IMG/VR virus record: IMGVR_UViG_3300033067_001032
Coordinates: 4,103 to 68,102 of that record
Reading direction: 5' to 3' (one strand)
DNA from: a virus
Taxonomy: Duplodnaviria; Caudoviricetes
DNA: 64,000 bases
Shown: positions 1 to 64,000 of the stretch, in pieces
Layout: every line of letters begins with the position of its first letter
How positions within the stretch are numbered: position 1 is the stretch's first letter
Notes under the pieces: model-generated
Databases searched by the model: none
What the model saw: the letters and a program-made list of their open reading frames with translations, nothing else
Told to the model about the DNA's origin: nothing
Translations under genes and position numbers: made by a program

Positions 1-877
1 GGTAGTTGAGTTGGTTCATGTCCCAGTTCTGCTGGGACTGGAAATCCTGATAGCCGAGATCGAGACTGGCCTGATTCTGCTGTTGCTGTTGCAGGCCGAT
101 CTGTTGCAGCGCGGCGATGCGCTGACGTTCCGCGTCCTGACTTCCCAACCCCTGCTGGAACAACTGATTGGAGGCGCCAAGCAATTGACCGATACCGCCT
201 TGACGCAGGGACTCTTGTTGCTGGGCTGCTTGCTGGTTGGCCTGGAACGAGGAGAGCCCCTGGCTGGCGTTGAATTGATCGGCGTTGAGACGGCGGCCCT
301 GATCGGTATTGAATTGGCCCATCGCCTCCCGATAGGCCTGCATGAGACCGTTGTTCTCGGTTTCATTGATCTGCTGGTTCTGATCGCGCTGGGCGGCGAA
401 GTCCTGGATGCCCTGCCGGTATCCGCCAAACACTCCGGAGCGGGCCGCTGCCGCGTTGCGGCCAAGCTGCTGCTCGCCGAAGCGGGTGTTCATTCTGGTT
501 AGTTGGTCGTTGAGTACATTGTCGATGTATGGATTCATGTACTGGTGAGCGGCCGCGGAATCGAAGGTCCCGGTGTTCACCGTTTGCGGCGTGTAGTTTC
601 CGGCTGTGTATTGCGAACCAGGTCCATTAGCTAGCTGACTGGTAATCCCAGTTGCTTGACCCATTGTAGGGTCTGCGCCGCCGGTGAGGTTCTGGACCGC
701 CCCAAATGCTTGGTTCTGCGGATCGGTGAAACTCGAGATGCGCGGGCCGGAATAGGCTGCGTAGGGCCGATTGGAGAGGGTCTCGGCGCGACCCATGATG
801 CGATGGAAATAAGGGACCGCCGCTGGATCAAGCGTGGTGTTTGTTACGGTTTGGTTACTTGGTTGGCCCCCGCCCAT
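1..877 (-). CDS. DNA pilot/ejection-type internal virion protein (3'-truncated by window edge)
   Basis: Hand-translated ORF missing from the track: ATG at 877 (MGGGQPSNQTVTNTT...), open to position 1. Gln/Asn-rich, with YMNPY and GVFGGYRQ motifs and a QQQNQASLDLGYQDFQSQQNW tail typical of podoviral pilot proteins. Confidence 0.75.
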   Translation of the reverse strand, partial: MGGGQPSNQTVTNTTLDPAAVPYFHRIMGRAETLSNRPYAAYSGPRISSFTDPQNQAFGAVQNLTGGADPTMGQATGITSQLANGPGSQYTAGNYTPQTVNTGTFDSAAAHQYMNPYIDNVLNDQLTRMNTRFGEQQLGRNAAAARSGVFGGYRQGIQDFAAQRDQNQQINETENNGLMQAYREAMGQFNTDQGRRLNADQFNASQGLSSFQANQQAAQQQESLRQGGIGQLLGASNQLFQQGLGSQDAERQRIAALQQIGLQQQQQNQASLDLGYQDFQSQQNWDMNQLNY

Positions 878-1310
878 CGACATCGAAGCGTATCTCCCCC
901 ATGAAGCCTACAGGCTTCGCCCCCGATGCTCCCATGACGCGCATCAAACCAAGGCGCCCGATCCACTCAAATCCGACACACCCGTTGGCCTGGGCATACT
1001 TCTTTAAGAGGTCATGCATATTCTGCCGCCAAAGGTGGGACCTGTCTCCCCCCACGTATTGGATGAACAACCACTTGGAGCGCGGGTAGTGCTGGATGAA
1101 ACAAAGCGCCACGCCGCGAATATCTATGTCGTCTTCTCCATCGGGGGAGAAAGCGATGAACAGGCTGATCCTGTTCTCTTCGGCTAGGTCGAGAAGATCG
1201 CTGGCGGTGTACCGGCCTCTGGTCCAGGACTCCGCATCTTTAAGCCATGGCGCCAATTCGTGGCGGATGGATTCAATGTGCTGAGACGGAACCGCGCTGA
1301 CTTTGAGCAT
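855..1310 (-). CDS. GNAT-fold protein of the internal-virion gene block
   Basis: 151 aa ORF with an acetyltransferase-like pattern (LFIQYVGGD...LLKKYAQANGCVGFEWIGRLG), located between ejection protein genes. Confidence 0.6.
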   Translation of the reverse strand: MLKVSAVPSQHIESIRHELAPWLKDAESWTRGRYTASDLLDLAEENRISLFIAFSPDGEDDIDIRGVALCFIQHYPRSKWLFIQYVGGDRSHLWRQNMHDLLKKYAQANGCVGFEWIGRLGLMRVMGASGAKPVGFMGEIRFDVDGRGPTK

Positions 1311-2715
1311 TCTTCACCTTTAGCAGGCGTTGATGGACGGCGTCCATCACCTTGGCGCCGCCAGCGTTCTTAACAGCCTTGGCGCTAAAGACATACTCGT
1401 TTTCATCCAACCGGATAGGGGTCTTGCTCTGGGTGGTGATGGCCTGGACCTTATCGGTCCCCTTAGGACCCCCTTTAACCTGACCGCCACCGGGACCCAT
1501 AGGCCTACCCATGGGATTGCCTTTCAACATGGGATTGCGCTTCCCCATGGAGATGGCCTTCTTCACCGGACCGCCTCTACGCATACCCTTCGGGGCTGGG
1601 CGCGGTCGCACCATCGGATGGATCGGCGCTTGGCGCTGCATGGCCACCGCGGCCCGCTCGGCCAGGGTTCTGCCTGGAGCTCTGGCGTTGGCGGCCGGGC
1701 GTTGGGGTGGCGGCGCGTTAGCCACAATGTTGTTGCTCACTAGGCCACCACCGGCCATTCCGGCTGGGGTGGAGCTATCGCCATGCAGAATCCGATCGCG
1801 GACATACTGCATGAACTCAGCCAGACTCATTCCAGAATGGAATCCATTGGACGTGGTGGGATGACCGCCAATCACATTGCCGGTCCCTTCTTCCTTTAGG
1901 ATCGGCTTCCAGCCACCGCTGGTTTCCCAAGTGGTGTTGGGACCGAAGAACTGGAATTCGCTTGGGTGCGTGCCGCCAGACTGACCGTAGGTGAGATAGT
2001 CCTGCGGACTCATGTTGCCCGAGGTCATGGTGGAATAGCCATACTGTGGACCGGGGCCGCCGGGGAAATGTTCCGGGACCGGCTCATCGGCTGGCTTCTT
2101 CTTAGACTTCCCTTGGGTCAATCCGCCAACCGCCCCAGCGGCGATGGCCGCCGAGGTAAGTGGATGGGCCGCAATGTATCCGCCAATATTTCCCATCATC
2201 GATGGCGCGGCTTTGGCCGCCGTTGCAGCCACTGGATTCAGCGCCGGAGAAAGCCAGTCCGGCTCTGGTCCGATTGGCAACATCTGTCCATTAGCGGCGC
2301 CAAGCGGAAGACCTTCATTTATAGGGACGTTGAGTCCGGTGGAGGAAGGAATCGGAAGCGACAATCCTGGAACCTTGGTCATCTTGGCTAGGAGCTCTGG
2401 AGAGAGGGCCTTGCCTGCCGCGCTGGCGGCAGCGCCAGGAACGCCAGCGGTGGCGGCCTTGGCGGCCGCATCGGCGCCACCATGGAGTAATCCACCGATA
2501 CCGCCGCTAACGGCGCTACCGAGCCCGCCTGTGAGCGCGGACATCAAAGCCTGCTTAGGATCACGGGTAGCGATAAGTGAGCCCAGGCCCGATCCCAGGC
2601 CAGCAGCGGCCCATCCTGGCAATGAACTCAATCCCAGTCCCGCCAACATGCCACCGGCGCCCAACGCTCCTGGAGCGAAGAGAGAGCCAAGTAGCGGGAG
2701 CAGGAATGGGAACAC
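1273..2715 (-). CDS. Internal virion (ejection/cargo) protein
   Basis: 480 aa Gly/Ala-rich N-terminus; MAGGG and MRRGG motifs; C-terminal GGPKGTDKVQA...IRLDENEYVFSAKAV segment of the type seen in podoviral internal proteins. Confidence 0.65.
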   Translation of the reverse strand: MFPFLLPLLGSLFAPGALGAGGMLAGLGLSSLPGWAAAGLGSGLGSLIATRDPKQALMSALTGGLGSAVSGGIGGLLHGGADAAAKAATAGVPGAAASAAGKALSPELLAKMTKVPGLSLPIPSSTGLNVPINEGLPLGAANGQMLPIGPEPDWLSPALNPVAATAAKAAPSMMGNIGGYIAAHPLTSAAIAAGAVGGLTQGKSKKKPADEPVPEHFPGGPGPQYGYSTMTSGNMSPQDYLTYGQSGGTHPSEFQFFGPNTTWETSGGWKPILKEEGTGNVIGGHPTTSNGFHSGMSLAEFMQYVRDRILHGDSSTPAGMAGGGLVSNNIVANAPPPQRPAANARAPGRTLAERAAVAMQRQAPIHPMVRPRPAPKGMRRGGPVKKAISMGKRNPMLKGNPMGRPMGPGGGQVKGGPKGTDKVQAITTQSKTPIRLDENEYVFSAKAVKNAGGAKVMDAVHQRLLKVKNAQSQRGSVSAH

Positions 2716-2716
2716 C

Positions 2717-2983
2717 CTAGTTTGTCCTGAGGCGGGTTACGCCGCGTATCTTATTCTCAGCCACCAGGGCGGCGTTGGCTATATCTTGAATGCTCTGCAT
2801 GATTTGCAGATGTGTCTCTCGATCCTCGGCGGCATGGGCGTCCTGCTGAGCGCTGATCTTGGAGACCGTCTCGACCAGCGACGCCACTACGGTGTTGATC
2901 CTCGAGGCCCACCAGATGAGCCCCCCGAATTGAGCAAGCAGCGCTAATGAAAGTGCTAGCTGCGTTAGGTCGACGCCGTTAAT
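2717..2983 (-). CDS. Small membrane-anchored coiled-coil protein (88 aa, non-canonical ATT start)
   Basis: Hand translation INGVDLTQLALSLALLAQFGGLIWWASRINTVVASLVETVSKISAQQ...RLRTN*. SD-like GGGAGG lies 5 nt before ATT, and the ORF fills the gap between flanking genes. Confidence 0.55.
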   Translation of the reverse strand: MNGVDLTQLALSLALLAQFGGLIWWASRINTVVASLVETVSKISAQQDAHAAEDRETHLQIMQSIQDIANAALVAENKIRGVTRLRTN

Positions 2984-2998
2984 GGTAGCCTCCCACCA

Positions 2999-3220
2999 CT
3001 ACACAATCTTGACCGTACCGGTGTCGTTCCATAGGTCCCCCGCGGACAACCCAGCACTTGAGGTGGGTAGGTCAGTTAATCTTGCCTTAGTGGCAAGTAT
3101 CTGTCCAGGCGTTTCCGAAATCAGGACGTAACGTTCAAGCTGAGAAATCAGCCTGTTCATGTAGGTCTGATCGTAGTTCATGGGAGCTCTGGGCAAAGAC
3201 CTTGGTAGTTCCCTTGCCAT
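2999..3220 (-). CDS. Small tail-associated protein
   Basis: 73 aa ORF coupled to the upstream tail gene; ends GLSAGDLWNDTGTVKIV. Confidence 0.65.
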   Translation of the reverse strand: MARELPRSLPRAPMNYDQTYMNRLISQLERYVLISETPGQILATKARLTDLPTSSAGLSAGDLWNDTGTVKIV

Positions 3221-5085
3221 TAGGTTTTTCTCCCATCTGTTCTTGTCTCGAACCTTTGAACACCTAAACGCCAGTCGGCGCCAACCTCTTCGTTCTCCAC
3301 CCGGAGGGCGGTGGCTCGAGAGCGCAGGCGAATACTCTTCTTTTGGGTGTATTGGTCGACTGTAGCGCCCTTGGCGATTGAGGCGCTTTCGTCGACATAG
3401 GCGCTGCCGGAATAGTTACGCTGCTTGAACACGTAGGTCAGGGTGGGCGCCGCGGCCGTTGAGTTGCGGAAGGTCACATCCGGAATTAGCCGGTTCACAA
3501 ACGCAATGCGATCCCCTCGACCAATTGAGTCGTTGGGGCCGATTTCGATGGGAGCGCTCTCAGCATACGATAGAATAGCGGATGGTGGTTCTGTACTGCC
3601 GTCGTCAAGACCGAACTCGTGAGTGTAAAGATACCCGTCAGTGCCCGCTGCTCTGGGGTGGTCATAGACCCCCCGATCGAGCCAATATGATCGTTCGAGA
3701 GAACCGACGTACCAGACCTGCTCCTCGACATTGAAGACAACGTATCGATCCGGTTCCTCAGCCTCTCCCGAGGGGTAGAGCCACCAGACTTCGTTGTATC
3801 TTGCATTTGATCCACAAACCACCTTTGCCTGCTGATCCATATTCATGCCGTCGAACACATAGTCCTCGACCGGGCATTTCAGGATATTCATGGAGCCGTC
3901 GTAGTAGCGGAACCCACGCTGGCCCATCCAATACACGATGCCATTTAGCATGACTTTAGCTAGGGCGCCAATGATGGTGGTGTTAGAGTCGAGGAGGTAT
4001 GACTGAAAGATATCCCCCTCGCCCACAAACGGCATCCCGTAGAGAGCGGCGTCGGTCCATACCAGGATTTCCTGGCGGGCCTGGATGGCGGTCACGATGG
4101 TGGAGCCGATGGTCAGCCGGAAACCGCCAGCGGCGGTGGTGGTGGATGGGTTCCATTCCAGATAGTTTTCATAGTCAGACCAGCGGATGAATAACGGGTC
4201 CAGCACCGCCGATCCTATTGGGTTCACCCCGAACGCGATCACGATGCGGGAGTTGGTCGCCACCATGATTTCAATGACGCTAGATGGAACCTGGCTGGCT
4301 CCGCCCTCGACGGAGATGGCTGTGGCGCGGCCACCGGAGCTTCCGTCATAGCGATAGATGGCGCCATAGCGCGGCGCAAACAAAAGGTCCTCACCCCAGT
4401 TGGATTGACTCCAAAGCCGCATCGACGCCGATAGGGTGGTCACGGTGGCCGCTGAGCCCCAGCCACCGGAATGGCCCCAAGCACCGGCGCCCCAACCGGA
4501 ACCAAACACCGCCGATGACGAGCCTGCCGTCAATTGATAAGCGGCGGTAACGCCCGCGCCGCCACCGGCGCTGGTGGCGGATGCGGTCCCGCCCGTATCC
4601 ACCTTGTATGAATTAGCGTCGACCACCACGGTCACGATCTGCTCTTTATTGAGATTGCCGGTGGTGAGACTGTTGAATGCGGTGGCGCCAGAGAAGGTGA
4701 CGTAGTCGCCAACGGAGGCGCCGTGGGAAGTGTGGGCAACCGTGATCACACCGGAGCCGCTGAGCGACGTGAATGGATTAGCGCCGAGAGCGGCGGTCAA
4801 TCTGATTGGGGTGACGTCAGTGAGGAGCCCGGATTCCTCAACGTAGTATTTAGCGGGACATCCAATGGCGGTTAGGATCGAGCTATCCAGTGTGATCCAG
4901 GTATACATATTGCGGCAGATGCCGACAAACGCCTGGGTGGTGGCCTTCGCCCATCCGCCCATCTTCTCGGGGAAGTTCTTCCTGAAGCGAACCTTATCGG
5001 TATCGACCCAGCCACCAGTGGCCGCGTTGGTGGTCAGGTCTTTCACGACTCCTGGCGCCGGAGAGAAATCGATAAGTCTACCCAT
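3220..5085 (-). CDS. Tail nozzle / DNA stabilisation protein (tubular protein B / P22 gp10-like)
   Basis: 621 aa, beta-rich, with WVDTDKVRFR, LFIRWSD and YTHEFG-type motifs; typical size and position in the tail block. Confidence 0.75.
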   Translation of the reverse strand: MGRLIDFSPAPGVVKDLTTNAATGGWVDTDKVRFRKNFPEKMGGWAKATTQAFVGICRNMYTWITLDSSILTAIGCPAKYYVEESGLLTDVTPIRLTAALGANPFTSLSGSGVITVAHTSHGASVGDYVTFSGATAFNSLTTGNLNKEQIVTVVVDANSYKVDTGGTASATSAGGGAGVTAAYQLTAGSSSAVFGSGWGAGAWGHSGGWGSAATVTTLSASMRLWSQSNWGEDLLFAPRYGAIYRYDGSSGGRATAISVEGGASQVPSSVIEIMVATNSRIVIAFGVNPIGSAVLDPLFIRWSDYENYLEWNPSTTTAAGGFRLTIGSTIVTAIQARQEILVWTDAALYGMPFVGEGDIFQSYLLDSNTTIIGALAKVMLNGIVYWMGQRGFRYYDGSMNILKCPVEDYVFDGMNMDQQAKVVCGSNARYNEVWWLYPSGEAEEPDRYVVFNVEEQVWYVGSLERSYWLDRGVYDHPRAAGTDGYLYTHEFGLDDGSTEPPSAILSYAESAPIEIGPNDSIGRGDRIAFVNRLIPDVTFRNSTAAAPTLTYVFKQRNYSGSAYVDESASIAKGATVDQYTQKKSIRLRSRATALRVENEEVGADWRLGVQRFETRTDGRKT

Positions 5086-5431
5086 CGGATGGGTCTTCCC
5101 GTTTAGCCTCGGAGATCAAATCCGAATTAACCATGGCCAGCAATCCAACGGCGCGGTCGAGTTGCCCCCACACACCGGCGCCTCCGGCATAGAACTCCCC
5201 GCCATGTCTACTATCGGATTTTAGCGTAATAACGATGATGCCATTCACATCCCCAGACTTCACTTGATCGATGATCGCGAGAAGGGGAGATGTCATGAGC
5301 TCCCTCACCTCTTCGGTATTTGATAGATCATCAGGCATGGATTCTGGGCGGGCGCCGCCGCTGAAAAGATGAACGACGTTGCTTTTGACCGCCTTTAACG
5401 GCTCGTCACTGCATGTCTTGTCATCAGCCAT
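5078..5431 (-). CDS. Hypothetical protein
   Basis: 117 aa ORF overlapping both neighbours. Confidence 0.55.
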   Translation of the reverse strand: MADDKTCSDEPLKAVKSNVVHLFSGGARPESMPDDLSNTEEVRELMTSPLLAIIDQVKSGDVNGIIVITLKSDSRHGGEFYAGGAGVWGQLDRAVGLLAMVNSDLISEAKREDPSDG

Positions 5432-5655
5432 TGCCTAACGTCCTCCAGTCTCTGAGCGCAGATGTCGCCACGGGCATCCAGCGCCACGATGATCTCAGCC
5501 ACATCATTATCAGTGATTGTGCCGCCTTGGGGCACAACGTCCACTGGGCAATGGAGCATCTCCTCTGGAACGGTGACCGTCGGCGCCGGCCTAGTGGCGC
5601 AGGCTGTCAACAGCGCGCTGAACACTAGGGCCGCAGCCACTTGTGACGGGCTCAT
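5395..5655 (-). CDS. o-spanin (Rz1-like lipoprotein)
   Basis: Signal peptide with lipobox LLTA-C followed by Pro-rich segment; overlaps the 3' end of the upstream membrane-anchored coiled-coil gene. Confidence 0.7.
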   Translation of the reverse strand: MSPSQVAAALVFSALLTACATRPAPTVTVPEEMLHCPVDVVPQGGTITDNDVAEIIVALDARGDICAQRLEDVRQWLMTRHAVTSR

Positions 5656-5884
5656 GTCTGATCTCCAATATCGTTCTGGTTGATTGGTTGGCGCGGTCGC
5701 TCACGCGAGTGTTGGATGCCGACAGCGCGGCCATGGCGTCGACTAAGGTGGCGGCACGCTCTCGCTCGGCGACCAGCAGCCGGTGTTCGGTATCGAGTTT
5801 TGCGTTGGCGCCATTCAGCGATGTCCACAGAAACACAATCACCGCAAACGCCGCCGCTCCAACTCCTCCCAACAACTTCCACAT
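5591..5884 (-). CDS. i-spanin (Rz-like)
   Basis: N-terminal TM helix, coiled coil and a C-terminal Cys (SGCGP); partially overlaps the o-spanin. Confidence 0.7.
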   Translation of the reverse strand: MWKLLGGVGAAAFAVIVFLWTSLNGANAKLDTEHRLLVAERERAATLVDAMAALSASNTRVSDRANQSTRTILEIRHEPVTSGCGPSVQRAVDSLRH

Positions 5885-5895
5885 GAAACAACCCT

Positions 5896-6537
5896 TTACG
5901 TGTAGTAAAATTCCACTTTACCATCCGCACCGCCGCCGGACGCCGAAGCATCGGTATTAGCGCAACCACCGCCGCCACCGCCCGGAGATGAGCCCGCGGC
6001 TTGGTCATCATTACCTGGTGCGGTAGAGTTTTGACCGCCAACACCACCACCGGTACCGAGATTGTCACCGCCCTTGCCTGCCGCTGTTGTACCGGCTTGG
6101 CCTGTAGTATTGGTGGTGCCGCCAGTGCCCGTGCCGCCAGCGCCACCAGATGCGTTACCACCGCCGCCGCCAGCATTGCCGACCAGGGCTAATCCAACAA
6201 ATCCGCCCGTCGTACCGGTGGCGCTAGACAATGTGCCGGCGTTGCCGTTGGTGGAATTTGTTGCTTGAGCCAAGCCACCGCCACCAACAACATATGCGCA
6301 AGTATCACCACCAGCTACGGTAACTGTTTTTTCCGAGAATCCGCTGCCACCACCGCCGGACCTACTGCCGGTTGGATATTTACTGCCGCTGCCACCGCCG
6401 CCATATACACGAATACGGCAAGAAGTCGCCCCGGTTGGAGCGGTTTCTGTTCCAGTTCCAGCCGTTGAGTGCGAAGAGGTGACCGGACTAAATCCGTTAT
6501 TCAGTCCACCTATGTTGGGGATCAACCCAGGCAGCAT
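5896..6537 (-). CDS. Glycine-rich tail fibre-associated protein
   Basis: Likely start MLPGLIPNIGG at 6537, directly after the fibre stop; repeated GGGG/GNGG turns (VYGGGGSG, VVGGGG). Confidence 0.7.
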   Translation of the reverse strand: MLPGLIPNIGGLNNGFSPVTSSHSTAGTGTETAPTGATSCRIRVYGGGGSGSKYPTGSRSGGGGSGFSEKTVTVAGGDTCAYVVGGGGLAQATNSTNGNAGTLSSATGTTGGFVGLALVGNAGGGGGNASGGAGGTGTGGTTNTTGQAGTTAAGKGGDNLGTGGGVGGQNSTAPGNDDQAAGSSPGGGGGGCANTDASASGGGADGKVEFYYT

Positions 6538-6538
6538 A

Positions 6539-7936
6539 CTATGCCACCGCCTTGACCAACGACAGATAGACCTTCGAGTCGTTGAGGATTTGATAGAACA
6601 ATAGATCGCGCGTGCTGGCGGCGGTCGACAGCACACCATCGGCGCCAGCCCAGATGAACGTCGAGTTGGTCGAGTTCATGGTGCGTGAGCCGGTGCCGTC
6701 CTGAATCAACTCGATGCACCCACACTGTCCAGGCTTCAGGTTGGTTGGCGTTTGCAGAGTGGTGTTGTTGGTAAGGGTGACCTTCCCGTTGATGAAGGTC
6801 GAGAAGTCTAATGTGAGCGTGGTGCTAAAGGTGATGGTGACCGGAGACGCGGCCGACCACACCCCGGCGGTATCAAGAATGTTTGAGGCGGTGTTCGCTT
6901 GATACTCAGCGGCGGTGGCGAAAGCGGCTGAGTCATGCATGGCGTAGGTGACAACACCTGAGCCGATAGTGGCGGCAAAAGAGCCGGTGCCTGAACCGGT
7001 CACATTGCCGGTGAGGGTGATGGTCTGATCGCCAGTGTTTGAACCGGTGAATGAAGCGCCATAGCCAGCTAGGCGCCAGCGGGAAGAGGTTGAGTCGTAC
7101 CAGAGGATGCAGCTTTGGTTCGGCGTGAGCACACAGTCGCGTCCAAACGAGAAGCGATTAGCCGCGCTCGAGGAAGCGCTGGCGTCCTTGAGGGTGAGAT
7201 TGAACGTGGTATCCACGTTATGCAGAATGATGACGCGCCCATCGGCGCCGCCTGTGAGGCCGGTGAGATTGCGGCCAGCGCCAGAAAGAGTGGCGCGAAT
7301 AACGCTGCTCGAAGCAAGGCTGGTTGGAGCCCAGTCGTTGGTGTCGGCGCCAAGGGCCGTCGGAGAGATATCTCCGGACAACGAGAAGGTGCTCTGGAAG
7401 TCTGCCGTGCCGCCATAGGCATTGGCGCCGTTGCAGAGGGGGATGGTAGCGCCCGATGTGCCGATGGCCGTGGTGGCCGCGGTGGAAAGCGCGGTTCCGG
7501 CCACAGTTACGCCGGTGGGGAGGTCGGTGATGGCGTCGACCACATTGGCGCCATCGCAATACACCCAGCGCTTACGGCCATTGGGGATGGTGATGCCGGT
7601 CCCGGACGCGGCGATGATCCGGATCGACTGGGCGCCGGTGGTGTTGTTGTAGACCAGCCAGAGTTTGGTCTGGAGCGGGATGATGATGTCGCGTGTGGCG
7701 GTCAGGGAACCAACCGAGGTGACCGACAGAACCGCCCTGCGGGACTCATCGGTGGAACCGTTGTTGGCGGTCAGGGTGTAGTTGGCGTCGGTGGGGATGG
7801 ATACCGCGGCGACGCCAGCAATCGACTCTTCGAGCAGCGTTCCAAGGTTAGTGTTGGTAATTGTTCCCCAAGTTGAGTTGTTTTCGCCGTTTGTCTGCAA
7901 CTCCAGTCGCAGGCGGCTACTATAGGTTGACGACAT
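6539..7936 (-). CDS. Tail fibre protein
   Basis: N-terminal MSSTYSSRLRLELQTNGENNSTWG anchor; Thr/Ser/Gly-rich body; C-terminal ELIQDGTGSRT module. Confidence 0.8.
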   Translation of the reverse strand: MSSTYSSRLRLELQTNGENNSTWGTITNTNLGTLLEESIAGVAAVSIPTDANYTLTANNGSTDESRRAVLSVTSVGSLTATRDIIIPLQTKLWLVYNNTTGAQSIRIIAASGTGITIPNGRKRWVYCDGANVVDAITDLPTGVTVAGTALSTAATTAIGTSGATIPLCNGANAYGGTADFQSTFSLSGDISPTALGADTNDWAPTSLASSSVIRATLSGAGRNLTGLTGGADGRVIILHNVDTTFNLTLKDASASSSAANRFSFGRDCVLTPNQSCILWYDSTSSRWRLAGYGASFTGSNTGDQTITLTGNVTGSGTGSFAATIGSGVVTYAMHDSAAFATAAEYQANTASNILDTAGVWSAASPVTITFSTTLTLDFSTFINGKVTLTNNTTLQTPTNLKPGQCGCIELIQDGTGSRTMNSTNSTFIWAGADGVLSTAASTRDLLFYQILNDSKVYLSLVKAVA

Positions 7937-7973
7937 TTACTTCCCCCGAAGTCGGTATGATCTTGTCCTGGTC

Positions 7974-8414
7974 TTACCCGAGCCAAGTATATGGCGGCGG
8001 CCCAGCCACGGCTACCCATGCGTCTACTGGGGTTGACGCCGCCGCCACCCAAGATTCCGCTGAGGCATCGGTGATCGGCGTCCAGGTCTCGCCGGTGTCG
8101 GTGATCGGCGTCCAGGTCTCGGTGGGGATGGTGGAGTCGATCCAAACGTAAGGGGTGATTTTGAGATCGCCGGAGGCCATCGTCATGAAGAGACCATCCA
8201 CGCTGGTGTGGAGACCGATCCCGGCCACCGAACCTTCACTAACAGTGGCGGAAAGGCCTGTTGGGGTGGTTGTGGCCGCTGCCGCGACCACAACCGTACC
8301 GAGGGATACTGTAGCGGAGAGACCGTCCGGGATGGTCTCCCAGGCGCTTACGCCCCACTCGAACGAGCCCCAGCTACTCCTGCCCCATCCGACATAGTCA
8401 TTGGTTGTGGGCAT
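7974..8414 (-). CDS. Virion structural protein
   Basis: 146 aa with GWGRSSWG and Trp-periodic C-terminal repeats (ETWTPITD x2). Confidence 0.65.
   Translation of the reverse strand: MPTTNDYVGWGRSSWGSFEWGVSAWETIPDGLSATVSLGTVVVAAAATTTPTGLSATVSEGSVAGIGLHTSVDGLFMTMASGDLKITPYVWIDSTIPTETWTPITDTGETWTPITDASAESWVAAASTPVDAWVAVAGPPPYTWLG
8068..8120. repeat. Tandem 30-nt-period repeat (23-nt identical core)
   Basis: tcggtgatcggcgtccaggtctc at 8068-8090 and 8098-8120; encodes ETWTPITD twice. Confidence 0.9.
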
Positions 8415-8427
8415 TTAGCCGCCCTCG

Positions 8428-8856
8428 CTATGCAATCCTGATAATGGCATTAGACGAGTCTGGCGCCGGGAAGGTGATAACGAAATCACCGGCGGTGCTG
8501 GTTCGATCGGAACCGAAGTCCAGCACACACACCGCCTTGTTGGAGGCGCTGGAATTGTAGATGAGCGCGCCCCTGGCGGTGATGCTGGCGGTGGTCCAGG
8601 TCGAGTCGGCAAAGTCGCAGAGAGCGGTTGTGCCAGAGCTAACCGGAGTGGAGCTAGTGAGGGTGTTGCCACCGGCCACATAGCCGGTGCCGGATGTTTC
8701 GTTGGTCGCCGAGTACGCAGTGGTGGACGCGCCCAGTGTGGCGGCGCTGGTGTAGAGGGCCATCTTGAATGTGTGGCCCGTCGACGCCGTGAAGTTGTGA
8801 GTCGCTGTTAGGACTTCAACTTTGAACGAAGTACAGATTGCGGCGGTGATCGCCAT
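8428..8856 (-). CDS. Virion structural protein
   Basis: MAITAAICTSFKVEVL...KMALYTS...GALIYN...VLDFG, a recurrent small phage structural protein pattern. Confidence 0.7.
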   Translation of the reverse strand: MAITAAICTSFKVEVLTATHNFTASTGHTFKMALYTSAATLGASTTAYSATNETSGTGYVAGGNTLTSSTPVSSGTTALCDFADSTWTTASITARGALIYNSSASNKAVCVLDFGSDRTSTAGDFVITFPAPDSSNAIIRIA

Positions 8857-8859
8857 GAA

Positions 8860-9087
8860 TTATCCCCCCGAGGAAAGCCGCCTCACCTCCGCGGCAACGG
8901 CTTGTTTCATGTAAAATAACACGGCCTCCTTTATCTGTCCCTGGAAGGCGCGGGCTTGGTCGCGGATTGGTTGCGGGGCGGTGTCGGCCACCTGCATGAT
9001 TTTGCGGGCGCAATAGTCGGCATAGGCCTCGGTGGTATCGCCGTTGAGGGTGACCATGACCATCGGGGTTGGCATGCTGGATTCCAC
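8860..9087 (-). CDS. Hypothetical protein
   Basis: 75 aa ORF tightly packed in the operon. Confidence 0.6.
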   Translation of the reverse strand: MESSMPTPMVMVTLNGDTTEAYADYCARKIMQVADTAPQPIRDQARAFQGQIKEAVLFYMKQAVAAEVRRLSSGG

Positions 9088-9719
9088 TACACTGAACTCA
9101 TCGCTGGCTCTGGATTGCGGTAGGCATCGCCTCGGTTCTGACCCTCGGCCATGGCCTTCAGCCTCACGATAGCTTCCTGATAAAGGCCCTCATAGTAGTC
9201 CATGATTTCCTTATCGCCCTTCAGATATCTGTAGGCCTCAAGGATCGTGCCATAGAGAAGGGCGGAGGAGCCGTTGGTGCCCAGCCAGTTGGTCAAATCG
9301 TCCACGATTGAGGTGTTCTTCTTGATGTAATGGAGCTCGATGGCGTAGGCGGCATCCGGCGTGGGGCCCAGGATCAGCGTGCTTTCGGTGAACATGGCGT
9401 AGTAGCGGGGGCGGCCGTAAGAGGCCGCTGTCGGGTAGGCGGCGCGGATGAAGCTGACATCCTTCGGGTAGAGGAAGTATTGCGCCCCGGCGCTGGTGAC
9501 CGTGAGTTCCAGCGGCGACCAGAAGTCACTTGGCAACGCCACGTACTGATCATGCAGGGTGGTGGTGGAGGTCGAATTCTTTTGCAGCACCTGCAACTGC
9601 ACGGCGCGATAAATCCGCTCCTCCGCCAGTCTCACGAACAACGGCAGATTCGCCACGAAGGTGGACTCGTCCTCCTCGAGATATTCCTGCACCGCGGCTA
9701 TGAGTTCAGCGTAAGTCAT
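9087..9719 (-). CDS. Head-tail adaptor / tail tubular protein A-like
   Basis: 210 aa; MTYAEL...LAEERI, GRPRYYA, LILGPTPD and ALLYGTILEA patterns. Confidence 0.7.
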   Translation of the reverse strand: MTYAELIAAVQEYLEEDESTFVANLPLFVRLAEERIYRAVQLQVLQKNSTSTTTLHDQYVALPSDFWSPLELTVTSAGAQYFLYPKDVSFIRAAYPTAASYGRPRYYAMFTESTLILGPTPDAAYAIELHYIKKNTSIVDDLTNWLGTNGSSALLYGTILEAYRYLKGDKEIMDYYEGLYQEAIVRLKAMAEGQNRGDAYRNPEPAMSSV

Positions 9720-10033
9720 ACCGTCACCCTAACCATTCCAACCTTAGCCCGCATCAGGGTTGCTGGATTGCCGACCGGATTCCAGGCTGGCATCGATCTC
9801 ACCGCAGCGAGTTCATCACCATCCGAACGCGGATCACGAAGCCCCTCGCGCTCGATCACCTTCACCTTGCCCTGCCAGTTCTGGGGGTGGTCCACATCCC
9901 AGCACTCGGAGCACACCCTCACATTACGGCGCTTACCGGCGATGTATTCATCGGTGAGCCGCTTGAGCGGCTGTCTGCGCCCGCAACGGTCGCATATCCC
10001 AGGCGCGCGCTTCTCGGAGGCGAAGGTGCTCAT
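9716..10033 (-). CDS. Zn-binding hypothetical protein
   Basis: CDRC and CSEC motifs. Confidence 0.6.
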   Translation of the reverse strand: MSTFASEKRAPGICDRCGRRQPLKRLTDEYIAGKRRNVRVCSECWDVDHPQNWQGKVKVIEREGLRDPRSDGDELAAVRSMPAWNPVGNPATLMRAKVGMVRVTV

Positions 10034-10704
10034 TAGCCTGAGTAAATCCCAATGTAGAAGCTCTCTCGGCCGCGATCTTCCGACTGCGCCCGCTGCATTT
10101 CGTTCTCATAGATTTGACCAAGCATGGTGATCCGATCCATGCCGATGGTGGGATTCTTGAGAGAGAGGTAATAGGCGAGGCCCGAGGTCAACGCAGGCAA
10201 TAGCCGGAACGGAACATCGGGGGTATTTGAAGCGGAACCGGCGTCTTCCATGCGGCGAAGCCGCCAATACACCAGCGTGTAGTCGCTGTTGCTTGGGACC
10301 GGCCAAACATTGACCCTCACCGAGCCGGTGAGCCGCTCCACCCAGGCGCGCGTGGGGCGAAGCTGCTGCTGTGTCTTATTGGTGATCTGTGCCCAGGTGC
10401 CCACGCCACAGCGTTCGACCCGGATATCGACACCGGCGCTATCGCGCACCGCCATATCGAGAACATCAACGGTATCGGCGTCGAGGGTGTATTGCTGGGC
10501 GCCGGTGGTCAGCGGCACCGAGCTCTCATCGATCTGCCAGAGATTGAGACCCCTGGAAGCCCAATCGCTTAGGATAAGACCGAGAGTGCGGATGGCCCCT
10601 TGCCACTGAAATCCAGAACGAACATCGAGGCCAGCGCGGGCCGCTGCCTCCTCGATCAAGTCCCCTATTTCGAGATTAAAGCTGACTGTTCCACTTGTGG
10701 CCAC
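10033..10704 (-). CDS. Head-tail adaptor-like protein
   Basis: MATSGTVSFNLEIGDLIEEA...WPVP...ALTSGLAYYL; 223 aa; sits in the neck gene block. Confidence 0.7.
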   Translation of the reverse strand: MATSGTVSFNLEIGDLIEEAAARAGLDVRSGFQWQGAIRTLGLILSDWASRGLNLWQIDESSVPLTTGAQQYTLDADTVDVLDMAVRDSAGVDIRVERCGVGTWAQITNKTQQQLRPTRAWVERLTGSVRVNVWPVPSNSDYTLVYWRLRRMEDAGSASNTPDVPFRLLPALTSGLAYYLSLKNPTIGMDRITMLGQIYENEMQRAQSEDRGRESFYIGIYSG

Positions 10705-10711
10705 GGATCAT

Positions 10712-11068
10712 TTATCTCCCCCGCTTATAGTATCCGCGGTTAGGCTTGTTGCCATCGGGGTAACGTTTTGGGGCGGTCTTGATGACCACGTTCACTCGCC
10801 GCCCATCGGTGCTGATTCTGGCGCGGCCTACCTGCATCGAGGGGGCGAGCGCTCCAGCCCGATCGGCAAGCGATGGCCCCTGTGGCGGGGCCGATAATGG
10901 AATCTCCGGCTGGCTCACCGGCAATTGCGGGGATTCTAGATTCAGAGGCGACTGAGGCATATCCAGCCCGATGCCGCCAACCCCCACCTGCGGCGGCATG
11001 GAATTTGGAATCCCGGAAGTCATTGGGGGAGGACTACCCGGTCCATCCGATTTAGGCGCCCAAGCCAT
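10712..11068 (-). CDS. Pro-rich hypothetical protein
   Basis: 118 aa with a basic C-terminus. Confidence 0.55.
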   Translation of the reverse strand: MAWAPKSDGPGSPPPMTSGIPNSMPPQVGVGGIGLDMPQSPLNLESPQLPVSQPEIPLSAPPQGPSLADRAGALAPSMQVGRARISTDGRRVNVVIKTAPKRYPDGNKPNRGYYKRGR

Positions 11069-11089
11069 AACTTGTCCTAACTACCCTAT

Positions 11090-11135
11090 CAAAAGAAAGG
11101 GCCGCCGGAGCTCGTAACATCCGACGGCCCTTCTC
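11090..11135 (-). terminator. Rho-independent terminator
   Basis: Minus strand gaagggccgtcgga...tccggcggccctttctttt downstream of 11154-11393. Confidence 0.7.
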
Positions 11136-11153
11136 CCCTGGCCCCCTAACGCA

Positions 11154-11393
11154 TTACCGAACGGCAGGAACTTCAATCATGCCGGGTTTCGGACGGCGAT
11201 CGACATAGCCGATGAGCGCCAGAACCGCACCAGCGAAAGCGACCAGACTGTCCCCCACGCTGGCGATGGCCGCATCCAGGCCCGCGGCGGGATGAATCCC
11301 GACCAGGCCAAGCAGCATCACAAACACACCCCACATTGTGCGGCTGGTCACAATCTGACGCAGACTGGCCCACATGCTTTCAAGCTTATCCAT
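11154..11393 (-). CDS. Two-TM membrane protein (holin-like)
   Basis: 79 aa with two hydrophobic helices and a charged C-terminus (DRRPKPG). Confidence 0.6.
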   Translation of the reverse strand: MDKLESMWASLRQIVTSRTMWGVFVMLLGLVGIHPAAGLDAAIASVGDSLVAFAGAVLALIGYVDRRPKPGMIEVPAVR

Positions 11394-11416
11394 TCGATCC
11401 CCCTAAGTCAGTGCCT

Positions 11417-11445
11417 ATAATCACGCCGGGGATGGGGGCCGTCAA
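11417..11445 (-). promoter_or_regulatory. Putative sigma70-type promoter
   Basis: Minus strand TTGACG-N17-GATTAT(AG) about 25 nt upstream of the holin-like gene. Confidence 0.45.
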
Positions 11446-11503
11446 TCAGCTAGGCCGCCATCCTAACATCACCAATGAATACTAACAGAACGACTGTTAC
11501 TAT

Positions 11504-11599
11504 TCAGCGCTGCTTTGGGCGCTTGGCCTTGGTTGGGCGCTTCGCTTTGGCGGGCGGCTTGGACACCTGTTGTGTTAGCTGCGCTCTCGAGATGACCAT
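11504..11599 (-). CDS. 31-aa basic peptide
   Basis: MVISRAQLTQQVSKPPAKAKRPTKAKRPKQR*; ATG directly follows the upstream TAG, with an AGGA SD. Confidence 0.65.
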   Translation of the reverse strand: MVISRAQLTQQVSKPPAKAKRPTKAKRPKQR

Positions 11600-11785
11600 C
11601 TATCTATCCTCGTAGTCATAGACTGATTCAGTTGGGAGCCTGGAGACGCCCGTCTCCCGGCGCACCGACTCAACAATAGTCACGCCTGAATAGCGGGTTG
11701 TCGACGGACCTCCCCCACCACCGGGACCCATGTAATTTGGAACCCAGTATGGAGTGTCCCAGAATTTGGTCCCGAAGTAGTCCAT
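11600..11785 (-). CDS. Small structural-block protein
   Basis: 61 aa, aromatic N-terminus (YFGTKFWDTPYW). Confidence 0.55.
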   Translation of the reverse strand: MDYFGTKFWDTPYWVPNYMGPGGGGGPSTTRYSGVTIVESVRRETGVSRLPTESVYDYEDR

Positions 11786-12573
11786 TAGGTGGAATCATAC
11801 GTGATCGCGGTGCGGTTGCCATTGGAGTCGACCGTGGCCACGATACGGTTCTTGCTGTCCACGACAGCATTGCGGAAGGTGATAGTGGTGGTTCCACCGC
11901 CGCTCACCTTACCGGCGACCGCCGCGGAGATAAGCCTGAGGGCCTGGCGCATGGTCATGCCGGTCTCGATCAACTGGTCATCGAGAAGCGATAGAGCTAG
12001 CCCTTCAGCGCTGAGGGGCGCGGCCCCGCCGATATCGCTGGCCATATATCCCACGGCGTAGGATGTGATCGCCAAAGTACCGGCGCCGTTGAGAGTAGAG
12101 TTGGCGTAGCCGTCGGCGCGCATAGTCGAGGTGAGCGTGCCGGTGGCGGTGATTGCGCTATCGCCCAATAGGGCGGCGAGGATGTTGCCGATGAGGGCGC
12201 CAGTTCCGACGATATCTGAAGCGCCCGACACAACCAACTGGCCGGTGGCGGTGAGGGTGCCGGTACCGGTGATATCGGAGGTTCCGGGTAGGCCCATGGC
12301 CCCGGCCGCGGTGAGCGTGCCGGTCCCGAATATCTTGTTGATGGCGGTGACGCCGCCAGCCTTCGATGGCAGCGCGTACACGCCCTGTGGGTAATACCCC
12401 TGCGGGCGAGCGGCGTAGGCAAGAACCGTCGATGGCGTGGAATAGTGCTGGAGTGAGAAGTTCCGCCAGTCGGAATTTCGGTTGTAGTTGGAGCGATATT
12501 TGGCGTGAACGCCGCCAGCCAGCCAGCGCCCGGCGCTTTTATTCAGAACCGAGTGGTTGCCGACTAGAGCCAT
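11785..12573 (-). CDS. Virion structural protein
   Basis: 262 aa; repeated GTGTL-type beta turns; C-terminal MTMRQALRLISAAVAGKVSG...RIVATVDSNGNRT. Confidence 0.7.
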   Translation of the reverse strand: MALVGNHSVLNKSAGRWLAGGVHAKYRSNYNRNSDWRNFSLQHYSTPSTVLAYAARPQGYYPQGVYALPSKAGGVTAINKIFGTGTLTAAGAMGLPGTSDITGTGTLTATGQLVVSGASDIVGTGALIGNILAALLGDSAITATGTLTSTMRADGYANSTLNGAGTLAITSYAVGYMASDIGGAAPLSAEGLALSLLDDQLIETGMTMRQALRLISAAVAGKVSGGGTTTITFRNAVVDSKNRIVATVDSNGNRTAITYDST

Positions 12574-12576
12574 GCA

Positions 12577-13737
12577 TTAGCTCCAGCCGAAATCGACGTG
12601 TCCGTAGAACGCACTGTTAGCTGGGGTGGCGGCGCCGGAATAGAGCAGCCAGTAGAGAGCGGCCCCGTCATAAACGCGCGGGAAGCTTGGCAACTGTGAA
12701 ACAAAATCCCGCTCCCCAGCCACGCCGATGGTGGTCATCGGGATGGTGAGGATCGGGCGGAACAGCGCCACCGTGTATTCATTGGAGGTGTAGGTGGCGT
12801 CGTTGCGGATTTGCTCCACCGTGCGAATGCCGGTGTCTCCCGCCTGAAGTGGGATCATTGGACCCATCTTCCCTGAACCGGTGCCTGAATAGAGGATGTG
12901 GCTGTTGGTGGCCGCGGTTTTCCCGATGGGAGCAGCGGGCGAAGATGGGGTGGCGCGGGCGGCGGTGCCCGCCGCGTTGGTGTAGCTAGGGAGCGTTAGG
13001 TTGGGAGTGCCAGCGCCCATGGCGGTGGCGTTGTTGTTGAAGAACATGCACTGCACGCCGTCACCGGTGGAATAGCGCGGCAAGCGCATGGTGAGGGTAT
13101 GGGTGCCGGTACCCGCGTCGGTGAAGGCAATCACCGTGCCAGCGATGGCGTTGGCGAAGCTGGTGGCTACGCGCGCGGTGGTGGCGGATACGCGCACCAG
13201 CCAATAGTCGGTGTTGAGCGACAGGCCGGTCGGCAACGTGGTGGTGGTGGTGAAGCGCACCTTGGAATAGTTCTGCCAATCGTTGGTGTAGGTTAGGAGG
13301 AGCCCCGAGGAAGAAGAGGCCGTGAATGTGTTGGCATTGATGGTCGTCTGCGCCGTGGTGGTGGTGGCCGGAGTGATGCGCCAGAACATCAGTAGGTCGA
13401 TCATCATAGCCACTGCTGGCATGGTGGTGGCGGCTGCTGAATAGGCTGAGGCGTTGAGCACGGTTTTGTAGCCAGCCCCGGCGGCATCCACGTTACCGCC
13501 ATGTTGCATAGCCCCGGCGTTGGTGGTGATATCGAATACTTGCTGGCCGACTAGGTTGGTTCCGACATTGAAGATCGCGTCGGCGGGCGGAGACCCACCG
13601 CCCCGGAACAGGGTATGCCATTCCCCGGCAACCGCGGCCGCGGTGGGGTTGAACAGCTTATTCCAGTCGGAACGCCAGAACTTGGAGTTCGTGGTGATCT
13701 GGTTGATCATGTCGTCTTGCGATGTGAACCCAGCCAT
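12577..13737 (-). CDS. Virion structural protein (paralogue of 13738-14595, with inserted domain)
   Basis: 386 aa; shares PRY..G.GVQ.M, YTN..G.A.R.TP and GP.IPLQ.GDTG.R motifs with the neighbour. Confidence 0.7.
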   Translation of the reverse strand: MAGFTSQDDMINQITTNSKFWRSDWNKLFNPTAAAVAGEWHTLFRGGGSPPADAIFNVGTNLVGQQVFDITTNAGAMQHGGNVDAAGAGYKTVLNASAYSAAATTMPAVAMMIDLLMFWRITPATTTTAQTTINANTFTASSSSGLLLTYTNDWQNYSKVRFTTTTTLPTGLSLNTDYWLVRVSATTARVATSFANAIAGTVIAFTDAGTGTHTLTMRLPRYSTGDGVQCMFFNNNATAMGAGTPNLTLPSYTNAAGTAARATPSSPAAPIGKTAATNSHILYSGTGSGKMGPMIPLQAGDTGIRTVEQIRNDATYTSNEYTVALFRPILTIPMTTIGVAGERDFVSQLPSFPRVYDGAALYWLLYSGAATPANSAFYGHVDFGWS

Positions 13738-14595
13738 CTAGGCGCTCCAATAGGTATGTATCTCACCAATGATAGGCGCGGCGGCGAGCGTGCCAACCGG
13801 GTGAGCGAGGATATTGAGGTAGGCGTCGTCGTAGATGCGAGGACAAAGCCCGCCCCGATCGATCACCAGGTCGATCTCGCAGGGGGCGGTAATGTCGTTG
13901 ATGGCGAAGCTCATAAGCGGCTTCACCAGCACCAGGGTGATCAGACCCACATCGGATGAGATGAATTCGCAGGATTCGATAGACCGGACCCCGGTGTCAC
14001 CCGACTGGAGCGGAATGAATGGCCCGGCGCACCCGAGTGTGGTGGGGGCGCTGGTGATCACCGTGCCGTTCACGGTCTGGGTGTTGCAGGTCATGGTCGG
14101 CGTGACGCGACCCGCCACACCGTCCTGATTGGTGTAGGTGACAAAGAACCGCGATCCGCCGACCTGACCGGCCACCTCAATCGCCATCATCTGAACCCCG
14201 GCGCCGGTGGTGTAGCGTGGGACGGTGATGCTATTGGTCATTGGTTGCGGGCCGGTATCCATGGCCACAAACGGGTAATACATCAGGTAGTCGCACACGA
14301 TCATCGGCAGCGGCGCCGCGGTAGCGGTCACCGTGAGGGCCATCATCTTGTGAAGCGACTTGATCTTTGGACTAACGTTGCCGCCATGGTCGAGACCGCC
14401 ATCGGTTGACCGCGCCAACGCGGTCGACACCAGCGGGGACGCCGCGTAATACTGCGGAACCGGATTGCCGGGACTCATCGAGAGATCGAACCAAATGCCA
14501 GATGCAGTCGTTTGCGTCGGCACCTTCCGCCATGGGCGGTAAGTGGTACGCCCAAGATTATAGGCGTCGGCGATGTCTCCAACGTTAGCTGGCAT
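13738..14595 (-). CDS. Virion structural protein
   Basis: 285 aa; same motif set as 12577-13737. Confidence 0.7.
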   Translation of the reverse strand: MPANVGDIADAYNLGRTTYRPWRKVPTQTTASGIWFDLSMSPGNPVPQYYAASPLVSTALARSTDGGLDHGGNVSPKIKSLHKMMALTVTATAAPLPMIVCDYLMYYPFVAMDTGPQPMTNSITVPRYTTGAGVQMMAIEVAGQVGGSRFFVTYTNQDGVAGRVTPTMTCNTQTVNGTVITSAPTTLGCAGPFIPLQSGDTGVRSIESCEFISSDVGLITLVLVKPLMSFAINDITAPCEIDLVIDRGGLCPRIYDDAYLNILAHPVGTLAAAPIIGEIHTYWSA

Positions 14596-14740
14596 CCGGC
14601 GGGACCTCCGCTAGAGCAGCCTCTTCGTCTTCATTGACCACATCGTAATCGGTTTTACAGGCGCAGGCCCGGTAGTCCTGGTTGTCGACAACTCGCGTTA
14701 CCAGGCCGCAACCTTGGCAGGTATAACGCCAGATTGTCAT
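14585..14740 (-). CDS. 51-aa Cys-rich protein
   Basis: MTIWRYTCQGCGLVTRVVDNQDYRACACKTDY...; CxxC plus CxC; fills the gap between flanking genes. Confidence 0.6.
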   Translation of the reverse strand: MTIWRYTCQGCGLVTRVVDNQDYRACACKTDYDVVNEDEEAALAEVPPDAS

Positions 14741-14744
14741 GGGC

Positions 14745-15155
14745 TTAATCCAGCGCGAAGGTAAGCGCGCTCGCCGAGAATTGCGGTTGAATACCGGAAC
14801 TCACCGACAATGACGCCGACAAAGCGCCAGACACAATGATCTGCCCGGCGCCGGAAGAGGCTGTGCCAATCGACACGTAGGTGATGGTGTTGGAACCACC
14901 GGTGCATTGTGGAAATTGGATTAGCGCGGCGTTGACCGCTTGACCGCTCGCCACCGTCCATCCGCCGCTGGTTCTCGCCACCGCCACGCGAGCGTAGCTT
15001 GTGTAGGTGGCTTCGCTGGTGGTTTGCGAGCCCGCCTCTCCGGGATCGGCGGTGTGGAGGGCCACATAGAGATTGGTGTTGGCGTCCCAGGAAATGGCCG
15101 TGTTGTTGAACAGCTTGGCGACGACATCTGTTTCGGTGGTATTGCCGATGGACAT
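14745..15155 (-). CDS. Virion structural protein
   Basis: LYVALHTADPGEAGSQTTSEATYTSYARVAV...IQFPQCTG pattern. Confidence 0.7.
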   Translation of the reverse strand: MSIGNTTETDVVAKLFNNTAISWDANTNLYVALHTADPGEAGSQTTSEATYTSYARVAVARTSGGWTVASGQAVNAALIQFPQCTGGSNTITYVSIGTASSGAGQIIVSGALSASLSVSSGIQPQFSASALTFALD

Positions 15156-15156
15156 A

Positions 15157-15726
15157 TTAGCCTCCCCAAATCTGCGTCATTTTGAGGATTTTATCTTCCA
15201 TCGCGGCGCGATCGTTGGCTAGCGCCGCCTGCCCAGAGACCAGCGCATATTGGCCAGCCAGGAGGTCGGCGTTGGCGCTATCGATACTGGCTTGCACAGC
15301 CATGAGTTCGGCGCGCTTATCATTGAGATCGGACTGCATCTTATCGACCGAGGCTTTGGCTTCCTCGACCAATCGCTTCATGCCAGCGGTGACTTCCTGT
15401 TGCTGGATGTTGGCGGCGGTATGGGCGTTGGTGGCGTCCTGCATCATCACCGCCGCGGCCAGCTTAGCCGCCTCGATGATGGAATCCGCCTGCGCCTGTG
15501 CATCGGCGAGCTCCGCTCTAGCCTCGGCTCGATCAGCCTCAGCCGCCTCTCGCAATCCGGGGATAGCCGATGCGGCGCCGAACAACTCAGCCGCCTTGGC
15601 GGCCCTTTCCTCTAACGCCGCCACCTCTTGCATGCGTGCGGTGATGTCGCCGGGATTGGCCAGCAACCGCAGAAGGGCCTCTGTGTCTCCACCGCCGCCG
15701 CTGAGTGAACCCGATACGCCACTCAT
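15157..15726 (-). CDS. Coiled-coil protein
   Basis: 189 aa, Ala/Glu/Gln heptads. Confidence 0.65.
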   Translation of the reverse strand: MSGVSGSLSGGGGDTEALLRLLANPGDITARMQEVAALEERAAKAAELFGAASAIPGLREAAEADRAEARAELADAQAQADSIIEAAKLAAAVMMQDATNAHTAANIQQQEVTAGMKRLVEEAKASVDKMQSDLNDKRAELMAVQASIDSANADLLAGQYALVSGQAALANDRAAMEDKILKMTQIWGG

Positions 15727-16052
15727 TAGCCGGTCCTGCCTGCTTGAATGAGGGTCATGATGCAGGAGCCGCTGCCGGAAGATTGTTTCAGGCGAAGGCC
15801 GGAAACCGGATAGGCATAGTTGCCGTCCTGGTTAGCGGTCTTGGCCGCCACCGTGGCGTGGTCGAACCATGTTGGCGTTACCGCCGGATCGAACACATTA
15901 TCGAAGGTGTGTTGGACCGTGTAGTTAACGGTGCCGGTGACCACCACGCCAAAGCCGATGTTAAACGGCGTTGTGTGCTTGTCTGGTTTGAACACACTCG
16001 AGAAAGTGGCGCCGCCAGAAGCGTCGGTTGTCGATAATGTTGAGGAGCGCAT
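15726..16052 (-). CDS. Small beta-rich virion protein
   Basis: 108 aa; VTGTVNYTVQHTFD...YAYPVSGLRL. Confidence 0.65.
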   Translation of the reverse strand: MRSSTLSTTDASGGATFSSVFKPDKHTTPFNIGFGVVVTGTVNYTVQHTFDNVFDPAVTPTWFDHATVAAKTANQDGNYAYPVSGLRLKQSSGSGSCIMTLIQAGRTG

Positions 16053-16067
16053 TTAGTCTCCCCTCCA

Positions 16068-16562
16068 TTAAACCGTGGCGCTGAAGGGTGTAGCCTCAAT
16101 GCCGGTGGCAGAGCCATATACCCGAACCGACCAAACATTCAGCGACACATCCTGGAGCACAACCTGGTCGCCCTTGATGCCGCCGGTCGTGCTGCCGTTG
16201 AAGGTGATGGTGTCATCAGTGGCGCCGGTTTCCCAGGCGTTGGAGGTGGAGCCAGCGTCGGCAGCCTGGATGGCCAGGCCAGACATGATGTCGGAAGCGT
16301 TAGCCACCTTGATGGTGGTGCTGTTGGAGGTGACGGTTGTCCCCACAAAGAACTCATATTTAGCGCCACCACCGGTGGATGCCGGAAGGGTCACCGCGAT
16401 ACCAGCAGCGCGGTTAAGGGTGACTACACGCCCGCCATGGGTTCCTGGAGACACCGTGACTGTCGAGGCGGTCACGTTGACCGGGGCCGTCAGCACCGCG
16501 CCGGTTAGGTTACCCACAAAGCCGTTGGTCGATGTTACCGGGCCGGAAAAAGTTGACGCCAT
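16068..16562 (-). CDS. Capsid decoration-like protein
   Basis: MASTFSGPVTSTNGFVG; immediately downstream of the major capsid gene. Confidence 0.65.
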   Translation of the reverse strand: MASTFSGPVTSTNGFVGNLTGAVLTAPVNVTASTVTVSPGTHGGRVVTLNRAAGIAVTLPASTGGGAKYEFFVGTTVTSNSTTIKVANASDIMSGLAIQAADAGSTSNAWETGATDDTITFNGSTTGGIKGDQVVLQDVSLNVWSVRVYGSATGIEATPFSATV

Positions 16563-16636
16563 CTGCCTTTACCCCCGCCCCCATCGTCACAACCGTGTCT
16601 GCCAGGACAGTCGATGAAGGCTATACCCCTGGACTA

Positions 16637-17536
16637 TTAGACCCCCGGCGAACCGTAGATGCCGAGCGGATCGGAAACGCCGAAGCTGTAGCGTTCGCGA
16701 GCCTTGTACTTCATGTTGCCGGTGTCGAAGTCCACATCGCTGGCCTTCTTGAGGCCCGAGCGAATGAACATCTTCATGCCATCGGGAACATCTGTCTTCA
16801 GGAACCAAGAGTCGGTGTCCGTGAGCCAGTTGTTGATGGTGTAGCCACCCGGAATGGCGCCGGTCTGATAGAGCGCGTTGACATCCCGATCCGAGGTGCC
16901 CGGACGATCCGGGTTCTTCAGGATGCGCTCAGCCACAAACCGGGAATCCGGCGGGATGATCAGCTTCATCGGCATGGCCGCCAAGAGCAGGCCGCGCTCA
17001 TCCACCCATTTACTGATGGCGATGGAAGCATCTTCCAGGGCTGTCTCGTTGAGATCGGCCGCGGCCAGATTGCTATTCACGCCGCCATTGATCAGCGGGT
17101 GAGAGGCTGAGAACAGGAACACGCCATCGCCAGACTGGTAGGTGGCGAAGCCGGTGTTGAGGATTTCCGCAGCCCGAACCTGCTTGGTGTAGGCCATGGA
17201 GCGGGCTAACGCTTTGGTATAGCGCGGGGCCAAACTATCGTAGAGGTTGTCCTCAAAAGCTTCCTCTGTCAGCACGAAACCTTGCGCAATTGTGGTATGC
17301 GTATACCGTGCCGTCCAGGCTTCCTGCGCCGAATCGAAGTCAACGCCAGCGCCTTCATCCTTCACCGAGGCCGGGCCAAAGCCAGACAGCTTGGTTTCTT
17401 CCTCGAACGAGCGGTTCGAGTTTTGGATGTCGTAGATTTCGGCGTGCTGGTCGGGATAGCGGGAGTATTCCAGGCCGAAGAGGGCATGGAGTCCCGGAAT
17501 CAATTGCTTCTGTAGCTGAGTGCGTGTAATAGCCAT
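16637..17536 (-). CDS. Major capsid protein
   Basis: 299 aa; MAITRTQLQKQLIPGLHALFGLEY...KARERYSFGVSDPLGIYGSPG. Confidence 0.9.
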   Translation of the reverse strand: MAITRTQLQKQLIPGLHALFGLEYSRYPDQHAEIYDIQNSNRSFEEETKLSGFGPASVKDEGAGVDFDSAQEAWTARYTHTTIAQGFVLTEEAFEDNLYDSLAPRYTKALARSMAYTKQVRAAEILNTGFATYQSGDGVFLFSASHPLINGGVNSNLAAADLNETALEDASIAISKWVDERGLLLAAMPMKLIIPPDSRFVAERILKNPDRPGTSDRDVNALYQTGAIPGGYTINNWLTDTDSWFLKTDVPDGMKMFIRSGLKKASDVDFDTGNMKYKARERYSFGVSDPLGIYGSPGV

Positions 17537-17560
17537 CTAAAGTTCCCCCGAACCCTTTTG

Positions 17561-18178
17561 TTACGACGAAGCCACGCCCGTAGCCGTCCTGTGGAAGTGC
17601 GTGTTCAGCCTCACGATGACATCCGTGTAGGTGTCGCCGATGGCTGAACCGGCAGCCGTGCCAAAGTCCACAATGCGGAGCGGCAGTGTCGAGGTCGACT
17701 CGATGCTGGACGCTTGCAATTGGAGACCGCTATTGCCGGTAGTTGTGTTGGTGACCGCTGTTTGGATGACGGCGGCGTTGCAGCCCTGCGTGGTCTGCGC
17801 CAGCACGCCATTAGCCTGGATCGAGAAGAGCATGTCAGGGTCGTCATAGACCATGGCGTAAATGTCGGACGCCACGATTGAGCCAGGATAGTAATGACGG
17901 GTTGTGAATTGCTTTGTCGTGGGGTCGGTGTACTGGCAACCGCCGAAGACGCCGAGCCATGTGCCAGAGCTTGTCACCGTGGTGGCGGCTGTGGTGGCGT
18001 TCATGCGGGCGATGGTTCCGCGGGTGGCGCCGGTCGTGACGTAGATGACCGGATCGCCGTTACCGATGGCCGTCGCGTAGTTGGACGGAATCGGGAAGAG
18101 CGTGAAGCCATGCGAACTGGGCTTGTTGCCCAACATCTTTACCGGCTGGAGGCCACGCGGAAAGCTGGTTGTCGACAT
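17561..18178 (-). CDS. Minor capsid / decoration protein
   Basis: 205 aa upstream of MCP; PRGLQPV, GVFGGCQYTDP and VYDDPD motifs. Confidence 0.7.
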   Translation of the reverse strand: MSTTSFPRGLQPVKMLGNKPSSHGFTLFPIPSNYATAIGNGDPVIYVTTGATRGTIARMNATTAATTVTSSGTWLGVFGGCQYTDPTTKQFTTRHYYPGSIVASDIYAMVYDDPDMLFSIQANGVLAQTTQGCNAAVIQTAVTNTTTGNSGLQLQASSIESTSTLPLRIVDFGTAAGSAIGDTYTDVIVRLNTHFHRTATGVASS

Positions 18179-18187
18179 TTATTCCCC

Positions 18188-18640
18188 CTAACCCCTCTTG
18201 TCTGTGTAGCTACGACTGTCGGGGTCCCTGAATACTTCTACCCCTCTATCTTTTAATGAGAAGTAGTTACTGTCAACTGCCCGGATTTGCGATTTCGCCC
18301 TGCGAGTATTGTAATGGCGAATGCCTTCCGCCGTGGAGGTCGGAAGTTTCGCAAGTATAAGTCCTCCAGACTCGATGTAATCGCCGGAATTGCTGAAGGG
18401 ATCGATAAGTCTTGCGATATCTGGATAGTCTTCCTTGCGGCACATGATCCAGCCCTGTTGAGCGCGCTTGGCCATGTTGCGGGCATCGATCTCCCCGCGT
18501 GTGGATTTACGCACCCACTTGAAGTTATAGCCATCTTCTTCCGGCGGCATCGGCAGCAGCGGCGGGGGCGTGTAGGTCTCCACGTTCTTGGTGGCTTCGC
18601 GGGTCTGGGCCTCGCGGCTAACTCGTGCTTTAGCGGCCAT
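18188..18640 (-). CDS. Conserved head-module hypothetical protein
   Basis: 150 aa; FKWVRKS...QGW and GGLILAK patterns. Confidence 0.65.
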   Translation of the reverse strand: MAAKARVSREAQTREATKNVETYTPPPLLPMPPEEDGYNFKWVRKSTRGEIDARNMAKRAQQGWIMCRKEDYPDIARLIDPFSNSGDYIESGGLILAKLPTSTAEGIRHYNTRRAKSQIRAVDSNYFSLKDRGVEVFRDPDSRSYTDKRG

Positions 18641-19590
18641 TAGCGGCTCTCCCTTTCACTGTCTCGTTTTTGCTGACGAAGCACTTCCTTGGCCATGTTT
18701 TCCTTTGGAATGCCCCATTTGCGAGAGAGTTGGACCTGTAGTCCGGTCAACTTGACCTCACGAATCCGCTTCTTGCCCGGCGCCGATGACCCAGATCGCT
18801 CGCCCTGACGAACCGCCGGAATATCCTTCCGGCGCTCCTCGAAGAGTTCCGGATACCGGCGCTTCATGTGAGCATCGACCTTTTTGTAGTATTCATCCGA
18901 GGATGGAAGAATGCCCTGGGCCTCGAGAGTGTTGGCATAGCCAACAGCGGCAATACGGGCCTCGTCGTTGGAGTTGAACCAGCCGTTCTTCTTGAGCCAG
19001 GCAGTGGCTTTCGGATGTGTCTTCGGGACCTGCGGCTCGGTCTTGGCTCTGGTCTCTGCCTGTTCGGCGTACACCTCCAGCAGGCGTTGCTGACCTTTCA
19101 GGTCAGCTAGTTCCTCTGAGAGATCGCCATGAGCGTCTGAATCCGCTTCCTCAAAAGCGGTCTTCAGTTTCTCGCGCACCGCGGCGATCTTGCTCTTCAG
19201 GTCGTTGCGGGCGGTTTCGATGGCCTGCTTTTCGCTGGCCACGGCGCCCCTTACTCGATCGGCCTGGATAGCCCTGGCGGCCTCCACCGCGGAGGCGGCC
19301 GCGGCTTCGGCCGCTTCGGTACGGTTCTTCAGATCCTCGTAGTCATCGAGGTCCTCATCGCTGAGAACGCCCTTGGCCCGCTTGCGCTTGGGCGCTTCTT
19401 CCTCTTCATCATCTTCTTCGGCATCGACATCGTCGAGATCGGCGTCGTCATCGTCATCGTCGAATTTGTCGCCCTTAGGCTTCTTTTTCTTACCGCTCAA
19501 CTCATCGTCGTCGAAAGAAAAGTCCTCATCATCTCCGGTATCGAGATCGATATCGAAAGGTTCCTCGTCGAGGATTTCACGCTTTGCCAT
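18640..19590 (-). CDS. Scaffolding protein
   Basis: Acidic N-terminus, coiled coil, AWLKKNGWF; positioned between portal and capsid genes. Confidence 0.7.
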   Translation of the reverse strand: MAKREILDEEPFDIDLDTGDDEDFSFDDDELSGKKKKPKGDKFDDDDDDADLDDVDAEEDDEEEEAPKRKRAKGVLSDEDLDDYEDLKNRTEAAEAAAASAVEAARAIQADRVRGAVASEKQAIETARNDLKSKIAAVREKLKTAFEEADSDAHGDLSEELADLKGQQRLLEVYAEQAETRAKTEPQVPKTHPKATAWLKKNGWFNSNDEARIAAVGYANTLEAQGILPSSDEYYKKVDAHMKRRYPELFEERRKDIPAVRQGERSGSSAPGKKRIREVKLTGLQVQLSRKWGIPKENMAKEVLRQQKRDSERESR

Positions 19591-20003
19591 TACATAGCTC
19601 TCCGCACACGATCAGGGGCCATAACGACTGCCTCGACGGCATCGTCGTTCAAGAGTCGGTATTCATTCTCGGATGAGTCCAGCTTGAAGCGGGTTCCGGC
19701 ATAAGAGCGGAACATGACGTAATCGCCGACCTGGCAGGACTTCTCTCCAGACGGCCAACGCTCCTTATCGGCGTAACAGTCGGGGCCCATGGCCACCACG
19801 TAGCCCACAGTCTGGGCGTGATCCTCGCGGGCCAGTAGCTCATCCGGCTTCCAAACGCCGCCCTCGGTTTTCTTGGCGGTCTTGTAAATAACCACCAGAA
19901 TCCGGTAACCTTTCGGCTGCACCAGCAGCACCTTTTCTTCGCTATCGAGACGCACTTTGGCGTCGTTAGCCATCGCTTGCATCGTCATCGTCTTCCCGCT
20001 CAC
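19590..20003 (-). CDS. groES: GroES-like co-chaperonin
   Basis: QPKGYRILV, KTEGGVW, VVAMGPD, VGDYVMF.SYAGT and YRLLNDDAVEAVV match the GroES fold pattern. Confidence 0.8.
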   Translation of the reverse strand: MSGKTMTMQAMANDAKVRLDSEEKVLLVQPKGYRILVVIYKTAKKTEGGVWKPDELLAREDHAQTVGYVVAMGPDCYADKERWPSGEKSCQVGDYVMFRSYAGTRFKLDSSENEYRLLNDDAVEAVVMAPDRVRRAM

Positions 20004-20166
20004 CCATCAAAATCCGGGCCTCACGCAGTATCTTAGTGAGCATTTTTGCTTCGCCTACCACCCTGTCGTAGTCGCGAATATTCTCATATCGACCGGACAC
20101 CATGTTGTTCTTAATGCCCTCGAGATCGGCTTCCATAGCCCGGATGAGCTTCTCTAATTCATGCAT
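19966..20166 (-). CDS. Hypothetical protein
   Basis: 66 aa helical ORF (Y..VVGE) between portal and GroES. Confidence 0.6.
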   Translation of the reverse strand: MHELEKLIRAMEADLEGIKNNMVSGRYENIRDYDRVVGEAKMLTKILREARILMGEREDDDDASDG

Positions 20167-22759
20167 TTGGTTTCGCCTTCGGTCGCTTCATGCCAGCCGG
20201 GAGCTTCCGGGGCGGGGTCGGTTTGGGGGCGTTTTTCTGGAGCTCGGCCGGGCTGTTTTCATTCTTGCCCAGCTTGGATGGGGTGAGACCGGCCCTGGCC
20301 TCGATGTCCCGCTGCACGTCCGGAGGGGTGTCCTTGTAGGAGATCGAAACGCTCGGCTCTTTTTTCTCGGCCCGGGCGGGCGCCTGGACATTACTGGCGG
20401 TATGGAGACGCTCCTTGATTTGGAAGCCTAGGCGAGACTCCTGGCTGGCTAGTTCCTCATCATGCATCTTCATCTTGGCGGCCAATTCCTTGTCCTTGAA
20501 GGCAAGGGTCTTCTCGGCGATCTCCCGCTTATCCTTATGGGCCTCTTCCTGAATGCGCTGCGCGTTGGCTTCCAACTGAGTGGCCGGATCGGCTTGTTGC
20601 TGCGCTTGCAGCGCTGCCTGGGCCTCGGCGATATGATCCTGTAGAAGCTGCTCTGAAGCCGCAGCGGCCAGATTGGCGATGAGGGTCTCGGTATCGCTCG
20701 GCAGCGGGTCTCCGGGCGGTGGCAACGCCACGCCCATCTTCCGCTCGATTTCGCGGCGATAGGCGAACGCCATGTGTTCTTGAATGTGAGCATGGGCGGC
20801 GCCCATGATGGCCTGAGCCATCGGGCTTTGCCCCACCATGGCCTGAAGTTTGGGGTCTTGCAGCGCGGCCATGTGGACGCGCAGGTGCGCCTCATGATCT
20901 TGCTCAATGAACGCCCTGACCGGCTTACCGGTGAGGATCGCCATACCCTCAGACACCGGATCGGTCGGTTCCAGGTCATCTGGAAGCGGCACGATCTTAT
21001 CGGCGTTGGCGATGTTCAAGACCTCAAGCATGCCGCGGTGCAAACGGGGGAGATCATAGACCTGCGGGGTTTGCGCGGCGATATTCACCGCCGCCTGATA
21101 CACGATGACCCGTTGGGCCTGGGTGGAGGAATTGGGATCGGACACCGGGATGATGTCAACGGACCCGCCAAAGTCCTCGGACCTGTTGTACTGAAGTTCC
21201 TGGTCATACTCATAGCTAGGCGGCATGTAATCGCGGATCAGCGCCTTGATCAGCCCAAGCTCTTTCTTCATCGATTGGTGGAGGCGGGCATGGACCGCAC
21301 TCATCACCCGGAGCGAGCGCTCAAGAAGAGCTAGTGTAGTGCCGACCGGAGTGTTGGCGCTGGCGTCGGCGATCTTCATATCGGCCACCGAGGCCACCCG
21401 CCTCGCCTCTTCCACGATGTTTTGCAGAAGCGCGAATGACACCTCGCTTGGCGCCCGATATGGAAGCGGGAGGAGGGCGTCGACCAACTTGCCCGATGGC
21501 ACGTCGACATCGCGGAACTCACCCGGCATCACCGGGGTTTCATCGCCCTTAACCCTGAATCCGGTGGTCTTGAATCCAGAGGGCACGTTGGAGAGGGTGC
21601 CCGCGTCGATAAGCTGACGAAGTAGAGCGGTGGCGGCATCGGCCCCACCGCCAACCAGGTGCATCACCCCAAACGCATACCAGCCCAGTCCGGGCAGATA
21701 TGAGTAGTCGACAAAGTGAATGCGTTTGATGTAGAGGGGATCGTCTTCCCGCCAGTTGCGGCGGATCGCCAACACCTTTTGCGATCCAGTCTCAATGGTG
21801 ATGATGTACGGCAAATGGCGATCGATTTCTTCATCGACGCCATCTATCTTGAGGTCAGCATGAACTTCGTAGATTTCAAACCGGTCATCGTCGATGGGTG
21901 CAGACACCCCGATGATGTCATCTTCGGCGTCGTCTGTGTCCGTGTCGAATATCTGGCTTGGCTGAAGATCAACGTCCCGATAGAAGCCGACGCTTATCAG
22001 CGTTTCGAGCGTAGATTTGAAGATGTGTTCTCGGTGAGTGTAGCGAGGGCAGGTCTCGAGATCGGAAGCGCCATACTGGATAATGAAATCATCGGCAGTC
22101 ACCATCTTACTGGATGGCCGTTTTCTGATCGGATCGAACGTTACTTTCTTGAGGACGGTGCCAGAGAGAGGAAGACGAAACAAAAGACGTTCCGTTTCCA
22201 TGCGCCACTCGGTCATGCGCTCCATGAGTTGGAAGTTGAGCTCGGCGGCGACACGCCTGCCGACTTGCATTTTTAGCGCGGTCTCCTGGCCGATGGCCTT
22301 GAACATGGCGGGCCCAGATGGGGGGCAAAGCTCCATGACCGCATTAGCCTGGAACGCCACCGCGGTCTCGGCCAGCACTGGGTGAACCACGTTTGAGCAA
22401 TTGGGCCAGGGCTCGTTCTTGGGTTCCGGGTTAATACCAAGTAGATCGAGCCCATCGCGGTATCGGCGCGACCACTCATCCCGGCTTTGGATATCCTCAT
22501 CGATCTTGGTGAGGAGGTTGCTGGCCAGCACCAGCATTGTGTGTTCGCTGAGAGCCTCGGCCAGGTTGGCGTCGAACGGGAGGCTGGCCACATCCGGCCG
22601 ATCAGCTAGTCCACGGCCAAGATCGATGGTGAGGCCGCCATCCTCATCGAGCTCTTCTTCATCGTCGAGGCCGTCGACCGGAACTACCGTTTCGCCGATT
22701 TCTTCATCATCCATCTCGTCAAATGGATCGATCGGCTGGATCGCGCGAGAAATTGCCAC
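20159..22759 (-). CDS. Portal protein
   Basis: 866 aa directly downstream of TerL; VHPVLAE, LPLSG...KKV, YAFG..HL.GG, LIDAGTLSN and SAVHARLH motifs. Confidence 0.9.
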   Translation of the reverse strand: MAISRAIQPIDPFDEMDDEEIGETVVPVDGLDDEEELDEDGGLTIDLGRGLADRPDVASLPFDANLAEALSEHTMLVLASNLLTKIDEDIQSRDEWSRRYRDGLDLLGINPEPKNEPWPNCSNVVHPVLAETAVAFQANAVMELCPPSGPAMFKAIGQETALKMQVGRRVAAELNFQLMERMTEWRMETERLLFRLPLSGTVLKKVTFDPIRKRPSSKMVTADDFIIQYGASDLETCPRYTHREHIFKSTLETLISVGFYRDVDLQPSQIFDTDTDDAEDDIIGVSAPIDDDRFEIYEVHADLKIDGVDEEIDRHLPYIITIETGSQKVLAIRRNWREDDPLYIKRIHFVDYSYLPGLGWYAFGVMHLVGGGADAATALLRQLIDAGTLSNVPSGFKTTGFRVKGDETPVMPGEFRDVDVPSGKLVDALLPLPYRAPSEVSFALLQNIVEEARRVASVADMKIADASANTPVGTTLALLERSLRVMSAVHARLHQSMKKELGLIKALIRDYMPPSYEYDQELQYNRSEDFGGSVDIIPVSDPNSSTQAQRVIVYQAAVNIAAQTPQVYDLPRLHRGMLEVLNIANADKIVPLPDDLEPTDPVSEGMAILTGKPVRAFIEQDHEAHLRVHMAALQDPKLQAMVGQSPMAQAIMGAAHAHIQEHMAFAYRREIERKMGVALPPPGDPLPSDTETLIANLAAAASEQLLQDHIAEAQAALQAQQQADPATQLEANAQRIQEEAHKDKREIAEKTLAFKDKELAAKMKMHDEELASQESRLGFQIKERLHTASNVQAPARAEKKEPSVSISYKDTPPDVQRDIEARAGLTPSKLGKNENSPAELQKNAPKPTPPRKLPAGMKRPKAKPNA

Positions 22760-22768
22760 TGGCGTCCT

Positions 22769-25276
22769 CTAGTAAAATTTGCCGCGCCGACGTTTGGTTC
22801 GGTCTTCGTCGTCTTCGTCATAATCATAGTCCATTGAGGTCTTTATGAAACCACCCTGGCGGAAACGAAGTATAGCTTGAGTTCCGGAGTCCACGAAGTC
22901 GTCATGATTCCCAGTCGGGAAAGCAGCGAATTCTTCTATTACTTCCTGGTTACTACGATTTGGCATGAAGTAAATCCACCCGGACTTGAAGATATCGCTC
23001 ACGGCATTGACTCTCACGATCTTGTCGTTGCCGCGGGATGGGGTGAATTCGGAGACTGGGATGCCCATGTGGCGCAGTTCCGCCGCAAGCGGCGCCCCGG
23101 CTGCCTTAGCTTCGATCAGCAGGCAATCGGGTTTCTTTTCGTTGTAAAGCTGCTTAGCCTTTTGTTTTAGCTCAGGAAATTCCATTCGTTCCTTGAACGA
23201 ATCAAGCAGGATGGCGGCCTTCACGGTGCGGCCATCGGCATTGGGCACGCTGAACACGCCCCAAGTGGTGCAGGCGCAGAAGTCGGAACGCTGGGTCTTC
23301 AGGTAGGCGGTGTCCCAGGACTGCAAGATGAACTCGCATTCCGGCGGCTTCTCTTGCTCCCATGGCTTCCACCACTCCCGCTTGACCATGGCCGCCTCTT
23401 CCGAGGTGGGATTCTGCTGATACACCGAATTCCAGTAGCTGGCCGGATACTCAGTCTTAATGCCAAGCCAGTATTCGAGTGGGAATCTCTCGGCGGCCAG
23501 CCATTTGCCATCTGGGAAGATGGCCGGGAAGTTGACCACATGCCATTCCCCCATCTGACCAACCTCCTTGGCGCGGGAGATAATTCGGCCGGTAAGGTCC
23601 TTTAGACCCCAGCGAGTTTGGATGAGCAGAAGTTTGGTGCGGGGCGTGAGGCGCTGACGTGGACCGGCGAGATACCACTCATAAGTCTTCTCGAACACCT
23701 CCGGCTTATAGGCGGCCAGCGCCCCATCGCCCTCGGTGTGAGGGTCGTCGATAACCATGAGATCGGCGTTGCGGCCCACCATTGTGCCGCCCACGCCAAC
23801 GGCGTAATACTCGCCGCCATGGTTGGTCTTCCAATGCCCCTTCGCTTTGTTATCGGGTTTCAGCGCAATTCCGGGGAATACATCCCGATAGTGATCGCTG
23901 TCGACGAGATCGCGGACTTTTTCACCCCACTCAACCGAGAACGAGGCGGTGTGCGTAGCCTGGATGATGGCTTGCTTGGGATTCTTACCGAGGAAATACC
24001 CTGGGAGAAATAGAGAAGAGGCCCGGCTGTTGTGTGTGGGGATGAGTCCGCGTCCCGCTAAAAACAAATTATCAGGGGAGCCAACCTCGATGCATGCAGT
24101 GTCCCTGCTACATACCTGGTTTGTTCTAATATAACGCATGACCGGTTTGAGCGGCGAGCGACAGCGTTTGGCTTTATGTGGAATTGAAGCCGCCCCATTA
24201 CCGATCCAGACCACACGGTAATGCACGCCATGGTCTTTACCTGAAACGATGACACGACGTTGATTGACGAATGGCTTCATCCCCAGCGACAGCACCAGTA
24301 AAACCACGGCGTCTATGAGGTCTTTATTCTTATTGTTGAAGGTGTTTTTACCGTCCTTAGTAACGTTGCCATCGGTGTCCATCAGCCCGTGCAGAAGGGC
24401 TAAGCGTTGTTCTTCCGAACCCAACAGATACTGAACTGGAACGTGTTTACGCTCAAATACGCCGATAGCTCTAAGCGCCTTCGGCAACCCCAGAATACTA
24501 AACCGTTGAGCCTTAGCTTTCTGTAGCCTGGTATCCCATCCCTCAGCATGGATACGCCCACGAATGTGAGGTTGATGATCAGGATGGCAGGTAATCTCAC
24601 CGGATCGACGAGAGCCGTCACCAAGCCACACCCCCAAGGTGTAAGGGGAGACTAGAAGATGCCGCGGCTTTAACTTTAGGACTGGCTGTGGCGGAAGTGC
24701 TGGGCGGCGTTTTTCACTGGTCGAAAGGAAACGATCAGCTACCCAGGCGGTGGTGCGGTTCTTAAAAACATGCCTGCGTTTACGCTCAATGCTGAGCGAC
24801 CACTCGTGCTCCTCATCGGCGATTACCCGACCCCCGTCATCGGTCTCCACCTCCCAACATTTACGTTCCTTGAATACCGGGGATTTCCATGTGACGGGAT
24901 ATGGTTTTCCGTCGGCGCCAAAGACCTGATCGCCAACATCAATATCCGCCATGGTCTTAAAGCCGGACGGGGTTAATATCTCAGTGTCCAGGCTGAGTGC
25001 CTTTCCAACTCTTGGCGCCATGTTGATGATGACGCGATTGAGCTCTCCGCGGAGCATGGCGTCGAAGATTTGCCCAAGCTTTCGCCAGTGGGCGGTGTCG
25101 ATGTAGGAATCCGACTCCGATGCATCCCAGCAATATTTAACAAAATCGATGTAGCGGGCGCGGGCGCCCTCAATCGAAGAGGCCCGGTCCCTTAGCTGCA
25201 TGAGCTTTAGGATTTCGCGCTGTTCGGCGAGCGGCAGGCGCTCGATCAGCTTTAGCTCTTTCGGCCCGAATTCCAT
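22769..25276 (-). CDS. terL: Terminase large subunit, intein-containing
   Basis: Walker A INMAPRVGK|S split by an intein, Walker B VIDDP, nuclease QSWDTA, IEAKAAG and HDDFVDS. Confidence 0.93.
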   Translation of the reverse strand: MEFGPKELKLIERLPLAEQREILKLMQLRDRASSIEGARARYIDFVKYCWDASESDSYIDTAHWRKLGQIFDAMLRGELNRVIINMAPRVGKALSLDTEILTPSGFKTMADIDVGDQVFGADGKPYPVTWKSPVFKERKCWEVETDDGGRVIADEEHEWSLSIERKRRHVFKNRTTAWVADRFLSTSEKRRPALPPQPVLKLKPRHLLVSPYTLGVWLGDGSRRSGEITCHPDHQPHIRGRIHAEGWDTRLQKAKAQRFSILGLPKALRAIGVFERKHVPVQYLLGSEEQRLALLHGLMDTDGNVTKDGKNTFNNKNKDLIDAVVLLVLSLGMKPFVNQRRVIVSGKDHGVHYRVVWIGNGAASIPHKAKRCRSPLKPVMRYIRTNQVCSRDTACIEVGSPDNLFLAGRGLIPTHNSRASSLFLPGYFLGKNPKQAIIQATHTASFSVEWGEKVRDLVDSDHYRDVFPGIALKPDNKAKGHWKTNHGGEYYAVGVGGTMVGRNADLMVIDDPHTEGDGALAAYKPEVFEKTYEWYLAGPRQRLTPRTKLLLIQTRWGLKDLTGRIISRAKEVGQMGEWHVVNFPAIFPDGKWLAAERFPLEYWLGIKTEYPASYWNSVYQQNPTSEEAAMVKREWWKPWEQEKPPECEFILQSWDTAYLKTQRSDFCACTTWGVFSVPNADGRTVKAAILLDSFKERMEFPELKQKAKQLYNEKKPDCLLIEAKAAGAPLAAELRHMGIPVSEFTPSRGNDKIVRVNAVSDIFKSGWIYFMPNRSNQEVIEEFAAFPTGNHDDFVDSGTQAILRFRQGGFIKTSMDYDYDEDDEDRTKRRRGKFY
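24029..25000 (-). mobile_element. Intein (324 aa) with LAGLIDADG homing endonuclease, Ala1/WCT class-3 type
   Basis: Starts ALSLDTEILTP and ends LIPTHN|S. Block B ADEEHEW, block F TACIEV; endonuclease motifs LGVWLGDG and LHGLMDTDG. Confidence 0.9.
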
Positions 25277-25532
25277 TATTCCCCAGAATCCAATCTAATG
25301 GGTCTTCCTGGGGTTGGTCTACTGGGGCGATCTTGATCTCGAGACGAGGGCCTCTTCCATTGGGAAAAAAGCTATCGGGGACATGCTCACCGCACCACCA
25401 GGTAGCATGTTGCATCCAATGGCCATCGGCGTTCTTCCACATTCCAAACAGCGAACGGCCTGAACATTCGACGCATGGACTAGGACCCTCGGTGTGCTTC
25501 TTGTAGGCCTTTCTGGCGGCGCCTTTGCGCAT
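25170..25532 (-). CDS. Hypothetical protein (CxxC)
   Basis: 120 aa; overlaps the TerL 5' end by about 100 nt. Confidence 0.45.
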   Translation of the reverse strand: MRKGAARKAYKKHTEGPSPCVECSGRSLFGMWKNADGHWMQHATWWCGEHVPDSFFPNGRGPRLEIKIAPVDQPQEDPLDWILGNNGIRAERAKADRAPAARRTARNPKAHAAKGPGLFD

Positions 25533-25779
25533 AGAGCTTCTCCCCCATCGGAGTTAGTTCAAACCATCTGATTGCATAGCGCGGCCTGGGCGGCATGATC
25601 CCAAAGGCGGCGGCGCCCTCCATTTTTCTCAGCACACCCTGCCGGGTCACCCCTAGGCGGGCGGCCATCTCGGCCATGTTGGGTATCTCTCCGGTCTCGG
25701 AGACATGCCCAACCACCATGTCGATCATCTCAAAATGCGCGTCGGTTAATTGGCCCCAGCGGCCCTTGCTTCCCGACAT
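25480..25779 (-). CDS. LexA-like winged HTH DNA-binding protein
   Basis: GEIPNMAEMAARLGVTRQGVLRKM...FG pattern. Confidence 0.6.
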   Translation of the reverse strand: MSGSKGRWGQLTDAHFEMIDMVVGHVSETGEIPNMAEMAARLGVTRQGVLRKMEGAAAFGIMPPRPRYAIRWFELTPMGEKLYAQRRRQKGLQEAHRGS

Positions 25780-26009
25780 AATTCAAGCACCTGGGTCATC
25801 ATCTTGCCGCGGATCATCGGCTGCACCCGCATGTAAGCGCCGTTGTCGCCGCCGGTCCCAACCATCGAGATTAGATGACTGGTGACCAGCGATAGAGCAT
25901 ACAGGCTTTCCATTGGATCGGTAGCGCCAAGCATCCCCACCAATTGCGGGGCGATCCGCTCGGCCGCCAACCTGCTTTCGCTGAAGTCGCGCTGTAGTAT
26001 GTCAGCCAT
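25746..26009 (-). CDS. Hypothetical protein
   Basis: 87 aa ORF in operon. Confidence 0.55.
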   Translation of the reverse strand: MADILQRDFSESRLAAERIAPQLVGMLGATDPMESLYALSLVTSHLISMVGTGGDNGAYMRVQPMIRGKMMTQVLELCREARAAGAN

Positions 26010-26021
26010 CGCCGCCTCCCG

Positions 26022-27473
26022 TTATGGGTTGCTTGGATCAACCACCGGCTCAGATGGGGCAGGTTCGGGCGGCAAGTCAACAGCCGGGGCATCAGCTGGA
26101 ACTTCCGGGGGAAGTTCGACGGGGGCTTCGGCTGGGGCTTCAGGGGGAGCCTCGACTAGAGGGGCCTCAACGGGGACATCGGCTGGGGGAGCCTCGACTG
26201 GGGCGCCATCGACTGGAACAGTCGATGGAACTTCCACAGGAAGTTCAACCTGCGCCACCACTGCATCGACCTGATCTTGATGCACCTGGGCATCCATCAG
26301 GGCCTGAGCGGCCGCTGCATCTCGAGCTTGTTCATCGGCTAGCCGCTGTGCGGCGGCTTGAGCCTCGGCTTCGGCTTGAGCCTGAGCGGCTTGGGCATCC
26401 AGCGCCGCCTGAGCATCGGAGGCTGCCTGAGCATCGGCGGAAGCCTGAGCGGCGGCTTGAGCTTCGGCGTCGGCCAGGGCCTGAGCTTCCGCGGCGAGCC
26501 GGGTGCGTTCCGCCTCGGCGTCGACCACCGCCTGCGCGGCTTCGATTGACGCCAGAGCGGCGGCCTGGGCCTCAGCGGCGGCTTGTTCAGCGGCGGCCTG
26601 GGCGGAAGCATCCGCATCTCGTTGCTGTTGCACAAGGATCGCCTGAGCCTCGGCGTCGGCCAGAGCTTGTTCTGCTGCCTGCTCCGCGGCCAACCTGGCC
26701 GCCACATCCTGAGCGGCCTGGGCGTCTGCCTGCGCTTGCGCCGCGGCCGCATCGGCGGCTTGCTGCTGAGCTAGTTGAGCGGCGGTGGCCTCGGCTTCGG
26801 CTTGACGCTGAGCTTCAGCTTCCGCCAGCGCTTGCGCGGCGGCATCAGCCTGAGCTTGAGCCTCGGCGGCAGCGATAGCCGCCTGCTTGGAAGCTTCCTC
26901 GGCGGCGATCCGATCAGCTTCCGCCTGAGCAGCGGCGGCTTGATCGGCGGCATCCTGAGCAGCTTGAGCAGCGGCTAGGGCTTGAGCGGCAGCCAGGGCA
27001 TCAGCCTCGGCTTGGGCGGCTTGCGGGTCTTCTACTGGAACGGGATCAGGAGGTGAGCCCAATGCTGGATCATCGACCACCACGACTTCGGGCGGGGCTG
27101 GTTCTTGGACAGCGACCGGTTGCTCCACGGGCTGTGGGGCGGGTTCGGGTGCGGGGGCAACAGGATCGGGAAACGGAAGAGGGGCCGATTCGGCAACCTC
27201 CGGCTCTACCGGTTGGGGCGGATCGATGTTATCAGCGACCCGGCGCAGCGATCGGCAACGCATCAACAGTTCATTGAACACATCGTTGAGGACCGCCGCG
27301 GCGGTAAGATTGTCATCGGTCTCGGTGTCTTCATCGAAATCGCTCACACCAAGCGTTTCAATCGCATCGCGATACATGCGCACCGCGACAGCTTGAATCT
27401 CATCAGCGGCGGCTCGCAAAATGTCGCTAGCCTTGCGCTCAAAGACAGTGACTTCGTTGACTTCGTCGCCCAT
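26022..27473 (-). CDS. Ala/Gln/Glu-rich coiled-coil protein with Pro/Val/Glu linkers
   Basis: Start MGDEVNEV with GGAGGAG SD; long AQA/AEA repeats flanked by PVE/PAE repeats. Confidence 0.75.
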   Translation of the reverse strand: MGDEVNEVTVFERKASDILRAAADEIQAVAVRMYRDAIETLGVSDFDEDTETDDNLTAAAVLNDVFNELLMRCRSLRRVADNIDPPQPVEPEVAESAPLPFPDPVAPAPEPAPQPVEQPVAVQEPAPPEVVVVDDPALGSPPDPVPVEDPQAAQAEADALAAAQALAAAQAAQDAADQAAAAQAEADRIAAEEASKQAAIAAAEAQAQADAAAQALAEAEAQRQAEAEATAAQLAQQQAADAAAAQAQADAQAAQDVAARLAAEQAAEQALADAEAQAILVQQQRDADASAQAAAEQAAAEAQAAALASIEAAQAVVDAEAERTRLAAEAQALADAEAQAAAQASADAQAASDAQAALDAQAAQAQAEAEAQAAAQRLADEQARDAAAAQALMDAQVHQDQVDAVVAQVELPVEVPSTVPVDGAPVEAPPADVPVEAPLVEAPPEAPAEAPVELPPEVPADAPAVDLPPEPAPSEPVVDPSNP

Positions 27474-27556
27474 CGATCTCTCCATCCGAATACCCTCTAT
27501 CCTAGAGTGGGCCAGCTTGGTTGGCTACTATCCTTCCAGGAGTTAAGATAGTGCCC

Positions 27557-28186
27557 ATGAGCGACGAAAAAACCAAGCGCCCACGGGCGGATAACGTGAT
27601 CGAGTTGCGGATCAAGGGTAAGGTTCCTGGATCGCCGGGGCGGGCTGGCCGGGAATTCCCGGACATGGGCGACCGGAAGACCGAGGACGCGCTCATTCGT
27701 ATCCGCAAGCAGGCCGATGACATCGATCGCAGCAAGTACGCCAAGGAAGCGGAGCCGGTGGTTCTGCACGACCCCATGGAAGAAGACTTCTGCCAATACG
27801 CCACCAGCGGCTATTCATTGGCGGCGGCATGGCGCAAGGCCTACGGCCGGGAGAAGGATGCGAGGGGCGAGTATTATGCCAAGAAGCTATCGCAGCTTCC
27901 GAGGATAGTGCTGCGGATTTCCGAAATCCTGGAAGACCGCAAAGCCGGTCTGATCAACGACGCGGAACGTATCCGGGCCTTGATCTCCACTCGGCTGGAA
28001 ATGGAAGCCACCACGGCGCCGGAAGGTTCGGTGCGCCTGAAGGCTCTCGAGCTTTTAGGCAAGCAACCCCATGTCGGGGCCTTCGAGGACCGCGCCAAGT
28101 TTGTGGGGGTCCATGACAAGTCGACATCGGAAGAGATCAGCGCGGAACTGGCCCGCCGCTTAAAGCGAGCCAGCGCCGAGAGCTAA
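27557..28186 (+). CDS. terS: Terminase small subunit-like protein
   Basis: HTH-like YSLAAAWRKAYG and C-terminal VRLKALELLGKQPHVGAFED motif typical of TerS. Confidence 0.65.
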   Translation: MSDEKTKRPRADNVIELRIKGKVPGSPGRAGREFPDMGDRKTEDALIRIRKQADDIDRSKYAKEAEPVVLHDPMEEDFCQYATSGYSLAAAWRKAYGREKDARGEYYAKKLSQLPRIVLRISEILEDRKAGLINDAERIRALISTRLEMEATTAPEGSVRLKALELLGKQPHVGAFEDRAKFVGVHDKSTSEEISAELARRLKRASAES

Positions 28187-28284
28187 TCTTTCTTGCGGTC
28201 GAGCTTCCACGCAACCAGTAGTCCTATCGCGGCCCAGGAAAGCACAAGATTAAGGGAGGCCAGAATAACCAAGGCTTCCATCAT
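28183..28284 (-). CDS. 33-aa membrane peptide
   Basis: MMEALVILASLNLVLSWAAIGLLVAWKLDRKKD*; ATGA-coupled to the lipoprotein gene. Confidence 0.55.
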   Translation of the reverse strand: MMEALVILASLNLVLSWAAIGLLVAWKLDRKKD

Positions 28285-28727
28285 GTGTTCCCATCGAGCC
28301 AATCGAGATAGTCGGTGTCGACCGGCGCCAGGGCCTGGGTTTGTTGGACCTGGGCGGCGTGCTGCACATCGCGAGCGGATAGAGCGGCCTCTCGCTGCGC
28401 CTCACTCATACCAGCATAGGCGCCAGCCTGCGCATACTGAGGCGAGTATTGCGGCTGGTACTGGTATTGCTGCGGCTGGTATTGTTGCCCATACGGCTGA
28501 GCCATGTAGGGCGCATACGGCATGCTGGCGTATTGCTGGCCATAGGCGGGCTGGCCATAGCCATAGGGCGACTGGCGCTGCGAAGCCAAGTAGCCGACCT
28601 GGGTTGAAGCGTTCACCGCGATAGCGGCGTTATTCAACATCGCCGACATCAAAGCCAACGAATTGGAAGTCATGGCGCATCCCGACAGGAAGGCGCTCAT
28701 GAAGAGTAGTGCGAACAGTTTGCTCAT
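28281..28727 (-). CDS. Lipoprotein with Gln/Tyr/Pro low-complexity region
   Basis: Lipobox FLSG-C; YGQPAYGQQY...QYQPQQYQYQPQY repeats. Confidence 0.7.
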   Translation of the reverse strand: MSKLFALLFMSAFLSGCAMTSNSLALMSAMLNNAAIAVNASTQVGYLASQRQSPYGYGQPAYGQQYASMPYAPYMAQPYGQQYQPQQYQYQPQYSPQYAQAGAYAGMSEAQREAALSARDVQHAAQVQQTQALAPVDTDYLDWLDGNT

Positions 28728-28740
28728 TTCGTTTCCCTCT

Positions 28741-28782
28741 AAAAAAGAATATGCCGCCGGTGTATTAGACCGGCGGCATATT
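28741..28782 (-). terminator. Rho-independent terminator
   Basis: 13-bp stem aatatgccgccgg/ccggcggcatatt followed by a T-run on the minus strand. Confidence 0.75.
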
Positions 28783-28789
28783 GGGCGCC

Positions 28790-30133
28790 TTAGCCCACCA
28801 CCTGCCCCGCCTCATTGATCACCGGCGATGAGCCGATAACCACTCCGTTGGCGAGGGCCTTTGCACGGAACACAAACACACCCGAATTCAGATCGATCGA
28901 AACCGGGTAACGAAGGTCTCCGATGTTAGCTCCGCCATTAGCTAGCGGCATTGAAGTCCAGGTTGATCCTCCGTTGCTCGAATACTCCACCGCAACATGA
29001 TCGATAGCGGTGGCGAAGAACGGATTGGCCTGCAACGGATTGGCCGCCAATTGCACAATGTGCTGCTGAGCGGTCGCAATCGAGGTGTTGTCGGCGTCAA
29101 TCTGGGTGGGGCTCATGGAACAGCCCGGTTGCCCTGGGCCCGGGTTCGCGGCGCCAACACAGAATACCGTGTTGTAGTAGCGAACGTTGGCCGTGGCGTC
29201 ATAGAGCCAGACTTGGGTGAAGCCCGCGGGCACATTGATGATCGAGTTCACGATGGTGATGTCAGCCCCATCCCAGACCCGAAGGCCGCGGTTGGCGCTA
29301 TTGATCGTGACGTTCTCGAGCACGATGCCCGGAGACTTAGTGTCGACCCCGCCATCACCCACATTGCGGCAGGTGCCATAGCGGTAGTTGGCCGGGTTGG
29401 CGTTGAACTCCACGCCCATGCAGTCCTCGTTATGGACTGAATAGGTGGGGTCCGGGGCCTGGAAGAAGTCCACGAAGAAGTTGCGCGCCCAAAATGGGCC
29501 CTGACCTCCCCGCTCCAGCTTCAAGCCAGCGCCATGGATGGAGCCACCGCCATCCCAGCCCCACATCTCGAAACCATCGACCGACACGGGGGCGGTTCCC
29601 CCAACATATACGCCATACTTCTCGCTGTTCTCATGAACATTCCTCACGAAGGTGGGGACCGAGTCGTTGATGTTGATGCGCGGTGAGTCGGCCAGATTGG
29701 CGATGGTGCGGCCAGCGCCGAACAGGCTGTTGCTGTTGAACGCTTCCATGACATGGATGTTGGCCTGCCCATTCGGGTCCCGTTCCAACCTGATCTCCAA
29801 CGCACTTGAGCCCGGTGGCGGCGGTGGCGGCGGCGGGGGAGGAGGGGGCGGAGGAGGCGGGGGTGGCGGGGGCGGAGGAGGAGGCGGAGGCGGCGGGGGA
29901 CCAGCCGGACATTCCTGATTGCTCAGGTTGCCATCATGGAGCCTAGCCTTCAGCCGAACCCAATGGGTGGGATCGGTATCGGCGCAGATGCGGGCGATCT
30001 CCTCGGGGGTGAGGTTCCTCCGATCGATGAAGCGCTGCTGGATGGTTTGCGCCTGGGTCCCGCTAAATGGGACGAGGGATGCCGACAGGGCCAGGATAGC
30101 CGCGCCCATGATCAGCCTGGATTTGAGGGTCAT
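28790..30133 (-). CDS. Secreted poly-proline / right-handed beta-helix protein
   Basis: Signal peptide, about 29 consecutive Pro, then parallel beta-helix-like repeats (GDGGVDTKSPGIVLENVTINSANRGLRVW..ITIVNSII). Confidence 0.75.
   Translation of the reverse strand: MTLKSRLIMGAAILALSASLVPFSGTQAQTIQQRFIDRRNLTPEEIARICADTDPTHWVRLKARLHDGNLSNQECPAGPPPPPPPPPPPPPPPPPPPPPPPPPPPPPGSSALEIRLERDPNGQANIHVMEAFNSNSLFGAGRTIANLADSPRININDSVPTFVRNVHENSEKYGVYVGGTAPVSVDGFEMWGWDGGGSIHGAGLKLERGGQGPFWARNFFVDFFQAPDPTYSVHNEDCMGVEFNANPANYRYGTCRNVGDGGVDTKSPGIVLENVTINSANRGLRVWDGADITIVNSIINVPAGFTQVWLYDATANVRYYNTVFCVGAANPGPGQPGCSMSPTQIDADNTSIATAQQHIVQLAANPLQANPFFATAIDHVAVEYSSNGGSTWTSMPLANGGANIGDLRYPVSIDLNSGVFVFRAKALANGVVIGSSPVINEAGQVVG
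29814..29900 (-). repeat. Poly-proline coding tract (GGN on + strand)
   Basis: 87 nt of GGN triplets, i.e. 29 Pro codons with mixed third positions. Confidence 0.9.
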
Positions 30134-30415
30134 GTTGGTTGTGCTTTCATGCAGGCCTTTCGGCCCCGATACAAGCTACCTAACCCCAGGACGGATGAAC
30201 TCCAAGTTATTTTCCCGTAAGGGGGGAGTGGACCCCGGCGATGCCGCGGTAAGAGAGGAAACGTGAATTTTTCTCCAGGAATTTTTCGGCCTGGATGGGA
30301 CCCAGGAAAACGACCACAAACCTGGTAGGCTTATGAGTGGAATAGTAATCACCTATGGGACCCACGCCCCGTTCTCTTAAAGCCGGGGTGGCGTACTGTA
30401 CCCAGCACGTCTGCC

Positions 30416-30430
30416 TTAATTTCGCCTTAA
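30416..30430 (+). promoter_or_regulatory. CtrA-binding box
   Basis: TTAA-tttcgcc-TTAA matches the TTAA-N7-TTAA consensus, about 60 nt upstream of the first plus-strand early gene. Confidence 0.7.
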
Positions 30431-30492
30431 TTGTGTGCGATCATCTTCACATGGTCCGGGTCAATCCCGACCCGGTCCATTGGAGTAATCCG

Positions 30493-31035
30493 ATGACCAC
30501 AGCAACACCCAAAGCCAAGCTTAACTCAGCAATGCAGGCCGTGGCCGCCAAGGCCAAGGCCGCGCGCATCGCCGCCACCGACGTAATCAACGTCGCCTAT
30601 GACGGCATCCAAGCAGCGGAGTGGGAGGAGGAGCGGCGCGAGAGCGCTATGTCCGCTTTGTTGCGCATGATCCGTTCTACTTTCGCCAGGGACCACAAGA
30701 AACTGGACGGCAAGCGGGCGCTGATTACGCAGCACGCCAAGCAGCTTCCCTCCGACATCGTGAAGGCTTGCAATGCCCTCGACCGTGACGCGGATATGAA
30801 GGCCGAGGAGAGCGTCATTGCGAAGGAGGAGAAGGCCAGGGAGATTGCGCGCAAAGAGGCTAAGAAAGCGGAGCAAGAGCGCATCCGCCAGGCCGCGCAA
30901 GGTAACGACGATGCCGACGCCCCGCCACCAAGCCGCAAGGCCGTGAAGGACGCCAAGAAGGCCATTGCCGAAGCCGCTAAGCGCGGGACACTAACCCTCA
31001 AAGACGCCCAGGCCGCTATCGCCAGGGCCGCGTAG
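30493..31035 (+). CDS. Ala/Lys-rich early protein
   Basis: Start MTTATPKAK with GGAG SD; helical, charged. Confidence 0.7.
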   Translation: MTTATPKAKLNSAMQAVAAKAKAARIAATDVINVAYDGIQAAEWEEERRESAMSALLRMIRSTFARDHKKLDGKRALITQHAKQLPSDIVKACNALDRDADMKAEESVIAKEEKAREIARKEAKKAEQERIRQAAQGNDDADAPPPSRKAVKDAKKAIAEAAKRGTLTLKDAQAAIARAA

Positions 31036-31048
31036 GACCACAAAGGAG

Positions 31049-31085
31049 AGCCCGCCGCACCGCAAGGTGTTGGCGGGCTTTCTGT
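31049..31085 (+). terminator. Rho-independent terminator
   Basis: agcccgcc-gcacc-GCAA-ggtgt-tggcgggct followed by ttct gtttc. Confidence 0.65.
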
Positions 31086-31255
31086 TTCTAGAGACTTGCC
31101 AAGTCTCTGCGACGGCCGGACGCCGTGGGTTGATGCCCCGTAACGGGATTAACCCATCGTTTTGAGGCCATCGCCACTGTTACTCGCCTGTAACATCAGT
31201 TACAGGAGCGTAGCGACAACTCGCCTGTAACAAGGGCGAGTGGAAAGGCAATCCA

Positions 31256-31447
31256 ATGACCAACGCACGTTACTCTAAGCGCCAGTATGTCGGCGACTAC
31301 ATCATTGCTTATGATTGGGACACCAATCGGTTCGTGGTAATGGACCTCGACGACCGCGTTGTCGACATCGGCTACCTGACGCACGCGGAAGCGTATCAGG
31401 GTGCTGTAGATATTGCCGATGCTGCCAAGGCGATGGTGGCGTTATAA
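31256..31447 (+). CDS. Hypothetical protein
   Basis: 63 aa with GGAAAGG SD. Confidence 0.6.
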   Translation: MTNARYSKRQYVGDYIIAYDWDTNRFVVMDLDDRVVDIGYLTHAEAYQGAVDIADAAKAMVAL

Positions 31448-31565
31448 ATGCCGAGGGGTCAGTCCGAGAGGGCTGGCCCCTTTGTATTATGTAGCCCTAT
31501 GGAATGTGCGGACCCGCCTTCGGCGGATAGACGCGCGGCCTGGGCTATTTCGGAGGAGAAACCAC

Positions 31566-31751
31566 ATGGAAAGCCTAGTGTTTGCCTACCTAATCGGCCT
31601 GGTCGCATGGATGTTTACCTGCGGCCTGCTCAACGAAAGAGAAAGGGCGCCCCTCGGCATCATCTGGCCGGTAGCCCTGCCGATTGTTGCTATCGTCTTC
31701 GCCTGCCGAGTGCTTGTGATCCTCGGCGAGTATGTTGGCGGTCATAGATAG
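31566..31751 (+). CDS. Small two-TM membrane protein
   Basis: MESLVFAYLIGLVAWMFTC...IIWPVALPIVAIVFAC; GGAGGAG SD. Confidence 0.65.
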   Translation: MESLVFAYLIGLVAWMFTCGLLNERERAPLGIIWPVALPIVAIVFACRVLVILGEYVGGHR

Positions 31752-31818
31752 AGAGAGGCCCTCGGCGAAAGCCGGGGGCCATTTTGGTATGGGGCATCCC
31801 GCCCCAGGAGCACTAACA

Positions 31819-32229
31819 ATGTTCACACTAACCATGCTGGAAATCCTGATCGCCTGCCGCAAGGCGCTCGATCAAGGCATCTTGCAAGCCCAACAAGGTC
31901 AATCCTTCATCGGCTGTTACTACCGCGCCGGTGGGGGGATTGAACGTCGCGGTTGGGGTGCGGATAAACCCCGCATCGTGTGCGCTATCGGCGCCGCTCT
32001 TACCGATGAAATGTACGATGAGATACGCGGCGGTGACAAGATCCTTAGCCCGCTACACTGGGGCGAGTATTTTAATTCCACAGAGGAATTAGAAGACGCC
32101 CAAATCCTACAGAAAGTCCACGATGATTGGGCGACGGCTTCGCCTGCATCAAAAGATTCCAAGAGGGACGCCTTTTATACCCTCCTAGGGAATCTCGAAA
32201 CCGCCTACTGCATCACTCAGCCAGCATGA
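31819..32229 (+). CDS. Hypothetical protein
   Basis: AGGAG SD after a cassette; CAIGAALTD motif. Confidence 0.65.
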   Translation: MFTLTMLEILIACRKALDQGILQAQQGQSFIGCYYRAGGGIERRGWGADKPRIVCAIGAALTDEMYDEIRGGDKILSPLHWGEYFNSTEELEDAQILQKVHDDWATASPASKDSKRDAFYTLLGNLETAYCITQPA

Positions 32230-32297
32230 GAGGAAGGCCCCGGCACAATCCGGGGCCTTCTTTTTATGAGGCGAAAGCCTCACTGGAGACTAAAGCC

Positions 32298-32411
32298 ATG
32301 AGCGATCTATTGCCCTATGCCCCGCTGTTCATTGGCATCGGCTTGCTTGGTTATCCTATTGGCCCACGTGTGGCTGATTGGCTTATCAATAAATGGTGGC
32401 CCATGCCATGA
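32298..32411 (+). CDS. 37-aa membrane peptide
   Basis: MSDLLPYAPLFIGIGLLGYPIGPRVADWLINKWWPMP*; GGAG SD. Confidence 0.55.
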   Translation: MSDLLPYAPLFIGIGLLGYPIGPRVADWLINKWWPMP

Positions 32412-32485
32412 TCCTGTTATGGGCTATAGGGGCCATATGGATTGTCGCTACCGCGACCTGCGCGATTTTCGGCAAACCTAAATGA
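32408..32485 (+). CDS. 25-aa membrane peptide
   Basis: MILLWAIGAIWIVATATCAIFGKPK*; ATGA overlap with the upstream gene; ends at the next cassette. Confidence 0.5.
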   Translation: MILLWAIGAIWIVATATCAIFGKPK

Positions 32486-32553
32486 GAGAGAGGCCCTCGG
32501 CGAAAGCTGGGGGCTTCTTTTTATGAGGCGGAAGCCTCACGGGAGTAACGCGC

Positions 32554-32640
32554 ATGACCGCTTATGACTTGACCGCCCTTAGCGGCTGGGTTGGCCTCTT
32601 TGCTTTCATTCTGCTGCTGCGATTGCTGATGCGGTCCTAA
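32554..32640 (+). CDS. 28-aa membrane peptide
   Basis: MTAYDLTALSGWVGLFAFILLLRLLMRS*; GGGAG SD inside the cassette. Confidence 0.55.
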   Translation: MTAYDLTALSGWVGLFAFILLLRLLMRS

Positions 32641-32738
32641 AAAAGCCGCAATCGGCCATCATACTAAAAATGGATGGAGCCTCCGGTGAAAGCCGGGGGC
32701 TCTTTCCATGGGAGCGAAAGCTCCCAGGAGTAACATCC

Positions 32739-33983
32739 ATGACCACAAATGAATGGAATGTACCAGAACCCTTCGACGCACATCCATGGGACTATTTCAC
32801 CCCATCGCCGGGGCCGATTAGTTTCTCGGCGAGACGGGCGATAATCAACCACACCATGGACTTCATGCAACGGCTATCGGATGATTTGAGTCAATCCGTA
32901 CCATCCGTCGTTAGGTCGCTGAACTCTATATCGTCGATCATCAAGCTCGAAAGAGCCTATGAGCTATTCGCGAAAGAGAGTGGCGAGTCGATAGTCTGTT
33001 GCAATTACTGCGGCCAGCGTGTAGCCGATTCTTTCATCCTAAGCGATGAAAACAGCTGCAATTATTTTTGTCCGCATTGCGTCTATGAAAACTCCCACTC
33101 TCACTCTTGGAGATATCGGACCACGACGTTCCATGCACCCGAGGACGACGACGACTGCGACGGTCTCTTAGACTGTTCATCGTCGCCGATTGATGAAATC
33201 GGTGTCGAATATCTCAGCGGCCCAGGCGAACGGGTAACTGAGAGCACTCGGTTCTTCGGATGCGAGATCGAGTTCGTGTGTGAAGATAGGTCTGGATACA
33301 ACGACATCATTGAAACACACTATACTAAACAAGTCGGCATCTACAAATCAGATGGATCGCTGCCCTACCTAGGGGCGGAGTTCTGCACGCTGCCGATGAC
33401 GAGATGGTCTGTAACCCACGATCTGAAACCCGTTTTGACCTACATGGTCGATAAGGGGGCGCGCGCGTGGAACAGGTCAATGTGCGGATTGCACATTCAT
33501 GTGAGCAGGGCTTCGGCGCCCTGGTCCACATGGGGAAAGACGGATCGCTTCTTCTTAAACGAAGCTAACCAAGCCTTTCTCACTAAGGTAGCCGGGCGTG
33601 AGCCCAATAGCTACTGCGGCCGGAGAGGGGTTACCGATCCGGCTACGGTCAAAGTCAAGATGGCTAAACAAAAAGCCGAGAATGGCTATGACCGCTATGT
33701 CGCCCTGAATTTCTCGACCAACAAGCCAACCGTTGAGTTTAGAATGTTCAGGGGTAACGTGGCCCATCAAGGCGTGATGCGAGCGGTGGAATTTTGCGAC
33801 GCCATCATCGAGTTCGCAGGCACGCAATCGAACACGGCGCCAATGCACTACCGGGAATTTTTGGGATGGCTGAAAGGCTACTCCAAGGTCTATCCCAATT
33901 TGGCGCGGCTCTTGTTCGGAGTAAGGGTGAGCCGAAAAGCAATCGCCGAGGATTTGGTGGAAACACTGGAGAACGCGGCTTAA
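32739..33983 (+). CDS. Amidoligase (COOH-NH2 ligase type 2 family)
   Basis: FGCEIEF, SDGSL, GAEFCT, CGLHIHVS, RYVALNF and TVEFRMFRG motifs; N-terminal CxxC/CxxC. Confidence 0.85.
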   Translation: MTTNEWNVPEPFDAHPWDYFTPSPGPISFSARRAIINHTMDFMQRLSDDLSQSVPSVVRSLNSISSIIKLERAYELFAKESGESIVCCNYCGQRVADSFILSDENSCNYFCPHCVYENSHSHSWRYRTTTFHAPEDDDDCDGLLDCSSSPIDEIGVEYLSGPGERVTESTRFFGCEIEFVCEDRSGYNDIIETHYTKQVGIYKSDGSLPYLGAEFCTLPMTRWSVTHDLKPVLTYMVDKGARAWNRSMCGLHIHVSRASAPWSTWGKTDRFFLNEANQAFLTKVAGREPNSYCGRRGVTDPATVKVKMAKQKAENGYDRYVALNFSTNKPTVEFRMFRGNVAHQGVMRAVEFCDAIIEFAGTQSNTAPMHYREFLGWLKGYSKVYPNLARLLFGVRVSRKAIAEDLVETLENAA

Positions 33984-34074
33984 GCTGAGAAGAGGGCGCT
34001 GGCGAAAGCTGGCGCCCTCTTTTTATGGGAGGCAGGCAATCCCGCCAAGCCGCCCGCACCAAGGATAACAACCA

Positions 34075-35043
34075 ATGTGCTTAATCACCATCGCGCCGAA
34101 AGGCGTTGAAACTCTCGACTGGAAAACTCTCTCATATTCGGCCAGCCAAAACGACGACGGCTTCGGCCTCGCCTGGTATGACGGCTCGATGTGGATTGCT
34201 CGAAAGAGCATCCGGCAAAAGACCTTCCAGAAGGTGATAAACAAGGTGCCGAATGGGGCGCCGCTGATTATCCATCAGCGGTTCGCCACTCACGGCCCGG
34301 TCAATATCGAGAACACCCACCCATTCAACCTGGGTGACGAGGCTCTGCTGTTCCACAACGGAGTCATCAGCGGCACCCGAGCGGACTCTCGGGCGCTTAT
34401 CGAAAAGAAGCCGGGAGGCGCATCAGTCTATGCGAAAGCAACCCTCTCGGACACGCGAGCCTACGTCGAAGACGAACTACACCCCCTAGTGGTGGCCGCT
34501 GGCGTAGGCTGGTTGGCCCATGAAAAGGGAGTTTCGGCGGTCGAGGCCCGCGTCGGTTATAGCAACGTCATCGCCATAGCCGTGAACGGCAATCCTAAGC
34601 CCATCATCATCAACGAATGGGCCGGGGATTGGGTTGGAGACCTATTCTACTCCAACAGCTACTCCAGGCCCAGCTATGGGCTAGGCTATTCCACCGGAAT
34701 CAACGCCGGAACCGAGTGGGAGGATCAAACCTCCTACAAGGGCGGATATAAGCACGGAGCGCGCTATGGCTACGCCTCCTACGATGAACTCACCTATGAA
34801 GAATGGGCGAAGAAAGTCGATGAGGACGCCATGGACGGCGTAGATTGGTCGGATGACGTGAACTATATGTCCGATCAAGAATACGAAGCCAAGAAGGTCC
34901 GCTACGACGCCGCTGTGCTTGATGAAAGTCAAGATGAGTGGGTCAATGTGGACAAGATGAATGACGACGAATGGGAACAATGGATGGTCGAGCACGGCTA
35001 TTCACCCACTCCGCGCCGTCTCACGTATCGCAAAAGGTCCTGA
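34075..35043 (+). CDS. Class II glutamine amidotransferase
   Basis: Cys2 nucleophile (MCLI), NDDGFG, HQRFATHG, NTHPF, HNGV, SDT. Confidence 0.88.
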   Translation: MCLITIAPKGVETLDWKTLSYSASQNDDGFGLAWYDGSMWIARKSIRQKTFQKVINKVPNGAPLIIHQRFATHGPVNIENTHPFNLGDEALLFHNGVISGTRADSRALIEKKPGGASVYAKATLSDTRAYVEDELHPLVVAAGVGWLAHEKGVSAVEARVGYSNVIAIAVNGNPKPIIINEWAGDWVGDLFYSNSYSRPSYGLGYSTGINAGTEWEDQTSYKGGYKHGARYGYASYDELTYEEWAKKVDEDAMDGVDWSDDVNYMSDQEYEAKKVRYDAAVLDESQDEWVNVDKMNDDEWEQWMVEHGYSPTPRRLTYRKRS

Positions 35044-35125
35044 TAGGTAGGGGGTCGCGCGCAAGCGCGGCCCCCTATTTATGTGGGGTAATCCCGCCCT
35101 ACAAAAACCAAAATGGAGGTTCACC

Positions 35126-35242
35126 ATGAACCGTACTCCGATGTCGATGCCGCCATCTACTGTTGGCATCATCCTGATCACGGTCACTACCGCAATTCTG
35201 GCGTTCTTTGTGGCCCTGGTCGGCATCGTCCTCTTTGGATAA
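35126..35242 (+). CDS. 38-aa membrane peptide
   Basis: MNRTPMSMPPSTVGIILITVTTAILAFFVALVGIVLFG*; GGAGG SD. Confidence 0.6.
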   Translation: MNRTPMSMPPSTVGIILITVTTAILAFFVALVGIVLFG

Positions 35243-35248
35243 AAAGCC

Positions 35249-35587
35249 ATGAACGAATTTGAATGTGAAGAAGCCGCCGCCAAGCAATATCGGCGGAATG
35301 TTGGGAAATCAATCTTCACAAGTTATGTGATCGCCTTCGACGAAGCTGGCGAAACGCATGATGTGTATTTCGATGAACCCCGATGCTTCAAGGTTATGGG
35401 AACCAGCGCCGATGATCTATTCGGCTGGAACCATGACCGCACCACGCTAAAGTCGCTTTGGTGGCTTAAACCAATCGGCCAGCGCCCGCCAGAACTTGAG
35501 CAACACCAAACTCTCGTGATGGTCCCGGCGGGTGAATACACGCTCGGCCAGGCCGAGGGAGTAAAGCCCCCTTGGTTTGTGTTCTAA
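35249..35587 (+). CDS. Hypothetical protein
   Basis: 112 aa ending just before a cassette. Confidence 0.6.
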   Translation: MNEFECEEAAAKQYRRNVGKSIFTSYVIAFDEAGETHDVYFDEPRCFKVMGTSADDLFGWNHDRTTLKSLWWLKPIGQRPPELEQHQTLVMVPAGEYTLGQAEGVKPPWFVF

Positions 35588-35672
35588 GATCGAGGCCTCG
35601 GCGTAAGCCGGGGCCTCTTTTTATGAGGGCGCCGCAATCCCGTGGCGCTTCCTCTTTTAAGGACTACAGAAA

Positions 35673-35810
35673 ATGACCAAGACCACACTGATCGACGTGA
35701 AGACGTTGGCATTTCTTAGCCGCATCGGCGCTGTGCGTGTTGGCCGGTCTAACCGCTGGACAGTCCAGCGTGGTGACAGGTTGATGAGCCTTCACATCGT
35801 GGAGGGTTGA
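35673..35810 (+). CDS. 45-aa protein sharing its N-terminus with 36227-36490
   Basis: MTKTTLIDVKTLAFLSRIGA...; AAGGA SD. Confidence 0.55.
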   Translation: MTKTTLIDVKTLAFLSRIGAVRVGRSNRWTVQRGDRLMSLHIVEG

Positions 35811-35813
35811 GCG

Positions 35814-36065
35814 ATGCGCTTTTGGATCGAAGCCCGGTTTAAACCGGAACACTTTATGGACAGCCGCCGGAGCCGGGAAATCGAGGCTACGGATCACGCT
35901 GACGCCCAGCGGCAGGCGGAGGCTCTCGCTCGGGAAATGTCCGAGGAGCATGAGCGAGATTGCGTCGGGCGGAGCGAAATGCTCCCGGTCGCCGGTTTTG
36001 AGGAAACCGAGGAAGAACCCTATGACGGCCCGTCCGAGGCCGAAATCGACCCGTGGCGGACCTGA
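35814..36065 (+). CDS. Acidic hypothetical protein
   Basis: 83 aa; GGAGGG SD. Confidence 0.6.
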   Translation: MRFWIEARFKPEHFMDSRRSREIEATDHADAQRQAEALAREMSEEHERDCVGRSEMLPVAGFEETEEEPYDGPSEAEIDPWRT

Positions 36066-36226
36066 ATGTCCGCCCTCCCAACGGAAAGTTAGAGGTTCGG
36101 CGCTATTGTGGCGCATGTCTTTAACGATCCATGAAACTGAAGGGGAGGGCGCTGGCGAAAGCTGGCGCCCTCTTTTTATGAGGGCGCCGCAATCCCGTGG
36201 CGCTTCTCTTTTAAGGACTACAGAAA

Positions 36227-36490
36227 ATGACCAAGACCACACTGATCGACGTGAAGACGCTGACCCTGCTTAGCAAGTTGGGCGCGGCGTATAAGTCCTC
36301 GATGGATGGGCACATCGACGCCTACACCCAGGCCGCCGATGACGCTCAAATGATCCTCGAAGACATCGGGCGCTCCCCATTAGGGGGGCCGGTTGTTGAG
36401 GTCCAAACTCAACACCTAACACTCGTGCCTTCACTCGACGGTGCAAACTCGGCGACATCTTCGACCGGCGAGCTACCGCAGGCGAACTAA
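36227..36490 (+). CDS. Hypothetical protein
   Basis: MTKTTLIDVKTLTLLSKLGA...; between two cassettes. Confidence 0.65.
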   Translation: MTKTTLIDVKTLTLLSKLGAAYKSSMDGHIDAYTQAADDAQMILEDIGRSPLGGPVVEVQTQHLTLVPSLDGANSATSSTGELPQAN

Positions 36491-36556
36491 CTGACAGGCC
36501 CCGGCTTGCGCCGGGGCCTCTTTTTATGGGACACACAAGTCCCGGAGTAACCACAA

Positions 36557-36928
36557 ATGACAAACACAGAAAACAGCCTGGATTTATCCGGCTTCAATGG
36601 ATCGGAGAAAATCTACCGTCACCCCCTGATGCCGGTGAAATACACTGAGGGCGTTCAATATCTCGCCGAAAAGGCGGGCGCCTACTGGTTGCTTGATAAA
36701 GTCGCCTCGCTGCAACTGGAGCCTAAAGTAAAGGCCGAGGAGTTTCAGGCATGGAAGCTTGAGCTTTCTCACCCAGTACCAGGTGCAACGCGCCCCGCAT
36801 ACCTAACATGCGAGGACGGTAATCTTAAGGAAGTCTATCGAGAAATGATCGACTATACCGATTTCCCACTACCGGAAGTCACTATCTGGCTCATAGATGG
36901 CGTTATGCTGTTGCCGAGCGAATACTAA
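36557..36928 (+). CDS. DUF6876-like protein
   Basis: YTEGVQYLAEKAGAYWLLD...YTDFPL...VMLLPSEY. Confidence 0.75.
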   Translation: MTNTENSLDLSGFNGSEKIYRHPLMPVKYTEGVQYLAEKAGAYWLLDKVASLQLEPKVKAEEFQAWKLELSHPVPGATRPAYLTCEDGNLKEVYREMIDYTDFPLPEVTIWLIDGVMLLPSEY

Positions 36929-37005
36929 GATCAGGGCCGCGCAAAAGCGCGGCCCTCTTTTTATGAGGGCCAATCCCGGCCTTCATTTCCCTCAGAAGAG
37001 GAGGC

Positions 37006-37362
37006 GTGCATTGCGCGCGCTACTTAAAACAAATGACTTCACAAAGAGCGGCTCTAGCCGTGGTGAGCGGCCATCTATCGCACGCGGTAACTGGTCGTAA
37101 TAGGTGTCTGATCCGATATGGTCGCAACCTCGTTGGGACCCTCTATGGGTATCAGATAGTCGTTAAGGAGGGTAACAAGATCACCCTTCGTCACCATGGA
37201 CACCGGACCGCAACCACCAGGAAGGCGATGCTTGAGTTTCTAACCCTGCTTGGAGTAGAAGACGCTAGTGTTAGCTTTGCTAAGGGTGCGTTTGTGGTGG
37301 CGGTTGGCGACAAAACCTACCATGCCACCGACGCCGGTCACATAGAGGTGCAATACCCGTGA
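37006..37362 (+). CDS. Hypothetical protein
   Basis: GAGGAGG SD after the last cassette; exact start uncertain. Confidence 0.55.
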   Translation: MHCARYLKQMTSQRAALAVVSGHLSHAVTGRNRCLIRYGRNLVGTLYGYQIVVKEGNKITLRHHGHRTATTRKAMLEFLTLLGVEDASVSFAKGAFVVAVGDKTYHATDAGHIEVQYP

Positions 37363-37577
37363 AGGAAAAATACACCACCCTCTTTCCATGCCATCGAGTG
37401 AAGCCGGGGCTATGGGCTCAGTTCATCCAACGAAGGGACGAACTGGACCATGGCCCGGCCGATCAAGACGCATGGACCTGTACGGCGGTCAGGGCCTGGT
37501 TGGCCCTGCACGAAAGAGGACTGGAACCTCAGCACATAGCCCCATTCAAATACTCCCGGAAGGGAGCTACTGAATAG
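37359..37577 (+). CDS. Hypothetical protein
   Basis: GTGA-coupled 72 aa ORF ending before a terminator. Confidence 0.5.
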   Translation: MKEKYTTLFPCHRVKPGLWAQFIQRRDELDHGPADQDAWTCTAVRAWLALHERGLEPQHIAPFKYSRKGATE

Positions 37578-37597
37578 GGACAGCAATAGCGCCGACA

Positions 37598-37632
37598 CCC
37601 CCAGGGCTTTCACGGCCCTGGGGGATTTTTTT
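37598..37632 (+). terminator. Rho-independent terminator
   Basis: cccccagggc-tttcacg-gccctggggg followed by attttttt. Confidence 0.8.
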
Positions 37633-37854
37633 GTCCCGCTCGGTGCAATTTTGGTGGGATTGTGGGATAAACCGGACCATCGTCCCGTTCGGGGTATGGG
37701 AGCGAGGCCGGGTTACGATCCCGGTGAGTCCTGGGTATGAACCAGGATGGCCTCCAAGGCTCCTCGCTAATAACCCTTATATGCCGGTCTGGCTGTGGCG
37801 TAAACTGGCGCGCGATGCTATTGATTGCCAAATCATCTAAAGGGGGATTTTGGA

Positions 37855-38130
37855 ATGAGTATTTTACCGGCCAGCGGCAAACCGATCGACCTGGACCAAG
37901 ACCTGATAACCGATTCCGAACAGGCCGACATCGTGGTCGAATGGCTCGATAGGCTGATCTCGGATATGCAGTTGCAAATCCTGCAACACCTTCTCCAGAA
38001 CGACCTGGACACGGAATGGCTAGGTAAGGTGCGTTCCGCTCTCCGCGCCACCATCCGCACACGGTTCCAGGTGGCTGAGACTAGGCGGTCTCTGGAGATA
38101 GAGGAAGAGCGCCATCATCGAGGATCGTAA
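37855..38130 (+). CDS. Hypothetical helical protein
   Basis: MSILPASGK...; 91 aa. Confidence 0.6.
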   Translation: MSILPASGKPIDLDQDLITDSEQADIVVEWLDRLISDMQLQILQHLLQNDLDTEWLGKVRSALRATIRTRFQVAETRRSLEIEEERHHRGS

Positions 38131-38239
38131 AATGATCCTTACGGAATAGTGAGATGACACCAACCGAGATGGGTGTAGAAGGGGATCGTTCCCCCCGGAA
38201 CACTACTGACCTCAACCTCCCATTCCCGGTCAGTGACCT

Positions 38240-38270
38240 GAGGCCGCCAGCAATGGCGGCCTCTTTTTTT
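38240..38270 (+). terminator. Rho-independent terminator
   Basis: gaggccgcca-GCAA-tggcggcctc-ttttttt. Confidence 0.85.
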
Positions 38271-38427
38271 GTGCTATCATGGTTTATGGTCGCCATCGTT
38301 TGGGATACCGACAGTATACGAAAAGAGCTCGAGGCTAAACTCGAGGAGCGCCGGAAGCGTGATGGCCGGTGTGTGGTGGAGATAGAGAAAACCCCGGCCC
38401 TGGGAATTCCAGAACCGGGGTTTTGTA

Positions 38428-38616
38428 TTATTCGGACTTGGACTCAGTACGAATGATGGCTTCGCCGTCACCTAAATAGGTGTGGGTGGCGTCCCTCTTA
38501 TTTGTGACCAAACACCAGACACCATTAATCTTCCTGACCGGGTCGCCGCTTTTAGGCGGGATGGATAAGTAAAACTCTACAGCGCGATATTTTGCGTTAT
38601 CGGAACTGAAATCCAT
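38428..38616 (-). CDS. Hypothetical protein
   Basis: MDFSSDNAK...; TGATG-coupled. Confidence 0.5.
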   Translation of the reverse strand: MDFSSDNAKYRAVEFYLSIPPKSGDPVRKINGVWCLVTNKRDATHTYLGDGEAIIRTESKSE

Positions 38617-38732
38617 CACCACCATCCAATAAATGCAAACACCAGACAGCCCGCGGCCCATCCGGCGATGAGGCCGACACCGGCCATGATGAACAGACTC
38701 CAGGCCACTTCCTTTGGATCGAGATCGCGCAT
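38616..38732 (-). CDS. 38-aa membrane peptide
   Basis: MRDLDPKEVAWSLFIMAGVGLIAGWAAGCLVFAFIGWW*; TAATG overlap upstream and TGATG downstream. Confidence 0.6.
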   Translation of the reverse strand: MRDLDPKEVAWSLFIMAGVGLIAGWAAGCLVFAFIGWW

Positions 38733-39214
38733 TAGTGCTTCTGCCTTTTGGGGTCTTCGATAATGGTGAGACGGCGAGATGAAACCGCCCATTCGATCAA
38801 CGAACTGCCGATCTCGTTATGGCCGATATCGGCGATGATGCAGTCAACCTCTTCGCAATAGAAGGCCGATGCCGGATCATCATCGAACCGGCGCCGATCT
38901 TCTTCAGGTAGATAGCCCCTGAAAATGAAGGGGCCGACCGAGCGCATTATCGACAGCCCAGGCTTCCAATCAACGGCATCGCCGCGCTCGAACACCTGGC
39001 CATCGTCCATGATCGCTATCCTGGAACGAAGGTCTTTCAGCCTTTGCTCCTTGGTTACGGCTGGGCCTCTGGCGGCATTGGCTTGTTCATCTTTCAGGAG
39101 ATCGGAAAGCATGGTGTCGAAGAGATTTTGTTTATCATTCCCAGCATCATCGTTGTCGTCCATTTTCAGAATCTCCTCTTCCTCGGCTTGCCTATGACGA
39201 AATGCAGTAGCCAA
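38732..39214 (-). CDS. Hypothetical protein
   Basis: 160 aa downstream of the primase-helicase. Confidence 0.6.
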   Translation of the reverse strand: MATAFRHRQAEEEEILKMDDNDDAGNDKQNLFDTMLSDLLKDEQANAARGPAVTKEQRLKDLRSRIAIMDDGQVFERGDAVDWKPGLSIMRSVGPFIFRGYLPEEDRRRFDDDPASAFYCEEVDCIIADIGHNEIGSSLIEWAVSSRRLTIIEDPKRQKH

Positions 39215-39235
39215 AGTCCTATTCGTTGGATCGCC

Positions 39236-41071
39236 TCATACATCATCGTTGTCATCCTGCCAATGCCTAACATGCTCCTGGTGGCTGGCTAACGGGGCGC
39301 TGTAGCGCCCGGTGCGGGGGTTGTAATCCAGGCTGGCCACCCCCCTTTGCCCATGCCATTTGTGGCGCACCTTCCACACCACCAATTCCGACTCGCAGGG
39401 CGGCGGGCCGTAGCCATCGGTCTCCACCTTCGGCCGATACATGGTGATGCCGAAGTCGGTGATAGCGTTCCATTGACCGCCGCCTGAGATATGGAAGCCG
39501 GTCGGTGGGAAACGTCGAGAGCCAGCGGGCAGTTGCCGTGGGTGGGCCACCAGGAAGCAATGCACGTCATGGGTTTGCACGAAGCGCTTGAGCTTGATGA
39601 GCAGGCGCCTGATCCATTCCACGTCGTTATCTACGCCTTGGGGCTTGTCGATGTAGTTGTAGGGATCGATCACGCAAATCTTAGCGCCGTTGTTGGCGAT
39701 AGCTTCGCTCATGCGGGCCAATATGGAATCCAGGCTGGCTTCCTGGGTATAGCTCTGCGGCAGGAATAGGAAGTTCTCATCGACCCACCTGAGCTCCTCG
39801 ATCATGGCCTCGGGGGTCATGCGCGTAGCCCCGGTGAGGCTAGAGAAGAAGGCTGTTCCCGACTTGATCTCCATGAGCCTAGCGATATGGACCTCTGGAT
39901 TATTTTCAGGCGACCAGATCGCCGCCTTAAGGCCATGATCGCGCGCTAGAGCCACCAGGATGTTATCGAGGAACTGCGATTTGCCATCGTTGGGCCATCC
40001 GGTTATCACAGTGAGAGCCCCAAGCGGCACGGAGTAAAGCTTATGAACGCCAGCACCCAGTCCGATATCGAAACCCCTGGAAATCTCCCCACGGTAGAGT
40101 TGCTGCAACCGATCGAGGAACAGGTTAGCGTTGGCTACAAGTTGCCCAACACTCTTACGAACCCGTTCAGACTTAGCCAAAACCTCATTAGAGATTTTTT
40201 CTATGGCCAGCTTGGCGCTAATGGGCCCGTTGCTATCGAGATAGGCCGCTATGTCTTTTTCTCCTTCAAAAGCCGCAACCACGGCGTTGGGCAATTGGTG
40301 GCTGAGCCGTTCCGCACATTTTCTTCCGGGCTCATCGTTGTCGACAGCGATTGCGACCCCGGCGAAGTTGGCGGCTAGGGCCACCAATTCAACCAGCCAT
40401 TCGCTATGGGCGCCCACATTGGCGCCGTTAGGAACCGAAACCACAGCCTCACGACCGAGGCTTTTCATCACCAGGGCGTCGATCTCGCCTTCCACAATAA
40501 ACAGGACATGGTTTTCCGGGTCCTTAGGTAAAAGCCAAGACAAGTAGCAGGTATTGAAATGACCCTCGGAAGTGAACTCCTTCTCAAGCGTGCGGTACTT
40601 ACACGCGAGTACCTCTCCAGACGTAGAGAAGTAGGGAAATGCGATACAATCCAACTCACCCACCTCTCGGAAATACTTGGTTGCGGTGTGGATAAAGCAT
40701 TTGTTAACTACATGAATCCCTATACCACGGAGGGCGAGGTAGTCCTCATGCTCTCGAGACAGCGACTTGAAATCATCGGCGTCAATTCGGATTGGTGGTT
40801 TCGCTCTATTGATGGGGACAACCTCGGCTGATGGCATGTAATTTTTCCTTTTGATCACTGGGGTTGGCCAGGGGTCGGCGCCATCCGGCACGGCGCCGGA
40901 TGCACCGCAATGGTGGCAGTTGAATAGGATCAGATCGCCCTGGCGGGTGAGGTTAAGAACTGGCGCGCTCTGGTTGTGTGTGCGTCTTAGGTGGCTACAG
41001 TCGGGGCATGGGGTCCGATGATGGTCGCGGGACCCTATCAGGTCTCGCACAACCGCCGGATCGAGACCCAT
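39236..41071 (-). CDS. Primase-helicase (T7 gp4/Twinkle-like)
   Basis: Zn ribbon CPDC/CHHC, TOPRIM EGEIDAL and DNDEPG, Walker A GWPNDGKS, IDPYNY, VAHPR, DFGITMYR. Confidence 0.9.
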   Translation of the reverse strand: MGLDPAVVRDLIGSRDHHRTPCPDCSHLRRTHNQSAPVLNLTRQGDLILFNCHHCGASGAVPDGADPWPTPVIKRKNYMPSAEVVPINRAKPPIRIDADDFKSLSREHEDYLALRGIGIHVVNKCFIHTATKYFREVGELDCIAFPYFSTSGEVLACKYRTLEKEFTSEGHFNTCYLSWLLPKDPENHVLFIVEGEIDALVMKSLGREAVVSVPNGANVGAHSEWLVELVALAANFAGVAIAVDNDEPGRKCAERLSHQLPNAVVAAFEGEKDIAAYLDSNGPISAKLAIEKISNEVLAKSERVRKSVGQLVANANLFLDRLQQLYRGEISRGFDIGLGAGVHKLYSVPLGALTVITGWPNDGKSQFLDNILVALARDHGLKAAIWSPENNPEVHIARLMEIKSGTAFFSSLTGATRMTPEAMIEELRWVDENFLFLPQSYTQEASLDSILARMSEAIANNGAKICVIDPYNYIDKPQGVDNDVEWIRRLLIKLKRFVQTHDVHCFLVAHPRQLPAGSRRFPPTGFHISGGGQWNAITDFGITMYRPKVETDGYGPPPCESELVVWKVRHKWHGQRGVASLDYNPRTGRYSAPLASHQEHVRHWQDDNDDV

Positions 41072-41100
41072 CTAACCACCCCCAAACATCAACCGGAAAC

Positions 41101-41301
41101 TCAATCATCGATCTCAAGGCGGCTGGCGTCAACGAGTATTTGAGCCATCTGCATTGCAATCGATTCAGGTAGGTAAAACAGGATGCGTCGGCCGCGCTCA
41201 TCGACCGACAATCTGGCGGCTATCGCCATGGCCTCAGCCAGTCCCTCCACATCGCCGCGCTCCAAGAGCGCAGCGATCATCCGCATGTCCAACTTCTTCA
41301 T
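41101..41301 (-). CDS. Hypothetical protein
   Basis: 66 aa; GAGGG SD. Confidence 0.55.
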   Translation of the reverse strand: MKKLDMRMIAALLERGDVEGLAEAMAIAARLSVDERGRRILFYLPESIAMQMAQILVDASRLEIDD

Positions 41302-41756
41302 GAATTTCCCTCTCCGGTATTCTTACCTTCCTGTAACCCAGGGAATCTGGGGTGTTCGGGCTTACAGAAACCCGGCCCCACGGACACACTGATCCATGGG
41401 GTCGGGCTCGGCATTGGGAACCTGGGGCATCCCGGACTCACAGGTGGAATGGACGCACTCCTCTCGGAGCGGGGCGGTCATCCTGTACCCCTTCACTGCG
41501 CCCGCCGGTCTCTCGAATGACGGCGCCCGCATCCACTTTCCACAAGCAGCTACAGGCCGGGCCACTAACCCACGTATACCCTTTGACCACGATCCGGATG
41601 GGAGGGCATTAGAACCATCCGGGGTCTCCGCTAATGCCATGGGCGTCACCGCCCCGGAGGCTGAAAGCTGGCCCACGGAGAGGCAAGCCAGCTAACGCTA
41701 CGCTCGCTCAATTGTGGCCACAAGGGGGTATTACCGAAAAACTGGAAAATACATCG

Positions 41757-41786
41757 TTGACCCTAGCCCAGGTCGGGAGTTAGATC
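41757..41786 (+). promoter_or_regulatory. Putative sigma70-type promoter
   Basis: TTGACC-N17-TTAGAT(C) at the divergence point upstream of 41812. Confidence 0.55.
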
Positions 41787-41811
41787 GTTCTAACAGAAGA
41801 AGGAGAAGGCC

Positions 41812-42192
41812 ATGACAAGGAAAGCTTACAGACAGGGCGATGTGCTCCTACTAGCAACCGATAAGCCGCTTCCGGCCGACGCCCAGCCGTTGCAGCGGGA
41901 TAAGTATGACCGAGTGGTGATCGCCTATGGCGAACGCACCGGGCATGCCCACACCTTCCGGTCCCCGAACGTGACTGCGTACCGGGCTGAAACCCCGGAG
42001 ATGGCGGCGCTTGCTGGCTTGCCGACCATGGATTTTCTGCTGGTGGGCGGAGGCGCCACCGAGGCGCTTCGCCATGAGCATGATTCCGGCGCCAAGGCCG
42101 AGCACGATCATATCGACATTCCGGCGGGCTTGTATGAGGTCCTGGCCCAAGTGCAGTACACCCCGGCGGCGCTAGTTCTCAACGCCGATTAA
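41812..42192 (+). CDS. Conserved phage protein (partner of DUF6745)
   Basis: YRQGDVLL, YGERTGHAH, HEH...H..I.IPAG.Y..L.Q.QY. Confidence 0.7.
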   Translation: MTRKAYRQGDVLLLATDKPLPADAQPLQRDKYDRVVIAYGERTGHAHTFRSPNVTAYRAETPEMAALAGLPTMDFLLVGGGATEALRHEHDSGAKAEHDHIDIPAGLYEVLAQVQYTPAALVLNAD

Positions 42193-42277
42193 CTGGACCA
42201 ACCATTTCGATCGGACCCACCTGGAGCGTATCTGGGTGGGTCCGCTTGATCGATAATTTCTAATCGAAAGAACCACA

Positions 42278-43402
42278 ATGACCGATACCACAATCCTCAC
42301 CCCCAGACAGGAAGAGTTGCTCAAAGATCACTCCAAAAAATGGAGTGAATTGAGTTTGCGCACCACGCGGCAAACCGCTGAGGAAAGACTTCGGTTCATA
42401 GCCGATATGCAGGCGTTATACGGGGGGGTTGGGTTGCCAGAGTTAAGCCCCACCAGGGTTTTCTTCGCGCGGTCCCCGCTCGAGGGGCGGATCATGGCTG
42501 GTCTTCTGGCCGCCGCCTTTCGCATGTTCAGCAAAAAGAATTGGAACGACAAGAAGCTCAACAAGCTGATCGATTTTGTGGTGGATTTGCCGCGCGCCGA
42601 ACCAGACCAATCGTTATGGGCGCTCAACCCCTACGATATGGCCGCTATCAACAATAAAGGTGGCCTGGGCCAGCTTGGCGCCCAGTATATCCAACATGCA
42701 TATCGCATGTGGCATAGCGGTGGCATGTCGGCTTCATCGGAGGCGTTCATAGATTTTTTGGTCAATGTCATGGGGGAGCCGGTAACCCAAGGGATTCCGG
42801 CCTGGAGCCACTGGAGAGATTCCCTATTCTCCGGTGGTGGCCGCTTCATGCATGAAAGCTTCGTGGTGTGTTGCGATTTTCCAACAATACTGAGCTTCGA
42901 TGACAGGAACCGTCCGCACAATGACACCGGCCCACATGCGGCGTGGTCCGATGGCGTGGCGATCTATTACATCCATGGCGTGATGATGCCTGCCTATGTC
43001 GTGGAGACTCCATCCTCCATCACGGCGCAACAGGTGCTGGATCAGATGAACGCGGAAGTGCGCCGGGTTATGATCGACAGAATGACGCCGGAGAAATTCA
43101 TTCTCGACGCCAACGCCGTGGTGGTGGACAAAGACCTCGATGGCTATGGGTTTCCGCGGCGCTTACTTCGCGCGGTGTTTCCCAACGATGAGCCTTTAAT
43201 CATGGTGGAGGTCACCAATTCCACTCCGGAACCGGATGGAACCCGTCGCCTATACCATCTTAGGGTGGACCCAATGGCCTATGACGGGCGCGCTAGCACT
43301 GAGTGCCTCGCCGCTATCGCCTCAACCTTTCGCCTCAAGCGAGAGGGGCTTCCGCTCGCCTTCACCACCCCCGAGGATTACAAACTGGAAGTGGAGACAT
43401 GA
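42278..43402 (+). CDS. DUF6745-like protein
   Basis: H.DTGP..AWSDGVAIYYIHGV, NAEVRRVMI, VTNSTPEPDGT.R.Y.LRV.P. Confidence 0.75.
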   Translation: MTDTTILTPRQEELLKDHSKKWSELSLRTTRQTAEERLRFIADMQALYGGVGLPELSPTRVFFARSPLEGRIMAGLLAAAFRMFSKKNWNDKKLNKLIDFVVDLPRAEPDQSLWALNPYDMAAINNKGGLGQLGAQYIQHAYRMWHSGGMSASSEAFIDFLVNVMGEPVTQGIPAWSHWRDSLFSGGGRFMHESFVVCCDFPTILSFDDRNRPHNDTGPHAAWSDGVAIYYIHGVMMPAYVVETPSSITAQQVLDQMNAEVRRVMIDRMTPEKFILDANAVVVDKDLDGYGFPRRLLRAVFPNDEPLIMVEVTNSTPEPDGTRRLYHLRVDPMAYDGRASTECLAAIASTFRLKREGLPLAFTTPEDYKLEVET

Positions 43403-43423
43403 AAGATCGTAATGACCGGCATA

Positions 43424-43774
43424 CTATTGACCTTGAAGAATGGCTTGCCGCTGCGCCCGGCGCATCTTTGATGGAGTGGGCAGAAGCAATTCTTTCGATA
43501 GGGCGTCGCGCACCATTGCCGCATATTCCATCCGACCCTCGACCGGCAGCGTCCACAGATAGTCATAGCAATCCGACAACACCTCCCACTCCACCGCCCC
43601 AAACTCACAAATGAGTTCGTAGTGTTCCTGGTCGGCGAAGAAGGCTTGGGCGTTAGCCGAAATTCTTTTTCTTGGGTCGAGGGTGTCGAGGAACATCCTC
43701 GACAGGAAAGCCCTCCATAGACGAGACATGGATTCGAGACCTGGGTCGGTCACGATCGATCCTTCTAACGACAT
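43424..43774 (-). CDS. Hypothetical protein
   Basis: 116 aa; overlaps the RusA 3' end. Confidence 0.5.
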   Translation of the reverse strand: MSLEGSIVTDPGLESMSRLWRAFLSRMFLDTLDPRKRISANAQAFFADQEHYELICEFGAVEWEVLSDCYDYLWTLPVEGRMEYAAMVRDALSKELLLPTPSKMRRAQRQAILQGQ

Positions 43775-44078
43775 GCTTACTCACCACTTGTCTGTCGTTC
43801 ACGAACACAAGGCCCTGCATGGCGTCCAGGATGAGAGATTCATCCAGGTCGGGGCGCCATGAGGCATACCAAATGGTGATGTCCAGATGCAGCAGGCATT
43901 CCAGGGGTGGAATCAGCCTCGGGCACTGCTTCCGGAAGGTTTCCACATAGTCGATAGCCTTCTCAGACTTGATGCTGCTGAGTCGTTTACCACGTCTAAC
44001 GATCCTTCTGGAGTTAGCCTTTGACGCAGGCTCTCCTTCAATATCGAAGACTACTATGTCTTTACTTGCTTCGTTCAC
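43653..44078 (-). CDS. rusA: RusA-like Holliday junction resolvase
   Basis: IEGEPASKANSR, RPDLDES.ILDAMQG..FVNDRQV; start uncertain. Confidence 0.75.
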   Translation of the reverse strand: MNEASKDIVVFDIEGEPASKANSRRIVRRGKRLSSIKSEKAIDYVETFRKQCPRLIPPLECLLHLDITIWYASWRPDLDESLILDAMQGLVFVNDRQVVSKHVVRRIDRDRPRSRIHVSSMEGFPVEDVPRHPRPKKKNFG

Positions 44079-44308
44079 ACTATGTTCTTGCCAACACTTG
44101 GAGAAGAAGGCAATCTCTTTTTCATGCCAGCCATCGTTTACTGCCGCGACACCGAATGCCCCCTGCGCGAGGGATGCCTCCGTTCCCCGGCGAGTGGAAG
44201 TAAACCGTCTCGCCGCCAGGAATGGTATGGAAATAGTCCACGTCGTGGTAACGAGTGCGAACAGCATTGGCCCACGATGCCGCGGTATCGATATGAAGGA
44301 GCGCAACG

Positions 44309-44866
44309 ATGACCACGGTGGCCATTAAGGACGGGATTATCGCCGTCGATTCGTTTCTCTGGGATAGTGGCGCGGATAGGGTATATGGCAGCACCAATAA
44401 ACTGTTCCGATCCAAGGATGGATGGTGGTGCGCCGGGGCGGGTGAAGCGTCGATGGTGGCCTCTTTCGGTGAATGGTTTTCCAAACGGAGCGTGAAATCC
44501 ATCACCAAGGCGGCCTGGAAAGACCTGCCGGATAAGTGGTCTGGGGCAAGCGCTACAATTCTTTCCCCTGATGGGAGGAGTTTCTTCTACGAGGGGAACA
44601 ACGTTTTTGTGGGGTTAACCTCGCCATTTATAGCGGATGGTTCCGGCGCTCAGTACGCCCTGATGGCCATGGAATGTGGCCTCTCGGCGCCGGGGGCGGT
44701 AATGATGACAGCCAAGTTCGACAAAGCCACCGGCGGTACCGTTAAGTATGCTTTAGCCGGGGCTAAAACATCAATGGTGTATTATGAAAATAACCAACAA
44801 CTACTCACTCCCTCCGCCGTTGGTGGAGGCGGTAAAGAAGGACCCCTACTCCAAGGGGAGCGCTGA
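44309..44866 (+). CDS. HslV/proteasome-beta-like Ntn peptidase
   Basis: N-terminal MTT nucleophile, IAVDS, GSGAQYAL.AM and A.KFD.ATGG. Confidence 0.7.
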   Translation: MTTVAIKDGIIAVDSFLWDSGADRVYGSTNKLFRSKDGWWCAGAGEASMVASFGEWFSKRSVKSITKAAWKDLPDKWSGASATILSPDGRSFFYEGNNVFVGLTSPFIADGSGAQYALMAMECGLSAPGAVMMTAKFDKATGGTVKYALAGAKTSMVYYENNQQLLTPSAVGGGGKEGPLLQGER

Positions 44867-45671
44867 TTTTTCAGCCACCGAGCTTATCGAAAGCCCGCGG
44901 ATATCGATCCTGAAGGTCAGGCATGACGCCGACATGGTCGCCGATGTCTCTGATATGATGTGGTCCCTATTTGGGCAGGGGGTGCATTCGGTCCTTGAGA
45001 AATACGGCCGCAAGGCCGGCCTCCATGATTACGTGGAGGAGCGGCTCTACGCCGAGATCGATGGCTGGCGGGTGTCCGGAGGCATGGACCTATGGATGGA
45101 TGAAGATCACGGCGTGGTCATCACCGACTACAAGGTGACCACCACCTGGGCCGCCGATGGCAAGCCGGAATGGGAAAGGCAACTCAACATCTATGCCTAT
45201 CTGTTCAAGGCCAGCAAGGGCATCCGCCCCAATGGGCTGCGGGTATGCGCCATACTGAGGGACTGGAAAAGCGCCCAAGCCAAGTACGACCGCGACTACC
45301 CGCAAAGACCGGTCATAATGATCCATATACCACTCTGGAGTGAGGCTGAGCAGCTTCGCTATATCCGGGAGCGGATTGGCATCCATGCCTCCGCACGGGC
45401 ATCCAGCGCTTTTGACGACGAGCTCCCACTATGCACCGACGATGAGCGCTGGCGGAGGGGTGAGTCATGGGCATTGATGAAGGAGGGCGGCAAGCGTGCC
45501 AGCGCGGTGTTCGATAACCTGGACCTGGCCATCGCGGCCAAGCTTGAAAAGAAAAATCCTACCGAATATAGAGTTGACCATCGGCCAGGGATACCGCTTA
45601 GATGCGCCAGCTTCTGCGACGCGGCGCCATTCTGTTCGCAATGGGCCAGAGAGAAAGATCAATATGACTGA
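44784..45671 (+). CDS. PD-(D/E)xK (Cas4-like) exonuclease
   Basis: SATEL, GQGVHSVLE, SGGMDL, ITDYKVT, QLNIY; C-terminal Cys cluster. Confidence 0.8.
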   Translation: MKITNNYSLPPPLVEAVKKDPYSKGSADFSATELIESPRISILKVRHDADMVADVSDMMWSLFGQGVHSVLEKYGRKAGLHDYVEERLYAEIDGWRVSGGMDLWMDEDHGVVITDYKVTTTWAADGKPEWERQLNIYAYLFKASKGIRPNGLRVCAILRDWKSAQAKYDRDYPQRPVIMIHIPLWSEAEQLRYIRERIGIHASARASSAFDDELPLCTDDERWRRGESWALMKEGGKRASAVFDNLDLAIAAKLEKKNPTEYRVDHRPGIPLRCASFCDAAPFCSQWAREKDQYD

Positions 45672-46386
45672 CGTTGTTCAAATGAGGCCAAAGTCTAAGA
45701 CAGACACCGCCAAAACCGACTCCGATCCGGCCTCCAGCATTCTGGCCAGGGTGATCAAGGTGGCCAGAGAGATCGAGCCGCTCATCAAGAACGAATCCCA
45801 CAACGAGGGTTGGAATTTCGTTTCGATCGATACCTACTACGAGAAGGCCGCCAAGGCTCTCCTCAAGGAGGGGGTGTCCTGGGTTATCTCCGAGGAGACC
45901 GCCACATCTCTCGATGGTTTCGACGTGATCGGGTGGAGATACACCTTCTCGCTGTTCGACGAGGCCGGAAACGCCATCAAGGATTTTGCCCGCTTCACCG
46001 TGCCCCATGATCTCGAGGGGCCGCAGACCGCCGGTAAGGTGGTGTCCTATGCCGAGAAGGTGTTTATGCGCCAGCTTCTAAAGCTGGTCACCGGTGAGCC
46101 GGACGCCGATACCTCAGCCACCCAAAAGGGTGTTCGCCGAAACAAGATCAAAGGTAAGTCTGGGGCCGAGCGGCCCGCCCAGTCCAACCCTGACAAATCC
46201 GACGGCCTCACCTATGAAGAGATCGAGGCGGCAATCAATGCGGCCGATAGTCAGGCGGCGCTCGATCTGTATATCGAGGGGGTGAAGCAAAAAATCTTCT
46301 GGGCGAAGGCCAACGATCCTGATATCTATGCGAAGCTAGCGACCGCGAGGGCGGCTAAAATGAAGGAGTTTGAAAGTGGCGTATGA
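45664..46386 (+). CDS. erf: ERF-family single-strand annealing protein
   Basis: GPQTAGKVVSYAEK.FMRQLL.L.TGEPDAD resembles the ERF signature; adjacent to exonuclease and SSB. Confidence 0.65.
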   Translation: MTDVVQMRPKSKTDTAKTDSDPASSILARVIKVAREIEPLIKNESHNEGWNFVSIDTYYEKAAKALLKEGVSWVISEETATSLDGFDVIGWRYTFSLFDEAGNAIKDFARFTVPHDLEGPQTAGKVVSYAEKVFMRQLLKLVTGEPDADTSATQKGVRRNKIKGKSGAERPAQSNPDKSDGLTYEEIEAAINAADSQAALDLYIEGVKQKIFWAKANDPDIYAKLATARAAKMKEFESGV

Positions 46387-46714
46387 AAATAGCGCGCTCC
46401 TGTCCAAGGCGAAGGACAAGCGCAACAGCAATTCCCCGGACTACTATGGTCAGGTCACCCTTACCGAGGATGTCATCCGGTATCTAGCGCAGCAGCACAA
46501 GAGCAACGGCACACCCAGCCTTCGGGTGGCGGTGTGGCGCAAGGAGAACGACCGCGGCGTGTATCTGTCGATGTCGTTGTCCATTCCACGCGAGGGAGCC
46601 GCCAGCGGCGGCGCCCCTGCTCGTCCCTCTCGCCCACCGGCTAGGCAGGCGGCATCAAAGTATGATGAGCGCCAGTCTGTCGATGACGACTTCAACGATG
46701 AGATTCCGTTTTAA
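46370..46714 (+). CDS. ssb: Single-stranded DNA-binding protein
   Basis: K.N.NSPDYYG; acidic tail DDDFNDEIPF. Confidence 0.75.
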   Translation: MKVAYENSALLSKAKDKRNSNSPDYYGQVTLTEDVIRYLAQQHKSNGTPSLRVAVWRKENDRGVYLSMSLSIPREGAASGGAPARPSRPPARQAASKYDERQSVDDDFNDEIPF

Positions 46715-46869
46715 TAGGGTATGGGGTCGGGAGCCAATTTAGTGAGGCGCTCCATGGTTCATCGGCCCCTCATTGTCTGAGGGACTAGCCGATGGGAAGT
46801 CCAGGTTCATTATGCTGGTGCAATTCCAGCCCGCCCCCATCATTACCAATGAAAGAGAGGACATACAAA

Positions 46870-47073
46870 ATGACAACTAAGATCGCGATCCTGAACATGG
46901 GTCCAGACCCCATCCTGGTCGAACCGGTGAACCGTGATTCAGATGGAACCTTTTCCGATGGTGGAGAGCCGTTTGAATTAGCGCCGGGGGTGGCGTTCGG
47001 CCTCACCGCCGCTGATAATTCCTATGTCCACTCCGGCCGTTTCTTCACCGTGAGGGAAAAGTCAAAGGGCTAG
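46870..47073 (+). CDS. Hypothetical protein
   Basis: MTTKIAILNMGPDP...; GAGGA SD. Confidence 0.5.
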   Translation: MTTKIAILNMGPDPILVEPVNRDSDGTFSDGGEPFELAPGVAFGLTAADNSYVHSGRFFTVREKSKG

Positions 47074-47075
47074 AC

Positions 47076-47600
47076 ATGACCACGCAAACCCATCGATCTA
47101 TTCTTTGGGCGGCGCAACAGGGTCATTGCTGGCTTTGCGGTCGGGTGATGGTGTGGAAGCCGGGGGCTATCACATGCCCCGACACCGCCACCATGGACCA
47201 CGTTATCCCCCGCTCAAAAGGCGGGGGTAACTGTATCTACAACAAGCGATTAGCCCATCGCCGTTGCAACAACAACCGGAGCAGCGATCTGCCCCGCCCG
47301 CCGCAAAGTGGGCGTGCGCTTGAAAGCGCCGAGAGGATAAAAGAGCATGCCCGAAAAAACCCAAGGACAATCCCAGTCAAGTCCAAGTGGCAAGTCGCAG
47401 TCGAAGAATACTTCGCTTCGGCGCTTAATGTTAACGCGGACAGCAAACGCCGAACTACAAGCCGCCGTGCAAGGATGTATCTCTGGCGCGGTGGCCCGCG
47501 GACTAACGCTGGAGGAACTGGCGGAGGATCATCTGTATGGCCCCGCGCACTTCATGGCAGTGGCGACGGGCTCCCCCACCACAATCACTGCCGCGATTGA
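47076..47600 (+). CDS. HNH endonuclease
   Basis: CWLCG, TMDHVIPRSKGG, N..LAH..CN..RS. Confidence 0.75.
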   Translation: MTTQTHRSILWAAQQGHCWLCGRVMVWKPGAITCPDTATMDHVIPRSKGGGNCIYNKRLAHRRCNNNRSSDLPRPPQSGRALESAERIKEHARKNPRTIPVKSKWQVAVEEYFASALNVNADSKRRTTSRRARMYLWRGGPRTNAGGTGGGSSVWPRALHGSGDGLPHHNHCRD

Positions 47601-47838
47601 GGTGGCGAGGGTGTGCGGGTATCGGTTGCATGTAACGCCGCACGTTATAGACGACGAGATCAGGGCCGATGCTTGTGATCTCGAGGCCCCATTCGAGACG
47701 GCATCTAGGTATATGCATGGGCACCATGCCCTGCATGGCATGGATGAAGATGCTATCGATGAGTTGTTGCGCGGCGCCCTGGCCCGCTACTTCGGGCAGA
47801 TGCGTGAGAAGGGCTACAAGATGGTTGGTAGAGGATGA
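47428..47838 (+). CDS. Hypothetical (HTH-like) protein
   Basis: GLTLEELAED; ATGA-coupled to the methyltransferase; start uncertain. Confidence 0.5.
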   Translation: MLTRTANAELQAAVQGCISGAVARGLTLEELAEDHLYGPAHFMAVATGSPTTITAAIEVARVCGYRLHVTPHVIDDEIRADACDLEAPFETASRYMHGHHALHGMDEDAIDELLRGALARYFGQMREKGYKMVGRG

Positions 47839-48725
47839 CATCCTCCGCCTATTACAACGAGAACGATCCATTTGCGGCGGCATGGTTGCGAGAACTGATA
47901 TCAAATAATCTGATAGCTCCGGGAGATGTGGACGAACGTTCCATAGAGGATGTTACCGCCAATGAGATTAAGAGCTACACCCAGCATCATTTCTTCGCCG
48001 GTATTGGCGGATGGAGCCTCGCTCTCCGCTGTGCCGGATGGCCAGACAATCGCCCAATCTGGACCGGATCATGTCCATGTCAGCCTTTCAGCGCGGCTGG
48101 CAAAGGCGGCGGGTTTACTGACGAGCGGCACCTATGGCCCGCGTTCTTCCATCTCATCGAAGAGTGCAAACCTACAATCATCGTTGGCGAGCAGGTTGCA
48201 AGCAAAGACGGCCTCGCTTGGCTCGACCTTGTACAAACTGACCTGGAAGCAGCGAGCTACTCCTTCGGGGCGGTTGATACCTGCGCTGCGGGCTTCGGTG
48301 CGCCGCACATCCGGCAACGATTGTATTGGGTGGCCGACGCCGACAGCGGCGCTGGCGGACAAGGGCGTTCGATCCTCGAAGGGGGCGATAATAGAAGCGA
48401 TGCGAAACCACGGCCCGGACTTGGCGGCGGCGGTAGCGTTGGCAAGTTGGCCAACCAAGCACGGCTGCGCTTGCCTAGTGAGGGATGCGGACAAGATCGA
48501 CACGAACAGCCCAGCCAGACTAACGGCCTCTGGCGAGATGCTGATTGGCTCTATTGCCGGGATGGCAGGTGGCGGTCGGTTGAACCCGGCACATTCCCTC
48601 TGGCTGATGCTGGGTCCATTCGCAACCGCGTGGGCGCGCTGCGCGGAAGCGGTAACGCCATCAACCTCGCGCAAGCGAAAGGCTTCCTCGAAGCGGTCAT
48701 CGAAACCATTGGAGATAGTCGATGA
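47835..48725 (+). CDS. DNA (cytosine-5) methyltransferase, large polypeptide
   Basis: Motif I FFAGIGG, IV GSCPCQPFS, VI EQV, VIII HIRQRLYWVA, X LRGSGNAI; motif IX absent in this frame. Confidence 0.88.
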   Translation: MTSSAYYNENDPFAAAWLRELISNNLIAPGDVDERSIEDVTANEIKSYTQHHFFAGIGGWSLALRCAGWPDNRPIWTGSCPCQPFSAAGKGGGFTDERHLWPAFFHLIEECKPTIIVGEQVASKDGLAWLDLVQTDLEAASYSFGAVDTCAAGFGAPHIRQRLYWVADADSGAGGQGRSILEGGDNRSDAKPRPGLGGGGSVGKLANQARLRLPSEGCGQDRHEQPSQTNGLWRDADWLYCRDGRWRSVEPGTFPLADAGSIRNRVGALRGSGNAINLAQAKGFLEAVIETIGDSR

Positions 48726-48732
48726 ACGGTAA
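47950..48732 (+). CDS. Overlapping alternative-frame methyltransferase small polypeptide (motif IX)
   Basis: +1 frame encodes GWPTPTA...DLAAAVALASWPT...RLNPAHSLWLM...W..CA; real start probably internal. Confidence 0.6.
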   Translation: MLPPMRLRATPSIISSPVLADGASLSAVPDGQTIAQSGPDHVHVSLSARLAKAAGLLTSGTYGPRSSISSKSANLQSSLASRLQAKTASLGSTLYKLTWKQRATPSGRLIPALRASVRRTSGNDCIGWPTPTAALADKGVRSSKGAIIEAMRNHGPDLAAAVALASWPTKHGCACLVRDADKIDTNSPARLTASGEMLIGSIAGMAGGGRLNPAHSLWLMLGPFATAWARCAEAVTPSTSRKRKASSKRSSKPLEIVDER

Positions 48733-49147
48733 ACCAATGGCGTTTGAGGCGCTCAAGATCGCGCTCAAGCAAGACCGTGGCGGCCATGTGCTAACCCTGG
48801 TCATTCATCCAGATGAAACCCCAGACCAGCTATGGCGCGATCCGGTTGGCAAGCGCTACGGGGTGGCGCTGGTGGCCCTCGATGAAGAAGGCGAAGCCTT
48901 CAACGATGAGGCCGAGGGTGAACGTGTTTTCAAGATGCACGGCGCCAGGTGCCGTGACGCCGGGTTTCAGTTGTTCATGCTTGGACCCAATGACGCCACC
49001 GAATCCAAGAAGGATCGGGAGGAGTCGTGCCGGGATGCCGTTAAAAAATCTTTAGGTATTGCATCTTCCACGGACATCAGGGATAAACCCAAAGTCAGAT
49101 TGCAATTCCTAGAGTTATTGAAAACCCATGAGCAAGACCGCCCCTGA
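48722..49147 (+). CDS. Hypothetical protein
   Basis: 141 aa; ATGA-coupled. Confidence 0.6.
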   Translation: MNGKPMAFEALKIALKQDRGGHVLTLVIHPDETPDQLWRDPVGKRYGVALVALDEEGEAFNDEAEGERVFKMHGARCRDAGFQLFMLGPNDATESKKDREESCRDAVKKSLGIASSTDIRDKPKVRLQFLELLKTHEQDRP

Positions 49148-50003
49148 TCCGACAGTCCAAAAACTGATCGAAGAATTCACCAACTCGCGTGAGTTTGGAT
49201 TCCTGAAGCCGGCCACCCAAAAGGTTTACTCCAGCTACCTGAGAAAGCTGGAGCCGATCAATGCCCGTAAGGTTGGTTCGATTAAGCGGGCCGATCTCTT
49301 TAAGATATGGGACAAGAGCGCAGCCTCGCATGGAGCCATGCGTAGCGCCACCAAGGTCACGCGCAGATTGTTCTCCTGGGGGATGGAGAATGAGTTGATC
49401 ACCGAATTTCCAATGATCACCATGCCAAAGACCAGCAATAGGTCGGTTCCATTCGAGGCCTGGGATTCATATGAGATTGTGAAGTACCAGGACGCGGCTA
49501 GGGATTACATAGAGATACACCCGGAACGGGGGTTTGTGTTGGACGCCGTCGATATCGGACTGGCGACAGGCCAGCGCGTCAGCGACATCTGCTCCATGCC
49601 ACTGGATGGCTGGAGCGGCGACACATACCAAGTCAAGCAACAAAAGACCGGCGCTTTGGTGCGGTTCAAACCCACCGGTCGGTTTAGGGAAATCCTCGAG
49701 CTATCCCGTGATTCCGGAGGCAAGTTTGTCTTGCAAATGCCGGAGCCTAATCATGGCAGGCTTGAGAGATTGCGGTATCACTTCGATATCGTGAGAGACA
49801 CGGCGGGCGTGAAGAAAACCCTCCATGGTTTAAGGAAGACCGTGGCGGTGTTGCTTCGAGAAGCCGGGGCCTCGAATGCCCAGATAGCGGCGCTACTTGG
49901 ACATAAAACCACCAGAATGGTCGAAGCATATGCGGCCGAGGCCGATCAGTTTGTGTTAGCGACATCCGCCGCTGACCTAATGTCTCAAATAAACCAGGAG
50001 TAA
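49128..50003 (+). CDS. int: Tyrosine recombinase/integrase
   Basis: TGQRVSD (R), QQKTG (K), HGLRKT (HxxR), LLGHKT..M...Y; 291 aa. Confidence 0.88.
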   Translation: MSKTAPDPTVQKLIEEFTNSREFGFLKPATQKVYSSYLRKLEPINARKVGSIKRADLFKIWDKSAASHGAMRSATKVTRRLFSWGMENELITEFPMITMPKTSNRSVPFEAWDSYEIVKYQDAARDYIEIHPERGFVLDAVDIGLATGQRVSDICSMPLDGWSGDTYQVKQQKTGALVRFKPTGRFREILELSRDSGGKFVLQMPEPNHGRLERLRYHFDIVRDTAGVKKTLHGLRKTVAVLLREAGASNAQIAALLGHKTTRMVEAYAAEADQFVLATSAADLMSQINQE

Positions 50004-50867
50004 ATGGAAATGCGTACAGTAATTACACCGGACCGAGCCAAGCAATTGCTCGATCAGAATATCGAAAACAATCGCTCCTTTTCTCCGGGGCGGGTGCGTC
50101 GCTATGCCAGCGACATGGCCGCTGGCCGCTGGCGCTATAACGGCGAGAGTATCAAGATCGACGTGCGTGGCCGAATGATCGACGGGCAGCAACGCCTTCG
50201 CGCCATCATCCTCTCTGGCATCCCGCAGGAAATGGAATTGGTGGAGAACATCCCGGACAACGTGGTGTACACGCTCGACCAAGGCCGCGGCCGCTCAGCC
50301 GCGGACAGCCTGAAAATGCGGGGCGTAGCTGCGCCGCGGGTGGTTTCTGGCGCTACCAAGATCGTGCTTAATTATCTCGACGGTCTGTCCGTTGGGTATG
50401 GGCAGACCACGGCGGCGGTCGAGCAATTCCTCTCGGAATTCTCGGAAATAGAGACCTACTCGACGCTTGCCAATGAGCTCATCGGGATCATCCCGCCATC
50501 GCCGGTTGCCGCCTGCCTACTGCTGGGCACGACCACCGGCGCCTACACCGAGTATGTCGCTGACTTTCTGGAGGGTCTCGCTACCGGCGCCAATCTTGAG
50601 GTCGGCGATCCACGTCTGGCGCTTCGTCAAGCCATCACCAACCAGCGTGGTAAGGCGGGCGGCAGCCGGGTGATCGATCCGGGCTATGCCCTTCACGTCA
50701 CCACGCGGGCATGGAACGCCTTCACCGATGGCCGCACCATCACCACGACCCGCTATAACCACGGCAAGCAGAAGACCGACCTGCTTGACGTTAACGGTGG
50801 GCCGAAGGCTGGTACTGGATTGGCCACCCTTCGTGCGTTGCGATCATTCTCCATCAAGAAAGGGTAA
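50004..50867 (+). CDS. ParB/Srx-like N-domain protein (DGQ-R type)
   Basis: NNRS....V.RYA.DM..GRW..NGE.I......IDGQQRL.AI. Confidence 0.65.
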   Translation: MEMRTVITPDRAKQLLDQNIENNRSFSPGRVRRYASDMAAGRWRYNGESIKIDVRGRMIDGQQRLRAIILSGIPQEMELVENIPDNVVYTLDQGRGRSAADSLKMRGVAAPRVVSGATKIVLNYLDGLSVGYGQTTAAVEQFLSEFSEIETYSTLANELIGIIPPSPVAACLLLGTTTGAYTEYVADFLEGLATGANLEVGDPRLALRQAITNQRGKAGGSRVIDPGYALHVTTRAWNAFTDGRTITTTRYNHGKQKTDLLDVNGGPKAGTGLATLRALRSFSIKKG

Positions 50868-50870
50868 GTC

Positions 50871-51287
50871 ATGTCTATCTTCTCAAGGAAGAACGAACCT
50901 GACGGTTGGGGGGCGGCGCCGCCAGCCACCTCTGCCTCCATGGACGGCGCCAAGGGTCCGTTTGTGGTGGAGTTTAACCCAGGCCGTATCAGGCTTGCGG
51001 CCGACTTCACCAGTCAGGAAGAAATGCGGGTCTTTGTGGCTGCGTTGCAGGCGCTGGGCGCGCTTCTCCCTGAGAAAACGGAGAAGCCTAGTCCCAAACC
51101 GGTAGAGGTAGTGTTCCGATCACCACCGGTCGCCACCACCGCGCCGACCGTACCCATCCCGCCAACGACGGAAACCACCCCTGGCAACGTTGGCATTACG
51201 TCAGAGCATGCTGACGCTACCGGCAATATGGAGGCGCTTCTTGGACCGGCGCCTTGGTTAAAGAATGCCCCAGGCAGCGCCAATTAA
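50871..51287 (+). CDS. Hypothetical protein
   Basis: 138 aa with a Pro/Thr-rich C-terminal half. Confidence 0.55.
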   Translation: MSIFSRKNEPDGWGAAPPATSASMDGAKGPFVVEFNPGRIRLAADFTSQEEMRVFVAALQALGALLPEKTEKPSPKPVEVVFRSPPVATTAPTVPIPPTTETTPGNVGITSEHADATGNMEALLGPAPWLKNAPGSAN

Positions 51288-51434
51288 TTGGAAGGTCCAG
51301 GCCGAGGCCCTCGCTACTCAACTTCATGAGTATGCGAGGGTGCTCGCCTCATGGCGGCTTGTCATCTGCACCCCAGGATGGGAACCTAAGACTGAATTAG
51401 AGGCCGAGACGGCCGATGCCACCAAGAGACTAGT

Positions 51435-51722
51435 ATGACCAACGAACATGGCCATTGCCCGCATTGCGGAGCCGACCTCAACGGCGGAAGTATCTGGGAT
51501 ACCGGGCTTGAGTTTGCGCTAGCCGGTAAACACTATGAACAGAAGGGTGTTCCAGAAACCGATATAGCCAAGGCCGAGAAGCGCGCCGATGAATACGCCG
51601 CCGCATACGGCGCTACCCGCGCCAAGGGGAGGTGGGGGCGACAGATGGGGCTTACCGATATGACGCTGGACCGCATTACAGAATGGCAATGTCCTGATTG
51701 TGAACATCGATGGAAGAGGTGA
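51435..51722 (+). CDS. Zn-finger hypothetical protein
   Basis: CPHC ... WQCPDC. Confidence 0.65.
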   Translation: MTNEHGHCPHCGADLNGGSIWDTGLEFALAGKHYEQKGVPETDIAKAEKRADEYAAAYGATRAKGRWGRQMGLTDMTLDRITEWQCPDCEHRWKR

Positions 51723-51728
51723 GGACCA

Positions 51729-52133
51729 ATGTCATTAGGGCCGCAACTTAATCATGATCCGGTCAACAGACCATCACATTACCAGGGTGAGTCATTTGAA
51801 TGTATCACCCTGACTCGCCGTATGGGCTTCTGCCCAGGCAATGCGATCAAATATCTTTGGCGAGCCGCCAAGAAGGGTCGTTACCTGGAGGATATGCAGA
51901 AGGCTCGTTGGTACGTCAACGATTGCCTTAATGATGACACCCATACCGACAATAGGTCTCTTTCCAAAGATACGGGAATATTCACTAGCATCCAGGATAT
52001 GTTTCCCTCCAGGGTTGCCGACGTGATGTGCATGATCATTGACGGTGAATACAGGACGGCGCTGTTTGCGCTCGATGAGATCATTGGACAGCACGTAAAG
52101 GCATCCATCCAAAACGCAGTAACGGAGGAATGA
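51729..52133 (+). CDS. DUF3310 family (putative nucleotide kinase, T7 gp1.7-like)
   Basis: DPVNRPSHY, F..GNAIKYLWRA.KKG...EDMQKARWY. Confidence 0.8.
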   Translation: MSLGPQLNHDPVNRPSHYQGESFECITLTRRMGFCPGNAIKYLWRAAKKGRYLEDMQKARWYVNDCLNDDTHTDNRSLSKDTGIFTSIQDMFPSRVADVMCMIIDGEYRTALFALDEIIGQHVKASIQNAVTEE

Positions 52134-52282
52134 GCCAGATGGCGGAACGTACTGGAAGAGAACCAAGAATAATCAACCTGAAAGCAATCTTGGGCGTCAT
52201 TTGCCTGATGCTAGTCTCGCCATGGCTCATGCTGGGCTTCGCGCTTTACTGTCGGGCCATCTTCACAAGCTTCACGCCATGA
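52130..52282 (+). CDS. 50-aa membrane protein
   Basis: ILGVICLMLVSPWLMLGFALYC; GGAGG SD and ATGA overlap. Confidence 0.5.
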   Translation: MSQMAERTGREPRIINLKAILGVICLMLVSPWLMLGFALYCRAIFTSFTP

Positions 52283-52389
52283 GCCGTAACAACATTGCGC
52301 CGAGATTGCGCCGAGCGGAGGCAGCGTGTAAGGATTCCTTACACGCTGGGGGCGACGGCAAACGCCATCCAAAACGGAGTGACTGAGAA

Positions 52390-52617
52390 ATGAGCGAGGA
52401 TATTGTCGCACGGCTGAATGACGCCGCCAGGATAGCTGAAATCGGAGACTGTTTCCATGAGGACATTCTGCGTGAAGCCGCCGCCGAGATCGAACGCCTA
52501 CGCGCCGATGTTGCCAGAGAGTGTGCATTGAAAGAAGAGTTCATCACGGAGTGGAATATCGCCGAAACCGATTGGGCAAACCTCACCGTTGAGGCTAGTA
52601 AGTTGCGCGATGACTGA
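52390..52617 (+). CDS. Small coiled-coil protein
   Basis: MSEDIVARL...EAAAEIERLR. Confidence 0.6.
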   Translation: MSEDIVARLNDAARIAEIGDCFHEDILREAAAEIERLRADVARECALKEEFITEWNIAETDWANLTVEASKLRDD

Positions 52618-52791
52618 GCAAAGCGATGGCATCCAGAATTCCTTTACGGCCCAGGAGAAACGCAATGGCTAGTCTGAATTTCTGTGCCAAGTGTGAGCGC
52701 CGCACGAATTGCAGTGTGAGTCCGGATTGGCCGCCCGGCCCACATAAGCGGCAGCCATTGACGCTTGGCGACGCTGCAAATGGAGGCGACC

Positions 52792-53304
52792 GTGGCTGAG
52801 GATATTGTCGCGCGTGAAGTGCTGGTGGATTTCCTATACCAAGGGCACCTGCAATATCATCTTTACGGAAGCGTTAGCGCTTATGACCGCGCCGATGCGA
52901 TGATCCGCGACCTCGCTGCAGAAGGTGTCGCCGTCGTTGCCGCCGCCGAGATCGAACGCCTCCGCGCCGAGGTCGCACGGTTCCAAGAAAACAGCGCGGC
53001 GCGCGCGGAGCGTGAGGCCGACTACCGCCGCGTCATTACTGAGCTTGAGGACGAGATCGCCAAACGGCGTGGCGAACGATTGGAGTTCGCCAACGAACCC
53101 ATCTATGGCCCATGGACAATCGAAGAGGTCGAGCAACTGGCCGCATCGCTGCACTCGGAGCCGTGCCCACTGAAACGCAAAGCCATCCGATTTACGGTTA
53201 GACATCTTCCCAATCGTGATGATTGGGAATGGGCGAACCGCACCGCTGAGTATCTTGGTCTGGGCGACGACAAAGCTGCAATTCAAATGAGCGACGAGAA
53301 ATAA
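52792..53304 (+). CDS. Hypothetical protein with EDIVAR / AAAEIERLR segments
   Basis: GTG start with GGAGG SD. Confidence 0.6.
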   Translation: MAEDIVAREVLVDFLYQGHLQYHLYGSVSAYDRADAMIRDLAAEGVAVVAAAEIERLRAEVARFQENSAARAEREADYRRVITELEDEIAKRRGERLEFANEPIYGPWTIEEVEQLAASLHSEPCPLKRKAIRFTVRHLPNRDDWEWANRTAEYLGLGDDKAAIQMSDEK

Positions 53305-53342
53305 CCAAGCGTAAATCCCTCACCCCCAGGCAGCGCCAAGCG

Positions 53343-53660
53343 ATGCTGGAGAAGCAAAACAACCGCTGCCTGGAGTGTGGCGGACCTGGGCCATTCATCG
53401 CCGAGCACACCGTCCCGGTCGGCCTGGGCAACGAGGATAAGCCCGACTGCTTGCTGTGCCGCCCATGCGCCCGAGAGAAGACTATAGGCAAGCATGGCGA
53501 CATCTGGCGCATTGCTAAGTCGAAACGACAGGCAAGAATAACAGGCCCTCAAAGGCCTGGACGCAAGAAGGCTAAAATCAAATCGGCTGGATTTAGGGGG
53601 TGGCGCCGAATGGACGGAACCCTTAAGATGAAAGCTTCACCTTCAGGAGATAGTACGTGA
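53343..53660 (+). CDS. HNH-type endonuclease
   Basis: RCLECG, EH.VP..LG.ED, LCRPC..EKT...D...IAK.KR. Confidence 0.65.
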   Translation: MLEKQNNRCLECGGPGPFIAEHTVPVGLGNEDKPDCLLCRPCAREKTIGKHGDIWRIAKSKRQARITGPQRPGRKKAKIKSAGFRGWRRMDGTLKMKASPSGDST

Positions 53661-54106
53661 AATACAAGACATCATTGCGAACCGCGGGCGCCCTGTTCGG
53701 GGCTTTAGTGGTCGGGGTGGCGCTGCTCTATGCCCCGGTGGCCAATGCCTATGATCTTACCGGCCGCGTCGGCAACGACTCCAGGGCCTTTGGCGTGACC
53801 GTGGAGAGGGATTTGCCCTATGTGGGGCATAGTGACCTCGGAATCGAATTCACCGATGTACGGGGCTCTCAGAGCGTCCAGGCCACTCTAGGCAAGCGTT
53901 TCCGGGTGCTGCCACGGGTATCGGTGGGTGGCTCGATCGGGGCTGGCTGGGGACATGGCTTCGCCTATAGCGCCGGGGTCGGTGCCGACTACGCTCTCAC
54001 CAACGGCATTTCGGTGGGTGTCGATCATCGGCTCTACCGCGACGATGGCCGTCACAATGACCAGGGCGGCGTCACCGAGGTGGGTATGCGCCTGCATTTT
54101 AATTAA
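53657..54106 (+). CDS. Outer-membrane beta-barrel protein (Ail/Lom/OmpW-like moron)
   Basis: Signal peptide ending ANA, alternating beta strands (YSAGVGADY, VGVDHRLY), C-terminal VGMRLHF. Confidence 0.7.
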   Translation: MKYKTSLRTAGALFGALVVGVALLYAPVANAYDLTGRVGNDSRAFGVTVERDLPYVGHSDLGIEFTDVRGSQSVQATLGKRFRVLPRVSVGGSIGAGWGHGFAYSAGVGADYALTNGISVGVDHRLYRDDGRHNDQGGVTEVGMRLHFN

Positions 54107-54128
54107 CCTATTCCATTTTGGAATTGGT

Positions 54129-55244
54129 TCAAAGGGCGGCCTTAGCGCCGCCCTTTTTATTTGACTTATACCGGCGTTCCAGAGTTAACATTGAGGTCCA
54201 ATGTTCATCCAAGATTTGCCCATCGCAGATGCTGAGAAACAGCACCCCCCAGAACCACCCCGTAGTCGAGTGTTTCGCGTATTGTTCGATATGGCCATAC
54301 GGGAGGGCGCACCCAGCGGAGATGGCCCTAACGGCGAGGTTAGGCCCCACCTTAGCGACATCGGCGGATTGCTTGTTGTGCGTGTGCCCATGTACAATAG
54401 AGAAAACACTGTCCGTTGCTATGCGCTGGGCGGCAGTCTTCCCTCCATAGGGGCGACCGATGCCATTGTTTACATGATGTATGAACCCGACCCCTCCCAC
54501 GAAGACGTATTCCCCATACGGCACGACCCGGAAACCGATATCCTCAAAGATACTCTTGACCCTTGGTACGATGATTCCATCGAGCTTACCGGAAGACTCC
54601 TCGAATCGTTGCGCTCGGTACTCATGGTTCCCTTCACAAAGAATCCTTTTCACGCCTTTATCGCCAAAGGCGCTATCGAAGAGATGTGCGGACTCGAGCC
54701 CGGCTTCGATATCGTCTTTGAGGGTGGGCGTGATGCTATGGGCTTTAGACCCCGGCTGCGCGTGATTGCTCATGGAGTCGAGCGTGAGCCAGTCTCCTAG
54801 CTGCACCACATGGGTTGGCTCATTGTCAGCGCACCACTTACCAATCCATGTGAGACGTTCATTTGAAATCGAAGGATCGACGTGTATGTCTGGAATAACG
54901 CAAACCCGGAGCACCTCCCCAGTGGGGGCTGCAAACATCCCCGGCTCGAACACTGGAATCTCTTTCGCCACTTCCACTGGTTTTTGATATTGAGGCGCCC
55001 GATATAATGACCAATCGACTTCAACTCCAAGACTACTCGCGGCTTGGATTCGCCGTCTCACGCTGGCGTGTCCTTTACACAAGCCTGCTCGGGCGCATTC
55101 CTCGGCAGCTACTTCAATCGCAGAACGCCCCACTCCATGAACGCCTGATGGACGCGCGCCTTGGCGGAGAGCGTGTTCAACGATTCTCACTATCGCTTGA
55201 AGTTCTTGCAGCTCAAACCCTGCCTTGGCCAAAATAGATACCAC
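54129..55244 (-). CDS. Calcineurin-like metallophosphoesterase with N-terminal HTH-like region
   Basis: IPDIH, QLGDW, EGNHE, VHGHTH. Confidence 0.85.
   Translation of the reverse strand: MVSILAKAGFELQELQAIVRIVEHALRQGARPSGVHGVGRSAIEVAAEECARAGLCKGHASVRRRIQAASSLGVEVDWSLYRAPQYQKPVEVAKEIPVFEPGMFAAPTGEVLRVCVIPDIHVDPSISNERLTWIGKWCADNEPTHVVQLGDWLTLDSMSNHAQPGSKAHSITPTLKDDIEAGLESAHLFDSAFGDKGVKRILCEGNHEYRAQRFEESSGKLDGIIVPRVKSIFEDIGFRVVPYGEYVFVGGVGFIHHVNNGIGRPYGGKTAAQRIATDSVFSIVHGHTHNKQSADVAKVGPNLAVRAISAGCALPYGHIEQYAKHSTTGWFWGVLFLSICDGQILDEHWTSMLTLERRYKSNKKGGAKAAL
54131..54160. terminator. Bidirectional terminator between convergent genes
   Basis: aaagggcggc-ctta-gcgccgccc-ttttt. Confidence 0.7.
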
Positions 55245-55312
55245 GCATGACTAGGTTTTTGATTTCAAGGGCTTAATAATAGAACAACACATGAACGATA
55301 GCTAGGCTAGTG

Positions 55313-58300
55313 TCAATCGCCACGGCCGTGAGCGTCCTCGAAGTCCTGGATCGGTTCGACCTGCTCGTTGTAAAGTTGCAGTTGACGGCGCAGTTCGCGC
55401 AGGCGTTCGTTCTGGTTCTGCTGATAGCGCTGGAAGGCCTCTTGGCGGGCGATTGTTTGAGTCTCCAACTGGGCGGCGCTCAGGCCAAGCCGATCATAGG
55501 CGCCGATGTCCCGGTTCATCTGGCGGCGGGCGGTGCTAACCCCCTCATTGATGGCATTGATGTCTCGATTGATCTCACCCCTGGTGCGTCGAACCTGGTC
55601 ATTGACCTCCATAACATTGATGTTGAAGCCGGTGAACATGCGGAGAAACAGGTAGGGCAGTTCCTCAATCGGCTTTCCAGATTGGGTGATGTGATCGCCG
55701 ACCGTTGCATCGGCCAGCCTTCCAAGTTCACCGCTACCCCATGAATCGGCCCGCCCGCCAGCCCCTGCCAAAGCCCCGCTGATAACGCCACGGAACATTG
55801 GCGGGGTGAAATAATCGGCGATGTAGCCAAGGCGGGCCATGTTCTTCTGGGCCTCGGTGTCGGATTCCTGATAGACCGGGAAGCCGGTATAGGGATCGAT
55901 GCCGGTCTTCATCACGGTGGCGATATCCAGGATCGGATTGCCGACACCTAGCTGAACCGCGGCCGTCACCGCATCACCGCGCAAAAGCGCGTTCAATGCG
56001 GCCAGGTCCTGGGTCCATGGATGCATCACTCCAAGATCGATGATCATGATGTGGCCTTGGCTATCACGCCATGGCAGCGGGATGGAGCCGAAGTTACGCC
56101 GATAGAATTCACTGAGCGCGCGGCGGAAGGCATCATGTTCGCGTGGAGACATGCCAAGCAGCGTTGCGGCGGCAAAGCTCATGATGTTGGTCCACAGAAT
56201 GACCGGCGCCATGAAGCGGATGGAAAGGTCCATGCCGCGGGCAAGGTTGCCGCGCTGGAATTCCCCGACAATACGATTAGCCTGATCGAATAGCTTCGGC
56301 GTGAGTTTGTAGTTATACGTGTTATGGGTGATGAACGGTTTGCCATTGCGGCGCGCAAGCCACGTGTGCGTGCCAACCACCTTCGGGCACCAGATAATTC
56401 CATCGTATGCAACCACATCACGTTTAGCGCGCCTAACGCAATAATCGCGTCCTTCACGGACGGTGATGTGCAGCATGTCGACACCATCTTTTTTTAGCTG
56501 ATTGAAACTCTTGCCTATGATGGCCAGAGCCATCTGAAATGTGGCCGCGGTCTGATTGTTTTTCTGGACGAAGCAGGCGCGACCATCGTCGGCTCCGATA
56601 TGACCGTCGCCCAGAATCATGATGCCGACAAGTCGCCCGATCTGCGCCTTAGTCATGCGCATGAGTACATGCGGATGCAATTGCTTATCCGGCGCTAGTT
56701 CACGTACAGCCATCCCTAGTCTGACTGGAACGTAGAACTGTTTAAGCGACTGTAGTTTTTCATTTTCTGACTGGGTTTGAACATTATTGAATGCGCCCAT
56801 ACGGTGCAGTAAGGCGGCGATCATGTCGGCTTTTGGGCCTGCATTTTGGGTAATGGTGATGGCGTTACATTTTCGATGTGGATGACCTTCTGTTATGTAC
56901 CAAGCCAACAATTCGACCATGTCATCAGACATGGGCTCGCCGACAGGTTGGTGATCGAAATCAGCCGCGGTTGGAATCAGATGAGATGTGTTTAGGTCTT
57001 TAGCCTGGACTAGCTTAGTGAAGTACGATTTTCCCTGGCGTGGTTTCACCACGCAGCGGTGATCGGGAGTCATCAACATATCAAGATGACGATCTTGGAC
57101 GTGGATCATGTCGCCGGTTTTATGAGCGCGGTAAACGCCTTCAATCATAGACCACTGCATCCGGCCGGTATCCATGTTGTATGATGCGGCAACATCTCCC
57201 TCCTTAACTTCATTCTGTTTCAGCCATCCACGCTGTGTCAGAATTTCTGTTTGATCGTCGACGCAGGCGAACGGAACCACCGAGTTACGCAGCACCCTCA
57301 CGCCATCGGCGATCATGGTGTAGTCTGGAGACCATTCATAGGCTTCGTTCATGGCGTCGCCTGGGGCTTGGCCTTTGTCCTTGATCTCATCGACGTACTT
57401 GGTGAAGCGAGCCCAAGTGTCCCAGAAGTTGAACATATCAGCGCCGTATTCCTTGACGCCTCCAGCGAAGGCTTTCAGGCCGGTGACGAAAGCCAGCTTG
57501 TCGCCGCTGGCGATACGTTCTTTTAGTTGCAGGCGGCGCACCAGTCCAAAGGCATGGCGAAGCTCGGTGGTGGAGTAGGTCCCGAACTTACCGCCAGAAG
57601 CCAGGAAGTCTTTCCACATCGGATCGTTGTTCTCGATCATGGATAGAGCTTCAAACTTCTTCTTCCAGGTGCCGATATTGATGGAGGTTAACCCAATCGC
57701 GCCGAGATCATGCGTCCCCACGCCATTGAAGTAGAGGGTGGAGGCGTTCTGGAAGATGGCGCGGGCATGACCCTTCGGGTTCAGCGTGGTCATCGCCTGC
57801 TTGAAGAATGACAGCGTGCGGTCGGCGCCCTTCTGCACCCAGTTCTTCGCCTGGGCCGGGCGCATGGTCTCGGTGAGAATATTGGCGATCCCCCTATGCA
57901 CAATCAGGCCGCGGAAGTTTCCATAGGCGTCGTTGTCTGGGCTGAGTTGGATGTATTGATCTCCGATGTAGCGGGGGTCGATGGTGTGCGAGGCAACCAG
58001 CGCATCCATGCGGGCCAGCCGGTCGGTGGCGATCTTACGCATGAAGTCGGTTTGATTGAGGGGAAGGTTCTTGCGGGCGATCTCGGCTTGCTGCGCCAGC
58101 GCCGCCGAGGTCATGACCCGGCCTTCAAAGTTCACCAACTGTTGAGGATAGAACCAGTTCAGTTGTTGATAGTCCGGGGCGGTATCGATCGAGCCGCCGC
58201 CCATGATGTGGGTCATCACATCTTCTTTGTGTTTGTCGGCCAGCGCTCCCTGGAATTCCAGCATGGCGTTCATGAAGTGCCAGTGCGCAAGGTCACGGTT

Positions 58301-61300
58301 CTGCTCCATGATGCCAGCCGCCGACAGGATCACCGGGTCGGTGATCTGGGCATCTCTTGTGGACCGCTCGAGAACCCGTCCAATGGAGGTGCCCTGGCGG
58401 GCCGCGCGCCAAATCGCCCCGCCCACAAAGTGATCGCCATAGCGCTTCTTCATCGGATAACGGCCGGAGGGGGACGGTGTGGCGTTAAAATCCGGGGCGG
58501 CCGAGATAAGATCGGCGGCGTCTATGTCGTCCTCCATCTGCTTGGCGCGCGCCTTGATGGCTGGCAGTGCGGCCCTTATGGTCGCGCTGCCCACATTACT
58601 GATCAGGCCGCGAGTGGTCTTTAGTTTGTTGGAGAGGAAGCGCCCGGCGCCGATGATGTCGTCATAGGAAGCGCCGTCCAGCAACGCCGACAATTGCTGA
58701 CGCAGGTCCTCGGCCTCCTCGGTGTGCTTGGTGAGGTCGAGGGCGCCGAAGATTTGCTGGTCCTTACCCGGCAACCGTTGCTTCAGGTAACCGGCGGACC
58801 CAAGCCGCATGCCGGTCATGGTGAGCGATTGCGCCACCGTGTCGAAGAACTTCCTCGGCAAGTACCTTCCGCGGTACTTCTCGAATTGCCGCGGATCGAG
58901 TCTGGCGATGCGGGTGTTCTCCTCGCCATAGAGATCGAACAACGCCTTCGATAGAACCGCCGCGGCCCTCACGTCTTCGTCGTCGATTGCATTAGGATCG
59001 GCGTCGCGAGTGGTCATGTAGTCCATGTACTGTTGGAAATCTTCCTCGGTCATGGTGTCGGCGAGACGAGACAGCCGTTGCACATGCTCACTACCAAGGC
59101 TGACCCAGCCAGCCGCCAGCCCGCGCAGGGAGAGGAAGTAGCCCTGGCCATTTAGGTTGGCCAAGGCGGTCATCTTGTAGGCGCTGTCCTTCATCCACCC
59201 GCCGATGCTGCGCAGCGCCGATAGATTGGGGTTGTGGGTTTCCAGGTTGCGGCCCCAGCGCACCAGTTGATTGATGATCTTGATCGACGTTCGTCTCGAG
59301 GCGGTGGTGGCGGTAAAGCCGCGCGGTGTTCTATCGATCACCTGACTGGCGATATCCTTGCCGCTACGCCCGGCATATCCCAGTCCTGGGATATCGGCTT
59401 CGGCAAAGCCCTGGAGTGTGGGGTTGCGGGCGCCGGTGCGCTCGGCGCCCTTATTGATGCGGCGCTTGATGCGCGCGGCGCGCTGTTCTGGAGTTTCCGA
59501 TGCGGCGCTCACCGTTGGCCGCGGGCCGCCAAACATGTATAGACCATCGGCGGTGCGGCGGGCGTTGAGCCGCGGGAATTCTTCCCCCATCCGCTTAGCT
59601 CTAGCGATAACCCTATTAACCTCTCGGTAAGAGATGCCGGTTTGATTTGCAATCTCACTCAGGCTAGCGCCATCCCGACGCAACTTCACCACGGCATTGA
59701 ATGTATCCGGGTCGATGCGATTCTGCTGTTGCCTAGCCACGCCGAGCGCCGACCTGGCTTGGGAGATTACCACCTTTATAGTTTGGTCGGATGGTTCATC
59801 GATTCTATTCACACTAACCCATGCCTTTAACTCACTGAGGATATCGATATTCTTACCGGCCTCGGCCTCGGCAACGAGGCGTCTAGCCTCGCCTAGTATT
59901 GATTTCTTGCGGTGCTTACCGGCATTTTTAACAAACGATGTGAGCTCTGCTGGGTCAACCGACATAGCGGTGGCTAACCGCTCCACCCCGCCATCGGCGG
60001 CCATGGCGCGGCGAATAGCGTGGCGAATACTAACACTTTGACCGGCAACACTACCCTTCCCCCTAGCGCTCTCCGTTTCAACGCCTAGCTCCACTTCGAT
60101 CTCAGGATCGGTGAGACCTTCATTGAACATCAGCACGATGTCCCTGGCCTCATAGTCGAGTCTCGGGAAGGTGGGCATCTTAAATTCACGCAGTGGGGCG
60201 AGCCTTGCATCCTCCTCGCGCTCGCGGACAATGTCCTCAATGCGAGCATCATGGCGTTTAATACCACGGGATACATCAGTGATGGAGCGTTCCTGGCGGG
60301 CCGCTATGCGAGCCAGGGTCCAGCCGGTTCCCGACCCAGCTAGCGGACCTGACTTGGCCCCACCGCGACGGGCCACCGATGTTCCATCGCCCTGGTGATG
60401 AAGGGTCCATGCCTCTTCATCTAGCATCGAACGGCGCTTCCAATCGCTGGAGCGGCGATTGGTTATGATTTGTTCGCGAGAACGGAGCTCCGGGAAATTG
60501 ATCGGCGGGGCAGAACGGGACTCGTCATTTTTGCGAGCGCCGGAACGAAGAAGCGAGCGGCGCACGTCCACCAGGTCGGCGGCTTCCCTGATCTTCTTAC
60601 CCTTGAAGAAACCTTCGCGCTGCATCTGCGCCGCGATCTCGGTTGGGCTCAGATAGTCGCCATCGCGCCTACTCTTCGAGAACGACAACTCCACTATGCG
60701 GACAGCCACCGCTGGCCTGGCGCCCGACTTACCCTTAGCCATCACGTAGTTGCGCCACTTGACCACGCTCGGTTCGGTGATGGTTTCGATGTTGGCGAAG
60801 ACTACCGGCCTGGGCACATCTTTTCTGGTGAGACGGTTGGAGCCGCGCCCGCTGAGTATGTACAATCCGGCATTCGGCCAGCCGCCCTGCACGCCCACGT
60901 CCAGGTCGAGAATAATGTTGCGCACCACCTCTTGCTTGATCGGTGATAGCTGTTGAGTGATGCCAGCAATAGCATCTTCGCGGGTGGCCCCAGCCTCGCG
61001 GGCTTGCAGGTACCTTCTCTTCACGCTCTGGGTAAGGGAGCGGATATTGCCGGTGATGTTCTGGCGCTGTGATTTAGGCATCGCCTCCGGATAGATCAGT
61101 CGGCGCTGAACCTCTCCCCTGTAGGTTTGGATGATTTGATACTTGTTGCGATCGATAAGCAGCTTGTTGCCGAGTTCGATGGACAATGAACGCTGCCCGC
61201 GATTATCGCGCTTACTGTCCAGGAACGCCGACAGCACATCCTCGGTAACATTGAGACGGCCAGCGATCTCGGCTAGTGAGGTGGCGGCGATCCTCTCGCG

Positions 61301-64000
61301 GAGGGTGGACTTAAGCTTGGCTACAGTGGTCGGTATCGCGGTTTCCGAGAATCCATAACGGGCGGCGATTCTTTCATAGGGATCGCCATCGACCACATCG
61401 ATGACTAGATCGCGGGCGATGGAAGAACCGAACTCACTTCTCGGACGGCCCAGCATGAACAGGCCGTCGTCTGATTTAGGCTTGCCACCTCTTCCGGCTA
61501 TTATCCTAAGCGAGTCTTCATCCCAAGTTATTCGTCTTACCCTATCCGCTATACCGGACAGGGCAGAAGTCTTTGTCTTATGTACTCGTCCACCAAGAAC
61601 ACGCTCGGCCAAAGCCACGGCATTGTCGGCGCTCAACTCCCCGTCATTTTGAAGTTCCTCCAAAGCAGATTCTCTTACGTTCTTATTTCTACTGAGTAGC
61701 CTACTCTCGTAGTTAGCGAGCCATTCTTCGGAACCCCGCTTAGCCCCCAGCATGAACAGGCCTGGGTCCTTGGAGCTCTCATCCATGGTGAACGAGTCGG
61801 CGACCTTGTTGTCTTCCGGAACCGAGAAGCGATGCGGGATGCCATAGAACCAGTTCAGGTGGGCGTTGTGGCCTTCGGCCTCGAAGAAGTTTTCATTGAA
61901 GCGGGTGATGCCATAGAACACCTCCGGGATGGAGAGTAGGTGGGATTTGAATAGCGCCTCGTTGGCTTTCCAGGCCAATTCCCTAGCTTTGAAAAAATCA
62001 TGCCGAGATGGATTAGCTTTACCGATCAGTTCGTTGTAGAGCTTCTCCGCCCTATTGATGTTAACCGTGGCGATGACATCACCGCCCGCCTTTTGGATGG
62101 CATGGTGAAGACGGCCCAACGCCAACGGCTTATCGCCGATTACATCCGCCACGCTATCGGTCCACGATGTCACCCGGCTACCGGTGTCATAGGCATGGGG
62201 CACAAAGTGTCCCTCCATGACCGTGCGCGGGGTGGGGCGCATATCGCGCCCGCCGCCCAGCATGTACAGGGAGCCGCTTTCATTGAACATCTTGTAGTAG
62301 GATGGCGGCGAATCTGGATAGGATTTCTCATCCTTAGTGAATCCGTAGCGTTCAAGCACCTCAGGAAGGAATGGGTTGAGCACATTCTCCACATAGACAC
62401 CGTTCATGCCATAGGCGCGGGCGGCGGCTTCAACCTCATTCATCAAGTTGCTGAACTTCCCGCGCGGCTGACGTTGATCCGGTGGTAGTTCTTCACTGAG
62501 ACCAGGGTGATCGGCATCGGTGGTTCTTTGCACGCTGGCAAAGTCCAGCACTAAGTGTCCCTTGCCGCGCTTCGATTTGCGCAGATACACGTCGTATTGA
62601 TTGATGTGGACCCAAGCATTGCGTGATGGGCTATCCATGAACTTGCGAAGCGGTTTGGAGATGCCGTTCTTGCCGCCAAGCATATACATCCGACCGGCGC
62701 CGTCGGCATAAAGTTGCCGATAGGTGTTTACAAAATCCTCCGGTGTCACCTCGTTCCAGGTTTTATCCATGGCGCCCATGGTCACCACCATAGCCCCGGC
62801 TTCATGATCTAGAACGCCCTCCATGATGGCGAGGTCAAGCAACGTCGACCGATACCTTTGGGTGTCCATGAGTAATTTATTGAAGGAATCCCGCAGCATC
62901 TGCGCATGCGGGCTATAATCATTGGCGATAGCCGCTAGCTTACGGCGGATATCCACCATTCGTTCGGTTTGATGGATGATTTCCTGGAGTGGGCCGTTCT
63001 CGGTGTTGAGTCCATCGGTCAGTTGCCGGAAGTTCTTCTCGACCTCGGTTTGACGGAGGGGATTATATGGCTTCTCTTCCGGTAGATTTTTGGCCTTGGC
63101 GACCTGGTTCATGAACTTCTTGAACTGGTTGTTCTGTCCCATGCCGAACATGAACATGCCGAGGTTATTCTTGAGCGCGGAGAATTGCGTGGCGCTTAAT
63201 TGGGCTTGAGCACCCAGGCCGGAGCTCTGTCTTCCATAGACATAATCGCGGGAGCGGCGACCCATCTCACCAGCCTGGATGCGAGCCAGGATGTCCTGCG
63301 CGTTGGTGTAGAGTTGAGATGGATCGGTGATGCCATTCATTCTGAGCATGCGCTGGGTGGCCTGGATCGCCTTGCGCATCTTCCCAAGGATGCCGCGCAT
63401 CTTTGGATCGGCCACGCCTTCGATGTTCTGAAGCGCCATGGCCACCGCCTCTTCGCGTTGGATCACCTTTGCTAGTTTTCTTGGCATACCGCTGGTGAAG
63501 TCGGAGTAGTTATCCAGCACCACGCGCTGGAAGGTTTCAGCGGCTTCCGGAGATACAACCCCATTCTCAACGCCGTGGGTCTTGGCGAATTCTTGCAGCG
63601 CCTTCATCTCTTCTGGCGTGATGAGGCCCATGTTCGACATGGCGTGGATCAGTTCATGGGTGGCCCGATTGAGCACAATGTCGGTCGCTTCGCGAAGAGA
63701 CTTACCCTCCAGGTCGCTCATGGCGATGGCGATAAAGTTGGCGTGGGCGATGCCTTGCGCAGTGTTGGCCGGGATCGGCCGGTCATGTGGATCGAGGATA
63801 TGGTCGACCACCCTGGTGGTCACATCGGTTAACCCGAACTGATCGGCCAGTTGGCGCACCGACTTAGCCAGCGCCGCCTTGAAGTTCTGGTAATCCGCGG
63901 TCTTGATTGGATGGATGCCGTTGTCGGGTCCATCATAGACATCAGGATCGATGCCGATGTTGTTGCTCACGCCAGCAATCAATGCGTCGGTGATTTCATC
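55313..64000 (-). CDS. Giant polyvalent internal virion/ejection protein (5'-truncated, >2,890 aa)
   Basis: Frame is open to the window edge (DEITDALIAG...). HELIH...EEAVA metallopeptidase, GNAT-like and HTH-like modules, intein, and an LPD38-like C-terminus (GNPILD...TGIDPYTGFPVY). Confidence 0.85.
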   Translation of the reverse strand, partial: DEITDALIAGVSNNIGIDPDVYDGPDNGIHPIKTADYQNFKAALAKSVRQLADQFGLTDVTTRVVDHILDPHDRPIPANTAQGIAHANFIAIAMSDLEGKSLREATDIVLNRATHELIHAMSNMGLITPEEMKALQEFAKTHGVENGVVSPEAAETFQRVVLDNYSDFTSGMPRKLAKVIQREEAVAMALQNIEGVADPKMRGILGKMRKAIQATQRMLRMNGITDPSQLYTNAQDILARIQAGEMGRRSRDYVYGRQSSGLGAQAQLSATQFSALKNNLGMFMFGMGQNNQFKKFMNQVAKAKNLPEEKPYNPLRQTEVEKNFRQLTDGLNTENGPLQEIIHQTERMVDIRRKLAAIANDYSPHAQMLRDSFNKLLMDTQRYRSTLLDLAIMEGVLDHEAGAMVVTMGAMDKTWNEVTPEDFVNTYRQLYADGAGRMYMLGGKNGISKPLRKFMDSPSRNAWVHINQYDVYLRKSKRGKGHLVLDFASVQRTTDADHPGLSEELPPDQRQPRGKFSNLMNEVEAAARAYGMNGVYVENVLNPFLPEVLERYGFTKDEKSYPDSPPSYYKMFNESGSLYMLGGGRDMRPTPRTVMEGHFVPHAYDTGSRVTSWTDSVADVIGDKPLALGRLHHAIQKAGGDVIATVNINRAEKLYNELIGKANPSRHDFFKARELAWKANEALFKSHLLSIPEVFYGITRFNENFFEAEGHNAHLNWFYGIPHRFSVPEDNKVADSFTMDESSKDPGLFMLGAKRGSEEWLANYESRLLSRNKNVRESALEELQNDGELSADNAVALAERVLGGRVHKTKTSALSGIADRVRRITWDEDSLRIIAGRGGKPKSDDGLFMLGRPRSEFGSSIARDLVIDVVDGDPYERIAARYGFSETAIPTTVAKLKSTLRERIAATSLAEIAGRLNVTEDVLSAFLDSKRDNRGQRSLSIELGNKLLIDRNKYQIIQTYRGEVQRRLIYPEAMPKSQRQNITGNIRSLTQSVKRRYLQAREAGATREDAIAGITQQLSPIKQEVVRNIILDLDVGVQGGWPNAGLYILSGRGSNRLTRKDVPRPVVFANIETITEPSVVKWRNYVMAKGKSGARPAVAVRIVELSFSKSRRDGDYLSPTEIAAQMQREGFFKGKKIREAADLVDVRRSLLRSGARKNDESRSAPPINFPELRSREQIITNRRSSDWKRRSMLDEEAWTLHHQGDGTSVARRGGAKSGPLAGSGTGWTLARIAARQERSITDVSRGIKRHDARIEDIVREREEDARLAPLREFKMPTFPRLDYEARDIVLMFNEGLTDPEIEVELGVETESARGKGSVAGQSVSIRHAIRRAMAADGGVERLATAMSVDPAELTSFVKNAGKHRKKSILGEARRLVAEAEAGKNIDILSELKAWVSVNRIDEPSDQTIKVVISQARSALGVARQQQNRIDPDTFNAVVKLRRDGASLSEIANQTGISYREVNRVIARAKRMGEEFPRLNARRTADGLYMFGGPRPTVSAASETPEQRAARIKRRINKGAERTGARNPTLQGFAEADIPGLGYAGRSGKDIASQVIDRTPRGFTATTASRRTSIKIINQLVRWGRNLETHNPNLSALRSIGGWMKDSAYKMTALANLNGQGYFLSLRGLAAGWVSLGSEHVQRLSRLADTMTEEDFQQYMDYMTTRDADPNAIDDEDVRAAAVLSKALFDLYGEENTRIARLDPRQFEKYRGRYLPRKFFDTVAQSLTMTGMRLGSAGYLKQRLPGKDQQIFGALDLTKHTEEAEDLRQQLSALLDGASYDDIIGAGRFLSNKLKTTRGLISNVGSATIRAALPAIKARAKQMEDDIDAADLISAAPDFNATPSPSGRYPMKKRYGDHFVGGAIWRAARQGTSIGRVLERSTRDAQITDPVILSAAGIMEQNRDLAHWHFMNAMLEFQGALADKHKEDVMTHIMGGGSIDTAPDYQQLNWFYPQQLVNFEGRVMTSAALAQQAEIARKNLPLNQTDFMRKIATDRLARMDALVASHTIDPRYIGDQYIQLSPDNDAYGNFRGLIVHRGIANILTETMRPAQAKNWVQKGADRTLSFFKQAMTTLNPKGHARAIFQNASTLYFNGVGTHDLGAIGLTSINIGTWKKKFEALSMIENNDPMWKDFLASGGKFGTYSTTELRHAFGLVRRLQLKERIASGDKLAFVTGLKAFAGGVKEYGADMFNFWDTWARFTKYVDEIKDKGQAPGDAMNEAYEWSPDYTMIADGVRVLRNSVVPFACVDDQTEILTQRGWLKQNEVKEGDVAASYNMDTGRMQWSMIEGVYRAHKTGDMIHVQDRHLDMLMTPDHRCVVKPRQGKSYFTKLVQAKDLNTSHLIPTAADFDHQPVGEPMSDDMVELLAWYITEGHPHRKCNAITITQNAGPKADMIAALLHRMGAFNNVQTQSENEKLQSLKQFYVPVRLGMAVRELAPDKQLHPHVLMRMTKAQIGRLVGIMILGDGHIGADDGRACFVQKNNQTAATFQMALAIIGKSFNQLKKDGVDMLHITVREGRDYCVRRAKRDVVAYDGIIWCPKVVGTHTWLARRNGKPFITHNTYNYKLTPKLFDQANRIVGEFQRGNLARGMDLSIRFMAPVILWTNIMSFAAATLLGMSPREHDAFRRALSEFYRRNFGSIPLPWRDSQGHIMIIDLGVMHPWTQDLAALNALLRGDAVTAAVQLGVGNPILDIATVMKTGIDPYTGFPVYQESDTEAQKNMARLGYIADYFTPPMFRGVISGALAGAGGRADSWGSGELGRLADATVGDHITQSGKPIEELPYLFLRMFTGFNINVMEVNDQVRRTRGEINRDINAINEGVSTARRQMNRDIGAYDRLGLSAAQLETQTIARQEAFQRYQQNQNERLRELRRQLQLYNEQVEPIQDFEDAHGRGD
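56321..57265 (-). mobile_element. Intein (315 aa), class 1, with LAGLIDADG-type endonuclease
   Basis: PFA|CVDDQTEILTQRGW...MTPDH...IIWCPKV...PFITHN|T; endonuclease motifs LLAWYITEG and LVGIMILGDG. Confidence 0.9.

Follow-up and report, generated by a model that had tools for sequence, protein, structure and literature searches.

A repeated two-part signal, a terminator hairpin followed by an AAUCCC-loop hairpin, between the early genes of an uncultured phage

The early RNase III sites of phage T7 (R0.3-R1.3) each consist of one hairpin, about 20 bp long and interrupted by an internal loop, and have no U tract. The nut sites of phage lambda occur once per operon in the layout PL-nutL-N-tL1, with boxA located before boxB, which has a GNRA-like pentaloop. 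In T4-like phages, the PeSLs (promoter-early stem-loops) are stem-loop cassettes found among small variable early genes, whose shuffling they mediate (Arbiol 2010, PMC2839356; Comeau 2014, PMC4122927). As for terminators close to genes, efficiency about 5-10 bp past a stop codon drops from about 90% to less than 10% owing to the ribosome, figures that refer to one terminator in E. coli, and on ORFs shorter than 100 bp the ribosomes may not yet have caught the polymerase (PMC4824070). In high-GC alphaproteobacteria, the preferred sites of RNase E are AU-rich and single-stranded, and the stability of the segments of the puf operon is set by intercistronic hairpins (PMC6238624).

The DNA analysed here (the window) is a stretch of 64 kb of the 68,102-bp genome of an uncultured phage. 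Its plus-strand early block, at 30.4-37.6 kb, contains ten full cassettes with a layout undescribed so far: an intrinsic terminator (H1), a U-rich linker with (A)UG at its end, a second hairpin of 5-11 bp (H2) and the SD. A preliminary description of the sequence had counted about 12 copies, located before nearly every early gene. The count and the positions agree with ours (ten full cassettes, one H2-only copy and one variant), while the distribution had been put too broadly, in that the signal precedes 11 of about 17 genes and each of the remaining genes is translationally coupled to the gene before it. Of the 13 gaps between genes that exceed 25 nt in the early block, 10 contain a cassette, and every cassette folds far better than its own shuffles (z -3.95 to -6.4).

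All the elements of the block lie on the + strand. The H2-only copy (30452..30479, fold z -3.95) has no preceding H1; its core CCGGGTC-AATCCC-GACCCGG (30456-30475) is followed by the SD GGAG and by the start of gA at 30493. The first gene, gA, is followed by a strong terminator without H2 (31045-31085), 3' of which is a palindrome, AGAGACTTGCCAAGTCTCT (31090-31108), that is kept in relatives. The variant cassette (31449..31548) consists of H1 with a GAGA loop, TTGTATTATG and a larger second structure, which is branched and has a UUCG hairpin inside, with the SD next. In the gD cassette (31753..31806), H1 (31757-31780, GAAA loop) is joined by the linker ATTTTGGTA to an H2 with the loop ATCCC (31790-31806). 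The gE cassette (32226..32282, z -6.4) combines an 18-bp H1 (loop CACAAT), whose extended form includes the stop codon, with the H2 GAGGC-GAAA-GCCTC. These are followed by the cassettes of gF (32485..32539; H1 17 bp, GAAA; H2 TGAGGC-GGAA-GCCTCA), of the amidoligase gene (32676..32728; H1 with GAAA, linker TCTTTCCA, H2 TGGGAGC-GAAA-GCTCCCA) and of the class II glutamine amidotransferase gene (33986..34062; H1 18 bp, GAAA), the last having a composite H2 with an inner GGC-AATCCC-GCC at 34035-34046. Further downstream, gI (35043..35102) has an 18-bp H1 (GCAA) and the H2 GTGGGGT-AATCCC-GCCCTAC; gK (35592..35652) an 11-bp H1 (GTAA), the linker TTTTTAT and the H2 GGGCGCCGC-AATCCC-GTGGCGCTT; gM (36140..36206) a chimeric cassette, recognised through families D2, D4 and D5; gN (36496..36544) a 10-bp H1 (TTGC) and the H2 TGGGAC-ACACAA-GTCCCG; and gO (36933..36986) a 10-bp H1 (AAAA) and the H2 ATGAGGGCC-AATCCC-GGCCTTCAT. 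The block is closed by a terminator without H2 (37598..37631), and a second such terminator is found at 38240..38270.

A covariance model of the cassette (R1), as the preliminary description had proposed, was built and used for searches. In the window it gave ten matches with E <= 8e-6, all on the + strand and within 31758-36982, among them the cassettes of gD (E 4e-7), gE (2e-8), gI (3e-13), gN (5e-11) and gO (2e-14); the assignment of the gF, amidoligase, amidotransferase, gK and gM cassettes is likewise based on R1 matches and on the fold. The remaining matches in the window were far weaker, namely five minus-strand echoes of H1 palindromes, the best with E 8e-5, and two + strand matches, at the terminator 38240..38270 and at the variant cassette (31449..31548). 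The cassette was located by R1 only on the sense strand of early blocks, in the window phage and in four related metagenomic phages (L001, L002, L004 and L011), the only others to have kept the cassette family; Rfam and bacterial genomes contained no match to the model. In a related clade, L007, the arrangement H1-CAUG-H2-SD is retained without the U tract.

As had been supposed from the first inspection of the sequence, the stems keep pairing while their sequence varies. In the H1 alignment 100% of the cells are paired and double changes occur in 9/9 pairs, with none of 500 shuffles as good, and in the H2 alignment 95.8% are paired with double changes in 5/5 pairs, although the paired percentages are inflated because the sets were picked by their own hairpins. 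Of 36 elements, 33 fold better as the + strand (paired t, p = 2e-9), and G.U pairs number 81 on the + strand vs 15 on the - strand. Natural variants of the first H2 in other metagenomes (30470 A>G and 30472 C>T) both change a Watson-Crick pair into G.U. The G.U bias and the two wobble variants show that the structure operates at the level of the sense RNA.

A promoter, P_E (30416..30451), is predicted upstream of the first early gene, with the -35 element TTAATT (30416-30421), a 17-nt spacer and the -10 element GATCAT (30439-30444); it is the only match of the promoter scan sited there, and a TTAA-N7-TTAA (CtrA-type) box overlaps its -35 element. The same register is found in L001 (TTGACT-17-GATTAT), L004 (TTGACA-17-TCTAAT) and L002 (TCAATT-17-GATACT). 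The predicted +1 of P_E is A30451 of AUG, and in four phages the predicted +1 is the A of AUG (AGUG in L001), 1-5 nt 5' of the first H2, so that, judging from the sequence, the first H2 copy would stand at the 5' end of the primary transcript.

No sigma-70-type promoter was found in any cassette, nor any internal one in a consensus scan of the + strand; a looser scan returned 51 matches vs 58 +/- 8 in shuffles, none consistently placed within cassettes. This bears on the possibility that the cassettes are terminator-promoter units of the PeSL type, or hairpin promoters of the N4 type, from which each gene would be transcribed separately. The resemblance to the PeSLs is in its favour, and a giant virion protein of 2889 aa could in principle conceal a polymerase. 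However, no -35/-10 pair is present in any cassette, whereas the first promoter of the phage is recognisable; H2 fills the space from the U tract to the SD; searches of the giant protein and the other large ORFs against Pfam, PHROGs and PDB gave no phage or virion RNA polymerase; and the pairing favours the sense, i.e. non-template, strand. This explanation, of which the hairpin promoter of the preliminary description was one form, must be considered extremely unlikely.

H1 has the anatomy of a canonical intrinsic terminator (GC stem of 9-14 bp, GNRA loops, TTTTTAT tails), in agreement with one of the roles originally suggested for it. Of the 15 perfect-stem, terminator-like sites on the + strand of the 64 kb, 11 are terminators of the early block (31.7-38.3 kb), and a twelfth within the same interval is an H2. 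H1 starts 0-8 nt past the stop codon, which some extended stems take in; measured to the H1 core, the gap has a median of 8 nt and is <=12 nt in 27 of 35 cases. Because H1 follows the stop codon so closely, ribosomes should mask these terminators. Against such gating, the cassettes at 32676 and 36140 sit 36-80 nt past the previous stop codon, and some of the upstream ORFs of the block are shorter than 100 bp. Ribosome gating is supported by the fact that the terminators which end the block start 20 nt past a stop codon, that of gP (37598), or far from any (38240).

On these grounds we tentatively propose, at a probability of about 40%, that the cassettes are RNA punctuation, i.e. translation-gated terminators providing 3' caps, each combined with a 5' leader hairpin. 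Host RNA polymerase would transcribe one long early operon from a single sigma-70-type promoter, and the cassettes would act as punctuation signals in its sense RNA. The ribosome ending the upstream gene would cover the 5' arm of H1, allowing the polymerase to read on; termination at H1 would occur only if translation lags, and the terminators would therefore be gated by translation. Once folded, H1 may serve as a fully paired 3' cap for the upstream cistron. H2 would be the leader hairpin, placed directly after the U tract in its internal copies, with the 3' arm abutting the SD; most likely it shields each cistron on its 5' side, regardless of any cut in the linker, and also holds the pyrimidine-rich H1 arm and the U tract off the SD. 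The end of H2 lies 12-18 nt from the start codon in 20 of 35 cassettes.

The loop of H2 is AAUCCC or AUCCC in six of the ten full cassettes. AATCCC is found at 30463, 34038, 35090, 35636, 36191 and 36972 and ATCCC at 31796, while the other loops are GNRA (32273, 32530, 32716) or ACACAA (36533). The AATCCCG 7-mer is not in excess in the whole window (13 vs 13.6 expected), and the departure from randomness lies in the way it clusters within hairpin loops 5' of early genes. Conservation of the AAUCC(C) loop over varying stems points to a putative partner reading the loop, although gene conversion among the copies could account for part of it. The three H2 with GNRA loops, and the cassettes of relatives that have no H2, indicate that the AAUCCC loop is not obligatory.

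A loop-reading partner is central to a relay antitermination mechanism, in which H2 would be a nut-like site (a boxB-like hairpin after a boxA-like CUCUUU) that reloads, after each terminator, a complex making host RNA polymerase resist the next H1; the factor would most plausibly be the conserved basic protein gA. This would suit the conserved loop on varying stems and an operon with at least 11 canonical terminators in series and no internal promoters, and the order promoter, hairpin, first gene, strong terminator matches that of lambda. Moreover, gA is the sole early protein common to all four cassette phages, is basic (pI 9.7), has a basic N-terminus and is poorly structured (Atlas pLDDT 0.63), but an arginine-rich motif conserved in all four phages is not recognisable in it. 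No boxA-like sequence lies 5' of the first H2, the CUC of the boxA-like motif sits within the H1 stem, and H2 varies in loop and occurrence as just described. Considering also that known N systems use one site per operon rather than one per gene, and that the tight coupling of H1 to the stop codon and of H2 to the SD is not accounted for, we regard the relay as unlikely.

The linker, CTCTTTTTATG, is exact in five copies and within 2 mismatches in ten, and has 21 matches in the whole window vs 9.1 +/- 2.9 in shuffles. As the most AU-rich stretch between GC-rich hairpins, it could be where a host RNase (E, G or III) or a putative phage endoribonuclease cuts, or cuts nearby, to give monocistronic mRNAs capped 3' by H1 and 5' by H2, as RNase III does on T7 early RNA. 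The RNase E preference and puf hairpins of alphaproteobacteria (PMC6238624) fit such processing, as does the L007 arrangement, and with a cut 5' of AUG, internal cistrons would begin just as the predicted primary transcript does. In five cassettes, however, the predicted fold has the U tract paired to a purine tract upstream of it, leaving 0-2 nt unpaired between H1 and H2, which argues against RNase E cutting in the linker. H1 (10-18 bp, continuous) and H2 (5-11 bp) are unlike T7-type RNase III sites, no ribozyme or known RNA family matched, and no nuclease is found among the conserved early genes; processing as the main function is thus improbable.

The gene content of the early block is a mosaic that differs among relatives, and the chimeric gM cassette is visibly recombinant: its H1 matches that at 33992-34027 exactly, as its H2 and leader match 35614-35651, and the halves join in CCTCTTTTTATG. 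These data bear out an early suggestion of recombination handles, and the cassettes therefore mark shuffling junctions. As short conserved sequences at gene boundaries, they may also serve as crossover points under the punctuation model. That they are mainly DNA-level recombination sites (cf. integron attC) or selfish repeats, with an incidental RNA role, would agree with this mosaicism, with the module 35704-36079 that occurs in metagenomes with other flanks, and with the tyrosine recombinase gene at 49128-50003. Against this stand the strong sense-strand G.U bias, the fixed position relative to the stop codon and SD and the canonical terminator anatomy; furthermore, the junction of the foreign module falls within coding sequence, off the cassette core, and no GTTRRRY-type conserved core was seen on reading the sequence. 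A primarily DNA-level role appears very unlikely.

Among known systems, the puf operon (PMC6238624) shares the alphaproteobacterial setting, with intercistronic hairpins and AU-rich cut sites deciding the fate of segments, but its hairpins are few and non-repeated, without a conserved loop or a terminator at each boundary. Ribosome-masked terminators (Li et al. 2016, PMC4824070; the pyrBI attenuator) likewise have a hairpin a few nucleotides past the stop codon, but are known from single engineered or attenuator cases rather than as a reiterated phage-operon design. Lambda nut/N resembles the present locus in the small hairpin just 3' of the early promoter, with a small basic first gene and a terminator after it, and in an operon full of intrinsic terminators; here, in contrast, the hairpin recurs in front of about 11 genes with the loop AAUCCC or a variable one, and no N-like motif was found in the phage. 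The T7 RNase III sites are also structured signals between early genes on a host-transcribed polycistronic RNA, and also leave a protective 3' hairpin on each cistron, whereas the present cassettes pair a canonical terminator with a short second hairpin, and their cleavage is hypothetical. The PeSLs (PMC2839356, PMC4122927) are likewise short composite repeats with a terminator-like stem-loop, located between the small early ORFan genes of a hyperplastic region, alike enough to recombine and enclosing gene content that differs among relatives. However, the PeSL stem-loop is followed by a sigma-70-type early promoter, in place of which the present cassettes have a second RNA hairpin that bears a conserved hexaloop and adjoins the SD.

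The window (bases 4103-68102 of a single viral record of 68,102 bp; 57.7% G+C) carries the structural genes on the minus strand (1-30133), among them those for the portal (20159-22759) and for a large terminase with an intein (22769-25276). A divergent control region (30134-30492) separates them from an early block of about 17 small plus-strand genes (30493-37577), beyond which lie a primase/helicase gene (39236-41071, minus strand), recombination genes, a gene for a C5 methyltransferase and an integrase-like gene (49128-50003). A tRNA-Met (CAT) gene (37697-37768, minus strand) is located between the early block and the primase, opposite the end terminator of the early operon. An ORF of 2889 amino acids (55313-63982, minus strand) runs on across the record ends and reaches 2928 codons, stop to stop, if the record is circularized; its residues 2216-2299 give weak intein-like matches, and a stretch around residue 1430 is HTH-like. 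The portal shares 34-38% identity with its counterparts in Pelagibacter, Roseobacter and Caulobacter phages (34% for Caulobacter phage RW), and a relative encodes a homologue of GcrA; the host is therefore probably an alphaproteobacterium, with river or sea water as its likely habitat. Searches for close relatives gave no megablast match among 50,697 phage records, no relative of the primase/helicase in IMG/VR, and no relative of the amidoligase encoded in the early block in the bacterial genomes searched.

The preliminary description of the early block had reported a repeated two-hairpin cassette in front of nearly every gene. Reading and folding of the intergenic regions bore this out, and the full arrangement was found in ten gaps in the order first hairpin (H1), tail C(T)CTTTTTAT, (A)TG, second hairpin (H2), Shine-Dalgarno sequence (SD) and start codon. 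The H1 stems consist of 9-14 perfect GC-rich base pairs, extendable to 18, and are continuous, with a GNRA tetraloop in most. The H2 stems comprise 4-11 base pairs, and the loops of the ten full cassettes are AATCCC in five, GNRA in three, and ATCCC and ACACAA in one each. An H2-only copy with the loop AATCCC precedes the first early gene, and a variant cassette with a larger second structure is present at 31449-31548. Ten of the 13 gaps exceeding 25 nt contain a cassette, while genes devoid of a cassette overlap or almost touch their upstream neighbour. Compared with dinucleotide shuffles, each cassette folds with a z score between -3.95 and -6.4, and the linker motif is enriched over shuffled controls (21 matches vs. 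9.1 ± 2.9). On the plus strand of the whole 64 kb, 12 of the 15 perfect-stem terminator-like sites fall within 31.7-38.3 kb (one of them being an H2), and the minus strand contains a single such site.

Five very small ORFs of the block (28-61 aa; 31566-32640 and 35126-35242) are hydrophobic and resemble single-pass membrane peptides, each with its own cassette or coupled to a neighbour. The AUG of the linker was considered as the start of a mini-ORF and rejected, as its frame, which terminates at the following start codon in two cassettes, is lost in the others; about one-third of the cassettes of relatives have UUG, CUG, AUA or UUA in its place.

The structure of the cassette acts as RNA, on the sense strand. 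In 33 of 36 elements the plus strand gives a more stable fold than the complement (mean -37.6 vs. -32.2 kcal/mol, p = 2e-9), and the folds contain 81 G.U pairs on the plus strand vs. 15 on the complement. It had been proposed that the stems vary in sequence and keep their pairing, and this was confirmed in loop-anchored alignments. Here, 100% of the cells of H1 are paired, with compensatory changes at nine of nine pairs, and 95.8% of those of H2, with compensatory changes at five of five; since the aligned sets had been picked for forming hairpins, the paired percentage is partly built in, while the stem diversity is unaffected by this choice. No shuffled or slid control came near these values. 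Between the window and contigs of the same phage from other samples, only two differences are present across 30300-30814; both are located in the first H2 stem, and each changes a Watson-Crick pair into G.U. The H2 loop is conserved far above the stems, with A at position 1 in 20 of 20 copies and at position 2 in 18 of 20, followed by UCC.

Relatives of the phage were found through the amidoligase gene (32739-33983). Five of the related metagenomic loci, L001 (56 kb), L002 (16 kb) and L004-L006, share with the window the succession of terminase block, divergent region and early block, and carry the same cassettes. The pair of Amidoligase_2 and class II glutamine amidotransferase genes (32739-35043) is kept in all the relatives found (at least 12 contigs) and anchors an early block that is mosaic in its other parts. 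A covariance model (R1), constructed on nine cassettes, was run against 521 kb of retrieved loci, a check that the preliminary description had called for. Strong matches were obtained in the window (10), in L001, L002 and L004, and in the short contig L011, all of them confined to the sense strand of early blocks; about 30 more distant amidoligase loci gave no strong match. The exact cassette pattern had no match in IMG/VR, and 185,579 bacterial and archaeal species genomes yielded 36 single matches in unrelated taxa, where about 39 were estimated by chance, none of which fits R1. No Rfam family, ribozymes included, reached its gathering score, the sub-threshold matches being to generic terminator-like 3' ends of sRNAs. 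The cassette is a real, clade-specific and hitherto undescribed RNA element, and its AAUCCC hexaloop is an RNA motif that has not been described before.

A more distant clade is represented by L007, an amidoligase phage with 52% GC that encodes a GcrA homologue and has an analogous layout (H1-CATG-H2-AATGGAG) at 2165-5477. Most of its two-hairpin copies have no U tract, which suggests that the layout is older than the terminator function. The cultured Caulobacter phage RW gave no strong match to R1 and has intergenic repeats of another type. Its early region (3431-7864) contains TGCAAC-N6-GTTGCA palindromes, and GCGCC-GAACA-GGCGC hairpins lie about 25 nt ahead of several SDs. This phage may offer a tractable system for studying leader hairpins that precede early genes.

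The stem and loop of H1 are those of an intrinsic terminator (GC stem of at least 5-6 bp, loop of 3-8 nt), and the U tract is present too, as TTTTTAT or a close variant, after nine of the ten H1; the exception, at 31757-31780, is followed by ATTTTGG. The distance from the stop codon to the H1 core has a median of 8 nt and is at most 12 nt in 27 of 35 cases, and the extended stem of eight of the ten window cassettes begins, relative to the end of the stop codon, between 3 nt upstream and 5 nt downstream. Li et al. found in E. coli that a position a few bp 3' of a translated gene represses lambda tR2 almost completely: with a stop codon shifted to 5 bp ahead of the terminator, the efficiency fell from about 90% to less than 10%, and full efficiency needed about 30 bp (PMC4824070). 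If this spacing rule applies here, the internal H1, as predicted terminators, would be leaky whenever translation of the upstream ORF keeps pace with transcription, and we infer from it a ribosome-gated leakiness of eleven terminators in one operon, with the caveats that some ORFs are very short and that two cassettes lie far from a stop codon. By the same rule, efficient termination is expected at the end of the block, as the stem at 37598 begins 20 nt past the stop codon and that at 38240 is far from any. If gating holds, the cassettes would be a natural reiterated design tying transcription of the next gene to translation of the previous one, and would offer alphaproteobacterial synthetic biology a compact insulator part.

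An alternative middle hairpin can form across the U tract when the 3' arm of H1 pairs with the 5' arm of H2, e.g. at 36163-36189 (GGCGCCCTC-TTTTTAT-GAGGGCGCC). It may be a second folding state adopted while a ribosome occupies the 5' arm of H1. The two arms match slightly better within cassettes than in chimeras (-7.7 vs. -6.9 kcal/mol, permutation P = 0.007), an effect driven by few copies that may reflect duplication.

That the second hairpin might be a hairpin promoter, as had also been suggested, was not supported. A consensus scan of the plus strand over 29.5-42 kb gave no promoter-like site, and a looser scan gave 51 sites vs. 58 ± 8 in shuffles, none at a consistent position in the cassettes. 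Hairpin promoters of the N4 type are served by a virion or phage single-subunit RNA polymerase, and no RNA polymerase was matched by the 2889-aa protein or by the other ORFs in Pfam, PHROGs or PDB, searches that a very divergent enzyme could escape. In addition, such promoters form on the template DNA strand, whereas pairing in the cassettes relies on G.U/G.T pairs of the sense strand (81 vs. 15). Taken together, the promoter-less cassettes and the missing polymerase match argue against both an N4-type reading and one based on PeSLs, phage stem-loops that carry an early promoter.

A putative promoter is recognizable before the first gene, and its register is kept in four phages: TTAATT-17-GATCAT in the window, TTGACT-17-GATTAT in L001, TTGACA-17-TCTAAT in L004 and TCAATT-17-GATACT in L002. 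In all four, the seventh base 3' of the -10 hexamer is the A of AUG (AGUG in L001), 1-5 nt ahead of the first H2, which is therefore predicted to be the 5'-terminal hairpin of the transcript. A TTAA-N7-TTAA motif of the CtrA box type (30416-30430) overlaps the predicted -35 element; the homologous promoters of L001 and L004 have the consensus TTGAC(T/A) at this position and no CtrA-type box.

The function of H2 is the least certain part of the model. H2 lies where the primary RNA is predicted to begin and directly after each U tract, 0-3 nt from the SD in most copies, and its end is 12-18 nt from the start codon in 20 of 35. This position is consistent with a leader hairpin shielding the 5' side of each cistron, and also with an SD kept free of the anti-SD-like 3' arm of H1 and of the U tract. 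If RNase E cut the linker, the 5' end of internal cistrons would match that of the primary RNA; the U tract of five cassettes, however, is predicted to be paired with the purine tract around the stop codon, leaving 0-2 free nt, and for this reason linker cleavage was kept out of our core claim.

The conserved loop of H2 hints at a partner. As the layout is parallel in position to lambda PL-nutL-N-tL1, gA, the conserved and basic first protein of the block, is a candidate antiterminator; it had no match in Pfam, PHROGs or the ESM Atlas. The AAUCC-loop hairpin could be a reiterated loading site for a phage factor, either gA, acting like lambda N but reloaded at each gene, or a hairpin-guided endoribonuclease, and the early operon a series of terminator-gated modules released stepwise. 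We regard this reading as unlikely; if true, it would be a relay antitermination or processing of a form not described for any phage. The cassettes with GNRA loops or without H2 indicate that the AAUCCC loop is dispensable at some genes. A complementary GGGAUU in the structured region after gA (31146-31151) was considered as a kissing partner of the loop and dropped, being buried in a stable stem and not conserved in L001 and L004. For gO, a later gene of the block, a single homologue was found, too few for folding.

The gA terminator is followed by a perfect palindrome, AGAGACTTGCCAAGTCTCT, and by a structured region with repeated GTTACTCGC / CTCGCCTGTAAC (31090-31241). L001, L002 and L004 have both the palindrome and GTTACTC at the corresponding position, and the region may serve the early operon as an operator, a roadblock or a second control point.

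Variable gene content between relatives, another expectation of the preliminary description, was found: nine of the 18 early ORFs of the window have no homologue in the other three phages, and shared genes stand at different positions. Early genes with homologues in at least two of these phages are limited to gA, the amidoligase/amidotransferase pair, the two genes that close the block and a membrane peptide of 38 aa; this peptide, one of the five small hydrophobic ORFs, is shared by the window with L001 and L004, at a different position. The cassette at 36140-36206 is a chimera, composed of the H1 of 33992-34027 and the H2 and leader of 35614-35651 joined within CCTCTTTTTATG. Moreover, a segment of 376 nt (35704-36079; the end of gK and the 83-aa gL) occurs with zero differences and other flanks in contigs from other metagenomes, where it is deeper (39x vs. 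about 3x), and is bordered in the window by a 90-nt direct repeat (35615-35705 / 36170-36260) comprising the H2 of a cassette, the leader and the first 10 codons. The flanks, the depth and the repeat point to a recent insertion or exchange. Mosaic genes, chimeric cassette and the 376-nt segment together indicate that the cassettes mark recombination junctions, in agreement with the proposal that they serve as handles for gene shuffling. This role is probably a consequence of their mutual similarity, and not their primary function.

Phage early regions show the fastest turnover of host-takeover and accessory genes, whose expression and exchange are known for few model phages. Within about 55 nt, the cassette would unite a terminator located where ribosomes are expected to silence it, a conserved leader hairpin adjoining the SD, and a crossover point for shuffling.

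The cassette can be likened to three known elements, namely the PeSL, the RNase III sites of T7 and the nut sites, and has the defining features of none of them. RNase III sites of the T7 type are hairpins of about 20 bp with an internal loop directing a single cut, whereas the H1 stem is continuous, measures 10-18 bp and ends in a tetraloop, and H2 measures 5-11 bp. In lambda nut sites, boxB has a 5-bp stem and a GNRA-like pentaloop, and its copies are near-identical; H2, in contrast, has variable stems (4-14 bp) and a hexaloop, AAUCCC, or other loops. A nut site also has a boxA (GCUCUUUA-like) 5' of the hairpin; the candidate here is CUCUUUUUA, found ahead of the internal H2, where it overlaps the H1 stem and the U tract, and missing before the first H2. 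N-type proteins carry an arginine-rich motif; gA is basic and conserved in position, and has no conserved Arg-rich motif. The PeSL differs from the cassettes in its sigma-70-type early promoter (-35, about 17 nt, -10), no consistent example of which is found in them. As in PeSLs, however, a stem-loop stands between the early genes of a hyperplastic region and is associated with indels or replacements between relatives, here the mosaic gene content and the chimeric cassette, and PeSLs likewise mark recombination junctions (PMC2839356, PMC4122927). By analogy, the cassettes may work as gene-boundary signals akin to the known intercistronic signals of phages.

Follow-up and report, generated by a model that had tools for sequence, protein, structure and literature searches.

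Polyvalent proteins are giant mosaic proteins, found in phages and in conjugative elements, for which processing by an internal zincin has been predicted (Iyer, Burroughs, Anand, de Souza and Aravind, 2017; PMC5512222). No cleavage or junction motif is named in that study, and our search of the literature found neither a named processing site for polyvalent phage proteins nor any description of a junction peptide such as the one reported here. We analysed a 64,000-nucleotide stretch of a viral contig (the window) that encodes most of one such giant protein, P0001. Like the polyvalent proteins, P0001 is large and mosaic and has within it an HExxH domain, the proposed processor of the chain; polyvalent domains also occur in its relatives, namely LPD23 (P0007, P0008 and P0009), ddrB-ParB (P0142) and, in P0166, LPD23 with LPD22 (the latter matching below Pfam's cutoff). 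Unlike them, it has an HExxH domain without a Pfam MPTase match and no LPD of its own, and all family members found share a C-terminal domain of ~1060 aa that matches no named family.

Results

P0001 (2895 aa; 55313..64000, minus strand) is the translation of the C-terminal codons and stop of a giant gene. Its N-terminus is open: the contig stops inside the gene and truncates it on the 5' side, leaving the gene incomplete within the window. At the opposite end of the contig, outside the window, we found L001, the first 811 codons (contig positions 3-2435), which matches P0002, P0006 and P0008 at their N-termini; each of these holds all three parts in one protein. We therefore take L001 to be the N-terminus of the P0001 gene, which makes the gene at least 3,706 codons long. 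When the two contig ends were joined, L001 and P0001 were off frame by 2 nt and a stop lay 33 codons upstream; sequence between the ends is therefore probably missing. The giant gene closes the structural operon of a podovirus-like phage of ~68 kb. It is always the last gene of that operon, 3' of genes for proteins of ~350 aa and ~450 aa. The product falls into five regions. A conserved N-terminal domain is followed by an acidic spacer rich in Ala and Pro, then by a zincin-like domain with HExxH, by six cassettes and lastly by the conserved C-terminal domain. Searches of P0001 against PHROGs, Pfam and PDB sequences gave only intein and HTH matches (in Pfam, an HTH_23-like match and no LPD), and tblastn against 50,697 cultured phage records gave intein matches only. 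Of the sequencing runs compared, one contains the whole window and is probably the source sample, and none of the matching runs listed is an RNA data set; riverine metagenomes contain small shares of the window, on which we base no statement about habitat.

The C-terminal domain (55316..59524, minus strand; ~1060 aa without its intein) defines a family of 192 clusters at E<=0.001, and we mapped its placement in ~150 fetched proteins. It forms the C-terminus of members whose N-terminal extensions span about 0 to 4150 aa. A search of viral contigs with the domain returned no related loci, and the cluster names of ten family members were uninformative. Several of the short members are fragments on short contigs, and we therefore make no claim that most stand-alone forms are real; a few, namely P0074, P0018 and the cluster of P0014, lie on ~60-kb contigs. 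Within the domain lies an intein with a homing-endonuclease region (56321..57265, minus strand; aa 2246-2560), which starts CVDDQ, ends THN and is followed by T. P0002 carries an intein at the same site, and P0006, P0007 and P0008 carry none.

The initial annotation had described a seven-fold motif separating unrelated modules of about 100-440 aa. Translation recovered all seven sites at the positions given there, in a single minus-strand reading frame and at successive spacings of 156, 140, 170, 99, 199 and 441 aa, and they exceeded what shuffled sequence gives. On the minus strand, motif 1 (GMFMFGM; aa 281-287, 63140-63160) was found by pattern, self-similarity and matrix scans, and its aligned position reads FMFRG in P0006 and P0007. 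Motif 2 (RMYMLGG; aa 437-443, 62672-62692) and motif 3 (SLYMLGG; aa 577-583, 62252-62272) were found by the self-similarity and matrix scans; the BLAST endpoints near them are aa 441, 442 and 449 for motif 2 and aa 571, 574 and 580 for motif 3. Motif 4 (GLFMLGA; aa 747-753, 61742-61762) and motif 5 (GLFMLGR; aa 846-852, 61445-61465) were found by pattern and self-similarity scans. Motif 6 (GLYILSG; aa 1045-1051, 60848-60868), again from the scans, lies where homology to P0003 begins (aa 1050). Motif 7 (GLYMFGG; aa 1486-1492, 59525-59545), likewise found by the scans, is immediately N-terminal of the conserved C-terminal domain; the match to P0003 stops at aa 1481, that to P0002 begins at aa 1487, and the same position reads QMFMSG, QMFATR and HLMASR in P0002, P0006 and P0007.

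The strict pattern G.[FY][MI][LF][GS] matches five sites in P0001, where 0.027 are expected from 2000 shuffles. Similarly, an unbiased BLOSUM self-similarity scan returned exactly the seven sites, whereas windows of shuffled P0001 had at most 2-3 partners. When every six-frame ORF of the contig (68,266 residues in total) was scored with a matrix, these sites reached 18.6-27 and the next best 12.4; on the 68-kb contig the motif occurs only in P0001. Reduced-alphabet k-mer enrichment was too rigid and failed to pick up the motif. A stretch near the L001 N-terminus, GRMYGMRPGG, was not counted as a site, being below threshold and not kept in relatives.

The consensus G-x-h-[FY]-[MI]-[LF]-[GS]-x flanks every cassette, so that a short conserved peptide stands at each module boundary of P0001, as in a polyprotein. 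It lies within linkers rich in Pro, Ser, Lys and Arg: Pro makes up 8.1% of the motif flanks versus 4.0% of P0001 as a whole, and Ser and Lys are also enriched. In an AF2 model, aa 243-300 are unstructured (pLDDT <40). At the nucleotide level the seven sites are 61-94% identical over 18 nt and differ by synonymous codons, which places selection on the peptide rather than on the DNA. At orthologous boundaries P0002, P0006, P0007 and P0008 have a weaker h-[FY]-M-x-[GSA], with diverged flanks, and by sequence comparison the motif is limited to the closest clade of P0001.

We found that the homology of relatives begins and ends at the motifs: of the 15 interior endpoints of BLAST alignments, 10 are no more than 12 aa away from one (binomial 5.5e-7). 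The suggestion that the motif is a cassette-junction signal is thus strongly supported, and the swapping of modules between motifs is confirmed; two cassettes, M2 and M6, recur in an unrelated family of giant proteins. M2 (62273..62668, minus strand; aa 445-576) is GNAT-acetyltransferase-like, a lead only, from its nearest ESM Atlas clusters (GNAT, 0.94). It is also present in P0002, in P0008 and in the unrelated P0166, whose residues 1910-2040 are 40% identical to aa 442-571 of P0001. M6 (59546..60847, minus strand; aa 1052-1485) contains helix-turn-helix units, HTH_23-like at aa 1437-1475, and the region aa 1050-1481 is common to P0001 and the unrelated giant protein P0003 (48% identity). 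P0003 and P0166 end in a C-terminal domain of a different family, phrog_9880, which jackhmmer does not reach. Cassette M3 (aa 585-746) had no credible look-alike in the ESM Atlas (best score 0.83), and no shorter, free-standing homologue of aa 280-1490 turned up in a search for such proteins. P0001 thus shows the multi-module make-up of polyvalent proteins, with six cassettes and an HExxH domain that are mosaic among relatives, and comparison of the homologues confirms the cassettes as exchangeable units that are swapped among relatives and also between unrelated carriers.

P0003 represents a second giant-protein family; the T7-like module to which it belongs includes a Head-tail_con portal and Phage_capsid_2. 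Its homology to P0001 begins just past one P0001 motif and stops 4 residues short of the next, and at both spots bounding the shared M6 homology P0003 has peptides of its own, DTYLQ and ETYFQ. The pattern E[TE]Y[FY]Q occurs four times in P0003 against 0.00 expected. Because P0003 bounds the same cassette with its own peptide, the junction peptide belongs to the carrier protein and not to the cassette. We searched P0003 for HExxH and found none. P0001, P0002, P0006, P0007 and P0008, the clade with the HExxH domain, use h-[FY]-M-x-G, whereas P0003, which lacks it, uses E-T-Y-F-Q.

The HExxH domain occupies 63215..63913 on the minus strand (aa ~30-262). HELIH (63644-63658, minus strand; aa 115-119) and EEAVA (63440-63454, minus strand; aa 183-187) both lie N-terminal of the motifs, in agreement with the initial annotation. 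Across nine homologues H115, E116, H119, G125, E131, Y165, E184, A185 and A187 are invariant. An AF2 model built from the nine sequences (pLDDT 66) predicts a beta-sheet and, after it, a helix (102-123) that carries HELIH; E184 lies in a later helix (174-193), the arrangement of residues seen in zincins. It replaced a first model (aa 1-300, 5 sequences; pLDDT 50) that gave only generic helical matches in VIA. Fold matches to the second model are weak (VIA Z 5-6.3, Foldseek E 0.01-0.3) and mostly to zincins: anthrax lethal factor, PPEP (M34), the Certhrax N-domain, HtpX, Wss1, SPRTN, selecase and PprI. A Pfam search at a maximum E of 10, with filters that remove most matches above about 0.1, gave no match, MPTase-PolyVal included, for the HExxH domain of P0001 or of four homologues, and a PDB sequence search with a 5-sequence profile of the domain gave none. 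The claim that the giant protein carries its own metallopeptidase is therefore plausible: the invariant HExxH, the downstream Glu and the mostly zincin fold matches, weak as these are, speak for it, and the missing Pfam match to MPTase or any other family speaks against it.

The domain ends in a tail of the form G-x-x-G-x-R-x-R-[DN]-h-h-x-G, in which G244, G247, R249 and G256 are invariant in the nine homologues. Within it, RDYVYG (63233..63250, minus strand; aa 251-256) is replaced by RNYMLG, RDYMRG, RNYYKG or RNLLLG in close relatives. Going by this resemblance to the junction motif, RDYVYG is possibly an eighth site, one that would act in cis. Complex prediction for the HExxH domain (aa 1-250) with the motif-7 linker scored 0.01, which speaks neither for nor against binding.

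Discussion

We propose that P0001 is an injected protein whose junction peptides are processing sites, most likely cut by its own HExxH domain, which would free the cassettes; we put this proposal close to, but short of, an even chance. Judging from gene position, the giant protein would be packed inside the capsid, as one of its internal or ejection proteins, and would be injected along with the DNA. Candidate processing sites would be the junction peptides, and the HExxH domain the most likely cutter, acting first at the motif-like tail of its own C-terminus. Such cuts would free the GNAT-like cassette, the HTH DNA-binding units and the others, while the C-terminal domain would stay with the ejection apparatus. 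More broadly, we regard as possible, if rather doubtful, a lineage-specific 'junction peptide code', in which every giant capsid-borne carrier pairs a distinct short linker peptide with a processing activity that reads it, flanked cassettes become releasable as injected effectors, and transferred cassettes adopt the code of the recipient; here G-L-[FY]-M-L-G would be read by the zincin-like domain, one not classified before, with a cut at its own tail.

Several observations count against processing. P0166 carries M2 without a recognisable junction peptide. In P0007, Pfam LPD23 starts exactly at a motif-like YMFAG, so that in some modules the peptide may play a structural part, as a first strand. 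The virion RNA polymerase of phage N4 has an MPTase domain and is packaged unprocessed (PMC5512222). In addition, distant members with the HExxH domain (the six, out of seven, that were long enough) show no enrichment of the motif, at 0.10 versus 0.07 per 1000 aa in those without the domain; the link between protease and motif therefore comes down to one clade plus the P0003 contrast.

The most probable alternative is that the peptides remain uncut and serve as docking motifs for a partner. This could be a chaperone such as DnaK, which would bind the hydrophobic core and basic flanks of a chain that is pulled in unfolded and refolded after ejection, or the interior of the capsid or core, to which the chain would be anchored as by an encapsulin cargo-loading peptide; jointly, we judge the two options unlikely. 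DnaK binds a pattern of hydrophobic core and basic flanks, and the junction motif, with 4-5 hydrophobic core residues usually followed by Arg, Lys or Pro (GRPR, GAKR, SGRGSNR, GGPRP), would fit this published pattern. A protein of ~3,700 aa must, moreover, go through the tail channel unfolded, and a carrier-specific motif in linkers suits any lineage-specific reader. However, the partners are candidates by analogy, the acidic E-T-Y-F-Q of P0003 is unlike a DnaK-type site, and effectors such as HTH DNA-binding units would remain tethered to the C-terminal domain.

We consider it distinctly improbable that the junction peptides are cut by another host or phage protease, with the HExxH domain acting as an effector on host proteins, a role that Iyer et al. 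2017 also allow for MPTase domains (PMC5512222). Such a protease could account for the distant proteins that have the same HExxH domain without the motif, and for P0003, with its regular junction peptide and no HExxH at all. Against it, the head module showed no recognisable prohead protease or protease of any other kind; the motif is in no second protein of the contig, whereas prohead-protease sites mark several head proteins; and the HExxH domain itself ends with a conserved motif-like tail. Least probable is that the peptide is a recombination or linker convention without its own reader, kept through cassette exchange at short shared sequence: the exchange breakpoints do fall at motifs and relatives encode ERF or RecT recombinases, but the peptide is conserved where the DNA is not, a neutral linker would not retain the hydrophobic Y/F-M-L core, and M6 is bounded by different peptides in P0001 and P0003, so that the junction neither travelled with the cassette nor served as shared DNA homology.

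That one cassette is enclosed by differing junction peptides in a pair of unrelated carriers amounts to a natural experiment, and shows that the carrier sets the context in which a junction is read. The P0001 locus also supplies a defined peptide, present seven times, for mutation and mapping. If the proposed cleavage is true, the limits of modules within huge phage proteins that lack annotation would become predictable from sequence, the effectors injected together could be defined as sets, and there would be a simple design rule for the delivery of protein cargo with phage DNA; the HExxH domain would represent a new family of peptidases.

Among known systems, gp16 of phage T7 has 1318 aa and, to our knowledge, is not cut into cassettes. 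P0001 is like the podovirus ejection proteins (T7 gp14-gp16; PMC8954989) in being large, encoded last in the operon after two mid-sized genes and presumably packed and ejected; among its PHROGs, Pfam and PDB sequence matches (only intein and HTH) there was no similarity to gp16. Prohead proteases cut at L/I-x-E (T4 gp21) or S/A/G-x-E (phiKZ and SPN3US) (PMC10052503, PMC5694885). Similarly, P0001 has short motif sites in a protein that would be packed in the capsid, cut and ejected. The prohead system, however, employs a separate protease that cuts many head proteins, whereas the P0001 motif is confined to one.

MARTX toxins hold effector modules in one polypeptide, and a built-in protease frees them in the target cell by cutting at sites between modules. 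By analogy, P0001 is a string of unrelated modules with a built-in zincin-like domain, here the proposed cutter. MARTX differs in being a bacterial secreted toxin without homology to P0001, and its protease is a cysteine protease, activated by inositol hexakisphosphate, that cuts after Leu. In potyviruses, HC-Pro cuts Y-x-V-G|G in cis at its own C-terminus and NIa cuts E-x-x-Y-x-Q|G/S. Potyviruses are RNA viruses of eukaryotes whose proteases are of the cysteine or serine type, and their sites resemble Y-M-L-G-G of P0001 and E-T-Y-F-Q of P0003 in appearance only; HC-Pro, with its cis site, finds a parallel in the HExxH domain and its motif-like tail.

A hydrophobic peptide recurs at seven sites in the giant protein

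The initial annotation described seven copies of a short hydrophobic motif (G-L-[F/Y]-M-L-G-like) in the giant protein, and we found all seven at the positions claimed. A strict five-site pattern has an expectation of 0.027 in shuffled sequences. In P0001, the 2895-aa piece of the protein encoded in the window, a blind self-similarity scan recovered exactly the seven sites; with shuffled P0001 the same scan never exceeded 2-3 partners per window. When all six-frame ORFs of the contig were scored, the seven sites reached 18.6-27 and the next best only 12.4; the motif is thus confined to the giant protein, where it lies solely between the HExxH domain and the C-terminal domain. It is also the only regular, hydrophobic, dispersed motif of its kind in the ~100 family members that reach 1800 aa or more, where other recurring words come from Pro-rich low complexity or from repeated domains. 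Synonymous codons differ between the seven sites (61-94% nucleotide identity over 18 nt), so that conservation acts on the peptide and not on the DNA. Around the sites, Pro, Ser, Lys and Arg are over-represented, and the single modelled junction falls in a low-confidence, unstructured stretch.

Cassettes are exchanged at the motifs

The motif had been proposed as a possible cassette-junction signal, a reading that alignments to other giant proteins bear out. BLAST alignments to P0001 covered aa 5-580 and 1487-2889 (P0002), 15-441 (P0006), 20-259 and 449-574 (P0008), 1050-1481 (P0003) and 442-571 (P0166), and 10 of the 15 interior endpoints fell no more than 12 aa from a motif (binomial 5.5e-7, with endpoints that are not fully independent). 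Modules are likewise swapped between the relatives themselves, entire blocks being inserted or replaced at such junctions; for example, alignments of P0007 to P0008 and P0009 begin at a YMFAG motif in P0007 (residue 1533-1534). Among the cassettes between motifs, M2 (aa 445-576) looks GNAT-like, a lead drawn from an ESM Atlas match (0.94) and from reading of the sequence, and M6 (aa 1052-1485) contains HTH_23/sigma-70 region-4-like helix-turn-helix units. Homologue searches, with an ESM Atlas search for M3, found no recognisable relatives of M1, M3, M4 or M5.

The junction peptide varies with the carrier protein

P0003 and P0166 carry a C-terminal domain of a different family, phrog_9880, which three jackhmmer rounds from the P0001 family did not reach. 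Nevertheless, P0001 shares cassette M6 with P0003 (48% identity) and cassette M2 with P0166 (40% identity). The homology between P0001 and P0003 begins just past one motif and stops four residues short of the next, and at those two positions P0003 instead reads DTYLQ and ETYFQ. P0003, a 4497-aa giant protein (L002 10001-23494) encoded with a T7-like structural module, carries an E-[TE]-Y-[FY]-Q-like peptide at each of seven boundaries; the strict form occurs 4 times versus 0.00 expected. The last of these peptides directly precedes the ~1060-aa C-terminal domain of P0003 and lies 7 residues ahead of the point where its homology to P0166 begins. P0166 has no evident junction peptide. Because M6 is bordered by different peptides in P0001 and P0003, the junction peptide is a property of the carrier and not of the cassette. 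Such carrier specificity favours a reader of the peptide that is particular to each lineage, and speaks against both a part of each module's fold and a shared DNA crossover site.

The P0003 peptide resembles the TEV site, and in P0003 itself we recognised neither an HExxH nor any protease. Its contig encodes a 512-aa HSP70/MreB-family protein (L002 30074-31612) a few genes downstream of the P0003 gene, which may be relevant to chaperone handling of ejected proteins.

The giant gene ends the structural operon and is split by the contig ends

P0001 is encoded by a single open frame of 2895 codons (window 55313-64000, minus strand) that continues past the window end, which is also the end of the 68,102-bp contig. 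At the other end, an 811-codon piece with a proper start (L001, the full-contig numbering, 3-2435, minus strand) continues past the contig start. An alignment to the N-termini of P0002, P0006 and P0008 spans its first ~366 residues, and its very first residues match those of relatives (MPEGRDRYIIVTGPDG versus MPGEDPQWIVVTDPDG). Since these three relatives hold the N-terminal, HExxH and C-terminal domains in one protein of 3113-3952 aa, the two pieces make up a single gene with 3,706 codons or more. Joined directly, the contig ends leave the pieces 2 nt out of frame, and sequence is therefore probably missing; the gap may amount to roughly 0.8-1.7 kb, given that the HExxH domain of relatives begins 1080-1380 aa into the protein.

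The minus strand runs from terminase, portal and major head protein through tail and virion structural genes to two Gln/Gly/Ala-rich proteins of 343 aa (L001 3954-4985, or window 2-883, minus strand) and 495 aa (L001 2467-3954, minus strand), and then to the giant gene, the final gene of the operon. Gene order matches in the contigs of P0002, P0006, P0007, P0008 and P0009, and every relative examined has genes of comparable size ahead of its giant gene. Neither Gln-rich protein has a family match; their position makes them candidate smaller ejection proteins. A metallophosphoesterase gene (phrog_221, E 2.4e-25; window 54129-55244, minus strand) lies directly downstream of the giant gene.

The conserved C-terminal domain is interrupted at VVPFA|TYNYK by a 315-aa intein with an endonuclease region (window 56321-57265, minus strand), which starts with C and ends with HN, followed by T. 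P0002 has an insertion at the same site with the same PHROG match; the intein is absent from P0006, P0007 and P0008.

The giant protein is a probable polyvalent protein with a probable zincin-like domain

A full HMMER search with aa 1487-2215 as query (E<=0.001) returned 192 clusters. In ~150 fetched members, the conserved domain is C-terminal, and the N-terminal extension ahead of it varies from about 0 to 4150 aa; where long contigs exist, they are ~40-62 kb. Members contain the polyvalent-protein domains LPD23, LPD22 and ddrB-ParB, along with methylase and helicase traces, and these domains probably place the giant protein among the polyvalent proteins described by Iyer et al. 2017 (PMC5512222). 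LPD23 starts exactly at a junction-like peptide in P0007 (YMFAG; aa 1534-1590, L005) and P0008 (YNLVG; aa 1654-1708, L006), and likewise in P0091 and P0009 (AMAIAG and YIYAG); after it comes a second domain of HExxH type (HELQH/HEIQH), which matches Peptidase_M90 weakly. Two further family members, P0054 (aa 1547-2063) and P0060 (aa 994-1510), have five copies of a dispersed motif, h-[YF]-[HN]-x-G-x-[FY]-D, spaced by 171, 80, 181 and 78 aa, which may reflect either a unit of two modules in repeat or a further junction signal.

The metallopeptidase that the initial annotation assigned to the giant protein is plausible. Pfam, PHROGs and PDB sequences yielded no match for the HExxH domain, but H115, E116, H119, G125, E131, Y165, E184, A185 and A187 are kept in nine homologues. 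An AF2 model from 9 sequences (pLDDT 66) has a small beta-sheet, after which come the HExxH helix and a helical lobe. Taken one by one, the structural matches of this model are weak, but zincins make up most of them (anthrax lethal factor, Certhrax N-domain, PPEP, HtpX, Wss1, SPRTN, selecase, PprI and neprilysin-type enzymes). The domain is thus probably a zincin-like peptidase whose family is unclassified. Its conserved C-terminal tail, G-x-x-G-x-R-x-R-[DN]-h-h-x-G, resembles the junction motif (RDYVYG in P0001, RNYMLG in P0002), making it a candidate cis-cleavage site.

Cleavage is the favoured reading of the motif

Gene position and class suggest that the giant protein would be packaged in the capsid and ejected. 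The C-terminal domain would presumably remain with the ejection apparatus, and DNA-binding and enzyme cassettes would need release from it. This need supports cleavage at the motif, as do the hydrophobic core retained within otherwise hydrophilic linkers, the variation of the peptide with the carrier, the internal peptidase-like domain with its motif-like tail, and the motif's absence from other head proteins together with the lack of a recognised prohead protease in the head module. Against cleavage we count that no cut has been seen, that distant proteins bearing the HExxH domain lack the motif, that P0166 has no evident junction peptide, that LPD23 begins at a motif-like strand, and that the N4 virion polymerase has an MPTase domain yet is uncut (PMC5512222). 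On balance, we lean towards cleavage by whatever protease; that the HExxH domain itself is the cutter falls just short of an even chance. An uncleaved docking or chaperone site, a reading in which the motif would be bound and left intact, seems unlikely, and a mere linker or recombination convention very improbable.

The polyvalent-protein paper proposes zincin processing and names no site (PMC5512222), nor did we find a later paper that names one in the literature searched. The class and the idea of zincin processing are already published, but a defined junction peptide is not, within that literature. To this known system the locus contributes a new family of HExxH domains, ending in a motif-like tail, and the transfer of cassettes across families, with the recipient's own junction peptide replacing the original.
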